Shown piece after piece: positions 1-55,077 of a DNA stretch of 55,077 bases (its first letter is position 1; each line of letters starts with the position of its first letter). The notes under the pieces were generated by a model. The model did not search any database, was not told the origin of the DNA, and saw nothing but the letters and a program-made list of their open reading frames with translations. The stretch is from NCBI GenBank assembly GCA_030748335.1, contig JASMMD010000004.1, positions 1 to 55,077 on the forward strand. Reading direction: 5' to 3'. The translations under genes and the position numbers were made by a program. Source of the DNA: Candidatus Thalassarchaeum sp. GTDB lineage: Archaea; Thermoplasmatota; Poseidoniia; Poseidoniales; Thalassarchaeaceae.

Positions 1-2
1 CC

Positions 3-989
3 GGCGCCCTCCCGACGCCAATCAAGTGGTTCTCAATCCCACAATGCTGGAGGTACGAGCGTACGCAACGCGGACGCGGGCGCGAACACTACCAGTGGAA
101 TGTCGACATCTGGGGCAGCGACGCGCTCGAGGCCGACGTGGAACTTCTCTCCGTCCTAGTGAATTTCTTCGAAGGAGTGGGGCTGACAGCAGACGACTTG
201 GTAATCAAGATCAGCAGCCGCAAGGTGCTAGAGGAGGTGCTCGGTTCACTGGGCATCTCCGGTGACGCCTTCGCCGCCACTTGCATAATTGTCGACAAGA
301 TGGACAAGCTGTCCGACGAGGTGGTGGCAGCGCAACTGGCCGAGCAGGGACTCGGTGCGGATGCAGTTGCCACTATCCAGTCGACTCTAGGGGTTGACGA
401 CCTAGATTCCCTAGCAACCTCTCTCGGTGGCGACAGCGCAGCCGTCTTGGAGCTCGCAGCGCTGTTCGATCTCATCGATGCCTACGGCATCGCAGACTGG
501 GTGGCCTTCGACGCCTCGGTGGTCCGCGGCCTCGCCTACTACACCGGCCCTGTTTTCGAGGCTCACGACCGCACAGGACAGCTCCGTGCCATCTGCGGTG
601 GCGGGCGCTACGATAGACTCCTCTCAAGTCTTGGAGGTAACGACATGCCTGCCACCGGCTTCGGATTCGGGGACATGGTAATCATGGAGCTGCTGATGGA
701 CAAGGGGCTGGTCCCAGAGCTGGCTTCGGGCAACGAGGACATCGTGATTGCAATCAATGAGGACCTACGAGGGGCAGCGATGTCCGTGGCGACTAAGCTC
801 AGGGCGAGCGGGCGAACAGTCGACTTGGTTCTCGAGGACAAGCGCATGAAGTGGGCATTCCGTCATGCCGAGCGCACTGGTGCTCAGAGGCTCGTGATGG
901 TGATGCCCGATGAGTGGGCAGAGGGGAACGTGCGAATCAAGGAACTCGAGAGCGGTGAGGAGTCCGACATCGCCGTGGGCGACTTGTAA
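3..989 (+). CDS. hisS: Histidyl-tRNA synthetase, C-terminal part (5' end outside window)
   Basis: Frame 3 is open from the window edge. Translation includes WRYERTQRGRGREHYQWNVDIWG (class II motif 2 region) and AICGGGRYDRLL (HisRS signature GGGRYD), followed by an anticodon-binding-type C-terminal domain. TAA stop at 987-989. Confidence 0.85.
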   Translation, partial: GALPTPIKWFSIPQCWRYERTQRGRGREHYQWNVDIWGSDALEADVELLSVLVNFFEGVGLTADDLVIKISSRKVLEEVLGSLGISGDAFAATCIIVDKMDKLSDEVVAAQLAEQGLGADAVATIQSTLGVDDLDSLATSLGGDSAAVLELAALFDLIDAYGIADWVAFDASVVRGLAYYTGPVFEAHDRTGQLRAICGGGRYDRLLSSLGGNDMPATGFGFGDMVIMELLMDKGLVPELASGNEDIVIAINEDLRGAAMSVATKLRASGRTVDLVLEDKRMKWAFRHAERTGAQRLVMVMPDEWAEGNVRIKELESGEESDIAVGDL

Positions 990-1074
990 TCACTCCTCTT
1001 CGAGAATCTCATCGATGGTCTCACCGGTTCCGAACATCGAGGCTACGATGGCCGAGACCCAGTCGAACACGAGA

Positions 1075-1896
1075 TCACTCTTCACGAGAGAATCTGCTGG
1101 CACCGACTGCAGCTAGCGCCAATGCGCCGATGCCTGCAAAGAGCCCGAATCCTGGAAGTGCGTCTGAGACAGCTCCACCGATTCCATCACCACCATCACC
1201 ACCTTCTCCTGGGATGGTCTGGTTGATGACAGGGAAGTTAGCCTCTACACTGTAGTTCTCTTCGTTATTTGAGTAGTAGAACCAGAACTCACCTGTACAA
1301 TCGTCAATAATGCAAAAGATATCACTGCGCCCTGCCCATGAGTACTGTACTCGTAGTTGCGGCTCCTCAGCACTCCTATTCCATCGAGCCATTGTCTCGT
1401 TGGCGTTAATATCCCACCTCACCTCCTCATCTTCGTAGTCGTTGTTCACATTGGGGAATTCCTGTTTGGCTATCTCCATACTTCCTTTTGTCAGAGTAAG
1501 TGTCAGGGGGATACACTCATTTTGACTGTCATCGCACCCGTTCGCGGAGTAAATGCGAACCGTAATCTCGATTGTGATGGTTCCATTAGCGTCAAGATAC
1601 ATGTCTTGCTTGAAATTCTCCTGCATCTTGCAAGTGAAGTCAACCTCAACTTGCTCACCTTCAGCAAACGTCTGAGCACCGTACCCTTCGCTGGCAGAAC
1701 CGGCAGAATCGTTACGATCGAAGTGAGTCCAGCAGTTGTTCAGTCCACTATCTCCCCAGAAGTGCATGTGAGGATTGTCCACAGAAGGCTGCTTGGGATC
1801 CTGAACCGCACCCTGCGCACTCGCGGGCGCGGCAATGGTTGACAGAACCATCAGTAGAACAAGCCCTGAGGCTTTTGCCACGCGGCCTGCTTGCAT
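1075..1896 (-). CDS. Secreted glycoprotein with PGF-CTERM (archaeosortase A-type) sorting signal
   Basis: N-terminal signal-like LVLLMVLSTIAAPASAQG. C-terminus is a Gly/Asp linker followed by LPGFGLFAGIGALALAAVGASRFSREE (PGF + TM + basic end). Six N-x-S/T sequons. Distinctly lower GC than neighbours. Confidence 0.7.
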   Translation of the reverse strand: MQAGRVAKASGLVLLMVLSTIAAPASAQGAVQDPKQPSVDNPHMHFWGDSGLNNCWTHFDRNDSAGSASEGYGAQTFAEGEQVEVDFTCKMQENFKQDMYLDANGTITIEITVRIYSANGCDDSQNECIPLTLTLTKGSMEIAKQEFPNVNNDYEDEEVRWDINANETMARWNRSAEEPQLRVQYSWAGRSDIFCIIDDCTGEFWFYYSNNEENYSVEANFPVINQTIPGEGGDGGDGIGGAVSDALPGFGLFAGIGALALAAVGASRFSREE

Positions 1897-1948
1897 AATT
1901 TGGCCCCTTATCGCCCCTGTTTGAGACTTACTCCGTTCTGGTTCAACC

Positions 1949-3064
1949 TCAATCGAAGCGATGGAATCCGCCTTCCGGGGTACTGCGAGCCTTCCTCGAG
2001 ATATTGAGAGCCTCTCCGAGCATATCTGCGCTCATCATCTCGCTTTCGAGCCGGCTGTTGGCCACTCCGGTGATAATTGACATCACCTTGATTGTGTCTC
2101 CGAAGGCGGGGTCCTGTCTCGCACCGAAGATTACGTTGGCGTCCGGTGAGAGTCTTGCCGTCATCAGATCACAGACCTGGTTGGCCTGCTCCAGCGTCAT
2201 GTATGGACCACCGGTCACGTGGATGAGAGCACCTGTCGCCCCGTCTATCTCAATGTCGAGCAGTGGGTGATTGAGCGACTCGTGGACGACCTCCTCTGGG
2301 CCTTGGTCGCTCTCGCCATAGAGCATCATCGTCACTCCCCCTCCCTTCATGATCGCACGTACGTCTGCGAAGTCGAGGTTAATCAGGCTCGGCAGGGTGA
2401 TGGTCTCGACCACTCCCTTCACTATCTCCGCGATGAGTTGGTCCATGATGCTGAAGGCCTCGTCGAGAGGCAGATTCGGGACGAAGTGGAGCAACCTGTT
2501 GTTGTCCAGGACCAGCACTGCGTCGGCCGCCTTCCTCAGTAGTTCGAGTCCCTCTAGCGCCCGCTGCATCCGCTGCCGGCGTTCGACTGAGAAAGGAGTC
2601 GTCACGACAGCGACGACGAGAGCACCCGAGCGCTTGGCCTCCTCAGCCACGATTGGAGCGATCCCTGTTCCTGTACCTCCACCCAGACCGGCGGTCACGA
2701 ACACTAGGTCGGCACCACCAACAATCTTCGTGATGACGTCTCTGCCGGCCTCGGCGCAACGCCGTCCGGTTACCGGATCTCCTCCGGCACCTAGTCCACG
2801 GGTGATGTGCCTGCCGACCAGCAATTTCTGCATCGCCCTAGTGTGGTCGAGATGCTGCTTGTCGGTGTTGATTGCGACAGTGACCGCTCCCTCGACGCCG
2901 ATGTGAGTGATTCGATTCATCGTGTTGTTGCCAGAGCCTCCGCACCCACAGACTAGGATTCGAGGGTCAGGAGGTCCGTACGATTCGAGTTCTCGGTCGG
3001 TGAGCGCAGTCGGAATTCTACCGTCGGGTATCTGGTCAATCGCTGATGCCGGCGCCTCAACCAT
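1949..3064 (-). CDS. ftsZ: Cell division GTPase FtsZ
   Basis: Tubulin/FtsZ signature GLGGGTGTGIAPIV, plus ILVCGCGGSGNNTMNR and NTDKQHL. 371 aa. Confidence 0.9.
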   Translation of the reverse strand: MVEAPASAIDQIPDGRIPTALTDRELESYGPPDPRILVCGCGGSGNNTMNRITHIGVEGAVTVAINTDKQHLDHTRAMQKLLVGRHITRGLGAGGDPVTGRRCAEAGRDVITKIVGGADLVFVTAGLGGGTGTGIAPIVAEEAKRSGALVVAVVTTPFSVERRQRMQRALEGLELLRKAADAVLVLDNNRLLHFVPNLPLDEAFSIMDQLIAEIVKGVVETITLPSLINLDFADVRAIMKGGGVTMMLYGESDQGPEEVVHESLNHPLLDIEIDGATGALIHVTGGPYMTLEQANQVCDLMTARLSPDANVIFGARQDPAFGDTIKVMSIITGVANSRLESEMMSADMLGEALNISRKARSTPEGGFHRFD

Positions 3065-3220
3065 TCATCGTACCCCAGTGCATCCCTGGCATCGCTGCCT
3101 ACCTCACGAAGTGCGCTTCCCGGCCTTCTTAACCGTTGAGGGGTATTGCAGGCCGACCGGGGCGATTATCGGAGGGTCTCCGGAAAGCGAGATAAGCGGG
3201 AGGTCGCTCGACCGGCATAA

Positions 3221-3324
3221 CCGCGCTTAGCTCAGTTGGCTAGAGCACCTGACTGTAGACTGGAAACACTTGGTTGTAGGCAGCCATCAGGGGGTCCCCG
3301 GTTCAAGTCCGGGAGCGCGGACCA
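3221..3324 (+). tRNA. tRNA-Tyr (anticodon GTA at 3255-3257) with a 27-nt intron (3259-3285) at the canonical 37/38 site; CCA is encoded
   Basis: Hand-folded cloverleaf. Acceptor CCGCGCT/AGCGCGG (C1:G72). D arm GCTC-AGTTGGCTA-GAGC. Anticodon stem CCTGA/TCAGG. Variable loop GGGTC. T arm CCCGG-TTCAAGT-CCGGG. Discriminator A + CCA. The intron is flanked by 3-nt bulges AGA (3257-3259) and CCA (3284-3286) separated by a 4-bp helix (3253-3256/3280-3283), which is a BHB motif. Confidence 0.85.
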
Positions 3325-3407
3325 ATAACTCTCTCAGACACTCTTTGAGCAATGTGGGCAGACTGATAAAGGGGGGTTTGGTCGGCAGGCCGCAACGGGG
3401 TCTGACA

Positions 3408-3995
3408 ATGGGTGTTCAACAGCATGTTAGGTCACTCTGGAAGACTCCCAAGGCATCGCTACCGCCTAGGTACCGACGCGACCGTATGGCGAGTTGGAGA
3501 CGAGAGCCTGTGTATCAGAGAATCGAGAAACCAACCCGCATAGATGCTGCTCGCAGGGTCGGCTACAAGGCCAAGCAAGGAGTAGTCGTTGTTAGGACCC
3601 GCGTTCGCCGAGGAGGACTGCGCAAGAGCAAGGTCCACATGAAGCGAAAGCCTTCCAAGGCAGGTATCAAGAAAATCACAATGGGCAAGTCGATTCAGCG
3701 CATGGCCGAAGAGAGGGTCAGCAGGCGCTACCCGAACCTCGAGGTGCTGAACTCGTACTGGGTCGGCGAGGACGGCAAGAACAAGTTCTACGAGGTCATC
3801 ATGCTTGACCCGTCACACCCTGTCATCAAGTCGGACAAGCAACTCGGTTGGGTGTCCAGCGGCAACAGCCACCGTGGGCGGGCGTTCCGCGGCAAGACCA
3901 GCGCGGGCAAGCGCGGTCGTGGACTGATGAACAAGGGCAAGGGCGCAGAGAAGCTCCGGCCCAGCCTGAAGGCCAACAAAAACCGCGGCAAGTAG
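3408..3995 (+). CDS. rpl15e: 50S ribosomal protein L15e
   Basis: MGVQQHVRSLWKTPK..., YRRDRMASWRREP and a highly basic sequence typical of L15e. The ATG at 3408 was chosen because the longer ORF (3270) overlaps the tRNA. Confidence 0.9.
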   Translation: MGVQQHVRSLWKTPKASLPPRYRRDRMASWRREPVYQRIEKPTRIDAARRVGYKAKQGVVVVRTRVRRGGLRKSKVHMKRKPSKAGIKKITMGKSIQRMAEERVSRRYPNLEVLNSYWVGEDGKNKFYEVIMLDPSHPVIKSDKQLGWVSSGNSHRGRAFRGKTSAGKRGRGLMNKGKGAEKLRPSLKANKNRGK

Positions 3996-4017
3996 GCCCA
4001 ATGCGGCCGTCATATTG

Positions 4018-4299
4018 ATGCCTGTTGATTCTCGGCGGCAGTCGATGACAGACCGGCAAGTGTCAGAGATCCGAGGCCTTCCTGTGATTATGCCAAGCGG
4101 AAGGCTGCTCGGCACGGTCCACGACACGGTCATCGACACCGACGGCTGGACCTGCACGCACATCTTCGTCGCCGACCCGCCAGCAGATCTGGTTGAGGGA
4201 CGCATTCACGTCGCCATACCTTGGAACTGGGTCAGATCGATAGGTGATGTAGTAGTCCTCAGATGGTTTCCGTCAACTCCGATTCCGCGCAACTCCTGA
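4018..4299 (+). CDS. PRC-barrel domain protein
   Basis: SEIRGLPVIMPSGRLLGTVHDTVIDTDGW...HVAIPWNWVRSIGDVVVL resembles the PRC-barrel pattern. Start is uncertain (ATG 4018 or ATG 4045). Confidence 0.55.
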   Translation: MPVDSRRQSMTDRQVSEIRGLPVIMPSGRLLGTVHDTVIDTDGWTCTHIFVADPPADLVEGRIHVAIPWNWVRSIGDVVVLRWFPSTPIPRNS

Positions 4300-4393
4300 C
4301 TGGTGCCGAGTGGGTAGAACCAACCCTCAATGCTTGAGCATTGGATGAACGTGACTGCGATACGATTCAAAAGCAGAGGGCAAACCGTTCTGC

Positions 4394-6778
4394 GTGCGCC
4401 GAGCGTCCGCCACCCTGCTAATCGCCTTGCTTCTGCTCAGTTCGGCCCCTGTCGCCCAAGCTGACTCGAAGGGTGTAATCTCGTGCACCAACGCCGACCA
4501 GTCGATGATGCCGGCGAGCTGGGATGCCGCTGACCAGTCGTGCGTGAGGGTGGATCTGGGTGAACTGGAGCCAGGCGAAATTCTATCCTTCGACCTCACC
4601 ACGAATTCCAACATCGACATCCTCATGTTCTCGGTCAACTCGATTTCCGTATATCAGAACGAGCAGGTCTACCGAAGCGATTCGATTTGGGAGAGGAATT
4701 CAGTCTTCGAGGACTTCAACGGGACCGGGTCCTGGCACTGGACCGTCCCCGATGACAGGGAAACGACTCGATGGTACCTCGTCCTAGACAACTTGGCTCA
4801 TCCGCAGGATGGAGGAGGTGGGGCTCAGGGCGGCTCGATGGCATCGATATCCCTCAACTCGGCGACAGTCACCCCTGGGCCTTTCACGCTCGCTGACACC
4901 ATCGTTCGACTTGACTCCGGCGAGCACTCGGTCCTGCATGGGCCGTTCGTAGTCGACGCCGGCACTCAGGTTAGGATGGAGGCCAACACCATGGAGGGGG
5001 CTCCAGACGTCTTCCTGATGACTTCGTCACAGGTCTCTCTGTACGAGCAGGGCGGCACCGCCACCTCACGTGTTGAGGGCACCGACATGCTCCTCATCAC
5101 ACAGGAGCGCGACATGGTATGGCTGGCCACCGAGACTTACGAGGGCGAGGACCTCTACCTAGTGGTCGACAACAGGGCCGGTCCAGCCGGTGGAGGCGCG
5201 GGCACCGAAGACATCGCAGTCACCGTGACCCTCTCACTGACCCCTGTGCTGGAGCCGGTAATCAGCGGGGGCGTCTCACTTGAGATGATCAACGTCGGCG
5301 ACATCGTCACCCTCGACGCGACGCAGACCCCGAACAACTCAGGCCAGATTCCAGAGTCAGGCTTTCACTGGGACACCAATGGGGACGGCGTCGATGACAC
5401 CGCCGGGTCCTCGGTGAACGTGAGCTGGTCGGGTCCGACCAACGTCACCATCAGACTGACCGTGGTCGCTACCGACGGGCGCAGCGCCAGCGCTTACCAA
5501 CCAATCGAAATCGCCGACATATCGGAGCCCGAAGTGAGCATCGGAGTATCTTCAGTTCTTGAGCGCTCGTTCGGGGACGACGTGGTGCTAAGCGCGGTGG
5601 TGAGCGACAACTGGGGAATCGCGACCATCGAGTGGTTAGTCGATGACGTCCTGATGCGCTCAAACGCGGGGACCGATGAGGGAGCGACCGTGTTCAGCCA
5701 CCTGTTCAACTCCAGCTATGCCGCCGGACCCCATACCATCACGCTGCGTGTCACGGACAACTCGGGGCTGGTGTCCGAAGATTCCGCGGCCATCAGCCTC
5801 TACGACTCCACTCCACCAGTAATCGGCACGCATCAGGAGGAGTTGACCCTCCAAGTGGGACAGACCTTCAGATTCGAGGCCAACGTCAGTGATGCCGAGT
5901 CGAACAACCTGCTGTTCTCATGGGATTTCCAAGGCGACATCGATTCGAACTCCGATGGAGATCCGAGGAACGACGGCGACGGATTTGGCGATTCGGTGCT
6001 TTGGGACTTCAAGACCTCCGGCCCCGTGACCGTGGTCTGCCAAATTGAAAACGACGCCGGTCTGGTTTCCGAGTTCGAAGTTCTTGTGAACGTGCTCAGT
6101 GGGACTGAAGGAGACGAATCCGACCTGATGCAGTTGGGTCTCATGGCTGCAGGGGCCCTAGTGCTGCTCGTCCTGCTTGTGATGTTGATTTGGCGTTTCA
6201 TGTCCAATCGCAGACTAGCAGCAATGATTGCGGAGGAGGACGAGGACGAGCCTGTCGTCGCACCGCCCTCGGCAGAGGAGCAGAAGGCCATGTGGGGAGG
6301 GGGCGAGCCCACCGTGCAGACCGAGAGCCCCTCCCAGCAGGTATTCGGTGACTTCTCCAGCGGCATGTCGGGCTCCACCCAGGGAATCACCGCCGCCATG
6401 GGCAAATCGGATGACGCTGACATCGACCCCGATATCGCCGAACTGCTGCAATCTTCCTCTGAGACAACCCTCTCTGGTTCTGAGGAAGTTAGCGATCTAC
6501 TATCGGAATTCGAGGGCGAGGATGACGCTGTCGACAAGGATGAGATCGATTTCTCGCATGATTCTCAGGCTGAGGAGGCAGCATCGAACTGGACCCCGGG
6601 CGACAGTGAGGCCGAGGTGTTCCGGCCCGAGCAGGAAGAACCCGAACCGGATAGGACGGTCCGCCAGAGTTGCTCCTCGTGCGACAAGAGATTCGAGGTC
6701 GAACTGCCCCCCGGCGTAGACGCTGCCAGAACGGCATGCCCGCACTGCGGCTCGATTGAGTCAGTCAGCCTAGGATGA
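4394..6778 (+). CDS. Large surface protein A: signal peptide, duplicated N-terminal module, PKD/Ig-like repeats, TM, acidic cytoplasmic tail with C-terminal zinc ribbon
   Basis: GTG start. Signal-like MRRASATLLIALLLLSSAPVAQA. Two related modules end in WYLVLDNLAHPQDGGGGAQGG and LYLVVDNRAGPAGGGAGTED. PKD-like repeats (FHWDTNGDGVDD, HTITLRVTDNSG, FSWDFQGDIDSNSDGD). TM LGLMAAGALVLLVLLVMLIW. Approximately 190-aa acidic tail ending CSSC-x18-CPHC. Confidence 0.75.
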   Translation: MRRASATLLIALLLLSSAPVAQADSKGVISCTNADQSMMPASWDAADQSCVRVDLGELEPGEILSFDLTTNSNIDILMFSVNSISVYQNEQVYRSDSIWERNSVFEDFNGTGSWHWTVPDDRETTRWYLVLDNLAHPQDGGGGAQGGSMASISLNSATVTPGPFTLADTIVRLDSGEHSVLHGPFVVDAGTQVRMEANTMEGAPDVFLMTSSQVSLYEQGGTATSRVEGTDMLLITQERDMVWLATETYEGEDLYLVVDNRAGPAGGGAGTEDIAVTVTLSLTPVLEPVISGGVSLEMINVGDIVTLDATQTPNNSGQIPESGFHWDTNGDGVDDTAGSSVNVSWSGPTNVTIRLTVVATDGRSASAYQPIEIADISEPEVSIGVSSVLERSFGDDVVLSAVVSDNWGIATIEWLVDDVLMRSNAGTDEGATVFSHLFNSSYAAGPHTITLRVTDNSGLVSEDSAAISLYDSTPPVIGTHQEELTLQVGQTFRFEANVSDAESNNLLFSWDFQGDIDSNSDGDPRNDGDGFGDSVLWDFKTSGPVTVVCQIENDAGLVSEFEVLVNVLSGTEGDESDLMQLGLMAAGALVLLVLLVMLIWRFMSNRRLAAMIAEEDEDEPVVAPPSAEEQKAMWGGGEPTVQTESPSQQVFGDFSSGMSGSTQGITAAMGKSDDADIDPDIAELLQSSSETTLSGSEEVSDLLSEFEGEDDAVDKDEIDFSHDSQAEEAASNWTPGDSEAEVFRPEQEEPEPDRTVRQSCSSCDKRFEVELPPGVDAARTACPHCGSIESVSLG

Positions 6779-6857
6779 TTCGGCCAGTGCGATTATTCGA
6801 TGCAAAGCCGGTTCCTGTAGGGCAATACCCTATAGCGCACCTCTAGGAGGTGCGAAC

Positions 6858-9800
6858 ATGGACAACAGCGGTGTCAGGCTAGTCCACAGGGCGCCGAGGA
6901 CGGGCAATTCGCACACCTTACTGATGGCTCTGCTGTTCCTCCTCCCTATCCTCTCGCCGTTCTCCGCGGTCAGCGCCGAGGCCAGAATTGAGTCCCAAGA
7001 CTTCGAGATACTCGACCAGCTGTCCGAGGTCCTTGGGGAACGACAGGAGATACTCGACAGTAACTCCGTGGCGCAACTGGCCCAGCCAGTCATCGAGGGA
7101 GTCCACAACTCGGTGATTCCGACAGGAGCCTCGGACCCCCTAGCAAACGTGGACGGGGCGATAGATGGGGCGAGCATGGTCACGACCACCCCGCCGCAGC
7201 CGCAGCACCCTGGCCCATACAACCTGCTGTTGGATCCCAGCAACAGCCCCCCGGGGCAGGTCGACAACATCTGGCAGACCCTAGTGAATCTGACCGACTA
7301 TGTGATTTGGACGGAGTACACCGACCTCGATGGGAACAAGATTGAGACCTTCGAGGTGGTGACCTTCTCAGCCAACCTGCTCTCCCTGTTCGACATCAAC
7401 TCCGAACCGCTCCTTCACGAAATCGATGTTGACAATGATGGGGACGACGACATTGAGGTAGGCCTGAAGATCGCTTGGGAGTTCCTCGGAGGATGGGGTG
7501 TGGAGGGAGGGACGCTGTGGATTGAGCCCGGCATCTCCTACTCCGTCAAGGTGCTTGAGTCGAGCCAGAACGACCTAGACTGGAATCAGATGGATTCCCT
7601 TCAGGTCTCACTGATTAAGGCGTTCGCATATTCGGGACAGGATTCCATACTCGCCCTCGGAGAGGGCGAGACCTACATCTGGGTAGTAGACTCGAGATTC
7701 ACTGCTCAACCCGAGGACTTCACTCTCAGAGTGGGGATTGAGAGATTCTACTTCGACATCTCGGGAGCCGGTGCGGACCTAGTGTTCACTCTCATTCAGG
7801 CCCTCACTCTGGGATTCATCAATCAAGGAGCGGACGAGTCCGGAATCACCTTCGCTTCGATCGCCGCGCCATATGCCATTGAATTCAGGAACCCTGGCGG
7901 GGGGGACTGTCCGGATAGGTACTCTCCAGACGAGATGCTCTTCGCCACCTACACCGAGTTGAACTGCGGATTATCTGCCGGCTTCGGCTACATGCACTTC
8001 TCACCGCCTGATGACAATGGGGACAGGGATCTCTGGGAACTGGCCTACATCGAGCTATCATTCCATCCCAACAAACAGGCCGTGGTCATCCCCGAAGAGG
8101 CCGATGTGGTAATCAGGACAGATAGCGTTCTGCCCGAGAACAACATCGTCGACGGCGAGAGGGGCCTAACCACAATCGAGTATTGGGCAGACGAGAGAAC
8201 CGACTTGCATATCCACTTCCACGAGAACAGGTCAGAACTCCCTCCTGAGGAGTCCAGCGATGGAGGTAGAGGTAACGTGACAGATTCCGTAGGGTGGCTG
8301 AGGGGGCTGCCGAAAGGGTCGTTGTCGGAAGGTGAGATAGAGCGTGTCTTTCGCATGCTCGGCTCCGATGGTTCGCAATCACAACTACCGGGCGAGCTCC
8401 CTCAGAGGCTCGGGTTCATCATCGGAATCAAGAACTTCTCCAGAGACGACAGCGAGAATGTGGACGATCCCACCCTGCCGGTCAATCCGGCGAATCCCCC
8501 GAAGACCCTGATTCTCCTACGATCAGTACAATCATTGGAGGAACTCGACTACGATTCGTGGTTCATCAGGGAGGGCGCTGTCGAGGACCACAGGAAGATA
8601 CACATCACAGCAAGGGACCTGCCTACGGCACTGGTCCTCTACGGCTCATTCGAACTCAGTGGAGGCTCAAGCGAGAGCGCACTCGACTCGGAGGACAGCC
8701 TCGACTTTGTTTCAAAGATAGTTGACAACGTCCTGATCAACATAGTCGACCTGTTCCTAGACATAGGAACCATCCTGAACGACGTTCCCTCGGCCGTGGT
8801 CGATGTCATCAGCGGAGGCGTCGATGGGACCAGCGGTCTCGAGGGCAGGACGGTCCACCTGCTTCTCACAGACAACTGGCTGGTAACCAGATCCGAAATG
8901 CCCCTAACCAGCCTATCGGTTCAGATAGGCTCGAGTGACCACCCGATTGGTACCGGCGACCACCTGATGCTGGCCAGAGACAGTGAGATGGAAATGGTCC
9001 AAGGCCGGAACGGACCAGTCGAGCCCCTGACGCCAGTGTCAGCCAGTCTTAGCTTCAGCGGACTCATTGCATTCTCCCTGATTGACGACGACGAGTTGGA
9101 TGAACAGACCGTGATACTCCGCACAGCATCCGACGAGAGCTTCTCATTCACATTCATCGACTATCACTCGGGAACGCTCGATGACGCCTCCTTCGAGTCC
9201 CTGAAACTCAGTGACATACCCAGCAACTTATCCATCCATGTCACTCCAAGTGGGATGGAGTACCTCGCCTCCTCGGCCATCGAGTCGGTGACCTACGCGG
9301 GCAAGGACGACACGCAGCGCCAAGCGGCCGTAATCACCGGAGTTCCTGACTCGTTCAGCACATCTTCGGGCAGCATGACAGGTTGGTCTTCGTCCACACC
9401 CATATCGTCCATCGAGGCGCAGATTAGCAACTCGACCAATCCCGTCAGTATGACAGGCGACCACTTCCTCTTCCATCACGATCAGGAGTCCCAGACCTCA
9501 ACCATCTCAACCAGACTCACTGGTCTGAGCGAGGTCAGCTGGACGGATCCCGCGGAGTTCGGGGCCACTGGTCCCGCCGGTAGGGGGACTGCTCAGATCT
9601 CGGTGTCAGGGGACCGTGCTCTGAACATCAACGTCGACCACGCACCGACGGTCGGAGGAACCCCACTCTCCGTATTGGCTTCAATCGATCCACTTCCCTC
9701 AACCGTCGGGGTACAGATTCCGACTGGAACCGACTCGGGGGCCAGTCTAGATGTGCCCGAACTAAACACCTCGAACGGACTCTCCGGGGTCGCATTCTTC

Positions 9801-11240
9801 ATCAGCGGCTTCGCTGATCTCGGCAGATCTGTCAACAGCGTCCTATCGGGCATAACCTCGGACATCTCCACCAGCTCCGAGTCCGGCGAGGATTTCTCCT
9901 TCGGCATTCAACTCGAGGCAGACTCCACGTTCGACCTCACGGTGGAGGCAATACATGGTGATGGCCCTCTCAAGGCGCCGACCTGGGTTCACGGATTCGC
10001 CTTCCAGTCGGCTCCCTCGGGAATCGCTGATGGATTCCACTTGAGGGCTTGGCTACCCAATCTACCTCCAACGATAGATCTCTCGATATCTAGGTCGAAC
10101 GAAGTCAACGGCCAGGATTGGACAATCAGTCTGGGGCTTGAGGGATGGTACCCCGCACACAGCGAGTTCATGTTCCAGGTATACGGAATAAATGGTCAAG
10201 ATCTGCTGCTCACCCTACAGGGTCTGAGCGTGGGGGTGCCCACGGACCTCGGCCTCGATGCAATCTTTGAGATCAGGACAGTCGGTGAGATTACTGAGGT
10301 CACCACATCAACTCACTATGTCCTCTCAGACAGGTTGGATTGGGTCCACATACTACTCATCAACAGGGAGGCCGGAAGCAGGACTGAGGTGATGATCCAC
10401 GATATCCCGGAGACGGTCGACCTGCAAGCCAGTCTGGGCACGGCGATATCCATCGACATGACGGTCCCTGAACAATATCGGCGCGAGGGATCCTCAGTCG
10501 GCGCCATAATGATGCAGCAGATGCAGTGGCTGGACTCGGCGTGGTGGCCGGCGACGATTTTCCTGACCGACGTGCCCGGCTGGATTAACCTGACAACGGC
10601 CCCTTCTCTTGAGTTCGACATAACCCAGAACATAGCCTTCCAAGGTACCCCGACCCTAGACTTCAGGGCCTCGGAGGAGGGGATGTCACTGTACATCGAG
10701 GCCTTTGGCAGGGCGATAAACAAGAAAGGAGATACCATCCTCCTAGCCGAGGGAATGACCGATTTCATGTCAATCAAGACCACGGAGTCATATGGCCTAG
10801 CAATCAGATCAGGAGGGGTCGGGGTCGAACGTATGTACATCCGTCTCAGTAACGTTCCCATTAGCCCGCCGATGGTGCTCGAGGAGATGGAGGCGCTGGG
10901 GGAGAACCTGAAGCGGGCTACGGTGAACATCAGGGAGGTAGTGGCCCCGTACAGCATCATCGAGCTGGATGACGTGCAAGGCGAGAGAATCATCGTCTCC
11001 GCTCGCGCCTCAGCTGAGTTCAAGGGTACTGAATTCGACCTCAGGGGCGTTCTCCTTGATGCTCAGATTACCGATGGAATCCCGACTGGTACGACTTTGG
11101 GGGTCAATGGGTTGGCCTCGGATCTGTCACTTCTCAACATGATTCCAGGAATGAGCGGCTCGACCAAGCATGTGATGGTCATCGAGCCCTTCTCATCGGC
11201 GATTCTGACGTTGCTCGCTACGCTTCTGGGGGGTGATTGA
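6858..11240 (+). CDS. Giant (1460 aa) secreted/anchored protein B of unknown function
   Basis: Strong Shine-Dalgarno GGAGGTG 7 nt upstream of the ATG. Signal-like LLMALLFLLPILSPFSAVSAEA. One integrin/FG-GAP-like Ca-site motif DVDNDGDDD (about 7425-7458). Short hydrophobic C-terminus EPFSSAILTLLATLLGGD. I recognise no other family motif. Confidence 0.75.
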   Translation: MDNSGVRLVHRAPRTGNSHTLLMALLFLLPILSPFSAVSAEARIESQDFEILDQLSEVLGERQEILDSNSVAQLAQPVIEGVHNSVIPTGASDPLANVDGAIDGASMVTTTPPQPQHPGPYNLLLDPSNSPPGQVDNIWQTLVNLTDYVIWTEYTDLDGNKIETFEVVTFSANLLSLFDINSEPLLHEIDVDNDGDDDIEVGLKIAWEFLGGWGVEGGTLWIEPGISYSVKVLESSQNDLDWNQMDSLQVSLIKAFAYSGQDSILALGEGETYIWVVDSRFTAQPEDFTLRVGIERFYFDISGAGADLVFTLIQALTLGFINQGADESGITFASIAAPYAIEFRNPGGGDCPDRYSPDEMLFATYTELNCGLSAGFGYMHFSPPDDNGDRDLWELAYIELSFHPNKQAVVIPEEADVVIRTDSVLPENNIVDGERGLTTIEYWADERTDLHIHFHENRSELPPEESSDGGRGNVTDSVGWLRGLPKGSLSEGEIERVFRMLGSDGSQSQLPGELPQRLGFIIGIKNFSRDDSENVDDPTLPVNPANPPKTLILLRSVQSLEELDYDSWFIREGAVEDHRKIHITARDLPTALVLYGSFELSGGSSESALDSEDSLDFVSKIVDNVLINIVDLFLDIGTILNDVPSAVVDVISGGVDGTSGLEGRTVHLLLTDNWLVTRSEMPLTSLSVQIGSSDHPIGTGDHLMLARDSEMEMVQGRNGPVEPLTPVSASLSFSGLIAFSLIDDDELDEQTVILRTASDESFSFTFIDYHSGTLDDASFESLKLSDIPSNLSIHVTPSGMEYLASSAIESVTYAGKDDTQRQAAVITGVPDSFSTSSGSMTGWSSSTPISSIEAQISNSTNPVSMTGDHFLFHHDQESQTSTISTRLTGLSEVSWTDPAEFGATGPAGRGTAQISVSGDRALNINVDHAPTVGGTPLSVLASIDPLPSTVGVQIPTGTDSGASLDVPELNTSNGLSGVAFFISGFADLGRSVNSVLSGITSDISTSSESGEDFSFGIQLEADSTFDLTVEAIHGDGPLKAPTWVHGFAFQSAPSGIADGFHLRAWLPNLPPTIDLSISRSNEVNGQDWTISLGLEGWYPAHSEFMFQVYGINGQDLLLTLQGLSVGVPTDLGLDAIFEIRTVGEITEVTTSTHYVLSDRLDWVHILLINREAGSRTEVMIHDIPETVDLQASLGTAISIDMTVPEQYRREGSSVGAIMMQQMQWLDSAWWPATIFLTDVPGWINLTTAPSLEFDITQNIAFQGTPTLDFRASEEGMSLYIEAFGRAINKKGDTILLAEGMTDFMSIKTTESYGLAIRSGGVGVERMYIRLSNVPISPPMVLEEMEALGENLKRATVNIREVVAPYSIIELDDVQGERIIVSARASAEFKGTEFDLRGVLLDAQITDGIPTGTTLGVNGLASDLSLLNMIPGMSGSTKHVMVIEPFSSAILTLLATLLGGD

Positions 11241-11241
11241 C

Positions 11242-11796
11242 ATGGGACTGCTCGAGAAACTCAGCAGCGAGGACGAGGAGGCCGACACAGAGGCGGCTCA
11301 CGAGGTTCTGGAGGCCATCGAGGAGAGGGCAACCAGACTCATCTCGCCGACACGGGTCATTTTCGCCTCCCTGACAGTCGTACTCCTGCTGTCCGCCAGC
11401 CTGTTCGTCCTGACTTGGATAGTCCCCTATGATAGGGTAAGTCTGGACGTGGTTTATCGACAGGGAGGCCCGGGACACGTCGTCTTGGTTGAACTAGACA
11501 ACGACGGCAGTCGAACCATCGAGAACATCGATCTGCAAATCAGGTTCATCGATTCGGATGGCTTAGAGGTATCCAGATCATCGTTCCAGAGGGAGTATTT
11601 ACCAGCCCACTCGTCGGTCTCAGGTGATGACATGGAACTGCTCATCGATGGTGCCTCGGTGTGGGAGAATTACACCATCGAGATACTGCTCTACTACGAT
11701 TCCTACTCTGCCCAGAGGAGCGAGAGGTGGACGCACGATGTAGGGGGATGGACGATGGAGCTGTTCTTCGACGAGACCCAGTACCGGTTCTTTTAG
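11242..11796 (+). CDS. Small single-pass membrane protein C (acidic N-terminus, TM, about 120-aa beta-rich ectodomain)
   Basis: The ATG at 11242 lies 1 nt after the stop of protein B and is preceded by GGGGGGTGA. TM is VIFASLTVVLLLSASLFVLTWIV. The ectodomain contains VELDNDGSRTIENIDLQIRF (an N-x-G strand motif like the downstream proteins). Confidence 0.6.
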   Translation: MGLLEKLSSEDEEADTEAAHEVLEAIEERATRLISPTRVIFASLTVVLLLSASLFVLTWIVPYDRVSLDVVYRQGGPGHVVLVELDNDGSRTIENIDLQIRFIDSDGLEVSRSSFQREYLPAHSSVSGDDMELLIDGASVWENYTIEILLYYDSYSAQRSERWTHDVGGWTMELFFDETQYRFF

Positions 11797-11815
11797 TGCC
11801 CAATCACGACTCTTC

Positions 11816-11834
11816 ATGGGTTCGTAGAACCCAT
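11816..11834 (+). terminator. Perfect hairpin ATGGGTTC-GTA-GAACCCAT, 20 nt after the stop of protein C and following a TTCTTTT tract; putative terminator/processing element
   Basis: Reverse-complement arms verified base by base. 8-bp stem, 3-nt loop. Confidence 0.35.
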
Positions 11835-11867
11835 ACGCTCAAATTGAGGACTGCGAGGCGATAGCCG

Positions 11868-14800
11868 ATGACAAAGCGCTCCGTGACGCTGATGATTGCT
11901 ATTCTTCTGCTGTCATACATCCCGGTAATCGAGCAGTCAGAGAATTCCTCAGACACCTCCTCGCAGTTGTTGGATGGCATGTTCGAGAGAGTGGAGATTT
12001 CTCCTGATCCTAATAGTATTCAGGACCTCGGGGCGCCAGCGATATACTCCGGTTTCGAGGACATCAGAGCAACCAGAGCGGACTCCAGCATAGGCGTCTA
12101 CACCCTTTCCGGATTAATCCCCGCGGTTCAGATGAACGCTGAGCTGGCTCAGCCAAGGAGCGATCTGGCGATGGTCCTCATTGACGGCGAGGTTGGTCTC
12201 TGGGATGGCAGGCAGGCCCTTTTCGAGGCAGGCGACCTCGAAGTCAGGTCCACGATTCCACCTTCTGGATTACTAGTGCAGGCCACACCCGAGACTATCT
12301 CGAAACTTTCCCTGATAGATGTCGTTGAGGCGGTGCACGCAGTCCCCTCAGGCCTCCTCATCCACCCCGAGCTGAGGACGGCCAGCGGTGAGCAGTCGCT
12401 CCTAGTCGAGGTCATGGGATGGAAGGACTCGGACCTGATACGCCACGACCGGCCGGGAATGGGCATCAAGGATTCCTTGGACACGGCAGCTTCCCTGTGG
12501 ATGGAGGAGGCGTGGTCACCCGAACAGGGCAGGATGTGGGGAATGGTCTCGCTCGATGAAGTGGATGACCTAGTCAGGCACCCGTCTGTAGCCTACGTCG
12601 CTCCGATGCCGGTACTGGTTCTGCACAACGATCAGGCTAGGGTGAACATGGGAATCAACTCGGTTGAGACCACGTTCATCACTGGACTGAACGGCAGTGG
12701 CCAGAAGATCGCCGTGGGTGATTCCGGGCTTGACGACGACCACGGCGACTTCACCGGACGGATCGCCGGCCTGACCTCGGTCACCCCTGGTGACTCTTCT
12801 ACTGCCGATCTCTCCGATGGGCATGGCACCCACGTCGCCTGCACCGTGATGGGCGATGGGTTCCGCAGCAGCGGCACCTACCAAGGAGTAGCACCCGAGG
12901 CGCAGGTCTACTTTCAGGCCATGGAGGACGACGATACAGGGCAGTTGTACAGCTACGGCATCAACAGCATGCTCAACTCGGCTTACAACAACGGCGCACG
13001 CCTGCACACCAACAGCTGGGGTGCAGGCAGCGGGGGCGGCAGCTACTCCACTCAGTCGGAGGACGCCGACGATCGCACCTCGACGTGGGATCAGTATTGG
13101 TCCTACCAGGGAATGACGGTGTTATTCGCTGCTGGCAACGAAAGGAACGACGGCGTCTCACCTCCTGGGACCGCCAAGAACGTCATCACCATCGGCGGTC
13201 ACAAGAACCGATACAACGGTGCTCCTGACGAGATGTACTACTGGAGCAGCCGAGGTCCTACTGACGATGGCAGAATCAAGCCCGACCTCGTTGCACCAGG
13301 CGACTACGTCAGGTCATGCAAGTCGCAGGAGGCGGACAGCGCTCAGGGCTCTTGGAGCAACAACTGGTACCTCGAGTACAGCGGCACTTCGATGGCCACC
13401 CCAGCAGCGGCTGGAGCGGCCGTACTCGTCAGGGAGTACCTCATGGAGGTCATCGGCAGGCAGGCCCCCCAAGGAGCTCTGATCAAGGGACTCCTGATAC
13501 TGGGAGCTCAGGATATGGGAACCCGCGACATCCCCAACGACGACGAGGGGTGGGGCAGGGTGAATCTAGTCGACTCGCTGATTCCTGACAGTGATGTTGG
13601 GATCTTCGTAGACGATCGCTCGAGACTCTCGAGCGGGCAGACGAGCGAGTACACGTTTGACATCACTCGCGCGGGCGAGCCCATGAAGGTCGTACTGACT
13701 TGGTCGGACTACCCCGGATCCTCCTCATCCTCGAACCAACTCAGGAACGATCTCGACCTAGAGGTGATATCGCCCAACGGACAGGTCACGTACAAGGGAA
13801 ACGCATTCGTCAACGGGCGTTCGGTTACTGGCGGGACCAAGGACTCGATTAACAACGTCGAGGTCGTGCTGATCGACAACGCAGCCACCGGGACGTGGAC
13901 CGTGCGCGTGCGCGACGCCCAGCACGGTGGCGGTAGGACTTGGCAACCGTACGCCCTCGCCGTACGAGGCGTCAATGTCAACGACCTCAGCCCGGACCCG
14001 GCCTTCATACAGAACTCCTTCGAGATATCTTCACCGATTCCCCAGGTGGGGGAGGAAGTGGATGTCTCTGTCACCATTCAGAACCAAGGCGCCGGTTCCG
14101 TCGCCGACCTATCCGTCATCGCTCGGGCAGATAGCGAACTCCTCGGGACCCACCAACTGAGCATGTCCCCGGGAGAGTCGACCGTACTCGAATGGAACTG
14201 GACGCCGACTCAGGAGGGGGATGTCGTGTTCACATTCCACATAGACCCGAGCGACACCGTCGAGGAGGCCTCAGAGAGCAACAACTACCTCACCCAGACG
14301 GTAGTGGTCAGCGCGCCGGGAGTCAGAGTCACCTCTGAGCAGGAGACGGTAACTCTAGGCGACGCCACTCATAGTTCGACCACATGGCAACTCTCGCTGA
14401 TGAATACCGCCCTCTTCGAGACCAACGCTACGATAGAGGTCAGCGACCCCGTGAGGATCCAGGACGGAATGCAGTACGACTGGTTCACCTCGTTCACGTC
14501 TAACACCTTCAATCTAGAAGCGGCCGAGACCGAATCGGTGAGCCTGACGATGGTCCATCCAGCGCCACCACCACCCGGACTGTATAGCATGGTCGTAACT
14601 GGGACCGACGTTGAGAACAGTGTCACCTCCGAGCTCGTGATTTACTTCGACGTGCCCGTTCTGGCCGGAGTCGACATCGTAATGCCGAGTGAGCAATTCC
14701 TGATCAGCCCCCTCGAGCCTACGGAACTACAGATACTGGTCTTCAACGAGGGCAACGGCGCCCAGACCTACGACGTGGAACTAATCTCACCTGCCGGCTG

Positions 14801-16373
14801 GCATCTCGGGCTCGACACTCTCGGGGCGTTCACCGGGTCCTCGCATGGCTCCACTGGAACTATGGCCAAGGATTCCGGTCGGGCTATAGACATCACAATC
14901 AACCCACCTGGAGCGATGATACCCGCAGGATCGGTATTCGACGCTGCGGTTATCATCCACTCGCGAGTTAGTTCCGACTCGTGGAGCGAGGACATACCAC
15001 TTGTGGTCAAGGCGATAGACGAGGTCACCACAACACCGTCCTCCGATGGAGTCGAGCACGATATCGCCCCTGACGCGCTGCTAGAGATCGAGGTGGAACT
15101 CAACAATCACGGCAATCGGTTGCTGGACCTGCAGCCGTATGTACGGAACATGCCCGGAGGGTGGACCGTATCAGGTGGGCTCGAAACCATTAGTATTCCA
15201 GCCGGTGAGACCGGCGTCTGGTCGGTATCACTGCAGGGCAACGGAGTCGCTATCAGCGGGGTTTTGGAACTCAGATTCGCCACAGGTGACGGTTTCTACA
15301 TTGATTGGAACAGGACTCTGAACGTCCTCTCGGGGGCAATCCCGACTCTGGACTTCCACATGGTCGCCCTACCCGATGGGACCGTCGCAGACCACCCACT
15401 GGGAGTCGGGGCGCACCCGGTTGGCGATCCCGGATTCGACCTTGCTTGGACTATCACTAATCAGGGCTCGACGACCTGGAGACCGACCACTTACCTCGAA
15501 GTACCCGACGATGACTGGACATCGTCGTGTTCTGCTCCTTCCACGCTCTCTGCCGGAGCCTCGTCCACGGTCTGGTGCACGGTGGTTATACCACTCTCAG
15601 CCGAGGCATCCTCCGAACCCATCGTCACCCTTGTGATGCAGGGCGAGGGCGTGGAGATCAGTGACTCGATTTCCCTGTTTGTGGAGTCAGTCGCCAGAGT
15701 GAGTTGGTCTCTGACCAACCAGCCCACTGGGCACGAGGGATATCCGACCACGCTGTACATAGATCTGGAGAACACCGGGAACTCGGAGATATCCCACATC
15801 CTGCAAGTCTCCGGACCGGAAGGATGGAACCCGTTGATTCTCGACGGCGTGGTGGTCAACCTTAGACCGGGCGAGATTAGGAGTCTGGATCTAGGATTCA
15901 CACCCAATTCGGGGGAAGATGGTGTAGTCGTCGTGGAGTTGGTCGACGCCGATGACGTCGAAGATTTTTCCTTCAGCATAGAGATCGACGTTCTTCCGGC
16001 CTCTAGGGAGCAGGGAAGTTCTCCGTTGAAGACGCTTCTCATCGCATTGATTGTGCTGGCTCTAGTGGGTGGCGGTCTCTATGTCTACTCCCGCAGGGGA
16101 GGTGCTCCCTCTAGCCTGATTAAGACTGACTCCCTGAGCAAGATAGCTGACAGTCTCAGCCCGATATTTCCGAGGGAACAAGATGAGGAAGAGGAGGGTA
16201 GTGGCATTCCCTGCTGGATCTGTAGTCAGGACATCACACTGGGCGAGGCGTGGGCCTGCTCCGAGTGTGGCGCTAGGTACCACACGGCAGGGCAGGTGCA
16301 GGGCTGCGACATCGTTTCGATGGGCAACTGCCTGCACTGCGACGCCTCTTCTGACGAACTGGTTGAAGCGTGA
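11868..16373 (+). CDS. Membrane-anchored subtilisin-family (S8, pyrolysin-like) serine protease D with beta-sandwich repeat stalk, TM and cytoplasmic Cys-rich zinc-finger tail
   Basis: Catalytic triad motifs: AVGDSGLDDDHGDF (Asp codon 12720), DGHGTHVAC (His codon 12822), SGTSMATPAAAGAAVLV (Ser codon 13389). Oxyanion-hole motif TNSWG. Post-catalytic LTWSDYPGSSSSSNQLRNDLDLEV jelly-roll. About 6 N-x-G-N repeats (IQNQGAGSV, VFNEGNGAQ, LNNHGNRLL, ITNQGSTTW, LENTGNSEI). TM LLIALIVLALVGGGLYVY. Tail CWIC-x11-CSEC-x4-H-x7-C-x7-CLHC. Confidence 0.9.
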   Translation: MTKRSVTLMIAILLLSYIPVIEQSENSSDTSSQLLDGMFERVEISPDPNSIQDLGAPAIYSGFEDIRATRADSSIGVYTLSGLIPAVQMNAELAQPRSDLAMVLIDGEVGLWDGRQALFEAGDLEVRSTIPPSGLLVQATPETISKLSLIDVVEAVHAVPSGLLIHPELRTASGEQSLLVEVMGWKDSDLIRHDRPGMGIKDSLDTAASLWMEEAWSPEQGRMWGMVSLDEVDDLVRHPSVAYVAPMPVLVLHNDQARVNMGINSVETTFITGLNGSGQKIAVGDSGLDDDHGDFTGRIAGLTSVTPGDSSTADLSDGHGTHVACTVMGDGFRSSGTYQGVAPEAQVYFQAMEDDDTGQLYSYGINSMLNSAYNNGARLHTNSWGAGSGGGSYSTQSEDADDRTSTWDQYWSYQGMTVLFAAGNERNDGVSPPGTAKNVITIGGHKNRYNGAPDEMYYWSSRGPTDDGRIKPDLVAPGDYVRSCKSQEADSAQGSWSNNWYLEYSGTSMATPAAAGAAVLVREYLMEVIGRQAPQGALIKGLLILGAQDMGTRDIPNDDEGWGRVNLVDSLIPDSDVGIFVDDRSRLSSGQTSEYTFDITRAGEPMKVVLTWSDYPGSSSSSNQLRNDLDLEVISPNGQVTYKGNAFVNGRSVTGGTKDSINNVEVVLIDNAATGTWTVRVRDAQHGGGRTWQPYALAVRGVNVNDLSPDPAFIQNSFEISSPIPQVGEEVDVSVTIQNQGAGSVADLSVIARADSELLGTHQLSMSPGESTVLEWNWTPTQEGDVVFTFHIDPSDTVEEASESNNYLTQTVVVSAPGVRVTSEQETVTLGDATHSSTTWQLSLMNTALFETNATIEVSDPVRIQDGMQYDWFTSFTSNTFNLEAAETESVSLTMVHPAPPPPGLYSMVVTGTDVENSVTSELVIYFDVPVLAGVDIVMPSEQFLISPLEPTELQILVFNEGNGAQTYDVELISPAGWHLGLDTLGAFTGSSHGSTGTMAKDSGRAIDITINPPGAMIPAGSVFDAAVIIHSRVSSDSWSEDIPLVVKAIDEVTTTPSSDGVEHDIAPDALLEIEVELNNHGNRLLDLQPYVRNMPGGWTVSGGLETISIPAGETGVWSVSLQGNGVAISGVLELRFATGDGFYIDWNRTLNVLSGAIPTLDFHMVALPDGTVADHPLGVGAHPVGDPGFDLAWTITNQGSTTWRPTTYLEVPDDDWTSSCSAPSTLSAGASSTVWCTVVIPLSAEASSEPIVTLVMQGEGVEISDSISLFVESVARVSWSLTNQPTGHEGYPTTLYIDLENTGNSEISHILQVSGPEGWNPLILDGVVVNLRPGEIRSLDLGFTPNSGEDGVVVVELVDADDVEDFSFSIEIDVLPASREQGSSPLKTLLIALIVLALVGGGLYVYSRRGGAPSSLIKTDSLSKIADSLSPIFPREQDEEEEGSGIPCWICSQDITLGEAWACSECGARYHTAGQVQGCDIVSMGNCLHCDASSDELVEA

Positions 16374-16378
16374 AATTG

Positions 16379-16397
16379 CGCGACCCTAGGGGTCGCG
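16379..16397 (+). terminator. Perfect hairpin CGCGACCC-TAG-GGGTCGCG, 5 nt after the stop of the S8 protease gene
   Basis: Arms verified base by base. 8-bp GC-rich stem, 3-nt loop. Confidence 0.35.
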
Positions 16398-16438
16398 TTG
16401 CCCGAAGTCCTTAGAGGGACGGTTATCTCGGGGTGACG

Positions 16439-19132
16439 ATGGAGCGTAGTTCTTCTGCAGCAATCCTCACAGCGATGCTGCTGCTCACAATCGCGTCACC
16501 ACTAGCCTCAGCAGCCGTTTCAGTGTCGCTTTCCGCGAACCCCACGGCCCAAGAGGCCACGACAGATGACGACGCCGAGTACGACATCATCGTGACCAAT
16601 GACGGCGATGAGGACATCTCAGTGTCCCTCAGCACCCAGCAGGGTAACGACTGCAACGGATTCAGCTCCTCCCTTGACACGTTCCAAGTCTCAGTCAATG
16701 AAGGCGAGTCCGAGACCGTCAAACTAACAGTTACGGTGAACGACCAAGCCGATGGTGATTGCGAGACTACCGTCAACGCCCAAGCAACGGGTGGCCTAGG
16801 GTCCCCCGCCAGTGATGACGTGACTGTGACCACCACCGCAGGCGACGGTGGCGGACTCTACTCGGTCAAACTGACGACCGATGAGCAGCTGAAGACCTAC
16901 GACGGCGACTCGACCGAGTCCGACAGCGTGGTCTGGGACGTCGAGGTCGAGAACAACGGCGAGCAGCAGGCAAACGTCCAGTTGGAGATGACTTCGGACA
17001 GTGACTGCGAGTCCGACACCCTCGATGCCACCGTCGACCCGCAGGTCCTACAACTCGATCCAGAGGACAAGGAGACCGTCGAAGTCACCGTCGATGTGCC
17101 TGATGGGAGTTCGACCGAGGCGGGCGACCATTGCTTCATCCTCAAGGCCACGGTGACAAACGATCCTAATGCTGCAGATCAGGCCGAGGACAACATCACT
17201 CTGACCCTCAAAATCCCAGAGCGCAAGGAGTGCGAGCCCGATCTGCAATTCACCTCTCACAGCCTAGATCCCGGTGCCTCGGCCACTAACTCGTTCGAGG
17301 TGGAGAACATCGGCAACACGGAGTGGACGGTCACTGCCAACGCTCAGGCTCAGGACTCCGAGCACGATATCTCAGGATGGATTGACTTCGACAGCCCGCT
17401 CAGCAAACTCCTCTCGGAACCGGGAGGATCCCAAGACAGCCATACGTTCACCTTCAGCGTGACACCAGACGACTCCGTAGAGTCCGGAACGCAAGTCGGA
17501 ATCAAGATACAGGGTCGTGCTGGGACCTCAGTCGGCTGTGAGCAGATTCTGACCGTCACTGTAGGTCAGAGTCACGAGGCATCGATGACCCTGAGCAAGA
17601 ACAAGCTCAGCAACGTGGAGCCAGGTAGTTCGGACACGGTAAGCGTTCAGATCACCAATCGGGGCAACGGCATGGAGACCATGTCTATAGGAGCCACGGG
17701 ACTGCCCCCGGGTTGGCAGATATCATTCTCCCAGACGTCGGTGACCATTGGTAGCTCTCACTCCGGCAACAACAAGGAAACGGTCACTGCCGAGGTGTTC
17801 GTACCCGAGGACGCGAGCGCGGCCGAGGACACGGTCATCACCTTCACGGTTGGGCGCGGTGGCGGTAGCACCCCCTATGACACGAAAGACCTCACAGTTT
17901 CAGTGGCTGCGCGCCACAGCGTCACCACCTCGATCCTGTCGGCCCAACAGACGGGCAAGACCGGCCAGACAGTCCAGTTCCCGATTGATGTGACCAACTC
18001 CGGGAACATCCAGGACACATTCAAGCTGCTGGCCTGCGACCCGGGAGACCAGACCGGATGCAACTCCCCGATGTGGGAATCGTCATTCTCAGACTCGCAA
18101 GGGAATACGATTACGCAGATCGTCCTGAATCCGGGGCAGATGCAGACCGTGTTTCTCGACATCCTAGTTGAGGGCGAGGAGGATGCTGACTCTGCTAGCG
18201 TTCTGGCAAGGATAGCAATCTATGGATCCACCGAGTCGGATGAGCACACACTCAGTGTTGTGGTCTCGAATTACAATTACGCCATGGCCATATCGCCCCA
18301 GAGCCCGGGTGAGGTACCTGACCAGATTGAGGCCACTCTCCCTCCCGGTGGGTCAATGATTGCTGCATTCTGGGTCGAGAACACCGGCGACTATCCTGGA
18401 GGGGACAACGCGGTAATCACCGTCACTGGAATGGAGTCCTCCGTATTGAGGACGATAACGGTAGAGGGCGTGGAGATTGAGGGCACGATGACGCTGGGAA
18501 TGGGCGAGAGAGCTCTCGTCGAGGTCCAGTTGGAGGTCCTAGAAGGTGTCGCCAACGGCGTCGCAGGCGTGGTCAAGGTAAGCGCCTCGTCAGAGAAGAA
18601 TACAGCCCAGAGCACATCTGTCAACATCATCGTTGAGGTCAGGACGATTCACGACCTCAGATTCACCCTTGAGGGCGAGGACGAACAGACCGCTGAGTAC
18701 CCGGATAAGGCCTACTTCACTCTGTACATCACAAACCACGGAAACATCGCCGAGGACGTTGAGGTAATCTCCAGTGAGTCGCTCAGGGGATGGGCGGTGA
18801 ACGTTGACTTCGACGAGTTCGAGCTCGAACCAGGGTCGACCAAGGAGGTCCAAGTCAGCGTCACACCGCCCAGCGATCTGCTGGATGACGACACCTACTT
18901 GTTCACTGTCACGGTTCAACCGGAGGGACTTGCCGTTGCAGGCGAGCCCATCGACCTGACTGTGACCTCCGAGATGCCGTCGACCTTCATCGGCCTATCC
19001 GAGGAAATGGCCCAAGCCCTCGTTTACGGCTCAATAGTCCTAGGTGCCATTCTCGTCATAGTGCTGTTCTTCCGTTCACGTTCGGAGAACCGCCGAATAG
19101 CCGAGGCCCTCGAAAATCAGTTTGAGGACTAG
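16439..19132 (+). CDS. Repetitive beta-sandwich (CARDB/NEW3/DUF11-like, COG1470-type) envelope protein E with C-terminal TM anchor; possible S-layer/cell-surface component
   Basis: Signal-like MERSSSAAILTAMLLLTIASPLASA. Seven repeats of roughly 110-120 aa, each with an N-x-G motif (VTNDGDEDI, VENNGEQQ, VENIGNTEW, ITNRGNGME, VTNSGNIQD, VENTGDYPG, ITNHGNIAE). TM LVYGSIVLGAILVIVLFF, then a short basic tail. The ATG at 16439 is preceded by GGGGTGA. Confidence 0.8.
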   Translation: MERSSSAAILTAMLLLTIASPLASAAVSVSLSANPTAQEATTDDDAEYDIIVTNDGDEDISVSLSTQQGNDCNGFSSSLDTFQVSVNEGESETVKLTVTVNDQADGDCETTVNAQATGGLGSPASDDVTVTTTAGDGGGLYSVKLTTDEQLKTYDGDSTESDSVVWDVEVENNGEQQANVQLEMTSDSDCESDTLDATVDPQVLQLDPEDKETVEVTVDVPDGSSTEAGDHCFILKATVTNDPNAADQAEDNITLTLKIPERKECEPDLQFTSHSLDPGASATNSFEVENIGNTEWTVTANAQAQDSEHDISGWIDFDSPLSKLLSEPGGSQDSHTFTFSVTPDDSVESGTQVGIKIQGRAGTSVGCEQILTVTVGQSHEASMTLSKNKLSNVEPGSSDTVSVQITNRGNGMETMSIGATGLPPGWQISFSQTSVTIGSSHSGNNKETVTAEVFVPEDASAAEDTVITFTVGRGGGSTPYDTKDLTVSVAARHSVTTSILSAQQTGKTGQTVQFPIDVTNSGNIQDTFKLLACDPGDQTGCNSPMWESSFSDSQGNTITQIVLNPGQMQTVFLDILVEGEEDADSASVLARIAIYGSTESDEHTLSVVVSNYNYAMAISPQSPGEVPDQIEATLPPGGSMIAAFWVENTGDYPGGDNAVITVTGMESSVLRTITVEGVEIEGTMTLGMGERALVEVQLEVLEGVANGVAGVVKVSASSEKNTAQSTSVNIIVEVRTIHDLRFTLEGEDEQTAEYPDKAYFTLYITNHGNIAEDVEVISSESLRGWAVNVDFDEFELEPGSTKEVQVSVTPPSDLLDDDTYLFTVTVQPEGLAVAGEPIDLTVTSEMPSTFIGLSEEMAQALVYGSIVLGAILVIVLFFRSRSENRRIAEALENQFED

Positions 19133-19188
19133 GCACGACCCCAAACTCAAGGCCGGATAGGCTTATTGCCCAAATTCAGGTGCAATGA

Positions 19189-19216
19189 CCCGACGGTCCC
19201 GTTAGGGACCGACGGG
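19189..19216 (+). promoter_or_regulatory. 12-bp stem (one A.A mismatch) hairpin CCCGACGGTCCC-GTTA-GGGACCGACGGG ending 7 nt before the nuoA ATG
   Basis: Arms checked by eye. It lies between the stop of protein E (19132) and the nuoA start (19224). Confidence 0.3.
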
Positions 19217-19223
19217 TGTTACT

Positions 19224-19670
19224 ATGACTTCTGTCCCCGAGGCCTATCTCGCTGTCGCTGTGATGGCCCTCGTGGGAATTGGATTCCCCGTTGGGAGCTT
19301 CATCATGGCAGCGGTTCTGCGACCTAGGAAATCACCCAATGATCCGACAAAGATGCGGTCTTGGCTTCTTCCCGGTTACGAGACCGACCAGAGCCTGTAC
19401 ATCCGTAGGGACAGCACCTACGAGTGCGGCGCCGAGCCTGTCGGGGATGCCCACATCAACTTCCACTTCCAGTACTACTGGTACGCCATCATCTTCCTAG
19501 TCTTCGACATCGCCTTCATGTTCCTAGCGTTCGGCGGTGTCATCGCCGTTCAAGACGGCATGCTAGACGAGGACATCATAGCCGCTCTGGCTACCCTCAC
19601 CGCGTTCATCGTCCTAATGAGTCTAGGCGTGTGGCACGTGTTTCGTAAGCGAGGACGGATTTACATCTGA
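19224..19670 (+). CDS. nuoA: NADH-quinone oxidoreductase (complex I-like) subunit A
   Basis: YECGAEPVGDAHINFHFQYYWYAIIFLVFDIAFMFLAF matches the conserved NuoA/ND3 core. First gene of the nuo array. Confidence 0.8.
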   Translation: MTSVPEAYLAVAVMALVGIGFPVGSFIMAAVLRPRKSPNDPTKMRSWLLPGYETDQSLYIRRDSTYECGAEPVGDAHINFHFQYYWYAIIFLVFDIAFMFLAFGGVIAVQDGMLDEDIIAALATLTAFIVLMSLGVWHVFRKRGRIYI

Positions 19671-19679
19671 GGTGAGCGC

Positions 19680-20276
19680 ATGTCGGAGGAGGGTCAGAAC
19701 TACTCGGTCTTCAACAGCAGGATGCTGGTGGACGTGGTCGGCGATGTCACCGACGAGGCTCTGAAGGCAAGCCGGATGAAGGACATCATCGGGGTTCTCG
19801 CTGGCAGGATGTTCAACTGGGGCCAGCGTAAGTCCCTGTTCCCGCTCCACCTCGGCATCAAGTGCTGCGCATTGGAGATGGCCGCAGCCGGAGCAAGTCG
19901 ATTCGACGCTGAGCGCTTTGGAGTCTTCTTCAGATCAAGTCCCCGGCAGTGCGACGTCCTTCTCGTAAACGGTCCTGTAAGCAAGAAGTTCGCCGACCCC
20001 ATAGTCAGGCTGTGGGAGCAGATGCCCGAGCCTAAGTGGTGCATTGCCATGGGCGAGTGCGCCATTTCCGGCGGGCCCTACTTTCAGTCTTACAACATCC
20101 TTGAGGGAGTCGATACGGTGATTCCGGTTGACGTCTACATACCAGGATGCCCGCCGAGGCCAGAGGCCCTAATCGACGGCTTTGACAAATTGCGGCAGAA
20201 GATTATCCGAATCGGCGCGGTCCCCGGTGACGCCATCCCGGCATCCACGACCCCTCTGATTCCTGGAGACGAGTAG
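19680..20276 (+). CDS. nuoB: Complex I subunit B (20 kDa, N2 cluster)
   Basis: LGIKCCALEM, PKWCIAMGECAISGGPY and YIPGCPPRPEAL motifs. Confidence 0.9.
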   Translation: MSEEGQNYSVFNSRMLVDVVGDVTDEALKASRMKDIIGVLAGRMFNWGQRKSLFPLHLGIKCCALEMAAAGASRFDAERFGVFFRSSPRQCDVLLVNGPVSKKFADPIVRLWEQMPEPKWCIAMGECAISGGPYFQSYNILEGVDTVIPVDVYIPGCPPRPEALIDGFDKLRQKIIRIGAVPGDAIPASTTPLIPGDE

Positions 20277-20284
20277 GTGGTTAC

Positions 20285-20944
20285 ATGGGCAACACAGTCT
20301 CACCCGATTCCCAGAGGTCCGCTGCCCAGGCTGTCGCCGATGCAGTGTCGGCGATCGAGGGCGTGGTTGCAGAGGTGGCAGAGCGATCCAGCGGCACTAA
20401 TCCGCGAAATGTGGTGGTTGCCAATGCGTCATCAGGGAGCTGGAGGTCGCTGGCCGAGAACCTCTACTCAGAGCACGCCGTGGATTACTGCTCGATGGTC
20501 ACCGGCATCCACTGGCCAGAGGCCGAAGCCGAGCGTAGGTGGGAAGTGGTCTACCACCTGCTGAGGACCGGAGTACGGGATCCCCCGATTGAGAACGGCA
20601 TGGTTAGACCGATGTTAGCGAATCCCACGAAGCTGAGGGGGGCCAGCGTGCCTATCGAGCTTGAGATTCATGTCCACATCCCGGACACCACGACCCCATC
20701 CGTGGATTCGGTGCAGGACATCTGGGTGGGAGCCGATTGGAATGAGAAGGAGACCTGGGATCTGGTCGGTATCGACTTCGACGGACATCAAGGCATGAGG
20801 AGGGTCCTGCAGCCGCATGAGACTCCTCAGGGGTTCCACCCTCTGCAGAAGCAGCACCATCTGCGCTATCACGGCTTTGAGGAGATGTACGACGACGCTC
20901 AGGGATTCATGCGCAAGCCAGCCGACGTTGGCAAGATTAAGTGA
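20285..20944 (+). CDS. nuoC: Complex I subunit C (30 kDa)
   Basis: WEVVYHLL and GADWNEKETWDLVGIDFDGHQGMRRVL match the NuoC signature region. Position between nuoB and nuoD. Confidence 0.85.
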   Translation: MGNTVSPDSQRSAAQAVADAVSAIEGVVAEVAERSSGTNPRNVVVANASSGSWRSLAENLYSEHAVDYCSMVTGIHWPEAEAERRWEVVYHLLRTGVRDPPIENGMVRPMLANPTKLRGASVPIELEIHVHIPDTTTPSVDSVQDIWVGADWNEKETWDLVGIDFDGHQGMRRVLQPHETPQGFHPLQKQHHLRYHGFEEMYDDAQGFMRKPADVGKIK

Positions 20945-20953
20945 GGTGTAAAG

Positions 20954-22090
20954 ATGGCTGAGATGTGGATTTCAATGGGCCCTCAACACCCCATGACCCA
21001 TGGTCTGTGGACACTCAAGGTCAAGGTCGACGGCGAGACCGTCGTCGATACCGAGCCAGATCTGGGATACATCCACAGAGGAGTCGAGAAGATATGCGAG
21101 TCCCGCGACTTCACCCAGATTACCACTTACTGCGACAGGCTCTGCTACGCCAGTGCCAACACGTGGTCGCACGCTTACATCTACGCCGCTGAGGACCTGC
21201 TGGAGGTCGAGGTGCCGGAGCGGGCTGAGTATATCCGGCTGGTTGCGGTGGAACTACAGCGAATAGCGAGCCACCTGATGTGGCTGGGGGCTTACGGACC
21301 CGACATCGGCAACCTCTCAGTCATGGTGTGGTGCCTACGCGAGCGCGAGATGATGATGGATTTGCTGCAGGAGCTCGGCGGCTCACGGATGCACTACAAC
21401 TTCCCTCGCATCGGCGGCGTGAAGCGCGATCTCCCACACGGCTTCGCCCAGCGGGCGAGGGCCAAGCTCAAGTTGTTCCTGAACAGGATTCAGGAGTATG
21501 AGGCCCTGTTTGACGAGAGCACGGTGTTCTTAGTTCGCAGCCAAGGAGTCGGCTACGCCAAGCCTGAGGAGATGGTCAACCACGGGGTTTCTGGCCCGAA
21601 CCTACGCGCTGCCGGGGTGAACTACGACATTCGATGGGCGCATCCGTACTCGGTATACAGCGAACTCGACTGGGCACCTCCTGTGGAGCGATCGTCAATC
21701 AAGGGCGCCGATTGTTACGACCGCTACAGGGTCCGGGTCGAGGAGATGCGCGTCAGCGCGTCCTTGGTGCTCCAGGCACTGGACAAGATGCCCGGCGGTG
21801 CCGATACCTATCACGAACCGGAGGACCCTATGATTCTGGCCAAGGCGCCCACACGGGCCCCTGAAGGGACCACGGGAGCACATCACTTCGAGGACAGCAG
21901 GGGCGAGTCGATGTTCTACATCGCCGGTGGCGGTGAGGGACGGGGCAAGCAGCCCTATAGGGTCTCGATACGCTCTCCGATGTTCATCACGATTCCATAC
22001 GCGGCTAAGTGCATGATCGGCTACAAGGTCGCCGACATACCGGCCATCATGGGTTCCTTCGACCCATGCATAGGGGAGACTGACAGGTGA
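20954..22090 (+). CDS. nuoD: Complex I subunit D (49 kDa)
   Basis: MGPQHPMTHGLWTLKVKVDGETVVDTEPDLGYIHRGVEK, with C-terminal SFDPCIGETDR typical of NuoD/NiFe-hydrogenase large-subunit relatives. Confidence 0.9.
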   Translation: MAEMWISMGPQHPMTHGLWTLKVKVDGETVVDTEPDLGYIHRGVEKICESRDFTQITTYCDRLCYASANTWSHAYIYAAEDLLEVEVPERAEYIRLVAVELQRIASHLMWLGAYGPDIGNLSVMVWCLREREMMMDLLQELGGSRMHYNFPRIGGVKRDLPHGFAQRARAKLKLFLNRIQEYEALFDESTVFLVRSQGVGYAKPEEMVNHGVSGPNLRAAGVNYDIRWAHPYSVYSELDWAPPVERSSIKGADCYDRYRVRVEEMRVSASLVLQALDKMPGGADTYHEPEDPMILAKAPTRAPEGTTGAHHFEDSRGESMFYIAGGGEGRGKQPYRVSIRSPMFITIPYAAKCMIGYKVADIPAIMGSFDPCIGETDR

Positions 22091-22091
22091 T

Positions 22092-23687
22092 ATGATGGCT
22101 AGTAGTGATTGGTTGGACATAACTGGGTGGTCAGAGTCCTTCTGTGGTTGGTCGATGGACAACGTGCACGACATACTGCCTTCCAGCGACATCGACATGG
22201 AAGTAACGATTCCCAGCACGTGGGCTTGGCAGAATCCGATTACCGTGGGCCCCATATTCAACATCCAGAGCGGCTTCGCCAGCATCCAACCCGCCCTAGA
22301 GTCGTTCATGCATGCCACCATCATGTGCACAGTGGTTTTCGGCATGATGATGACGACCATGCTGGCCATACCGTACATCGAGCGGAAGTTCATCGGTCGT
22401 CTGATGGACAGGCTAGGTGCTACCACCACTCTCAGGAGCCTGTGGGTAGGCGAGAGCGGCGTCACCGCAGGTGAGTGGTGGAATCAGCTGCCGTTCGGGA
22501 TGGGGACCCCCATCGGCTGGGCGGTGAATGCGCTCAACTCCACTTGGGGGAACTCGCACGAGCTTGAGACTGTCTCCCGGGTGAACAACCGCAGCTATCA
22601 TGGATACTGGTTCCTGCTGCCAGGATTCTTCCAGGCTTTCGCCGATTTCATGAAGTTCGCGACCAAGGAACACATCGTCCCGAGGGACGCGGATAAGGTG
22701 GTCTACGAGGTCGCCCCCGTCATCATCCTCGCCACCACCGTCATGGTGTTCGCCTTCGTCCCGTTCGGGCCGCACATCTACGCTGCCAACCCAGAGCTCT
22801 CACTCATCTTCATGATGGCCATCTTCGGAGTGGCACCTCTAGGGGTGTTCTTCGCCGGCTGGGCGTCGAACAACAAGTACACCCTGATTGGGGGGATGCG
22901 TTCAGCAGCGCAACTCACCGCCTATGAGATCCCGCTGCTCATCACGGTCCTCGGTGTCGCTGTGCTGAGCGGCTCGTTCAACATCATCGAGATAGTGGAC
23001 TTCCAGATGGGACAGGATGAGGGTAATGTCTGGAACATCTTCCTGATGCCTCTGGGGGCCCTTCTCTTCCTGATTACCATGATCGCAGAGGTCGAGCGAA
23101 TACCGTTCGACATGCCCGAGGCGGAGGCCGAACTCGTCGAGGGCTGGTGGACCGAGTACGGTGGCATCCGCTGGGGTCTGATGTTCGCAGCCGAGTATAT
23201 GCGCGCCTACGCAGCGTGCATACTGTTCGCCCTGTTCTTCCTCGGAGGCTGGGAGGCACCGTTCCAGCACACCCTCTCCGACTTGCCTCTGGTTGGCGGA
23301 CTAATCTCGTTCGTGTTCTCTCTCATCCCAGGCGTGTCTTGGGTTCTGCTCAAGGCATGGGGGCTGTTCGCGGTCTTCGTCTGGATACGCGCATCGCTAC
23401 ATAGGGTCCGCACGGACCAGATTCTAGAGTTCGGGTGGCGCTACCTGCTTCCACTCTCGATGCTCAACCTAGTATTGGCCATAGTACTGCGTCTGCTGTT
23501 CTGGACGGGGGAGCCGTGGGCGCTCTGGGTCCCAGTAGCGGTCACCGTAATCTCGGGCGGGCTGTTCGTCGTGCTCGCGATTGACGAGGACAAGGAGGCA
23601 CTGGAGGTCCAGCGTAGGCCGTACAGCACCCAGACGGTGATCAAGGCATCACCAGGCAGTCACAGGGATCAGGGGGTGAAGAGATGA
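22092..23687 (+). CDS. nuoH: Complex I subunit H (ND1), unusually long (531 aa)
   Basis: IERKFIGRLMDRLG ... GFFQAFADFMKFATKEHIVPRDADK ... EAEAELVEGWWTEYGGIRWGLMFAAEYM are conserved NuoH blocks. Extra N-terminal, internal and C-terminal sequence is present. Confidence 0.85.
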   Translation: MMASSDWLDITGWSESFCGWSMDNVHDILPSSDIDMEVTIPSTWAWQNPITVGPIFNIQSGFASIQPALESFMHATIMCTVVFGMMMTTMLAIPYIERKFIGRLMDRLGATTTLRSLWVGESGVTAGEWWNQLPFGMGTPIGWAVNALNSTWGNSHELETVSRVNNRSYHGYWFLLPGFFQAFADFMKFATKEHIVPRDADKVVYEVAPVIILATTVMVFAFVPFGPHIYAANPELSLIFMMAIFGVAPLGVFFAGWASNNKYTLIGGMRSAAQLTAYEIPLLITVLGVAVLSGSFNIIEIVDFQMGQDEGNVWNIFLMPLGALLFLITMIAEVERIPFDMPEAEAELVEGWWTEYGGIRWGLMFAAEYMRAYAACILFALFFLGGWEAPFQHTLSDLPLVGGLISFVFSLIPGVSWVLLKAWGLFAVFVWIRASLHRVRTDQILEFGWRYLLPLSMLNLVLAIVLRLLFWTGEPWALWVPVAVTVISGGLFVVLAIDEDKEALEVQRRPYSTQTVIKASPGSHRDQGVKR

Positions 23688-24658
23688 ACTACAGGGCCAA
23701 CACCGGGCACCCCCATGCGACTCCCAACTTCCGGAACCTAGTCATCCGCCCGATGTGGATGACCCTCAAGACAGCGCTCAGGACCGTTCCATTCCTAGGC
23801 AGGCTCGCAATCCTTAGGAACGACTACCACGGTAAGTCCGCAGCTATGATCGACTCAACCACTCGAAATAGGGTAGGCGTCGAGCATCCCACCCTCTGGC
23901 AGAAGTTCTCGGCGGACCGGGAGACGAGCGAAATCATGCCGTTCCTAGAGAGGCCCGTGACCGTGATGTACCCTTACGAGAGGCTCGAGGACCTCGAGCC
24001 ATGGCTGTTCGTTCCCGGCAACTACAATGGCAGGATAGGAATCATCTGGGAGACTTGCACCGCCTGCAAGGCATGTGTCAGGGCCTGCCCCAACGACTGC
24101 CTGCACATGACCTCGGAGGTCAGGGTCAACGTCCTCGAGTTAGCCGAAGAGGGTGATGACTGGCATGGATACGGTGAACAGTTGGAGGAGGGTGGTTACG
24201 TGGCTAGAGAGAAGGAGGATTACGATGGGATTGCCGCGGGCTTTGATTTGGTAAATGCGCATGCAAACGCCCCCCCTCAGTACGACTTCGCCGAGGTCAT
24301 CGAACTGTCTGGCGACAAGGCCACAGTACGATGGTCGGACGGCTCCGGCGTTGAGACGATCGATTCCAGCACCCTCAAACCTGCCGAACAGGACATCGTG
24401 TCGGGACAGATTGACATCGGCAGGTGCATGTTCTGCGGCCTGTGCGCCGAGGCATGTCCGTTCGAGTCCTTCTTCATGACCAACGAGTATGACGGCATGT
24501 CCGGATTCTCAAGAGAGGATCTCTGGATGGACGCCAGCAGGACTAGAGTGCTCCCAGCAGTGCATCAGGAGCGGGTCGATATGGAGCTCGCCAAGCGAGC
24601 CGAGAAGGAGCAGAAGAAGCGTGACAGGAAGGCCGCTCGGGCGGAGGCCCAATCATGA
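23684..24658 (+). CDS. nuoI: Complex I subunit I (2x[4Fe-4S] ferredoxin-like), unusually long (324 aa)
   Basis: Two CxxCxxCxxxCP motifs: CTACKACVRACP (C125-C135) and CMFCGLCAEACP (C248-C258). PVTVMYPYER block. ATGA overlap with the nuoH stop. Confidence 0.8.
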   Translation: MNYRANTGHPHATPNFRNLVIRPMWMTLKTALRTVPFLGRLAILRNDYHGKSAAMIDSTTRNRVGVEHPTLWQKFSADRETSEIMPFLERPVTVMYPYERLEDLEPWLFVPGNYNGRIGIIWETCTACKACVRACPNDCLHMTSEVRVNVLELAEEGDDWHGYGEQLEEGGYVAREKEDYDGIAAGFDLVNAHANAPPQYDFAEVIELSGDKATVRWSDGSGVETIDSSTLKPAEQDIVSGQIDIGRCMFCGLCAEACPFESFFMTNEYDGMSGFSREDLWMDASRTRVLPAVHQERVDMELAKRAEKEQKKRDRKAARAEAQS

Positions 24659-24918
24659 CCATCGACTTTGAGGCCCTAGTCTTCCTAATTCTAGCTGCTA
24701 CCGCCATAGGAGGAGCCCTCGGATGCGTCTACTCTAGGCGCGTCGCGCATTCCCTTCTGTCGCTTATGATGACCTTCTTCGCCGTGGCCGGCGTCTTCGT
24801 CATGGCCGGAGCGGAGATGCTGGCTGCGATCCAGATCCTAGTCTATCTTGGGTCTGTGATGCTGGTGGTCCAGTTCGGCGTCATGTTGACGCGCAAGCAG
24901 ATTCAGGAGGACGCCTGA
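24655..24918 (+). CDS. nuoJ: Complex I subunit J, N-terminal half (J1)
   Basis: 87 aa with 3 hydrophobic helices. AAIQILVYLGSVMLVVQFGVMLT resembles the NuoJ core. ATGA overlap with nuoI. Confidence 0.65.
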   Translation: MTIDFEALVFLILAATAIGGALGCVYSRRVAHSLLSLMMTFFAVAGVFVMAGAEMLAAIQILVYLGSVMLVVQFGVMLTRKQIQEDA

Positions 24919-25182
24919 ATGAGAGGCCTTTCCGCACTGACGCAGGCAGGGCTCCTCGCCTTCATGCTCATCCTGCTGTCCGAGGTGATGTCCCATTCAA
25001 TTTGGGGAGGAACCGGCTACGCCCCTTCGACCCTCGACTTCGCCGTGGCGTTGTTTGGCGAGTGGTGGCTGGCCACTGTAATCCTAGGGTTACTGCTCGC
25101 GATGGCAATGATTGGAGCGTCGTACTTGGTTCGTGACGAGAGACTGGTGAATCTGATTTGGGACATGGAGGGGGAGCAGTGA
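24919..25182 (+). CDS. nuoJ: Complex I subunit J, C-terminal half (J2)
   Basis: 87 aa. The ATG directly abuts the TGA of J1 in the same frame. LATVILGLLLAMAMIGASYLVR resembles the NuoJ C-terminal helix. Confidence 0.6.
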   Translation: MRGLSALTQAGLLAFMLILLSEVMSHSIWGGTGYAPSTLDFAVALFGEWWLATVILGLLLAMAMIGASYLVRDERLVNLIWDMEGEQ

Positions 25183-25481
25183 TCGAGGCCAGTTGGATAG
25201 CCGGCCTCGGCGTAATTCTGTTTAGCATAGGGCTGCTGGGGGCCTTCACCCGCAAGAACGCCATCGTGGTGCTGATGTGCATCGAGGTGATGCTGAACGC
25301 TGCAAACCTCAATTTCGTGGCCGGAGCCAGTCAGTATAGCGATGTTGACGGGTGGGTTTTCACCGCCATCGCCATCGCGATTGCCGCCGCGGAGGTGGCA
25401 ATCGGACTCGCCATCCTGCTTTCCCTGTACAGCACCCAGGAGACTATCTCCCTGGAAGAGGCAAACCTCCTGAGGAACTGA
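25179..25481 (+). CDS. nuoK: Complex I subunit K
   Basis: GVILFSIGLLGAFTRKNAIVVLMCIEVMLNAANLNFV and AAAEVAIGLAILL are classic NuoK blocks. A GTG at 25179 (GTGA overlap with the J2 stop) is preferred over the ATG at 25158. Confidence 0.8.
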   Translation: MIEASWIAGLGVILFSIGLLGAFTRKNAIVVLMCIEVMLNAANLNFVAGASQYSDVDGWVFTAIAIAIAAAEVAIGLAILLSLYSTQETISLEEANLLRN

Positions 25482-25490
25482 GGCGATAGA

Positions 25491-27806
25491 ATGGGAGATT
25501 CGGAAAACGAATGGGGGCTTCTGGGCCCACTCGTGCCGTTCTTGCTGGTCGCACCCTCCCTCAAGTTCCTAGCTGGATGGGAATCCGTCGAGGCCGCCTT
25601 CCTAATTGTGCTCGTACCTCTGCTGACCTTCCCAGCGATACTGGTAGTCGGCCAGATATACAACGGCAACGAGACCTGGAAGCAGCGATACAAGGAGGGA
25701 GGCATCTTCGGTCTGGGGGCCCTATCACTCTCACTCAGCATCGCTATCTGGATAATCTACGACTACGTCGTCGGCTCAGCCCATTTCGAGGCGCACTCGG
25801 TGGTCGACCCGTTTTCATGGCTGACCTTCGATGTCATCGAGCAGAGCGGCACGCAGTGGGAAATCAGCACCGGATTCGCCGACATCGGGGTCGGAGTGTG
25901 GATAGACTCCATCACCCTGATGTTGCTGTTCGTAGCCACCTTCCTGTGCTTCCTGATATGTTGGTTCAGCTTGGGGTACATGAACACGGACAAGATCAAC
26001 GAAGACAGCAATCACCGCTTCTACGGTGAGTTCGTGCTGTTCGCCATAGGCATGTTCGGCATGGTGCTGGCTGACAACTTCCTGTGGCTGTTCATATTCT
26101 GGGAGATTATGGGCCTTTGCTCTTACCTGCTGATAGGTTTCTACTACTGGAAGGACAGCGCGGCCTACGCCGCCAAGAAGGCGTTCCTGACCACTCGCGT
26201 CGGCGACGTGTTCCTGATGGTCGGCCTGTTGATGCTCTACGACATCTACGGCTCGTTGGACTTCGCGGTGCTCTTCGACGACCCCTCCACCGGAATCGGT
26301 GGCGCCGTGGTCGAATCCGGTGAGTTGAACTGGGCTCTGCTCATGCTGTTCATCGGAGCAGTGGGCAAGTCCGCGCAGTTCCCCCTACATGTCTGGCTGC
26401 CTGACGCTATGGAGGGTCCCACCCCGGTGTCCGCCCTGATACACGCGGCGACCATGGTGAACGCAGGTCTCTACCTAGTGGTGCGAATGGTGCCTTTCGT
26501 CGACGTCCACGTAAACGGTGTGGCCGGGCTTGAGGAGTTCGCCCTGACTGTCGCCTGGATAGGTGGCATCACCGCGTTCATGGCAGCTGCCATCGCGTTC
26601 GTGCAGAACGACATCAAGAAGGTCCTTGCCTACTCCACCATGAGCCAACTGGCTTACATCTTCACCGGATTGGGCGCAGGACTGCTGTTCCTCAACATCG
26701 ACGAGCACCATGCTGGATACTTCGTAATCGGAGCCTCGATGTTCCATCTGTTCAACCACGCTATGGCTAAGGGCATGCTGTTCATGGCCAGCGGCTCGGT
26801 AATCCATGAGGTACACCACGCCCACGACCACGTGCGAGAACTCAGTGAGAAGTACAGCACCAACGAGAGTGACGATCATGGCGATTTCGACCCCCAAGAC
26901 ATGCGCAACATGGGGGGCCTCGCTGCTAGGATGCCGGTCACCGCCACGGCGATGATGCTCGGCTCGATGTCGATAATAGGCATCCCTCTGATTGGCGGTT
27001 TCTGGTCCAAGGAAGGCATCATCGCCGAGACTTGGGCCGCCTGCCTGCATGAGGAACCGCTCATGCTAGTCCCGGCGGTGTTGGTGCTCGCAACAGCCGG
27101 CATGACCGGCTTCTACATGACTCGCATGTGGCTGATGACCTTCGCTGGACCTCCCAAGAGCGAAGTGGTCGGACACGTTCACGAGACGACTCCTTGGATC
27201 AAGGAGCCCCTAGTTATTCTCTCTGTCATAACAGCGCTCGGTGGCTTCGGCCTCGCTCTGCTAGGAGCCTCGGAATATCTGGGCGACCCTCATCATGCCG
27301 AACTATCTTACCACGGGTTACTCGACACCCTGGAGCACGCCTTCCTGCCTGAGGACTCCCATCTCAGACTGGTCGGCTGGACAACCATGCTCCTCGCTAT
27401 GGTCATCGGTCCCGTGATTGCCTCACGCATCCACGGAGGCAGGCTAATCGATGGTGTCGAGGCGAGTCCGCTGGTCTCCTGGCTCGTCGACCTGTCGAGC
27501 AGGTTCGGCTCGCAGGACGTCTCGGAACTGGCGGACTCACAACTCGCCGAGGCGCTTCAGAGAAGACTGTACTTCGACGACCTTTACGAGATAGCCCTCG
27601 CTAAGACCGCGATACCGTTCGCAGCATTCTCGGCATGGTTCGACGCGAACGTCATAGACGGTGTAATCAAGCAGATTGAGTCGAACTCAGCGACAGGCTC
27701 GGTCCAGATACGCAGAATCACCACGGGCAGCGCCCGTGACTACATTCTGATGGCTGCGGTCGGGATGATATCGATCTTCGCCCTGCTCTGGGGGGTGAAC
27801 AATTGA
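25491..27806 (+). CDS. nuoL: Complex I antiporter-like subunit L (771 aa)
   Basis: FIFWEIMGLCSYLLIGFYY, GKSAQFPLHVWLPDAMEGPTPVSALIHAATMVNAG and a long C-terminal extension typical of NuoL. Confidence 0.9.
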   Translation: MGDSENEWGLLGPLVPFLLVAPSLKFLAGWESVEAAFLIVLVPLLTFPAILVVGQIYNGNETWKQRYKEGGIFGLGALSLSLSIAIWIIYDYVVGSAHFEAHSVVDPFSWLTFDVIEQSGTQWEISTGFADIGVGVWIDSITLMLLFVATFLCFLICWFSLGYMNTDKINEDSNHRFYGEFVLFAIGMFGMVLADNFLWLFIFWEIMGLCSYLLIGFYYWKDSAAYAAKKAFLTTRVGDVFLMVGLLMLYDIYGSLDFAVLFDDPSTGIGGAVVESGELNWALLMLFIGAVGKSAQFPLHVWLPDAMEGPTPVSALIHAATMVNAGLYLVVRMVPFVDVHVNGVAGLEEFALTVAWIGGITAFMAAAIAFVQNDIKKVLAYSTMSQLAYIFTGLGAGLLFLNIDEHHAGYFVIGASMFHLFNHAMAKGMLFMASGSVIHEVHHAHDHVRELSEKYSTNESDDHGDFDPQDMRNMGGLAARMPVTATAMMLGSMSIIGIPLIGGFWSKEGIIAETWAACLHEEPLMLVPAVLVLATAGMTGFYMTRMWLMTFAGPPKSEVVGHVHETTPWIKEPLVILSVITALGGFGLALLGASEYLGDPHHAELSYHGLLDTLEHAFLPEDSHLRLVGWTTMLLAMVIGPVIASRIHGGRLIDGVEASPLVSWLVDLSSRFGSQDVSELADSQLAEALQRRLYFDDLYEIALAKTAIPFAAFSAWFDANVIDGVIKQIESNSATGSVQIRRITTGSARDYILMAAVGMISIFALLWGVNN

Positions 27807-29404
27807 TTGACGACCCGCTGTCAGTGATTACCCTGGTCCCGTTGTTCATGGGCCTGGCTCTGATAGTTCTCCCGAGGATTCTCCCGAAGTCATCAGCAGA
27901 GAGCCTGATGCGAGTTTCGAGGAACATCAGCATGGGTATAGCGCTCGCGATAGCCGCCATCACAACCCTACTCTTCCTCGGTGAGTGGGGAAGCATCGAT
28001 TGGACCGACATCACCCAAGGGGGCTACGTCCTGCAGAACGAGACGGCCAACCTTATCCCCTCGATTGGCGTAACTTGGAAGGTCGGGGCTGACGCCCTAT
28101 CATTCCCCATGATATGGCTGACTGCGATCCTCATCCCAATCTCGATGCTGGTCGAGTGGGATGCCAAGCGAGGACACCTCTTCTTCCCTCTGCTGCTGAT
28201 AATGGAGGGCGCCCTGCTGGGTGTCTTTGTAGCCCTCGACCTGTTCGTGTTCTACGTCTTCTGGGAGCTGACTCTGATCCCTATGTTCCTCCTGATTCTG
28301 CTATGGGGCGGGGAGGATCGCCGCTACGCGGCGATGAAGTTCTTCATCTACACCTTCACGGCCAGCGTCTTCATGCTCATAGGCATCCTCGTGATGTACT
28401 TCCACACTGAGGCCATCGTCGGTCTGGGGAGTCTGTCCGGGCACCACTTTGACCTAGTCGCAATGACAGCCCAGGAGAACCTGATTCCGAGCGAGGGACT
28501 CAGGCACTTCGTCTGGATTCTCCTACTCATTGGATTCGCAACCAAGATGCCAAGCGTGCCGGTCCACACATGGCTTCCCGATGCCCACGTCCAAGCCCCG
28601 ACCGCCGGCTCGATGCTGCTGGCGGGGGTGATGTTGAAGATGGGAGCATACGGGTTCCTCAGAATCTCGGTTACGGTCTTCCCCGAGTCTACCTTGGAGT
28701 TCGTGCCGCTGCTGATCGTGCTCGGTATGGTCAGTCTGGTCTACGGGGCGTGGGTGTGCATGGGGCAGACCAACCTCAAGAGAATGGTCGCGTACTCCTC
28801 GGTCTCCCACATGGGCCTAATCTTCCTCGGTATCGCGACCATGCAGCCGTTGGGAATTGCTGGCGCCCTGTTCATGATGTTCGCTCATGGAATAATCAGC
28901 CCCCTGCTCTTCGCCGTCGCAGGGGCGTTCAAGCACCACTATCACACTCTCGAGATTGGCTCTATGCGCGGCATCGCGCACCACAGCCCGTGGCTGGCTG
29001 CCCACATGATGCTGGGCTGGATGGCCAGCCTCGGACTGCCTCTACTAGCCGGTTTCGTCGCCGAGATTACCATCATGATCGCGTTTTGGATGACCTACGG
29101 TTGGCTCGTGTTGCTGCCGGCACTGACTCTAATCATCACCGCTGTGTACTACCTGAACTCTATGCAGAGGACCATATTCGAGTCCAACAACTCGGAGAAG
29201 GGAATTCTCCCGGAGTCCCTACATGGAAAGGAACCTAGTGACCTGAGCTGGCACGAGAATGCCGGGATGCTCACACTAGCGGCCTTGACGGTGCTGTTTG
29301 GCATCATGCCGTTCATCTTCTGGGACATGATGTCAGATTGGAGTTCAGGATTCGTCGTCGACACCATGATCGAGGCGATGCAGGCTCAGGGGTGGTCCCC
29401 ATGA
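27803..29404 (+). CDS. nuoM: Complex I antiporter-like subunit M
   Basis: FYVFWELTLIPMFLLILLWGG and KMPSVPVHTWLPDAHVQAPTAGSMLLAGVMLKMG. TTG start overlapping the nuoL stop (TTGA), preceded by GGGGGTGA. Confidence 0.9.
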   Translation: MIDDPLSVITLVPLFMGLALIVLPRILPKSSAESLMRVSRNISMGIALAIAAITTLLFLGEWGSIDWTDITQGGYVLQNETANLIPSIGVTWKVGADALSFPMIWLTAILIPISMLVEWDAKRGHLFFPLLLIMEGALLGVFVALDLFVFYVFWELTLIPMFLLILLWGGEDRRYAAMKFFIYTFTASVFMLIGILVMYFHTEAIVGLGSLSGHHFDLVAMTAQENLIPSEGLRHFVWILLLIGFATKMPSVPVHTWLPDAHVQAPTAGSMLLAGVMLKMGAYGFLRISVTVFPESTLEFVPLLIVLGMVSLVYGAWVCMGQTNLKRMVAYSSVSHMGLIFLGIATMQPLGIAGALFMMFAHGIISPLLFAVAGAFKHHYHTLEIGSMRGIAHHSPWLAAHMMLGWMASLGLPLLAGFVAEITIMIAFWMTYGWLVLLPALTLIITAVYYLNSMQRTIFESNNSEKGILPESLHGKEPSDLSWHENAGMLTLAALTVLFGIMPFIFWDMMSDWSSGFVVDTMIEAMQAQGWSP

Positions 29405-31146
29405 GTTCAATGTTCAGCGATCTAGGTCTGCACGAAGCCATTCTGTTGCTGCCTGAGATCACGATGCTATCCGGGATAGTTGCCCTGATTCTGATTCCTA
29501 ACCTAGGCGATGCGACCATGCGGATCCCACTGACTCGAATCAGGGTGCCAGTGCTGATTGGAGGCACAAGGTTCGATTTCACCAACAACCCGAGGCTGCC
29601 CAACCAAGTCACCAATGCCGTACTCTTCCTAGCCTTCTTCTACGCGGCCCTGCTGCTCAACCCGACGAACCTTTCCGAGTACTCGCTGGAGGGGGGGTCG
29701 GGAATCGGCAACCTGCTCGTCGTCGATGAGTTCAGTAGGGTGTTCACACTGCTGTTCACATTCGCCTTGCTACTCGCCTCGATGGCGACCGCCACAAGGA
29801 TGCCCGCTATACACGACGCGACCATCCCACAGGAATCAGATTCCTCAGAGGTGGCTGATTCCAAGGTGATGGTCCTGATTGATAACCGCCGTCAGGTGGA
29901 TTTCCACATCCTCCTGCTCACCACGGGACTCGGCATGAGCCTGATGGCGATGGCCAACAACCTGTTCATGCTGTTCGTCTGCCTCGAACTGGCCTCGCTC
30001 TCGTCGTACGTTCTGGTGGCGTTCCACAAGGAGGCGGACGTAGGCGGGGAAGCCGGGATGAAGTACTTCATTGTCGGCTCAGTCGTTTCGGCAGTAGGAA
30101 TCTACGGGATGTCACTCCTGTATCTCTGGAACGGCAATCTCGACATGGCCGACCTCGCAGCGTCCTGGTCAGCAATGGAGGACATCGATTCGCTTGCTGG
30201 CATAGGGGTCGGATTGATGATAGTCGCCTTCGGCTTCAAGGTCGGAGCCGCACCGTTCCACCTAGCCGTCCCAGACGCCTACTCTGGCTCCTCATCCCCG
30301 ATTGCCGGCGTGCTGGCCACGGCTTCCAAGGCGATGGGTTTCGTAGCCCTGATCAGGCTTCTCCTGATTATCACAATGCCATCCTCTGGACAGGCTGTAT
30401 GGATGCTGGCCATAGCCCTGATCGCAGTAGTGACGATGACATGGGGCAACCTAGCCGCCCTCACAAGCGACAACCCGAAACGCATCCTCGCTTACTCTAG
30501 TGTCGCCCACGCGGGCTACATGCTGGCGGCCATGGCGGCTATAGGGTCAGGCCTAGCCGACGCATCAACCACATCGATGATCCTCACCGCGGTGGTGTTC
30601 CACCTACTCGTACTCGTCCTGTTCAAGCTCGGGGCCTTTCTGGTCCTCTCCATGCTCGAGGCCGAGGGCCGAGGACATCGGATGGAGGATCTGCACGGCC
30701 TAGCGAAGAGGGATCCCTCCATCGCGGTATCGATGTTCGTCTTCATGCTCTCTCTGGCTGGGGTCCCGCCACTCTCTGGGTTCCTCTCAAAACTGCTAAT
30801 GATCAACGGGATAGTCAGCGTCTCGGCAGGCACCGGCTCCGCATCAGCGACCTCCGTGCTCTCATGGGCCCAAGGAGTTGATCCAGTGTTCTGGCTGGCA
30901 GTCGCCATCGTGCTCAACAGCGCACTGTCACTCTTTTACTACCTGAGGATAGGATTGGTGATGTTCTTCGAGGAACCCGAGTCGGACTCGCCCCTCAAGT
31001 CGTCCCCGTCTCCCGAATGGCCTCTCTCTTTGAGGTCGGTCATCATGATCTGCGCCACCCTCACGCTGCTGTTCGGGATAGGCCCAATGAGCGAGTCCTT
31101 GCTAGATCTGGTCTCGTCAGCGGTGGACTCCCTCTTGAGCAGTTGA
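29401..31146 (+). CDS. nuoN: Complex I antiporter-like subunit N (581 aa from this start)
   Basis: FVCLELASLSSYVLVAF, FKVGAAPFHLAVPDAYSGSSSPIAGVLA and KRILAYSSVAHAGYML. The ATG at 29401 forms an ATGA overlap with the nuoM stop. Confidence 0.85.
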   Translation: MSSMFSDLGLHEAILLLPEITMLSGIVALILIPNLGDATMRIPLTRIRVPVLIGGTRFDFTNNPRLPNQVTNAVLFLAFFYAALLLNPTNLSEYSLEGGSGIGNLLVVDEFSRVFTLLFTFALLLASMATATRMPAIHDATIPQESDSSEVADSKVMVLIDNRRQVDFHILLLTTGLGMSLMAMANNLFMLFVCLELASLSSYVLVAFHKEADVGGEAGMKYFIVGSVVSAVGIYGMSLLYLWNGNLDMADLAASWSAMEDIDSLAGIGVGLMIVAFGFKVGAAPFHLAVPDAYSGSSSPIAGVLATASKAMGFVALIRLLLIITMPSSGQAVWMLAIALIAVVTMTWGNLAALTSDNPKRILAYSSVAHAGYMLAAMAAIGSGLADASTTSMILTAVVFHLLVLVLFKLGAFLVLSMLEAEGRGHRMEDLHGLAKRDPSIAVSMFVFMLSLAGVPPLSGFLSKLLMINGIVSVSAGTGSASATSVLSWAQGVDPVFWLAVAIVLNSALSLFYYLRIGLVMFFEEPESDSPLKSSPSPEWPLSLRSVIMICATLTLLFGIGPMSESLLDLVSSAVDSLLSS

Positions 31147-31190
31147 ATCCTCATCCTCAACTTCACATAGGGGACGCTCGACGCAGCCCC

Positions 31191-31712
31191 ATGGCTCGTA
31201 GAGAGGAGAAGGTCGATGCAGAGCTTCTAGCAAGGCTTGAGTCTGGCGGCGACCGCATTCGAGTCCCTCTTCCCAACCGCAAAGTGAACGAGATGTTCGC
31301 AATCGCAGACCAGATACTTGGTGGACGTCGCGTCAGGGCGGTCTGCGAGGATGGCGAGAGCCGATTGGCTCGCATCCCGGGCAAGATGCGCCGCCGCCAG
31401 TGGGTGCGCGAGGGGGACCTGATAGTGGTACAGCCCTGGGACTTCCAAGATGAGAAGGCAAACGTATGCATGCGCTACACCAAGACCCAGTCCCTCTACC
31501 TGTCCAGGAAGGGCGTTCTCCCCGAGATAGTCGACCTATTCGGAATGGTCGAAATCGGAGAGGATGATGACATCGAAATCGAGGCCCCGACGGTAGAAGC
31601 GCAACCCGAGACCGATGCAGAGGTCGAGGACTCCGAGGAGGCCGCTGAGCCCGAACCCGAGACCTCCGTCACCGAGGCCCCTGAGGATGACATAGACTCG
31701 TTCTTTGGGTGA
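31191..31712 (+). CDS. eif1a: Translation initiation factor aIF1A with a long acidic C-terminal tail
   Basis: S1/OB core VNEMFAIADQILGGRRVRAVCEDGESRLARIPGKMRRRQWVREGDLIVVQPWDFQDEKANVCMRY, then about 55 acidic residues ending DDIDSFFG. Confidence 0.85.
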   Translation: MARREEKVDAELLARLESGGDRIRVPLPNRKVNEMFAIADQILGGRRVRAVCEDGESRLARIPGKMRRRQWVREGDLIVVQPWDFQDEKANVCMRYTKTQSLYLSRKGVLPEIVDLFGMVEIGEDDDIEIEAPTVEAQPETDAEVEDSEEAAEPEPETSVTEAPEDDIDSFFG

Positions 31713-31716
31713 GAGA

Positions 31717-32598
31717 ATGTCCGACGAGATGGACGAACTTCCCGAACTCGACGCCCTGATGCGAGCGGAGAGGAAGCACGACTGGATGTCGGAGCCACGC
31801 TTCAAGCGGATGTTCGACGATATCGAGGACGGCCTGCAGGGTGTTCTCGGAAAGGGGAGGTACGAATGGGTCGACAGGCGCGTCTTCGATCAGGTCTTCG
31901 ACCGCTCGACGCTGCTGGCTGTCCACAAACTGATGCAGAAGGGAAAGATCGAGACCATCGACTACCCGATTGCTAGGGGCAAGGAGGCGCATGTTTTCCA
32001 CGCTACAACCAACCACGGCCCAGTGGCGGTGAAGATATTCCACACCACCAACGCTGTATTCAAGGGCCTGGCGAAGTACATCGACGGTGACCCCAGATTC
32101 TCAGGACTCTCACGCAGGCACCGCGAACTGGTCAACATCTGGGTGCGCAAGGAGCTGCGCAACCTCAAGCGCATGCGTAGGCACGGACTCAGAGTCCCCG
32201 AGCCGATTGATAGCCTGAAGAATGTCCTAGTGATGCAGTACCTCGGGGACGAGAATGGAGCCAGCCCCCGACTCAAGGACATCACTGTCGATGACGCTTA
32301 CGAGGTCTTCGAGGAACTACTCGAGTTTGCGGCAATCAACTGGCAGACCTGCGAACTCGTGCACGCTGACTTCAGCGAGTACAACATACTCTGGTACGGA
32401 GGCGAGCCTTGGGTCATTGACGTCGGCCAGAGCGTGACCCGGCAGCACCCCAGTTCCGAGGAGTTCCTAGTAAGGGACGTCACCAGATTGGTGGAATGGA
32501 TCAACCGCCAGGGGCACAACGTCGACCTCGCTGAGAGCCTCGCCAGAGTGCTTGACGACCCCGTCCCCTCTCTGTCCTCGCTGTCGGGCGGAGATTAA
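31717..32598 (+). CDS. rio1: RIO1-type serine protein kinase
   Basis: IARGKEAHVFHA (P-loop-like), LVHADFSEYNILW (catalytic loop) and VIDVGQSV (metal-binding loop). Conserved position after aIF1A. Confidence 0.85.
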   Translation: MSDEMDELPELDALMRAERKHDWMSEPRFKRMFDDIEDGLQGVLGKGRYEWVDRRVFDQVFDRSTLLAVHKLMQKGKIETIDYPIARGKEAHVFHATTNHGPVAVKIFHTTNAVFKGLAKYIDGDPRFSGLSRRHRELVNIWVRKELRNLKRMRRHGLRVPEPIDSLKNVLVMQYLGDENGASPRLKDITVDDAYEVFEELLEFAAINWQTCELVHADFSEYNILWYGGEPWVIDVGQSVTRQHPSSEEFLVRDVTRLVEWINRQGHNVDLAESLARVLDDPVPSLSSLSGGD

Positions 32599-32624
32599 AG
32601 CAGGGTGGCGGGTCGGCCGCTGTC

Positions 32625-33356
32625 GTGGAGCACCTAGCACGCATCCCGCAAGACCGCATCGCGGTGCTGATAGGCAAGGGTGGCGAAACCCGCCGAATGC
32701 TGGAGGAGGCTTGTGGGGCAAGCCTCGAGATCGACTCGAAGAGCGGTGATGTGATGGCCGACTGGGGTGAAGGCGGAGCGGACCCCGTGATTCAGATGAA
32801 GATGCCCGATGTCATTGTGGCAATCGGCAGGGGCCTAGCTCCAAAGCGAGCCGTCCAGCTGATACAGGACGAGGTCTTCCTGAGGATGTACGACATCCGC
32901 GAGTGGGTCGGCAGGCAGCCGAACCAGACCCGTAGGATGAGGAGCAGGCTGATCGGCAGGAACGGCCGCATTCGCAGTCTGATAGAGGAGATCTCGCGCT
33001 GCGAGATGGCAATCTACGGTTCCACTGTACTAGTCATCGGAGACGAGGACGGGTTGGCTCTAGCCGCCCCCGCGATAGAGGGAATACTGCGGGGCTCCGA
33101 GCACAGCACGGTGCTGCACGGGCTCGAGCAGGATCGCAAGCGACAGAGGCTGCGCTCGCGCAAGCTGGAGAGCCACGAGGAGCGCAGGTCTGACGAAGGA
33201 TCGACGTTCGAGACCCTAGTCCCCGGTCTTGCAGAGGCCCGCAGGCGTAGGGAGCGCCGCTATCGGGGCTCACAGGTCGACCCGGACGACGAGGAACAGG
33301 TCAGCGGCATGCTGGAACTGGACGACGACGAGGAAGTAGTTTACGAGGAAGAGTGA
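32625..33356 (+). CDS. KH-domain RNA-binding protein (Dim2/Pno1-like) with charged C-terminal extension
   Basis: RIAVLIGKGGETRRMLEE and RLIGRNGRIRSLIEE (two GxxG KH motifs). GTG start. Known archaeal aIF1A-Rio-KH gene order. Confidence 0.75.
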   Translation: MEHLARIPQDRIAVLIGKGGETRRMLEEACGASLEIDSKSGDVMADWGEGGADPVIQMKMPDVIVAIGRGLAPKRAVQLIQDEVFLRMYDIREWVGRQPNQTRRMRSRLIGRNGRIRSLIEEISRCEMAIYGSTVLVIGDEDGLALAAPAIEGILRGSEHSTVLHGLEQDRKRQRLRSRKLESHEERRSDEGSTFETLVPGLAEARRRRERRYRGSQVDPDDEEQVSGMLELDDDEEVVYEEE

Positions 33357-33381
33357 CCTGTACCGCCATGCATAAGCGTGA

Positions 33382-34683
<1,302 letters not shown>

Positions 34684-34685
34684 AT

Positions 34686-34704
34686 TCGACATCTACGATG
34701 TCGA
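34686..34704 (+). terminator. Perfect hairpin TCGACATC-TAC-GATGTCGA, 2 nt after the TAA of the DUF63-like gene
   Basis: Arms verified. 8-bp stem, 3-nt loop. Confidence 0.35.
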
Positions 34705-34751
34705 GCCCATTCAATTGAAGGCTTGCTGGCTGTCTGGGGGGGACGAGAGGC

Positions 34752-36311
<1,560 letters not shown>

Positions 36312-36315
36312 TGTG

Positions 36316-37185
36316 ATGAGGATGAGTGATGTCAGACCAGCAACGGAACTCTGCTCTCTGGCCATCGACGGTTCCGTAGCCACATTGACTCTCGACAGAA
36401 GCGATGTGTACAACGCCCTGAACGTGCAACTGATTAGCGAGATTATCGATGTTTTGGATTGGACCTCGCGCCGGTCTGTAGGCAGAACCGGTTCGCTGCG
36501 CGACCATGATGGGGCCGAGTACCTCAGGGTCCTAGTCGTGCGTGGAGCTGGAAAGCACTTCTGCGCGGGCGCCGATATCAACATGATGCGCGATGCCGGG
36601 GTGAAGAGCCCGGATGAGAACCGAGCCGACTCGGAGAGGCTCGACCGACTGTTCAACAGTCTGTGGTCACACCCCTGTTTCACCATAGCAGCAGTTCAAG
36701 GCGTGGCTCTGGGAGGTGGTGCTGGAATCATCGCCTGCTCCGACCACGCCATCGCACTGGACAGCGCCCGGATAGCCTTGTCCGAGGCCAAGCTGGGGAT
36801 ACTTCCAGCGGTCATCGGGCCGTACGTGTACCGTCGCGTTGGCAGCGCCCAGTTCCGTCGTCTGGCCATGTTGGCAGGGCGCTTCGACGGACACGAGGCG
36901 CTGAACATCGGCATGGTGGACCAGGTTTCGACCTCGTTGGAGGAGGCCGATCGGATGATTGACGAGGCCATAGCGACGGTCATGAGCACCGGCCCGATGG
37001 CAGTCACGGAGGCCAAGAGCCTGACAGAGACCTTCGACAATTGGCGTGGGTCGGAAGAGGACCTGCGTCGATGGACGTTGGATAAGACCAGCGAGATGAG
37101 GGGCTCCCCAGAGGGCCAAGAGGGCCTGTCTGCGTTCCTCGATCGCCGACCACCGGCCTGGTCACCGGAGGATCAGGACGGTTGA
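36316..37185 (+). CDS. Enoyl-CoA hydratase family protein (likely methylglutaconyl-CoA hydratase)
   Basis: Crotonase motifs VVRGAGKHFCAGADINMM and AAVQGVALGGGAGIIACSD. Location between mccB and the biotin carboxylase. Start could be GTG 36313, ATG 36316 or ATG 36322. Confidence 0.8.
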   Translation: MRMSDVRPATELCSLAIDGSVATLTLDRSDVYNALNVQLISEIIDVLDWTSRRSVGRTGSLRDHDGAEYLRVLVVRGAGKHFCAGADINMMRDAGVKSPDENRADSERLDRLFNSLWSHPCFTIAAVQGVALGGGAGIIACSDHAIALDSARIALSEAKLGILPAVIGPYVYRRVGSAQFRRLAMLAGRFDGHEALNIGMVDQVSTSLEEADRMIDEAIATVMSTGPMAVTEAKSLTETFDNWRGSEEDLRRWTLDKTSEMRGSPEGQEGLSAFLDRRPPAWSPEDQDG

Positions 37186-37187
37186 GC

Positions 37188-38741
37188 ATGACGGTTGGTC
37201 CGTTCTACAGCGCCCCTCGACCATTCTCGAGGGTGATGGTGGCCAATCGCGGCGAGATCGCCGTACGCATCCTCAAGGCAGCCCGAGAGGCCGGCCTCGG
37301 CAGTGTAGCGGTGTTCTCCGACTCCGACGCGAAATCGTTGCACGTCGAGGTCGCGGACGAGGCCGTCCACATCCCCGGCGAATCCCTCTCCGAGACCTAT
37401 CTGAACTCGGAGGCATTGATTTCCGCTGCACTCAGCAGCGGGGCCGATGCCATTCACCCCGGCTACGGTTTCCTGTCCGAGAGGAGCGACTTCGCCATTG
37501 CCGTTGCCGAGGCGGGATTGGTCTGGATTGGACCCCCTGCCGAGGCCATCTCCACGATGGGCGACAAAATCTCCGCTCGAGCGCGGATGATTGAGTCTGG
37601 AGTGCAGGTAATCCCTGGTGAGGAACTGACCGTGCCCGAGGGTACGGATCATCTCGGTGTCCTAGCCACCTGCGCTGCTAGGGTCGGCTACCCGCTTCTG
37701 CTGAAGGCCAGTGCTGGTGGCGGGGGCAAGGGGATGAGGGAGGTGCGCGAGCCCAAGTTGCTCAGGACCGAGTACGATGCCGCGTCGCGAGAGGCCTCGT
37801 CGGCCTTCGGTGACGGCACCATCTACGTCGAGCACCTGCTAACCGGGGCTAGACACGTCGAGGTACAGGTCCTAGCTGACTCGCACGGCAGGTGCATCCA
37901 CCTCAACGAGAGGGACTGCTCCTTGCAGCGCCGACACCAGAAGGTCCTCGAGGAGGCTCCCTCGCCTGCAGTCGAGCCCGAGCTCCGGAAGGCCATGGGC
38001 GCAGCAGCAGTCAAGGCCTCTCAGGCTGTAGGGTACGAAGGGGCAGGAACAGTCGAGTTCCTGTTATCCTCCAACGGTGATTTCTACTTCCTTGAGATGA
38101 ACACCAGGCTGCAGGTCGAGCATCCGGTCACCGAGATGACCACGGGCATCGACCTAGTCCTCAAGCAATTTGAGGTGGCCGCAGGGCTACCGCTCGGAAT
38201 ATCACAGGACGACATCGGGATCAGCGGACACGCAATCGAGGCGCGCGTGTATGCCGAGGACGCAGCACGCGGATTCCTGCCCTGCGTGGGTAAACTTTCC
38301 ACGTGGAAGGTCCCACAAGGTCCCGGAATCAGAGTCGATTCGGGGGTCAGGCAGGGCGATACAATCACCGTGGACTTCGATCCCATGCTCGCCAAACTGA
38401 TTGTCCACGCGCCCACGCGCCGAGCCGCTTTGCGAAGGCTCGATACCGCTCTATCCGACTTCATAGCCCTTGGTGTTACGACCAACATTGGCTTCCTACG
38501 CGATGTCGCCACCCACCACGCCTTCGCCAGCGGCAGCGTGACCACCGACTTTCTGGATTCCTCCGACGTCTCGGCACTCTCGATGACCGAGGTGGACCCC
38601 ACGGTCCTAGTCGCCGTCGCCTGCGCCGCCCAGAAGCTCGGGCTCGAACGCACCTCTTCCGCAGGCGCCCCCGAGTCATCAGACGAGCACACGGGGCACT
38701 CAGGTGATCCGTTCAGGACCCTGACGAGGTCGTTCCCTTGA
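37188..38741 (+). CDS. accC: Biotin carboxylase (MccA/AccC-type, without the BCCP domain)
   Basis: VMVANRGEIAVRILKAAREAG, HPGYGFLSE, KASAGGGGKGMR, NERDCSLQRRHQKVLEE and EMNTRLQVEHPVTE. Confidence 0.9.
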   Translation: MTVGPFYSAPRPFSRVMVANRGEIAVRILKAAREAGLGSVAVFSDSDAKSLHVEVADEAVHIPGESLSETYLNSEALISAALSSGADAIHPGYGFLSERSDFAIAVAEAGLVWIGPPAEAISTMGDKISARARMIESGVQVIPGEELTVPEGTDHLGVLATCAARVGYPLLLKASAGGGGKGMREVREPKLLRTEYDAASREASSAFGDGTIYVEHLLTGARHVEVQVLADSHGRCIHLNERDCSLQRRHQKVLEEAPSPAVEPELRKAMGAAAVKASQAVGYEGAGTVEFLLSSNGDFYFLEMNTRLQVEHPVTEMTTGIDLVLKQFEVAAGLPLGISQDDIGISGHAIEARVYAEDAARGFLPCVGKLSTWKVPQGPGIRVDSGVRQGDTITVDFDPMLAKLIVHAPTRRAALRRLDTALSDFIALGVTTNIGFLRDVATHHAFASGSVTTDFLDSSDVSALSMTEVDPTVLVAVACAAQKLGLERTSSAGAPESSDEHTGHSGDPFRTLTRSFP

Positions 38742-38750
38742 GGTGAGTAC

Positions 38751-39251
38751 ATGGAGTGGAGCGTAGTAGGGGGGAACGGCCGATTCACCGTGGGTGTGTC
38801 GGATTCCGACGGACGACTGAGTGTGTCCTCGATGCAACTCGACGGCTCGACAGTCAATCCCCCCGACGTCAGCATCGCACGCGCCGATCATGGAGGCCAA
38901 CTCAAGGTGGAGGTTTCCGGAACCTCTCATCTCGCGCACGTCACCAAGGTTGGTGACGACTGGTGGATACACATGGATGGGCGAATCCACGTGGTTCGAA
39001 TGCATGAGCCAGGCAGCTCTGAGGCGGAATCAACTCAAGGTGGGATGTCCGCGCCGATGCCGGGTACGATTCTCGAAATCCTCGTCAAGCAGGGACAGAG
39101 GGTCCGCGAGGGACAAGATCTGGTGGTGATGGAGGCGATGAAGATGGAGCATCGGATTCAGGCCCCCAGAGCTGGTGAGATCACTAGGCTCCACTATTCT
39201 GTAGGAGACCGGGTGGACATGGGTGCAACTCTAGTTGAGATTGGCGATTGA
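38751..39251 (+). CDS. Biotin carboxyl carrier protein (BT-like linker plus biotinyl domain)
   Basis: Biotinylation motif VVMEAMKMEHRIQAPRAGEI. Same reading frame as the biotin carboxylase, 3 codons after its TGA. Confidence 0.85.
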   Translation: MEWSVVGGNGRFTVGVSDSDGRLSVSSMQLDGSTVNPPDVSIARADHGGQLKVEVSGTSHLAHVTKVGDDWWIHMDGRIHVVRMHEPGSSEAESTQGGMSAPMPGTILEILVKQGQRVREGQDLVVMEAMKMEHRIQAPRAGEITRLHYSVGDRVDMGATLVEIGD

Positions 39252-39293
39252 GAACAGGTCTGGGTTAATATCGAGCCCCGAGGTCGGCTGAAC

Positions 39294-39878
39294 ATGGAAG
39301 CCACCACGGTAATCATGGCCACTCTCATGGGAATCAGCCTCGCAGCCGCATCAGGGTTCAGGGTATTCCTGCCACCGTTCCTGCTCTCTCTCGCGGCCCG
39401 CCTCGATATAGTGTGGTTCCTCGAGCTGGACCTCATGGGCACACAATTCGAATTCTTCACCTCCACACTGGCAATAGTGGTACTGGGAATAGCCACCGTG
39501 GCTGAGTTCGCAGGCTTCTACGCTCCTTGGATTGACAACGCGCTCGACTCGATAGCAACTCCTGCCTCCATCATTGCCGGAATAGCGATGACGGCGATAG
39601 TTCTGGAGGGGACCGATCCTATCATCCAGTGGGCCATCGCTATCGTCGCCGGAGGGGGCGTGGCTGCCACCATCCAGTCCGCGACGGTGGGGGTCCGCAG
39701 TCTGAGTTCTACCTTCACCTTCGGATTGGGCAACTCGGCCGTCGCCACTGGGGAGAACGTGGCCAGTGTGGCACTGACACTGATTGCCATCCTGATTCCA
39801 TTCATCTCGGCATTCGTCGTTATACTGCTGGTGGCTCTGCTGGTCAGGATGAAGCGCAGGAGCGAATCAGACGATTAG
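39294..39878 (+). CDS. Membrane protein, DUF4126-like
   Basis: GISLAAASGFRVFLPPFLLSLAARL followed by Gly/Ala-rich helices. Family assignment from memory only. Confidence 0.5.
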   Translation: MEATTVIMATLMGISLAAASGFRVFLPPFLLSLAARLDIVWFLELDLMGTQFEFFTSTLAIVVLGIATVAEFAGFYAPWIDNALDSIATPASIIAGIAMTAIVLEGTDPIIQWAIAIVAGGGVAATIQSATVGVRSLSSTFTFGLGNSAVATGENVASVALTLIAILIPFISAFVVILLVALLVRMKRRSESDD

Positions 39879-41155
39879 TGAAGCGGCTCAAGCACCTTTT
39901 GATTGCCCATGTAGGGCCTGAGTACCTTAGGCACGCTGACTCGACCGTCCTCCATCTGGTTCTGCTCCATTATCGCGACTAGAGCCCTGCTAGTTGCTAT
40001 CGCGGTCGAGTTCAGCGTATGCACCGCCTCGTTGCCCTCGGTGGTCCTGAACCTCATTCGCAGACGGTTCGCTTGGTAATCGGTGCAGTTCGAGCACGAA
40101 ACGACCTCCTTGTAATCCCCGGCACCCGGGAGCCACGCCTCGAGGTCGTACTTCCGGGCCGCCACCGTGCCCATGTCCCCGGTGCAGATGTTCACCACTC
40201 GGTAGTGCAGCCCTAGGCTGTCCCACATGTCAACGGCGTTGCTCAACAGATCTTCGTGGTAGTCCCACGAATTTTCAGGGTGGCAGATGACTATCTGCTC
40301 GACTTTGGTGAACTGGTGCACCCTCCAGATGCCGCGATCCGAAAGCCCGTGAGCACCGACCTCGCGGCGGAAGCAGGCCGACACTCCGACCAACTTGATT
40401 GGCAGTTCGCTGGGCTCGATTATCTCGTCCATGCGCATCGCGGTCAGAGGGTGCTCACTGGTCGCAATCAGGTAGTACTTGTCAGGCTCAATCCCATACA
40501 TCACCGTCTCGAAGTCCCCTAGGTCCGTGACGCCTTCGTAGGCCTCTCGATTCATCATCAGCGGTGGCTGCACGAGCGTGTATCCCCTGCCCATCAGGAA
40601 ATCGGCACCATACTGCTGCAGGGCCATCTCAAGCCTCGCAAGATCACCTTGCAGGAAGTAGAAGCGACTGCCGGCGACCTTCGCCCCGCGCGACTGATCT
40701 ACCCATCCGTTCATCTCTATCAGGTCGTTGTGATTGCGCGGCTCAAAGCCCAACTCGGTCTTCTCGCCGTGCATGCTGTGGAGGGTGTTCTTCTGGTCGT
40801 CCTCGCCGATTGGGACATCAGCGTGCAGGATGTTGGGTATGCTCATCCTCAGAGAGTCTCTCCGAGTTAGGCAATCGTCGGAGAGTTCGGCCAGTTCGTC
40901 TATCCTCGCGCCGATGTCGGCGACCTCTGCCATTATTGCCTCAGCAGCCGCAGAGTTACCCGACTTTTTGGCCTCGGCTATACCCCTGGCCGCCTCGTTC
41001 CTGGCCTTCCGTAGCTGGTCAGCATCGTATCTGGCCTTGCGCCATTGCTCGTCCAGACTGATGACCTCGTCAATCGCATCATGCGGCAGGCCGCGCCTAT
41101 CATGGTCGGCCCTGATGTCGTCAGCGTGCTCTCTGAAGATGTTGATGTCGAGCAT
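39875..41155 (-). CDS. serS: Seryl-tRNA synthetase
   Basis: N-terminal coiled-coil arm MLDINIFRE...DEQWRKARYDADQLRKARNEAA. Class II motifs FRREVGAHG, RVHQFTKVEQ and SCSNCTDYQANRL. 426 aa. Confidence 0.9.
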   Translation of the reverse strand: MLDINIFREHADDIRADHDRRGLPHDAIDEVISLDEQWRKARYDADQLRKARNEAARGIAEAKKSGNSAAAEAIMAEVADIGARIDELAELSDDCLTRRDSLRMSIPNILHADVPIGEDDQKNTLHSMHGEKTELGFEPRNHNDLIEMNGWVDQSRGAKVAGSRFYFLQGDLARLEMALQQYGADFLMGRGYTLVQPPLMMNREAYEGVTDLGDFETVMYGIEPDKYYLIATSEHPLTAMRMDEIIEPSELPIKLVGVSACFRREVGAHGLSDRGIWRVHQFTKVEQIVICHPENSWDYHEDLLSNAVDMWDSLGLHYRVVNICTGDMGTVAARKYDLEAWLPGAGDYKEVVSCSNCTDYQANRLRMRFRTTEGNEAVHTLNSTAIATSRALVAIMEQNQMEDGRVSVPKVLRPYMGNQKVLEPLH

Positions 41156-41158
41156 TGC

Positions 41159-41179
41159 GACCAGCCCTCAGGGCTGGTC
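41159..41179 (-). terminator. Perfect hairpin GACCAGCCC-TCA-GGGCTGGTC between the presenilin-like stop (41210) and the serS start (41155)
   Basis: Arms verified. 9-bp stem, 3-nt loop. It ends 3 nt upstream of the serS ATG on the minus strand. Confidence 0.35.
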
Positions 41180-41209
41180 AGCGACCCTTCAATCAATCGG
41201 CCGTTGAGC

Positions 41210-42292
41210 TCACAGGAACGAGATGTCCTGCCACAGGGCCGCCGGGCCGACCGCGATAACCCCCGATACAAGGTAGCCTAGGATGCTGCCGCCATTGAGC
41301 AGTGGCAGACCGGCTTGAGCCTCCCCCCTGGCGACTTGCGTCATCAGCGCCACGTATCCTGCCAGCCCGCCCGCTAGGGTACCCAGTCCGACGACCAGCG
41401 GGCCTGCGTGCATTGTGCCGAATATGGTGCCGATCTCAGGGCCTACCTCAGGCAGCCAGGAGACAGCAGATATGACCAGCATACCCGGGAAGATTACATC
41501 GCCCAGCCCCATGAACAACGCATCCCTACCTCCCTCCTTCGGTTTGATGTGAGGGACAGGGTCGTCCCAGTCGGCGTCCTCGGGAGTCTCGCTATTCATC
41601 ACGCTGTCCTCCTCCTCAATGAAGGAGTAACCCTTCTCCTTAGGCGCTACTAGGAGCACCGGGAGCTTGTTCTTGATCATCGTGTCAGCCAGTTCCAGCA
41701 TGTGCTTGCTGCTGTTGACCGCCCAGTGGTCATAGACCGCGGCCGCTAACATGAACACGATGATGAGGACCGGGACGAACGAGACTCCTAACAGCGTAAT
41801 TACTCCCGCGCCGACGAGCACCCCGACGGTGTTCACCACGTACCACTCAGGGTACAGGTGGAGTAGAATCATCAACGCGGTGCAGATAACCATGGTGCTG
41901 CCGACGACGAGATTGACCGATGCAATTCCAATCAACCAGAAGACCAGCGCGGAATAGGGCTGCACAGCGTAGAACAGGCTGAACCACAGGGCGACCATCA
42001 CTATCAGTTTGATTACGTAGTCCAATCCCTTACGAGCCAGCCAGATAATCAGCGCCGTGAAGATTAGGATGAACAGCATCTCCATGGCGATGTAGCCCCC
42101 CTTGGAAGCCCCCTCGCCACCGAATGCCCTGACCTCGTCTACGTTGTAGATTGGCTGGATGCTAAGTCCCAACAGGATGGTACCGACGAACATCCCTGCC
42201 ATGCTCAGCATCGAGGCCCACTGCTGCTTCATCACCTCGAGAACACCTGCTTCCTCACCCCGTGCCATGCTCCCACGAACTTCAAGGGCCAT
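41210..42292 (-). CDS. Presenilin/signal-peptide-peptidase-like GxGD intramembrane aspartyl protease
   Basis: AAAVYDHWAV (YD) and FMGLGDVIFPGML (GLGD) motifs in a 9-TM-like protein. Start trimmed to the ATG at 42292 to avoid overlap with divergent folC (alternatives 42268, 42232). Confidence 0.65.
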   Translation of the reverse strand: MALEVRGSMARGEEAGVLEVMKQQWASMLSMAGMFVGTILLGLSIQPIYNVDEVRAFGGEGASKGGYIAMEMLFILIFTALIIWLARKGLDYVIKLIVMVALWFSLFYAVQPYSALVFWLIGIASVNLVVGSTMVICTALMILLHLYPEWYVVNTVGVLVGAGVITLLGVSFVPVLIIVFMLAAAVYDHWAVNSSKHMLELADTMIKNKLPVLLVAPKEKGYSFIEEEDSVMNSETPEDADWDDPVPHIKPKEGGRDALFMGLGDVIFPGMLVISAVSWLPEVGPEIGTIFGTMHAGPLVVGLGTLAGGLAGYVALMTQVARGEAQAGLPLLNGGSILGYLVSGVIAVGPAALWQDISFL

Positions 42293-42343
42293 ATCACCTT
42301 GACCCGTTCGCGCCCGGGCGAGTGTTGGGGGTGGGGAATCTGA

Positions 42344-43558
42344 ATGAGCGTCCGAGAATGGCTTGATGAGCGCATGTCGATGGGCGTCAAGTTCGGCTTG
42401 GAGAACTGCGCTACACTGCTCTCCCGACTGGGCAACCCTCACCTCGACTTCCCATCGATACACGTCGCCGGGAGCAACGGCAAGGGATCCACATGCGTCC
42501 AACTGTCCGCCGCTGCCTGCGCCAACGGCCTATCTACAGGATTGTTCACCTCACCGCATCTGGTGACCGTCGAGGAGAGGATCAGAATAAATGGCAGGCC
42601 AATCTCACCCAAGGCGTTCGACAGGTTGCTCGGCTCCGTGATGAAGGCTGCCCGGATGGAGCCAGAGTGCACCCCCACCTACTTCGAGACCACCTTCCTA
42701 GTGGCTATGCTCGCCTTCAGCAAGGCGGGAGTCGAGCGAGGTATCATCGAGACAGGGATGGGAGGGCGGCTCGATGCAACCCGCATGGTGAATGCCGACC
42801 TGTGCATCCTAACGACTGTCTCCAAGGAGCATAGCGAGTACCTCGGCGATACACTGGTCGAGATCGCCGTCGAGAAGGTGGCCATACACCGTCCCGGAGT
42901 TCCTCTCATAGCACTGCAGCACGAAGACTCGCATGTCAGGGAGGTAATCGAACGCAAAGCAGGTCAAGATCTACGCTGGCTGTTTCGCCCAAAGACCGGA
43001 ACGACGTGGTCTGGCCATTCAGCTGTGGTCGCGGCCGTTGGCTCGCATCTCGGGTGGCAGACCCCCTCAGCGGATTGTGTATGGCCCGGGCGCTCGCCCG
43101 GCTACGGCGAGGACTGGCTCGACGGCGTTACCACCAGACTGAGCGCCGCGCACAACGCAGAGAGCCTCGCCAATGACCTCTCCGAGGTGACCAGTCCAAG
43201 CGTGCTGCTGCTCGGCATGAGTAGGAAGGCCGATCTGAGGGCCACGCTCGAACCGGTGGTTTCAGCATTGAGCGAGGAGGGTAGGTTCCCGAGAATCGTC
43301 CTGACCGAGTCGAAGAGCGGCAGGAACCCGGCCGTCAGCGTCGATGAACTGTCAGAGACGATGGAGAGGATGGGTGTGAGCCAGTCGACAACTACCGAGA
43401 GGACACCAGAGAGGGCCTTCGAGATGGCAGGCGGCATAGCGAGGGAAATCGACGCAGAACTGCTCGTAATCGGAAGCGTCTACCTCGTCGGGGACCTGTT
43501 TGAATACGTGGTGGAGAGGGACGGATTAGAACTCTGGGACGAGTTAACGGCCCACTAA
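42344..43558 (+). CDS. folC: Folylpolyglutamate synthase / dihydrofolate synthase (Mur ligase family)
   Basis: HVAGSNGKGSTC P-loop, FTSPHLVTVEERIRING, FETTFLVAM and IETGMGGRLDATR. Confidence 0.8.
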   Translation: MSVREWLDERMSMGVKFGLENCATLLSRLGNPHLDFPSIHVAGSNGKGSTCVQLSAAACANGLSTGLFTSPHLVTVEERIRINGRPISPKAFDRLLGSVMKAARMEPECTPTYFETTFLVAMLAFSKAGVERGIIETGMGGRLDATRMVNADLCILTTVSKEHSEYLGDTLVEIAVEKVAIHRPGVPLIALQHEDSHVREVIERKAGQDLRWLFRPKTGTTWSGHSAVVAAVGSHLGWQTPSADCVWPGRSPGYGEDWLDGVTTRLSAAHNAESLANDLSEVTSPSVLLLGMSRKADLRATLEPVVSALSEEGRFPRIVLTESKSGRNPAVSVDELSETMERMGVSQSTTTERTPERAFEMAGGIAREIDAELLVIGSVYLVGDLFEYVVERDGLELWDELTAH

Positions 43559-43597
43559 GAACCCAAGTACGATGACTTGCTGAGATGCTCGCATCGC

Positions 43598-43909
43598 ATG
43601 TCCGAGGGTGAAGACGACAAGGTCGAGGTAAAGGTGGTGGTGGAGTCTAGGGACTCCGCATCCAAAGTAATCCTAATCTCCCTCACCCTAGTGCTATTGG
43701 GCATCCTGATTGCCGTGGTCAGCTCGGGAGGCGTTGAGGAACTGCTGCCCAAGAGGGGCGATGACGGAGGCGGCAACTGTGGTGACGGCATTGACAATGA
43801 CAACGGAGGAAAGGCCGATGCCGAAGACCCCGATTGCTACTCGAATCCGAAGCTCTGGGAGGGATACGACCCAAGCCTGACCGAGGACCAGCCGGACAAC
43901 GACGTTTAG
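43598..43909 (+). CDS. Small single-pass membrane protein with one Cys-bracketed Asp-rich (MopE/TSP3-like) metal-binding motif
   Basis: TM VILISLTLVLLGILIAVV, then CGDGIDNDNGGKADAEDPDC. ATG at 43598. Confidence 0.45.
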   Translation: MSEGEDDKVEVKVVVESRDSASKVILISLTLVLLGILIAVVSSGGVEELLPKRGDDGGGNCGDGIDNDNGGKADAEDPDCYSNPKLWEGYDPSLTEDQPDNDV

Positions 43910-43920
43910 GAGATGTGAGG

Positions 43921-44358
43921 ATGAGCGAGAAGTGGGACAGGAGATTCCTCGATCTGGCAGCCCACATATCGGCTTGGAGCAAGGACCCGTCCACTAAGGT
44001 CGGATGCGTCGTGGTCGGCGAGGACAGAGAAATTCGCTCTACCGGGTTCAACGGCTTCCCGCGAGGTATTGAGGACGACCCGGCCAAACTCGCCGACAGG
44101 GAGCAGAAGTACCCGTTGATATGCCACGCCGAGGAGAATGCCATTATGCATGCAGCGAGGACGGGAGTCTCGCTGAAGGGCAACACCGCCTACGTCACAT
44201 GGCCACCGTGCTCGCGCTGCACGCGCTCACTCATCCAGGCCGGGGTCTCGGAAGTGGTGTACCCAGCCGACATCGAGGTCCCAGAGCGCTGGGAGGACGA
44301 CTTTGGCATCGCCATGGGGATGATGCAAGAGGCTGGAATCATCGTTAGGCAGGCCTAG
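43921..44358 (+). CDS. dCMP deaminase (ComEB/CDA zinc deaminase fold)
   Basis: HAEENAI and PCSRCTRSLIQAG zinc-binding motifs. VGCVVVGEDREIRSTGFNGFPRG. Confidence 0.85.
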   Translation: MSEKWDRRFLDLAAHISAWSKDPSTKVGCVVVGEDREIRSTGFNGFPRGIEDDPAKLADREQKYPLICHAEENAIMHAARTGVSLKGNTAYVTWPPCSRCTRSLIQAGVSEVVYPADIEVPERWEDDFGIAMGMMQEAGIIVRQA

Positions 44359-44897
44359 GTGAGGCTTTCGAGCAGTTCCTCGAGGTCACCGTGCAGGTCA
44401 TCCAGCGAGCCGTTGTTGAACAGGACTAGGTCAGCCATCTCCGCAGTCGCTACCAGTGCTTGCCCCGCATCGTCCAGAGCGACCTCCTCAGCCTTCTCGT
44501 GCGAGATGAAGGTGGCCCTGTCAGCGGGGTCGCCCGGACGAGCCCGATCCTGAGAGCGCTGCCAGCGGGAATCGGTCCCCGCTCTGACCTCGATCAGGAC
44601 GAAGTCATCCCGCGCCCTCAGGGCCTCAACCTCGCCGGGAGTTCGTATCGAGTCTATCACTGCGTCATCGCCTGACAACTCATCCAGCAGCATCTCGGCG
44701 AGGATGCCAGGGCCACCGCGTCGCCTAAGTTCGCGTCCTCCTTCGATTAGCGTCTCCCTGCTCTCCTCCATTCCCTGCTCCGAGAGCCACCTCCGAATCG
44801 AGTCTGAGCATGACACGGTCCGCACCGCTCTGCTGGCGAACCATTGCACCACGGTGGTCTTACCGGATGCGTTCCTGCCAGTCAGTCCCACCAGCAC
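44355..44897 (-). CDS. P-loop nucleotide kinase-like protein (archaeal UPF0200 / dephospho-CoA-kinase-like family)
   Basis: GTG start. Walker A GLTGRNASGKTT. VIDSIRTPGEVEAL and C-terminal LVLFNNGSLDDL resemble UPF0200-type proteins. Confidence 0.6.
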   Translation of the reverse strand: MLVGLTGRNASGKTTVVQWFASRAVRTVSCSDSIRRWLSEQGMEESRETLIEGGRELRRRGGPGILAEMLLDELSGDDAVIDSIRTPGEVEALRARDDFVLIEVRAGTDSRWQRSQDRARPGDPADRATFISHEKAEEVALDDAGQALVATAEMADLVLFNNGSLDDLHGDLEELLESLT

Positions 44898-44941
44898 GAC
44901 CTCCCGTCAGGCCTGATGCGCATAGGGATTGTCATCACGAT

Positions 44942-45997
44942 TTACGGGTGTGCGGGAACCTCGCCGGACCAATGCGACATCTTGTTGAGGGTGATGGTGA
45001 CGTTAGTAATCTCACCATCCTCCCAGTAGTCTACTGCGATGAAAGTCGGTCTGTCACCGACCTCCTCCCAGCATCTCAGTGCCCTCTCTAGGAGGGTGTC
45101 GTAGTCATTCACTTGCCCTGCTCTGACCGGATCAGCAAACCCAAAGACGCTGGAAAGCCAGTTGTTCAGGTGCCAGACCGGCTGAACCCCATCTCCCCTA
45201 CCGACTCTGCAGGACATCTCGCTTTGCTCCTGCTCGCCATATGGAGTGTCCCAACTGTGGGTCCAAGCGTGGTGTAACCAGGGATACCTCTCGTCGTACT
45301 GGTAGTCCCAGTAGACCACGAGGTCGGTGCCGTTCAGCACCATGTCCCCTATACTCGGCCAAGGATGCCCGGGCTGGTGCACGAAGACCCTATCGAGCAT
45401 ACCGGTCTGGTTGAACAGAACTTCGAGATGTTCACCCGGGACGTAGTTCTCGAGAAGTAGACTGACTACATCGCCGCTGCTGTTGTTCATCAGCGACCCC
45501 AGTAGCCGCAGCCACGCGTACGCGTCGACCTCGGAGTAGATGCACGGGTGCAAGAAGGTCGAGTCCGGGTCGCCGTGGCAGAACCTGACATCCTCGACAT
45601 TGGTGTCCTCCTTGGTAAGGTGGTGGGTGTCGAGCATGTAGGCGCGGATTCCGCCCTCCCATTGCGCCTGCAGGCCAGTGTAGTGGTTCATAGCCATCCA
45701 GACCCCGTCCTCTATGGTAGCGTACGAGTTGTGGGTCTCCGGGAAGGTGAAGTTGTCATAGCTGCGCAGGCAGTACTCGGCCATGCCGTGGCAGACGATT
45801 CCATCACTGCCGTTCAACGGGTCCAGCCCGCGTTCCTCCTCCCAGCCGTTCGGGAGCCCGTCCCCATCGTCATCAGCCAACGGGTCCAGTGCCTCGGGCC
45901 CCTCGGGCCCTATGCATCCCGGACCCATCATGCTGCAGAGCAGCATCAGTCCCACCCATAGGCCCCTCATCGGTGTGAAGCGGTGCCATTCGCTCAT
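44942..45997 (-). CDS. Secreted/lipoprotein-like PI-PLC X-domain-like phosphodiesterase
   Basis: Signal/lipobox-like LMLLCSMMGPGC. TSP3-like DDDGDGLPNGWEEERGLDPLNGSD. FPETHNSY and YMLDTHH...VRFCHG resemble PLC-like TIM-barrel motifs. Confidence 0.5.
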   Translation of the reverse strand: MSEWHRFTPMRGLWVGLMLLCSMMGPGCIGPEGPEALDPLADDDGDGLPNGWEEERGLDPLNGSDGIVCHGMAEYCLRSYDNFTFPETHNSYATIEDGVWMAMNHYTGLQAQWEGGIRAYMLDTHHLTKEDTNVEDVRFCHGDPDSTFLHPCIYSEVDAYAWLRLLGSLMNNSSGDVVSLLLENYVPGEHLEVLFNQTGMLDRVFVHQPGHPWPSIGDMVLNGTDLVVYWDYQYDERYPWLHHAWTHSWDTPYGEQEQSEMSCRVGRGDGVQPVWHLNNWLSSVFGFADPVRAGQVNDYDTLLERALRCWEEVGDRPTFIAVDYWEDGEITNVTITLNKMSHWSGEVPAHP

Positions 45998-46101
45998 GAA
46001 GCAATCGGATTCACCGTAGAGCGGCTAGACATAGCGCTTCGGAGTGCAAACTTCTCGTCGGAAGGCACTAATCGCAAGAGCGTGACCCCGCTCCGAGGGA
46101 G

Positions 46102-46929
46102 ATGGCGCGACGAGGCACTGCTAGGCGGGGGCCGTTCGGCCGATGGTGGGATAGTCGCAGTGACCAGCACTTCCAGATTATCGCTTACTCGACTATTCTC
46201 TCGACCGCCTGCCTAGTCTGGGGCTTCGTCTTTCTGTTTGTACTCGGTGGCTATAGTGACCCGGAGGTCGAGCACCTGGTACCGTGGAGTTGGCTGGCCT
46301 TCGTCGGCGGCCTCGTCGTGGCGTTCTTCGCCGCGCCGGAGTTCTTCGTATACTGGGGTCAGCGGCAGATCCTCGAGGATATCCTACTCCTCGATTCGCG
46401 TCCCGAGATACTGCGTCGCCACAAGGAGGCCGAGGATGCTGCGGACATGCTTGGGAAGTCGTACCAAGCGCGACTGATGGGCCTGTACAAGGCACATAAC
46501 GTCAACATCGGCAAGCGGTACAAGGTAGACCCCGTCATCCCCCTCGCGCCACTCCCCTCAACAGGCGCAGATGAGACTGGAGCAAGCGTTCGTTCCGGCC
46601 ACTCGTGGTGGGACACCAACGACTCGACCCTCGCCAACGTCCTACCGGGGTTGCACACTCTAAGGAGGCAGTCCGTCAATCGAGGGTTAATCGGCGGCTC
46701 AATCACGGCGATTCTGCTGCTTGCATCCAACGCCACTCTCGGGCTGTTCACCAGTTCCAGCGGAGAGCGTGACCACACGCTCGACCTGACGGCGTCAATC
46801 TACGAGTTCGCACGAGTCTACGAACCATCCCCTCACTTCGATGTCATCAGCATCCTGTTCATCAGCCTGTTCGCCGGACTGTTGGCCTCCACTAGGCCGC
46901 GCCCTGTACCCGGGGACGAGGAGGAGTGA
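46102..46929 (+). CDS. Four-TM membrane protein of unknown function
   Basis: Hydrophobic helices (ILSTACLVWGFVFLFVLGG, WLAFVGGLVVAFFAAPEFF, LIGGSITAILLLASNATLGLF, VISILFISLFAGLLA). Coding-like composition. The stop lies 1 nt before the signal peptidase ATG. Confidence 0.5.
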   Translation: MARRGTARRGPFGRWWDSRSDQHFQIIAYSTILSTACLVWGFVFLFVLGGYSDPEVEHLVPWSWLAFVGGLVVAFFAAPEFFVYWGQRQILEDILLLDSRPEILRRHKEAEDAADMLGKSYQARLMGLYKAHNVNIGKRYKVDPVIPLAPLPSTGADETGASVRSGHSWWDTNDSTLANVLPGLHTLRRQSVNRGLIGGSITAILLLASNATLGLFTSSSGERDHTLDLTASIYEFARVYEPSPHFDVISILFISLFAGLLASTRPRPVPGDEEE

Positions 46930-46930
46930 G

Positions 46931-47740
46931 ATGTCATCGGGAATAGCTAGAGAAGCTATGCTGGCCCTCGGCCTAGTGGTTCTGCTGCTAGGGTCCATGT
47001 GGGTTGCTACTGGCTCCTTCCCCCCAATGGTCGTCGTCGAGTCCGGCTCGATGATGCATGAGGAGGAAGGCTCACTGGGAGCCATCGATCCGGGTGACCT
47101 AGTATTGGTGATGGATCCTGACAGGGTCGATATCGTAACCTTCGTAGAGGCCACTGAGGCAGGTAACGATGCCTTCGGATACCAATCACACGGCATGGAG
47201 GGGGATGTTATCATCTACAAGAAGAACGGCGGTTCTGACACCCCGGTAATCCACAGAGTCCTGCTCAAGGCAGTGGCCAACTCGTCAGGCGGTTGGGATG
47301 TTCCCGGCACCACTCTGCGCAATGTGGACAGCATAACCTGGACACTAGACTACCAGTGCCCTTACCATGGTGGGACCTATGACTTGGAGATAGACGACTG
47401 GATACCTTCTCATGAGGGCTACCTGACTACAGGGGATAACGAGGACAGCAACGGCTGCAAAATCGATCAGTTAGTAGCCGTGGGAGGAGATCCTAGAAAC
47501 GGCCTGAAAGATGAGAACGGAAATCCAGTACTGGCTGTGATGGATGAGTGGGTCATCGGCGTAGCCTCCACGGAGATTCCTTGGCTGGGCGCCGCAAAGT
47601 TGGCCTTCTCAGGGACGTCTCATCAAGTCACCGACACCGCATGGAGAAACCTCGCCATGGTCATCGCGACCATCATCTCTGTACCTTACCTAATCGAATT
47701 GGTTACAGAGAGGCGTAATTCATCCTACGAGGAGGAGTAG
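46931..47740 (+). CDS. Signal peptidase I, archaeal/eukaryotic Sec11 type (S26B)
   Basis: N-terminal TM, then VVVESGSMMH (catalytic Ser box), DPGDLVLV, VIHRV (His box) and GYLTTGDNEDSNG (GDN box). C-terminal TM. Confidence 0.8.
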   Translation: MSSGIAREAMLALGLVVLLLGSMWVATGSFPPMVVVESGSMMHEEEGSLGAIDPGDLVLVMDPDRVDIVTFVEATEAGNDAFGYQSHGMEGDVIIYKKNGGSDTPVIHRVLLKAVANSSGGWDVPGTTLRNVDSITWTLDYQCPYHGGTYDLEIDDWIPSHEGYLTTGDNEDSNGCKIDQLVAVGGDPRNGLKDENGNPVLAVMDEWVIGVASTEIPWLGAAKLAFSGTSHQVTDTAWRNLAMVIATIISVPYLIELVTERRNSSYEEE

Positions 47741-49249
47741 TCACACCAGTCGCGGCAGCATGATGGGAAGAATCACGATGAAGAGAATCAGGAAGTTACC
47801 CATCCTGCTGATACGCTCTGCCATCAGTTCCACTCGCATAGGGTGAATCCCGCTGGTTAGCCTGCTCAGTACTGAGTGAACCCCGTCCTTCACTATGTGC
47901 CCACCATCGAACGGCACCATCGGGATTAGATTCGCGAAGCCAAGCAGGAAGTTGATCCAGACCAACCAGAACAGGAAGTCGAACAGCATCAGCATTCCAG
48001 TGGTCCCAAGCGTCGAGGCAATGGCACCACCACTCGTCTCTAGCATCGCGCGCTCCTCAAGCAGCATCGTCTGCCCATCGTGTTGTATCGGGACCCCTAT
48101 CATCGCTAGCGGCGTCAACGCGGCGCCCAGAGCGCTCTGCGACACGGCATCCTCCCCACTCAGTATGCTCGAGTAGTAATCTACCGAAGACGAACTGGAG
48201 CGCAGCCCACTCACGCCGAGGAACGAATCACCGTTCTCGACCCCCATCTCGATTAACAGACTCTCGGTCTCCTCCACGCAGGCCGATTCGCCCCCACACA
48301 GCCCGACGTAGTACTCGTATCGGTCTCCGAGGGTTACAGTGATTTCGCGCTCTGCCCTATCGCCGTTCGAGTCAGGGTGGGAGATTACCGTGAAGACGGC
48401 CTCATCCCCAGAAGACAACACTTCCATCTGCTCTGAGAATTCCTTGTTTCCGGGTACTTCGGCCCCATCTATGTGGGTGATGATTTCATACGGGAGCAGA
48501 CCTGCCTCCTCGGCACCCTCGTCTGCGATGATTCCAGTAGCGTACACCCCCGGGTTGCTCGCAACAAATCCCGAGGCGACCGCTGAGAGTACAATCAATG
48601 CGACATAGGTGGCAATGATGTTGATCGACGGGCCGGCTGCATACAGACGGATCCTCTCTCTCCTAGGTGCACGGACCATCTCGTGCATCTGTGGCTCCGC
48701 GAAAGCACCGATTGGAACGGGCCCGGCAAGTAGGAGTCCGAAGCTGCGCACCCTCATCCCGTGGGCGCGCGCCTGAATCCCATGGCTGTACTCATGAATC
48801 ACCAATGCGAAGACGAGGGCAATAACCGGCCACCAGAAAGGCACAAAGCTAGTCACGCCCGGAATCAGTAGCAGGTCGCTGGCTGGAAGGTACTCCTCCG
48901 GTGGAGCCAAGACCGTGCTTATCGCACTGAGAATGAGCAGGGTGACTACTCCAAGCATGGCCAACAGGCACAGCCAGATTGAGAATTCGCCGAAACCCCT
49001 CCAGAATGCCCTCCTGCTTGAGATTCTCTCCAAGAACCGCTGCCCATGAGTGGTCCTTACCATCAGCACGATTCCGAGCATCTTCGACACTCCGTATCGG
49101 TCTAGGTACCCCTCGTCCTCGAGGTACAGCAGGCCGATGTACCAGAGTCCCATGATTACCACTACCCACACTGGCGTGCCGATGAAATACAGCAGATAGA
49201 GCAACAGCAGCGGGAGCCAGTAGCTCCTTCTGCTCTCGCCCTCTTCCAT
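47741..49249 (-). CDS. Site-2 protease (M50 intramembrane metalloprotease) with PDZ-like insert
   Basis: HEYSHGIQARAHG (HExxH) and NLIPMVPFDGGHIV (NxxPxxxxDG). The start was trimmed to the ATG at 49249 because the upstream extension is low-complexity and antisense to a better small ORF. Confidence 0.8.
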   Translation of the reverse strand: MEEGESRRSYWLPLLLLYLLYFIGTPVWVVVIMGLWYIGLLYLEDEGYLDRYGVSKMLGIVLMVRTTHGQRFLERISSRRAFWRGFGEFSIWLCLLAMLGVVTLLILSAISTVLAPPEEYLPASDLLLIPGVTSFVPFWWPVIALVFALVIHEYSHGIQARAHGMRVRSFGLLLAGPVPIGAFAEPQMHEMVRAPRRERIRLYAAGPSINIIATYVALIVLSAVASGFVASNPGVYATGIIADEGAEEAGLLPYEIITHIDGAEVPGNKEFSEQMEVLSSGDEAVFTVISHPDSNGDRAEREITVTLGDRYEYYVGLCGGESACVEETESLLIEMGVENGDSFLGVSGLRSSSSSVDYYSSILSGEDAVSQSALGAALTPLAMIGVPIQHDGQTMLLEERAMLETSGGAIASTLGTTGMLMLFDFLFWLVWINFLLGFANLIPMVPFDGGHIVKDGVHSVLSRLTSGIHPMRVELMAERISRMGNFLILFIVILPIMLPRLV

Positions 49250-49328
49250 ACTCAAGGGGCAGCATTTTCCCTCTTCAACCTGCGTCTGCTGCAGTAACCA
49301 CCTTGAGACAGTGCGCCTTGCGAGGTGC

Positions 49329-49517
49329 ATGACAGCCCCCTCTAAGGAAGACGAGAGGGGCTTGAACAGGCGAATCGACTCCCTCAGGCGCGAGCGCGAC
49401 AGCATCAGGAGACTGCTTGAGCAGGCATCGATGGAAGGGATCAGGGAGAACGTTGAGAGACTGAACAAGAGGCTCGACAGACTGGACTCCGAACTATCTG
49501 GAGAGAATGGTAGTTAG
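49329..49517 (+). CDS. Small (62 aa) coiled-coil protein, hypothetical
   Basis: MTAPSKEDERGLNRRIDSLRRERDSIRRLLEQASMEGIRENVERLNKRLDRLDSEL shows heptad-like charged periodicity. The opposite-strand reading is Ser/Leu/Arg-rich shadow-like sequence. Confidence 0.4.
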   Translation: MTAPSKEDERGLNRRIDSLRRERDSIRRLLEQASMEGIRENVERLNKRLDRLDSELSGENGS

Positions 49518-49525
49518 TTGGTGAA

Positions 49526-50095
49526 CTACGGTAGCGACTCGATCCTCTGAACGCTTGTCCCAGTGTCTATCGAGCGCGCTCCGTCGGAGCGGCACACCAA
49601 TGCTAGGAAGCGATGCAGGGGCATGCCTTGGGACCAGTCCAGATGCGGTGTGCCATTACGAGTCAGAGGCAGCTTCGGGATGCTTCTGGAGAGGTGCCGG
49701 AGCTTACCAGTCAACGACTCCACCTCTACGCGCATGATGCGCCAACTGTCTCCCCTGACCCCCTTGAGGCGGTAGGCGTAGAGCGGGAGCAGACCACACC
49801 TCTCCCCTGTCGAACGCAGTGCTTCGTACTGAGCCATAGTCCTCCCGGATAGATATTGCTTGGAGGACTTGGACGACTTAACCTCGATGGGGAAGCACAT
49901 GTCACCACGTAGAACCAGCAGGTCACCGGTTCCCTCGGAGCCGCTACCCGGGGCTCGGACCACTAGAAATGGACGCTGCACCACCTGCATAGCACGGGCA
50001 CGCTCGATCTCGCTGCACGATCTGATTACCGCGCGTACGCCATCCAACTCGCCCGCGAGCACAGCGCGCAACTCGCGCTCGTAAACGCCACCCAC
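49526..50095 (-). CDS. hjc: Holliday junction resolvase Hjc-like nuclease with insertion and C-terminal extension
   Basis: GTG start. YERELRAVL ... VVRAPGSGSEGTGDLLVLRGDMCFPIEVKSSK ... LPLYAYRL follows the Hjc E...D...E-x-K pattern. It carries an insert of about 25 aa after helix 1 and about 70 extra C-terminal residues. Confidence 0.6.
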   Translation of the reverse strand: MGGVYERELRAVLAGELDGVRAVIRSCSEIERARAMQVVQRPFLVVRAPGSGSEGTGDLLVLRGDMCFPIEVKSSKSSKQYLSGRTMAQYEALRSTGERCGLLPLYAYRLKGVRGDSWRIMRVEVESLTGKLRHLSRSIPKLPLTRNGTPHLDWSQGMPLHRFLALVCRSDGARSIDTGTSVQRIESLP

Positions 50096-50139
50096 GCCAC
50101 TATCGCGTTCTCAGGGTTCTTGAGAACATTGGTTGAGTC

Positions 50140-50781
50140 TCACTCGAACTTGCCCTTTCGGTATTCGCGAGTCCTGTCGACCCCTGGAAACCGATCCTCG
50201 CTCTCGCGGTAAATTGTCTTCATGTTGGTTAGGAAGTTATTCTCGTCCGTGACGATTAGGACCATGTCGACACCGGGGTCGTCCTCCCCATCCATCCACT
50301 CGAGGACGATTTCCATCGTCATCCGCGCTCCCTCTCTGTGAGGATAGGCGAAGACATCCATTCCTAGGGGAGGGGTGACCAAGGTCTCGCGTGGCTCAAG
50401 CCCCTCGACGGCCTCGAACAGCGCCTCGTACGACTTCTTCAGCAGCTCTCGCCTGAAGTTGTCCTGGGTCGGCCTCCTGCAATCGGGGCCAACGACGTGA
50501 ACTAGGTGCTTGGCAGGGAGGTTGAACGAGGGCGTCGTGACTGCTTCACCCACTCCGCATGGCTGCAGGTTGGATTTGCGACGCTCCCTAGCTATCCCAG
50601 CGCAGAATTCCCTGAGTTCTGGTCCTGCGGCCTGTTGCAACCTCTCGTCGAGCCCCTCGCGCCCAGCCAGCCTGTTGTTGGCCGGGACGACCATGACATC
50701 ACCCTCCACGCGAGCCAGATTGCCGAATACGACACGTACCTGACCATGCTGGCACTCGCGAACGATAACTACCTCGGCCAT
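50140..50781 (-). CDS. Macro-domain protein (ADP-ribose binding/hydrolase-like) with C-terminal extension
   Basis: GDVMVVPANNRLAGREGLDERLQQAAGPELREFC ... GEAVTTPSFNLPAKHLVHVVGP resembles the macro-domain core. The glycine-rich loop is divergent. Confidence 0.6.
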   Translation of the reverse strand: MAEVVIVRECQHGQVRVVFGNLARVEGDVMVVPANNRLAGREGLDERLQQAAGPELREFCAGIARERRKSNLQPCGVGEAVTTPSFNLPAKHLVHVVGPDCRRPTQDNFRRELLKKSYEALFEAVEGLEPRETLVTPPLGMDVFAYPHREGARMTMEIVLEWMDGEDDPGVDMVLIVTDENNFLTNMKTIYRESEDRFPGVDRTREYRKGKFE

Positions 50782-50882
50782 AGGCCCTCAAGGTGGGGCC
50801 ATCGGATATCTAATCATCGGGCATCACCCCCAAATCCATCGAGTAGGTAACCTTGATTCGCAATGGCTTACTTGGTTCGTAC

Positions 50883-51116
50883 ATGTCGGTCGGATACGTG
50901 CTGATTAACGTCGAACCGGGCTCGGAGTCTAGCGTGTGTCACGCAGCCACCAGTCTGGGATGTGTCACCGACGCCAATTTGCTCTTCGGCGACTACGACC
51001 TGATTGTCAAGGTCGAGGGTGACGACATGGGTGACATTGCCCGAAATGTCGTCGAATCCATCCGATCCATCCCAGGAGTGGCCAATACCAAGACCCTGGC
51101 CTGCGCCGAAATGTAA
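50883..51116 (+). CDS. Stand-alone Lrp/AsnC-type ligand-binding (RAM) domain protein
   Basis: VGYVLINVEPGSE...VTDANLLFGDYDLIVKVEGDDMGDIARNVVESIRSIPGVANTKTL matches the AsnC_trans_reg pattern. No HTH domain is present. Confidence 0.6.
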   Translation: MSVGYVLINVEPGSESSVCHAATSLGCVTDANLLFGDYDLIVKVEGDDMGDIARNVVESIRSIPGVANTKTLACAEM

Positions 51117-51231
51117 GATTTCGACCCCCTTGGGATTTGGTAAAACCCTCTAATTGAGGCGCAGTATAGCGTTTCTCCGCCCATAACTTCATTATCCCTT
51201 CTGAAAGCGCGCGGAGCGGAGGAATTGCTTC

Positions 51232-51495
51232 ATGTCAGGAAAGAAATACTTCGTACTGATGGAAGGCGGAAGCGACACCACGCAGGTGTTCGTTAGCAAG
51301 CAGCCACGCGGTGCGGCCCTCAAGGCGGCCACGCGTGGACACACCGACATAGAGCTGAGGGAGCGTGGGACCAACAAGGTCCACTGCTTCTCTGGCTGGA
51401 CTGAGATGGTGAACAAGCCCAAGAACGGGCCTGCATGGCTACCGGCTAAAATCAAGAAGGCGAACGTCAAGAAGAGTGGAACAAAGCGCATCTAG
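51232..51495 (+). CDS. Archaeal chromatin protein MC1
   Basis: FVLMEGG...VFVSKQPRGAALKAATRGHTDIELRERGTNKVHCFSGWTEMVNKPKNGPAWLPAKIKKANVKK is collinear with the Methanosarcina MC1 sequence as I recall it (GKQPRQAALKAANRG...RLRERGTKKVH.F.AW...PKN.PAWMP). GGAGG lies 11 nt upstream. Confidence 0.8.
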   Translation: MSGKKYFVLMEGGSDTTQVFVSKQPRGAALKAATRGHTDIELRERGTNKVHCFSGWTEMVNKPKNGPAWLPAKIKKANVKKSGTKRI

Positions 51496-51568
51496 CGCCT
51501 TGGCACTCTCTTGATCGCCGGTACGGATTACACCCCACCCGGGAGCGGAGCCTCTATCCCGTTCCAAA

Positions 51569-52330
51569 TCAGTCCGAGCGGAGTTTGCGCGCTAGCATGA
51601 CGAGCGGGTCGTAGAATTCGGTTACAACCCTCTCCTTGAGGGGGATAATCGCGTTGTCCGTGATGTTGATTCCCGCCGGACACACTTCCGTGCAGCACTT
51701 GGTGATGTTGCAGTAGCCGATGCCGAAGTCATCTTTGATCTCAGGAATCCGACTCTCCGTGTCCAGGGGGTGCATTTCGAGCCCCGCCAGGCGCACGAAG
51801 AAACGCGGTCCGGCGAATTCATCGAACATCTGATGCTCGCGTAGTACGTGGCAGGTATTGACGCATAGCATGCACTCTATGCACGAGCGAAACTCCTGTA
51901 GTCGGTCAGCCTCCTCCTGACGGAACTCCCAGTCGAACTCCTCTGGGCCGCTGATTGGAGTAATCCTGCGATCCGTGTCATACGCCCACGATGAATCGGT
52001 CACCAGATCTTTGGTCAGGGGGAAGGCCTGCATCGGCTTGACGAGCACCGGCTCTCCGTCCGGAGCCTCCTCGAGCACATCCTCCATCCTAGTCATGCAC
52101 ATCAGTTTTGGTTTACCGTTGACCTCAGCGCTGCACGAGCCGCACTTACCGGCCTTGCAGTTCCAGCGGCACGACAAATCGGGGGCCTGCTCGGCTTGGA
52201 TTCTGTGGATGACGTCGAGCACGACCATCCCCTCGTCTAGGGCTACGGTGTAGTCGACCATCTGGCCGAACGGCTCGCCATCGGCATCGGGCTCGCCCCT
52301 GAAGACTCTGAACGTCACCTCGTCCATCAC
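51569..52330 (-). CDS. sdhB: Succinate dehydrogenase/fumarate reductase iron-sulfur subunit
   Basis: CRWNCKAGKCGSCSAEVNG...LMC (2Fe-2S), CIECMLCVNTC (4Fe-4S) and CNITKCCTEVCP (3Fe-4S). Confidence 0.9.
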   Translation of the reverse strand: MMDEVTFRVFRGEPDADGEPFGQMVDYTVALDEGMVVLDVIHRIQAEQAPDLSCRWNCKAGKCGSCSAEVNGKPKLMCMTRMEDVLEEAPDGEPVLVKPMQAFPLTKDLVTDSSWAYDTDRRITPISGPEEFDWEFRQEEADRLQEFRSCIECMLCVNTCHVLREHQMFDEFAGPRFFVRLAGLEMHPLDTESRIPEIKDDFGIGYCNITKCCTEVCPAGINITDNAIIPLKERVVTEFYDPLVMLARKLRSD

Positions 52331-54174
52331 GATCCCTCCTCATGCAGGTCTTCTGTGTCCAGCAGCGACTTCAGCTCCTCGGGAATCTCAGGATACGATG
52401 AGTAGGCGATTTCCATGGAGCCGTCATCACCCATCGAGATGACACTGTTCACCTTGCCCCAGTGCGAGTGGTCGGTATCCGGGAAGTCGTCCCTAGTGTG
52501 AGCACCCCGACTCTCCTCTCTCCTCAGCGCTGCCAGAGCGCACATTCTACTGACGTCAATCATCGCTGCCAGTTCCAACGCCTGATGCCAGCCCGGGTTG
52601 TATGTCCTGGTCCCTCCGGGTGAGGTGATATTAGCCCGCTTCTCTAATTCGTCCAAGTCGGAAAGCGACTCCAGAAGCAGATTCCTAGTCCTGATAATCC
52701 CGGCCTTGTCCTGCATCATCTCGCGCAGGTCACTGACCACCTTCGCAGGGTTCTCCCCGCCCTCGCGGTCCAGTGGAGCCAGCGTTTCAGCGACGACTTC
52801 ATCGATCTCCACTTGGTCTATGCCTGCGAAGTACCCCATCTGCTTGGAAGCCTCCGCGGCCTGCTCGCCAGCTATCCTGCCGAACACAATCAGGTCTGAA
52901 AGCGAGTTGCCGCCAAGGCGGTTGGCTCCGTGCAGTCCCGTGGCGACTTCGCCAGCCGCGAACAGGCCCGGAACCGACGTCTCCTGAGTGTAGGGGTCGA
53001 CCTTGACCCCACCCATCACATAGTGAGCGGTCGGGCCGACCTCCATCGGCTGCTCGGTGATATCCACGGCGGCGAGTTCCTTGAACTGGTGGTACATCCC
53101 AGGCAGCTTCTTCTTGACCTCGTCCTCGTCCCTCCAAGATATGTCGAGGTAGGCACCGCCATGCTCCGAGGCCCTGCCCGCTCCCCGTTCGCTGTTGATT
53201 GCCTTGGCTACGACGTCGCGAGTCAGGAGTTCTGGAGGCCGGCGCTTGGTGGCGAGTTGGCCCGAAATCACTTCGTCGACCCATGCCAGTGCCTCCTCCT
53301 CGGTGTCGGCGAACTCGTCCGCGTACATCTCGGGAACGTAGTCGAACATGAAGCGGTCACCCTCGGAGTTGCGCAGCACTCCACCTTCTCCCCGCACTCC
53401 CTCGGTGACGAGGATACCCTTCACCGAGGGCGGCCATATCATCCCCGTCGGGTGGAACTGGACGAACTCCATGTCACCCATCTCGGCTCCTGCCCAGTAT
53501 GCGATGGCGTGACCCTCGCCGGTGTACTCCCACGAGCCCGAGCAGACCTCCCAGCAGCGCGTTATGCCCCCCGTTGCCAGTACCACCGTCTTGGCCTTGA
53601 ATACGTGCAGCGTCCCGTCGTTACGGTCGTATGCGAAGCATCCGGAGATGCGCCCGTCGGTCTTGAACAGCCTGCGTACAGTGAATTCCATGAACACGTC
53701 CATACCCATGTGGACGCCCTTCTGCTGTAGAGTGCGAATCAGCTCGAGGCCCGTGGCGTCGCCGATGTGGGCCAGCCTCGGGTAGGTGTGGCCGCCGAAG
53801 TTGCGTTGGCTGGTCAGTCCCTTCGGCGTCCGGTCGAAGACGGCGCCCCACTGCTCGAGTTCGCGAATCCTGTCTGGCGACTGCTGCGCATGGATCTGGG
53901 CCATCCGCCAGTCCCCGAGGTACTTGCCACCCTTCATCGTGTCACGGAAGTGGGTCTGCCACGAGTCCCGGTGGTCCTTGTTGGCGAGCGCCGCGGCCGC
54001 ACCGCCTTCGGCCATCACGGTGTGTGCCTTACCCAGCATTGATTTGCAAATCATCGCGACGCTCACCCCGGCAGCGCTGGCCTCGATAGCGGCGCGCAGC
54101 CCGGCGCCCCCGGCGCCGATGACGACGACGTCGTGCTCGTGCATCAGCACGTCATCCATCACAAGCCACCCCAC
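52327..54174 (-). CDS. sdhA: Succinate dehydrogenase/fumarate reductase flavoprotein subunit
   Basis: DVVVIGAGGAGLRAAIE dinucleotide fold, HTVMAEGG (FAD-attachment His region), HPTGM and RLGGNSLSDLIVFG. The start may be the ATG at 54159 (TGATG overlap with the upstream stop) rather than the GTG at 54174. Confidence 0.9.
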   Translation of the reverse strand: MGWLVMDDVLMHEHDVVVIGAGGAGLRAAIEASAAGVSVAMICKSMLGKAHTVMAEGGAAAALANKDHRDSWQTHFRDTMKGGKYLGDWRMAQIHAQQSPDRIRELEQWGAVFDRTPKGLTSQRNFGGHTYPRLAHIGDATGLELIRTLQQKGVHMGMDVFMEFTVRRLFKTDGRISGCFAYDRNDGTLHVFKAKTVVLATGGITRCWEVCSGSWEYTGEGHAIAYWAGAEMGDMEFVQFHPTGMIWPPSVKGILVTEGVRGEGGVLRNSEGDRFMFDYVPEMYADEFADTEEEALAWVDEVISGQLATKRRPPELLTRDVVAKAINSERGAGRASEHGGAYLDISWRDEDEVKKKLPGMYHQFKELAAVDITEQPMEVGPTAHYVMGGVKVDPYTQETSVPGLFAAGEVATGLHGANRLGGNSLSDLIVFGRIAGEQAAEASKQMGYFAGIDQVEIDEVVAETLAPLDREGGENPAKVVSDLREMMQDKAGIIRTRNLLLESLSDLDELEKRANITSPGGTRTYNPGWHQALELAAMIDVSRMCALAALRREESRGAHTRDDFPDTDHSHWGKVNSVISMGDDGSMEIAYSSYPEIPEELKSLLDTEDLHEEGS

Positions 54175-55034
54175 AGCACGACATCGGTCAACCAGCCCAT
54201 GGTGCAGGCGTAGATGTAGAGGTCAGCGAACATGACGATGAACAGGGAGTAGAGCGCCCATTCCTTGTGGTACTCGTTGAACCACGTCGAGAACCTCCAC
54301 ATCCGGTACCTCAACGTCGGTCGTGAGTCTTTGGTCCAGAGGTCTGAGCCCCCTCCCACTAGGTGACGGAAGGCATGGCACCCGAAGGTGTAGCCCGAGA
54401 GGGCGATGACGTTGGCAGCGAGAACCAGCGAGCCCACCGAGATGCCGTACGAGTGGGCGTGGCTTACGACGTCGTGGAAGTTGACCGACAGCCAGACGTC
54501 GTAGGACAGTATCGGTAGGTAGGCGATAGCCGCGTACAAGAAGTAGCGATGCAGGTTCTGGACCAGCAGCAGACCGGTCTCCCCGCTGTACTCGTTCCAA
54601 GGCTTGGAGACTGCGCATCCGGTGGGCTGCTGCATGAAGGCGCGGTAGTACGCCTTGCGGTAGTAGTAACACGTGCCCCTGAAACCAGCGGGGAATATCA
54701 GGATGAACATCGCCGGTGACATCCAAGCCAGAGCCATAGGCACCATCGAGCCGAGCTCGTTCTCACCGGGCAACACTAGGGGGCTGAAAAGCGGGCTGAG
54801 GACGTGACTGCCCTCGCTCTCGATGGCCATGGTCTGGGTGCCGGCGCTCCTGCCGAAATCCTCGAAGATCCAGAAGTCGGCCTCCATGAAGCCACGCCAG
54901 GTGGCGTATACGATCATAATCCCGAGATAAGCGGCCATTGCTGTCGGCCCCTTCCACCAGTCATCGACACGGTCCGTGGCGCCGAGACCCTTCTTCATCG
55001 GGAGCGGGAGTTTGACGCCCTGACTCATGTGCAT
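54159..55034 (-). CDS. Putative single large membrane-anchor subunit of SDH (atypical, about 5 TM, 291 aa)
   Basis: Overlaps the sdhA start in a C-A-B gene order. Five hydrophobic segments. Conserved-looking Cys/His clusters (RGTCYYYRKAYY, GCHAFRHLVGG, HDVVSHAHSYG). No similarity that I recognise to classical small SdhC/SdhD. Confidence 0.5.
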   Translation of the reverse strand: MHMSQGVKLPLPMKKGLGATDRVDDWWKGPTAMAAYLGIMIVYATWRGFMEADFWIFEDFGRSAGTQTMAIESEGSHVLSPLFSPLVLPGENELGSMVPMALAWMSPAMFILIFPAGFRGTCYYYRKAYYRAFMQQPTGCAVSKPWNEYSGETGLLLVQNLHRYFLYAAIAYLPILSYDVWLSVNFHDVVSHAHSYGISVGSLVLAANVIALSGYTFGCHAFRHLVGGGSDLWTKDSRPTLRYRMWRFSTWFNEYHKEWALYSLFIVMFADLYIYACTMGWLTDVVLWGGL

Positions 55035-55077
55035 CCCTGATGTCCGCAGCGCGCGGTCCTACTATCGTGGCCATCCA

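Follow-up and report, generated by a model that had tools for sequence, protein, structure and literature searches.

Conserved five-gene block of Poseidoniales encodes predicted surface proteins, among them a stalked subtilase, and may specify an outer protein coat

The window analysed here, i.e. the whole stretch of 55,077 nucleotides from a Candidatus Thalassarchaeum contig, contains five consecutive plus-strand ORFs (A to E) that together occupy 14.7 kb, or 26.8% of its length, as the original prediction had it. The block lies, as also claimed, between housekeeping genes, with L15e and a PRC-barrel gene on one side and nuoA on the other; nuoA/B/C/D/H are found downstream of E. Given their great length and the conserved homologues in hundreds of genomes, the ORFs of the block are not chance occurrences. 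We found no literature description of the five-gene block, or of a Poseidoniales S-layer or envelope. The features discussed below are as follows.

3270-3995, L15e gene, upstream of A
4015-4299, PRC-barrel gene, upstream of A
4394-6778, plus strand, gene A, ORF of 794 aa with a GTG start
6671..6754, plus strand, putative zinc ribbon of A (CSSC...CPHCG, aa 760-787), CxxC-x18-CxxC, at the predicted cytoplasmic C-terminus
6837..6853, plus strand, perfect palindrome GCACCTC-TAG-GAGGTGC, ending 4 nt before the ATG of B
6858-11240, plus strand, gene B, ORF of 1460 aa
11242-11796, plus strand, gene C, ORF of 184 aa (187 aa from an alternative GTG start at 11233)
11797..11867, plus strand, C-D intergenic region: hairpin ATGGGTTC-GTA-GAACCCAT, then TATA-like ACGCTCAAAT; conserved in related loci
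11868-16373, plus strand, gene D, ORF of 1501 aa
16212..16340, plus strand, Cys/His-rich module of D, CWICS-x12-CSECGARYH-x8-C-x7-CLHC (aa 1449-1491), on the predicted cytoplasmic side
16374..16432, plus strand, D-E intergenic region: hairpin CGCGACCC-TA-GGGGTCGCG just 3' of the D stop codon, then conserved GCCCGAAGTCCTTAGAGGG; kept in related loci
16433-19132, plus strand, gene E, ORF of 899 aa

All five products are predicted to be surface-exposed or membrane-anchored, and hydropathy analysis bears out the topology proposed earlier. The N-termini of A, B, D and E are signal-peptide-like, and C has an N-proximal TM helix; a single C-proximal TM helix with basic residues after it is found in A (582-604), D (1387-1407) and E (862-882). 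All four TM proteins obey the positive-inside rule.

The product of gene D is, by sequence, a KP-43-type extracellular subtilase mounted on a CARDB/Ig stalk. Its signal peptide is followed by an N-terminal region of about 250 aa, a KP-43-type S8 catalytic domain with a β-barrel (aa 272-683), CARDB and about five Ig-like N-x-G-N domains (aa 705-1380), the TM helix, and a Cys/His-rich cytoplasmic tail. The Pfam Peptidase_S8 profile is matched over its full length (positions 1-288 of 288, E=9e-44, 150.3 bits with a cutoff of 21.8), and residues 272-683 align with residues 17-417 of the 434 residues of KP-43 (PDB structure: 1wmd, E=3e-73). In this alignment the C-terminal β-barrel is contiguous with the catalytic domain; matches to P_proprotein and PPC are weak. 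The complete subtilisin triad attributed to D is indeed there (D285, H319 and S508, together with the oxyanion residue N424); the motifs D-(T/S)-G, H-G-T-H and G-T-S-M-A-T-P are intact, and the triad and N424, aligned to the KP-43 motifs, are invariant in three diverged orthologues. Residues 1-270 have no Pfam match and no recognisable I9 propeptide, and this region is conserved among orthologues. The stalk matches CARDB (Pfam, E=9e-18) and NPCBM_assoc-type repeats.

D thus resembles the subtilases KP-43 and SubHal (1wmd, 5fax) over the catalytic domain, triad and C-terminal β-barrel, but KP-43 is a secreted enzyme of 434 aa, to which D adds about six CARDB/Ig domains, a TM anchor and the cytoplasmic Cys-rich tail. 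Like the cell-envelope proteinases (lactococcal PrtP, C5a peptidase, pyrolysin), it is an S8 enzyme of more than 1400 aa on a long surface stalk; the bacterial members of that group, however, carry a PA-domain insertion and an LPXTG anchor, and D has neither. A role in anti-phage defence, by analogy with the IetS/IteS S8 systems, was considered and rejected, as in PADLOC D matches only the generic subtilase model and the other four proteins match no model at all. Extracellular S8 peptidases occur in all MGII MAGs and are thought to degrade external proteins (PMC6864105).

In E, a signal peptide precedes about seven CARDB/NPCBM_assoc-type Ig-like domains, which are followed by the C-terminal TM helix and a short basic tail. 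Pfam matches are to FixG_C, NPCBM_assoc and CARDB-type repeats; in NCBIfam, E exceeds the cutoff for the choice-of-anchor T model (NF041740, 96.1 bits, cutoff 70) and falls short of that for the 'putative S-layer protein' (NF033506, 63.6 bits, cutoff 110). None of its 513 homologues has been named. Both D and E show N-x-G-[NSTD] motifs with a period of ~117 aa, and N-x-G-N repeats are common to the stalk of D and to E. Glycosylation sequons are depleted in E (1 against 8.0 ± 2.6 expected), and 16 homologues likewise have 1-2 against about 8 (mean z -2.8). Searches for a PGF-CTERM/archaeosortase signal matched no CTERM model, the C-terminus of E being a TM helix followed by RSRSENRR.

Gene A is the least conserved of the five (median identity 46% over 56 loci). 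Following the signal peptide are two modules of ~130 aa (aa 25-290), three putative PKD/Ig-like domains (aa 295-560), the TM helix, an acidic disordered cytoplasmic linker of ~150 aa and the putative C-terminal zinc ribbon. The PKD/Ig-like region is recognised through three weak Pfam matches to PKD, PKD_4 and Big_7; PKD (PF00801) reaches 24.0 bits, with a cutoff of 23.5, yet no single stretch passes, and PKD_4 has 25.1 against 27. The two N-terminal modules may be PPC-like, and their internal duplication is not significant (BLASTP E=0.08). By sequence, A and E are probably generic PKD/CARDB surface proteins. Of the Ig/β-sandwich repeats originally ascribed to A, C, D and E, then, those of D and E have profile matches and those of A are weakly matched; for C there is a sub-threshold match to FxLYD (NCBIfam) and one N-x-G-S, from which a β-sandwich ectodomain may be surmised.

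Cys-rich modules do lie on the predicted cytoplasmic side of both A (CxxC-x18-CxxC) and D (eight Cys/His at 1449-1491, past the TM helix), and they differ in conservation. The ribbon pattern of A, CxxC-x(10-25)-CxxC, is kept in 78 of 79 related loci; it weakly matches Zn_ribbon_8 (30.6 bits, cutoff 34.4) and the ribbons of Brz-type regulators. The tail of D, a weak match to Prok-RING_1 (16.9 bits, cutoff 29.1), retains its eight Cys/His in 52 of 78 loci; YPGWLWDPxxxEWVPDP takes its place in 23 loci and a helical tail in 2, while 1 locus lacks it. With this variation, the proposal that the ectodomains are coupled to cytoplasmic partners through zinc-finger tails is not supported.

Gene B encodes a very acidic protein of 1460 aa, predicted to be secreted, with a signal peptide at aa 1-41. 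It contains an Asp-rich loop of the DxDxDG type, IDVDNDGDDD (aa 188-198), invariant in the family, and ends with H-x-M-V-x-E-P-F and a helix of 14 aa. A signal peptide and the ending H-x-I-I-P-x-P-x-x-S/T-x-x-x-T-L-L are common to all family members, and length is held at 1455-1466 aa. The family comprises 150 clusters among 1.84 billion representatives, and a relative of B is encoded in 286 GTDB species genomes; B is a core gene, not a gene of a variable island. We found no match in Pfam or NCBIfam, and in PDB sequences the profile search gave chance matches only. AlphaFold2 models aa 261-1460 with pLDDT 79.8 and pTM 0.64, and the C-terminal 500 aa (960-1460) confidently, with pLDDT 85.5 and pTM 0.84. 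In the model, two long helices (aa ~617-652 and 975-1004) are each followed by a block of long-stranded β-meander, of ~22 and ~32 strands. Foldseek found no neighbour for the two models in PDB, or for the larger one in BFVD; its low-probability β-meander matches include the ApoB100 belt, LptD, SusC/TBDT, VDAC and phage tail fibres. An outer-membrane-type β-barrel (LptD, TonB-dependent receptors, VDAC) was rejected (probability at most 0.28, TM-score at most 0.15, rmsd above 20 Å), and the likeness to such barrels appears from the models to be a local β-meander similarity only. The hydrophobic tail previously noted in B is there as a short stretch, but it is not of TM length: the 10-14 residues past the conserved P-x-P are too few for a TM helix, so that a TM anchor was discarded, as was an archaeosortase signal, which no CTERM model supports.

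Gene C encodes 184 aa with an acidic cytoplasmic N-tail, a TM helix (aa ~36-64), a V-P-Y/R motif and an ectodomain of ~110 aa with N-x-G-S; basic residues ahead of the N-proximal helix predict a type II single-pass protein, N-terminus inside. Distant B-like genes (20-25% identity) in loci L005, L087, L088 and L089, which are archaeal by their flanking markers Pus10, LonB and eIF5A, are followed in all four cases by a C-like gene of 149-204 aa in which the layout of TM, V-P-R/Y and N-x-G-S/T is kept; D and E are absent beside all four pairs. B-C is the oldest and tightest unit of the block, and B plus C its real novelty. This does not support the idea that the block is built around the S8 protease; in line with the claim of an uncharacterised composition, neither B nor C belongs to any characterised family. 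The distant B proteins have 16-30 N-X-S/T sequons against 5-13 expected (mean z 4.5), an enrichment typical of exposed archaeal surface glycoproteins; in Thalassarchaeaceae B, sequons are not enriched (z 0.8).

The junction between B and C reads GGTGAT TGA C ATG. The 1-nt spacer on which translational coupling had been proposed is thus seen directly; the alternative GTG start of C would turn it into an overlap of 8 nt. The B-C gap is at most 10 nt in 79 of 82 loci, which makes this the sole operon-tight pair within the block; from the spacing, co-transcription of B and C is likely. Median gaps elsewhere are 82 nt (A-B), 72 nt (C-D) and 65 nt (D-E), with 9 nt for nuoA-nuoB. A conserved TATA-like motif and a hairpin are found in each of the three gaps (about 65-90 nt). 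Upstream of B the hairpin is the palindrome listed above, in which SD-like GGAGGTG pairs with anti-SD-like CACCTC; it is preceded by conserved GGGCAATACCCTATAGC, and its stem is invariant and its loop variable in L009, L011, L018, L001, L019, L038 and L039. It may be an RNA hairpin or a protein-binding site. A scan for bacterial promoters and terminators was uninformative, the host being an archaeon. The motifs and spacing of the gaps suggest separate regulation of A, B-C, D and E, which are probably four transcription units and not one operon; the original view of a single co-expressed unit is not supported.

To map the block across genomes, we seeded the scan with the alignment of closer B sequences, as the diverse alignment has no conserved stretch, and kept 80 loci, Poseidoniales only. 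The order L15e-PRC-A-B-C-D-E-nuoA-nuoB is identical, with no gene missing, in 85/85 Poseidoniales loci; 56 loci carry all nine genes. The block persists down to ~30-35% identity in B (L006, L090, L091), where upstream genes are rearranged and B-C-D-E are still contiguous; in L006, four unrelated genes lie between A and B, and in L091 the called genes abut, overlap or are at most 8 nt apart (at most 50 nt with alternative start codons). The expected conservation of the five-gene order is therefore real, but as functional evidence it is weak: L15e, PRC, nuoA and nuoB are equally strict in order, and since the housekeeping flanks are as syntenic as A-E, collinearity says little about function in this lineage.

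Several archaeal surface layers invite comparison. SlaA of Sulfolobales, like B, is a large (~1400-aa) secreted all-β protein that has no TM helix and is encoded directly upstream of a small membrane-anchored partner, SlaB; SlaA is also rich in sequons, as are the distant B homologues. There is, however, no sequence or fold similarity between SlaA and B, and no meaningful match of B to any solved S-layer protein (profile search of PDB, and Foldseek against PDB): SlaA is made of Ig-like sandwiches, and B of long-stranded β-meanders behind long helices. SlaB has a C-terminal TM helix and a trimeric coiled-coil stalk, whereas the 184-aa C has its TM helix at the N-terminus and no coiled coil or long helix. 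The SlaA-SlaB layer is now described as having three components, with Saci1846 (bioRxiv 10.64898/2026.08.21.746120). E resembles the euryarchaeal Ig-domain S-layer glycoproteins of the Haloferax csg type in that Ig-like domains in tandem lie between a signal peptide and a C-terminal membrane anchor; those proteins end in a PGF-CTERM/archaeosortase signal, and E in a plain TM helix and basic tail. The sequon depletion of E and the lack of enrichment in Thalassarchaeaceae B are both unlike classic S-layer glycoproteins and speak against a coat, as does the fact that the cytoplasmic tail of D is not conserved as one module.

Within the same phylum, Thermoplasmatales (Cuniculiplasma, Oxyplasma) have a dense, unordered exterior protein layer of ~20 nm, attached to the membrane, and no recognisable S-layer gene (PMC12448462). 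A coat of this kind would be expected from proteins such as A, D, E and B-C. The block also resembles an archaeal surface layer that combines envelope and protein scavenging, namely the tetrabrachion-STABLE protease complex of Staphylothermus marinus, in which a subtilisin-family protease reportedly sits on a surface-layer stalk. Tetrabrachion is a coiled-coil stalk with the protease bound non-covalently, whereas in D the protease is carried by a stalk of Ig domains and a TM helix within the same polypeptide; we know of no homology between the two systems beyond the S8 domain.

We propose that the block is a core, order-wide gene set of Poseidoniales/MGII for an outer protein coat that also carries a surface protease, a reading whose chances we regard as evenly poised. 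B would be exported by Sec and retained at the surface by C, its co-translated partner, whose N-terminal helix would sit in the membrane and whose ectodomain, together with the C-terminal P-x-P helix of B, would hold B in place; the logic would be that of a large canopy subunit and a small anchor subunit. CARDB-type Ig domains of one kind would be strung together in E and along the C-terminal two-thirds of D, each string being rooted through a TM helix at its C-terminal end. Because the D stalk and E are built alike, the subtilase head would be held some tens of nanometres off the membrane, roughly level with E, and could cut extracellular protein to peptides near the transporters of the cell. 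A, with its PKD domains and two N-terminal modules, would be a further surface binding protein, linked to an intracellular partner by the zinc ribbon. The interaction of B with C, the coat role, co-assembly of D and E and the nutritional role of D are what we infer at this point. A bolder version, which we consider unlikely, would make B-C the major S-layer-type pair, with a new fold, of Poseidoniales and of wider uncultured archaea, to which D and E were joined in MGII to give a protecting and digesting coat, with the A ribbon and the D tails linking it to intracellular partners.

The coat reading has to be weighed against the view, which we think somewhat unlikely, that these are five functionally independent surface proteins, adjacent only through regional collinearity in streamlined Poseidoniales genomes, with B-C as the sole functional unit. 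The equally strict order of the flanking genes, the promoter-like motif and hairpin in each wide gap, the separation of A from B in L006 and the lack of D and E at distant B-C loci all agree with it; the contiguity of B-C-D-E despite upstream rearrangement, the tight packing in L091 and the repeat class shared by the D stalk and E do not. At the opposite pole, the block would be a single machine for capture and degradation of protein, in which A and E bind substrate, D cleaves it, B-C forms a chamber or scaffold and zinc-finger tails couple the whole to the cytoplasm. Co-occurrence of the five genes across the order, a protease anchored to the membrane on a long stalk, the near-invariant ribbon of A, and the frequency of PKD/CARDB domains in substrate-binding regions of secreted proteases (PDB match to ColH) fit such a machine, which is nevertheless rather improbable, as B-C exists in other archaea without the protease, a third of species have a different D tail or none, and the block has no transporter gene. 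Of the single apparatus first envisaged, then, the conserved block, the surface products and the coupling of B and C stand, and the co-expressed unit and the protease-centred build are not supported.

Least probable, and in our estimate very much so, is that A, and D in many species, are trans-membrane sensors, in which ligand binding or cleavage of the ectodomain leads to intramembrane proteolysis that frees the linker with its ribbon or RING-like tail, e.g. for transcription or division. The succession of ectodomain, TM helix, acidic disordered linker and invariant zinc ribbon in A would suit a sensor, as would the weak resemblance of that ribbon to Zn_ribbon_8 and Brz-type regulators, and the same window encodes an M50 site-2 protease as well as a presenilin-type signal-peptide peptidase. 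The argument is, however, purely architectural; the two protease genes, at a distance of 22-30 kb, have housekeeping roles in archaea, our analysis revealed no DNA-binding domain, and the D tail varies between lineages.

Marine Group II is among the most abundant groups of surface-ocean archaea and is uncultured, and the genes of the block are the best current candidates for its cell coat. They include concrete order-wide envelope candidates, B, which has no Pfam model, named homologue or structural neighbour, and its obligatory small partner C; D would be the membrane-bound version of the S8 peptidase to which protein scavenging by MGII has long been attributed. The question of the MGII envelope can now be addressed with existing metaproteomes and metatranscriptomes, multimer prediction and cryo-ET of enrichments. 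Viruses are likely to use proteins in such a position as receptors, and the same proteins are likely targets for capturing or labelling cells.

The five neighbouring surface-protein genes A-E make up a real, order-wide conserved cluster, in which B and C are the core and the most novel part. The source lineage is Marine Group II (Poseidoniales, family Thalassarchaeaceae), and among public genomes 'Euryarchaeota archaeon CM1_200m.P32' (B identity 97%) and MGII MED-G34 (88%) come closest. HisRS, an unknown gene, FtsZ, a tRNA, L15e and a PRC-barrel gene lie 5' of the block, and the nuo operon lies 3' of it. GC content is even across the window, so there is no sign of a foreign island. ORF calls confirm the five plus-strand frames originally seen at 4394-19132:

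4394-6778, plus strand: gene A, ORF of 794 aa
6858-11240, plus strand: gene B, ORF of 1460 aa
11242-11796, plus strand: gene C, 184 aa (187 aa if an upstream GTG start is used)
11868-16373, plus strand: gene D, ORF of 1501 aa
16433-19132, plus strand: gene E, ORF of 899 aa

Relatives of B turned up in 286 genomes when one genome per GTDB species was scanned by pattern; the best 80 loci, together with five other Poseidoniales loci from a protein look-up, were compared by tblastn. The synteny on which the original prediction depended is present: in 85/85 loci the series L15e-PRC-A-B-C-D-E-nuoA-nuoB keeps its order and strand within the extent of the contigs, and no gene is missing inside the block as far as the contigs reach. 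Over the 56 loci holding all nine genes, median identity to the window is 46% for A, 59% for B, 53% for C, 62% for D and 61% for E, and 80% for L15e, 77% for nuoA and 89% for nuoB. The block persists where B identity is only 30-35%. One such locus, L091 (GCA_002715545.1), runs A-B-C-D-E-nuoA, its called genes overlapping or separated by at most 8 nt (at most 50 nt with alternative starts). L090 shares this order and carries a frameshifted D in its assembly; in L006, B-C-D-E-nuoA stay together and an A-like gene is found four genes 5' of them. The D orthologue of L090 (12136-16953) is broken into several frames on a metagenome scaffold that holds 167 N, which looks like an assembly problem and not a pseudogene. 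Another archaeal L15e-PRC-A-B-C block (NZGC01000064.1, B 46% identical) was deposited as 'Gammaproteobacteria bacterium MED698' and is probably a mis-binned contig.

The tight coupling of B and C noted in the original prediction is general: the spacer is 1 nt in the window and at most 10 nt in 79/82 loci. Elsewhere the median gaps are 82 nt (A-B), 72 nt (C-D), 65 nt (D-E) and 91 nt (E-nuoA), and 9 nt for nuoA-nuoB. Every block gap contains short conserved elements, including perfect hairpins of 7-8 bp that are conserved across related loci:

4300-4393, 5' of A: CGATACGATTCAAAAG
6779-6857, 5' of B: GGGCAATACCCTATAGC and the palindrome GCACCTC-nnn-GAGGTGC
11797-11867, 5' of D: a hairpin and ACGCTCAAAT
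16374-16432, between D and E: a hairpin after the D stop, then GCCCGAAGTCCTTAGAGGG
19133-19223, between E and nuoA: conserved elements

The palindrome, which resembles an SD/anti-SD pair, lies 4 nt before the ATG of B. The stem does not vary, the loop does, and the element may act as an RNA structure or as a binding site for a protein. From their sequence, the gap elements can be read as separate archaeal promoters, plus 3' or 5' hairpins, and the block would thus be transcribed as four units, A, B-C, D and E.

B has no match in Pfam, NCBIfam, PADLOC or the PDB sequences, and 177/177 of its close homologues are annotated 'hypothetical'. Searched exhaustively with HMMER, 1.84 billion representatives gave a family of only 150 clusters, comprising Poseidoniales members (identity down to ~30%, 1417-1559 aa) and distant ones (~20 full-length, 20-25% identity, 1250-1780 aa). 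Throughout the family a signal peptide precedes a D-[FYW]-G helix; an Asp-rich DxDxDG-like loop, possibly a Ca2+ site, is invariant; and the C-terminus, H-x-I-I-P-x-P-x-x-S/T-x-x-x-T-L-L, is too short for a membrane span. AlphaFold2 models of residues 261-1460 (pLDDT 79.8, pTM 0.64) and 960-1460 (pLDDT 85.5, pTM 0.84) are confident, and predict two units. Each starts with a helix of 30-36 residues and continues as a long up-and-down meander whose strands are 8-18 residues long and number about 22 in the first unit and about 32 in the second; a short helix closes the protein at its C-terminal end. Foldseek searches of PDB and BFVD with these models found no real neighbour (best probability 0.28, TM-scores ≤0.15); the top matches, ApoB100 belt, LptD, TonB receptors and VDAC, were rejected as local beta-meander similarity only. 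The B-C pair is a new protein family without structural neighbour.

C crosses the membrane once, in type II orientation, and has a small ectodomain. Contigs were fetched for four distant B-like genes (L005, L087, L088, L089), and 4/4 are archaeal contexts with Pus10, LonB and eIF5A. Directly 3' of each distant B lies a gene of 149-204 aa with the layout of C (variable tail, TM, V-P-R/Y, N-x-G-S/T), and in none of the four is D or E found beside the pair. The two-gene unit is therefore the older one, joined later by D and E, and the original view of a block built around the S8 protease gives way to one with B-C at its core. The distant B proteins (P0158-P0217) carry 16-30 N-X-S/T sequons versus 5-13 expected from composition-matched shuffles (mean z 4.5), the extreme being 30 versus ~9; Poseidoniales B is near expectation (z 0.8), and E with 16 homologues is depleted (only 1-2 versus ~8, z about -2.8). 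For the B family at large, such enrichment suits exposed surface glycoproteins.

Protein A begins with a signal peptide and two N-terminal modules of ~130 aa that match no family; three weak PKD/Ig matches, one TM, a poorly conserved acidic linker of ~150 aa and a CxxC-x18-CxxC ribbon follow. The ribbon, scoring slightly below the Zn_ribbon_8 cutoff, is kept in 78/79 related loci, the lone exception having ambiguous bases. Residues 272-683 of D match the whole KP-43 protease (PDB 1wmd, E=3e-73) with Asp, His and Ser motifs intact; CARDB (9e-18), about five further N-x-G-N Ig-like domains, a TM and a Cys/His-rich tail follow. The D ectodomain is conserved throughout the orthologues of the compared loci despite swaps of a modular cytoplasmic tail between lineages, for which 78 loci were compared:

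16212-16340, plus strand: RING-like Cys/His-rich module, the form in the window, 52/78 loci
Trp-rich motif YPGWLWDPxxxEWVPDP: 23/78 loci
helical tail: 2/78 loci (L081, L084)
no tail: 1/78 loci (L091)

In E, a signal peptide is followed by about seven Ig-like domains, which recur every ~117 aa and belong to the class found in the D stalk, and by a C-terminal TM. The protein scores above the NCBIfam 'choice-of-anchor T' cutoff and weakly against a model named 'putative S-layer protein'; it has 513 detected homologues, none of them named. For every TM, the flanking basic residues lie on the side predicted by an ectodomain-out topology.

The reading we favour, at about even odds, is that A-E are a conserved gene set for an envelope coat. 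B would be a secreted coat protein kept at the membrane by C, A and E would be Ig-domain proteins rooted in the membrane, and D a stalked surface subtilase cutting external protein into peptides close to the membrane. This agrees with the extracellular S8 peptidases encoded by all MGII MAGs (PMC6864105) and with the dense, unordered exterior protein layer of ~20 nm, without a classic S-layer, in related Thermoplasmatales (PMC12448462). In this lineage a conserved gene order by itself says little about a common function, because the housekeeping flanks are equally collinear. That the five are independent surface genes, adjacent through regional collinearity, is less probable than the coat reading. 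The original interpretation holds in part: it stands as far as the order-wide surface-protein cluster is concerned and fails in placing the protease at its centre. Its single capture-and-degrade machine is improbable. That A and D are sensors releasing their cytoplasmic tails, of which the ribbon of A is nearly constant and the tail of D changes between lineages, is more improbable still.

As an envelope or surface-protein gene cluster with an anchored subtilase, the block is of a known kind; what is new is the B-C family. D belongs to the KP-43 subgroup of S8 and works like bacterial cell-envelope proteinases, differing in its TM anchor. B-C follows the logic of SlaA-SlaB, a large secreted subunit with a small anchor, but membership was rejected on both homology and anchor architecture. 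E resembles Ig-array S-layer glycoproteins, but has neither a CTERM sorting signal nor sequon richness. No paper was found on the A-E block or any Poseidoniales envelope protein.

The window also encodes a presenilin-type signal-peptide peptidase (41210-42502, minus strand) and an M50 site-2 protease (47741-49468, minus strand). Both are intramembrane proteases, for which A, D, E and other single-pass proteins would be conceivable substrates. Between HisRS and FtsZ lies a 273-aa ORF (1075-1896, minus strand) without any Pfam match, and L001, L003 and L004, loci of related genomes, have similar-sized genes, likewise unmatched, at this position. The 101-nt tRNA at 3221-3321 (plus strand; Rfam 56 bits), missed by ARAGORN, presumably contains an intron. 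The longest L15e ORF (TTG at 3270) overlaps this tRNA with its first ~17 codons; the true L15e start is probably downstream, since homologue matches begin at residues 30-45 of that ORF.
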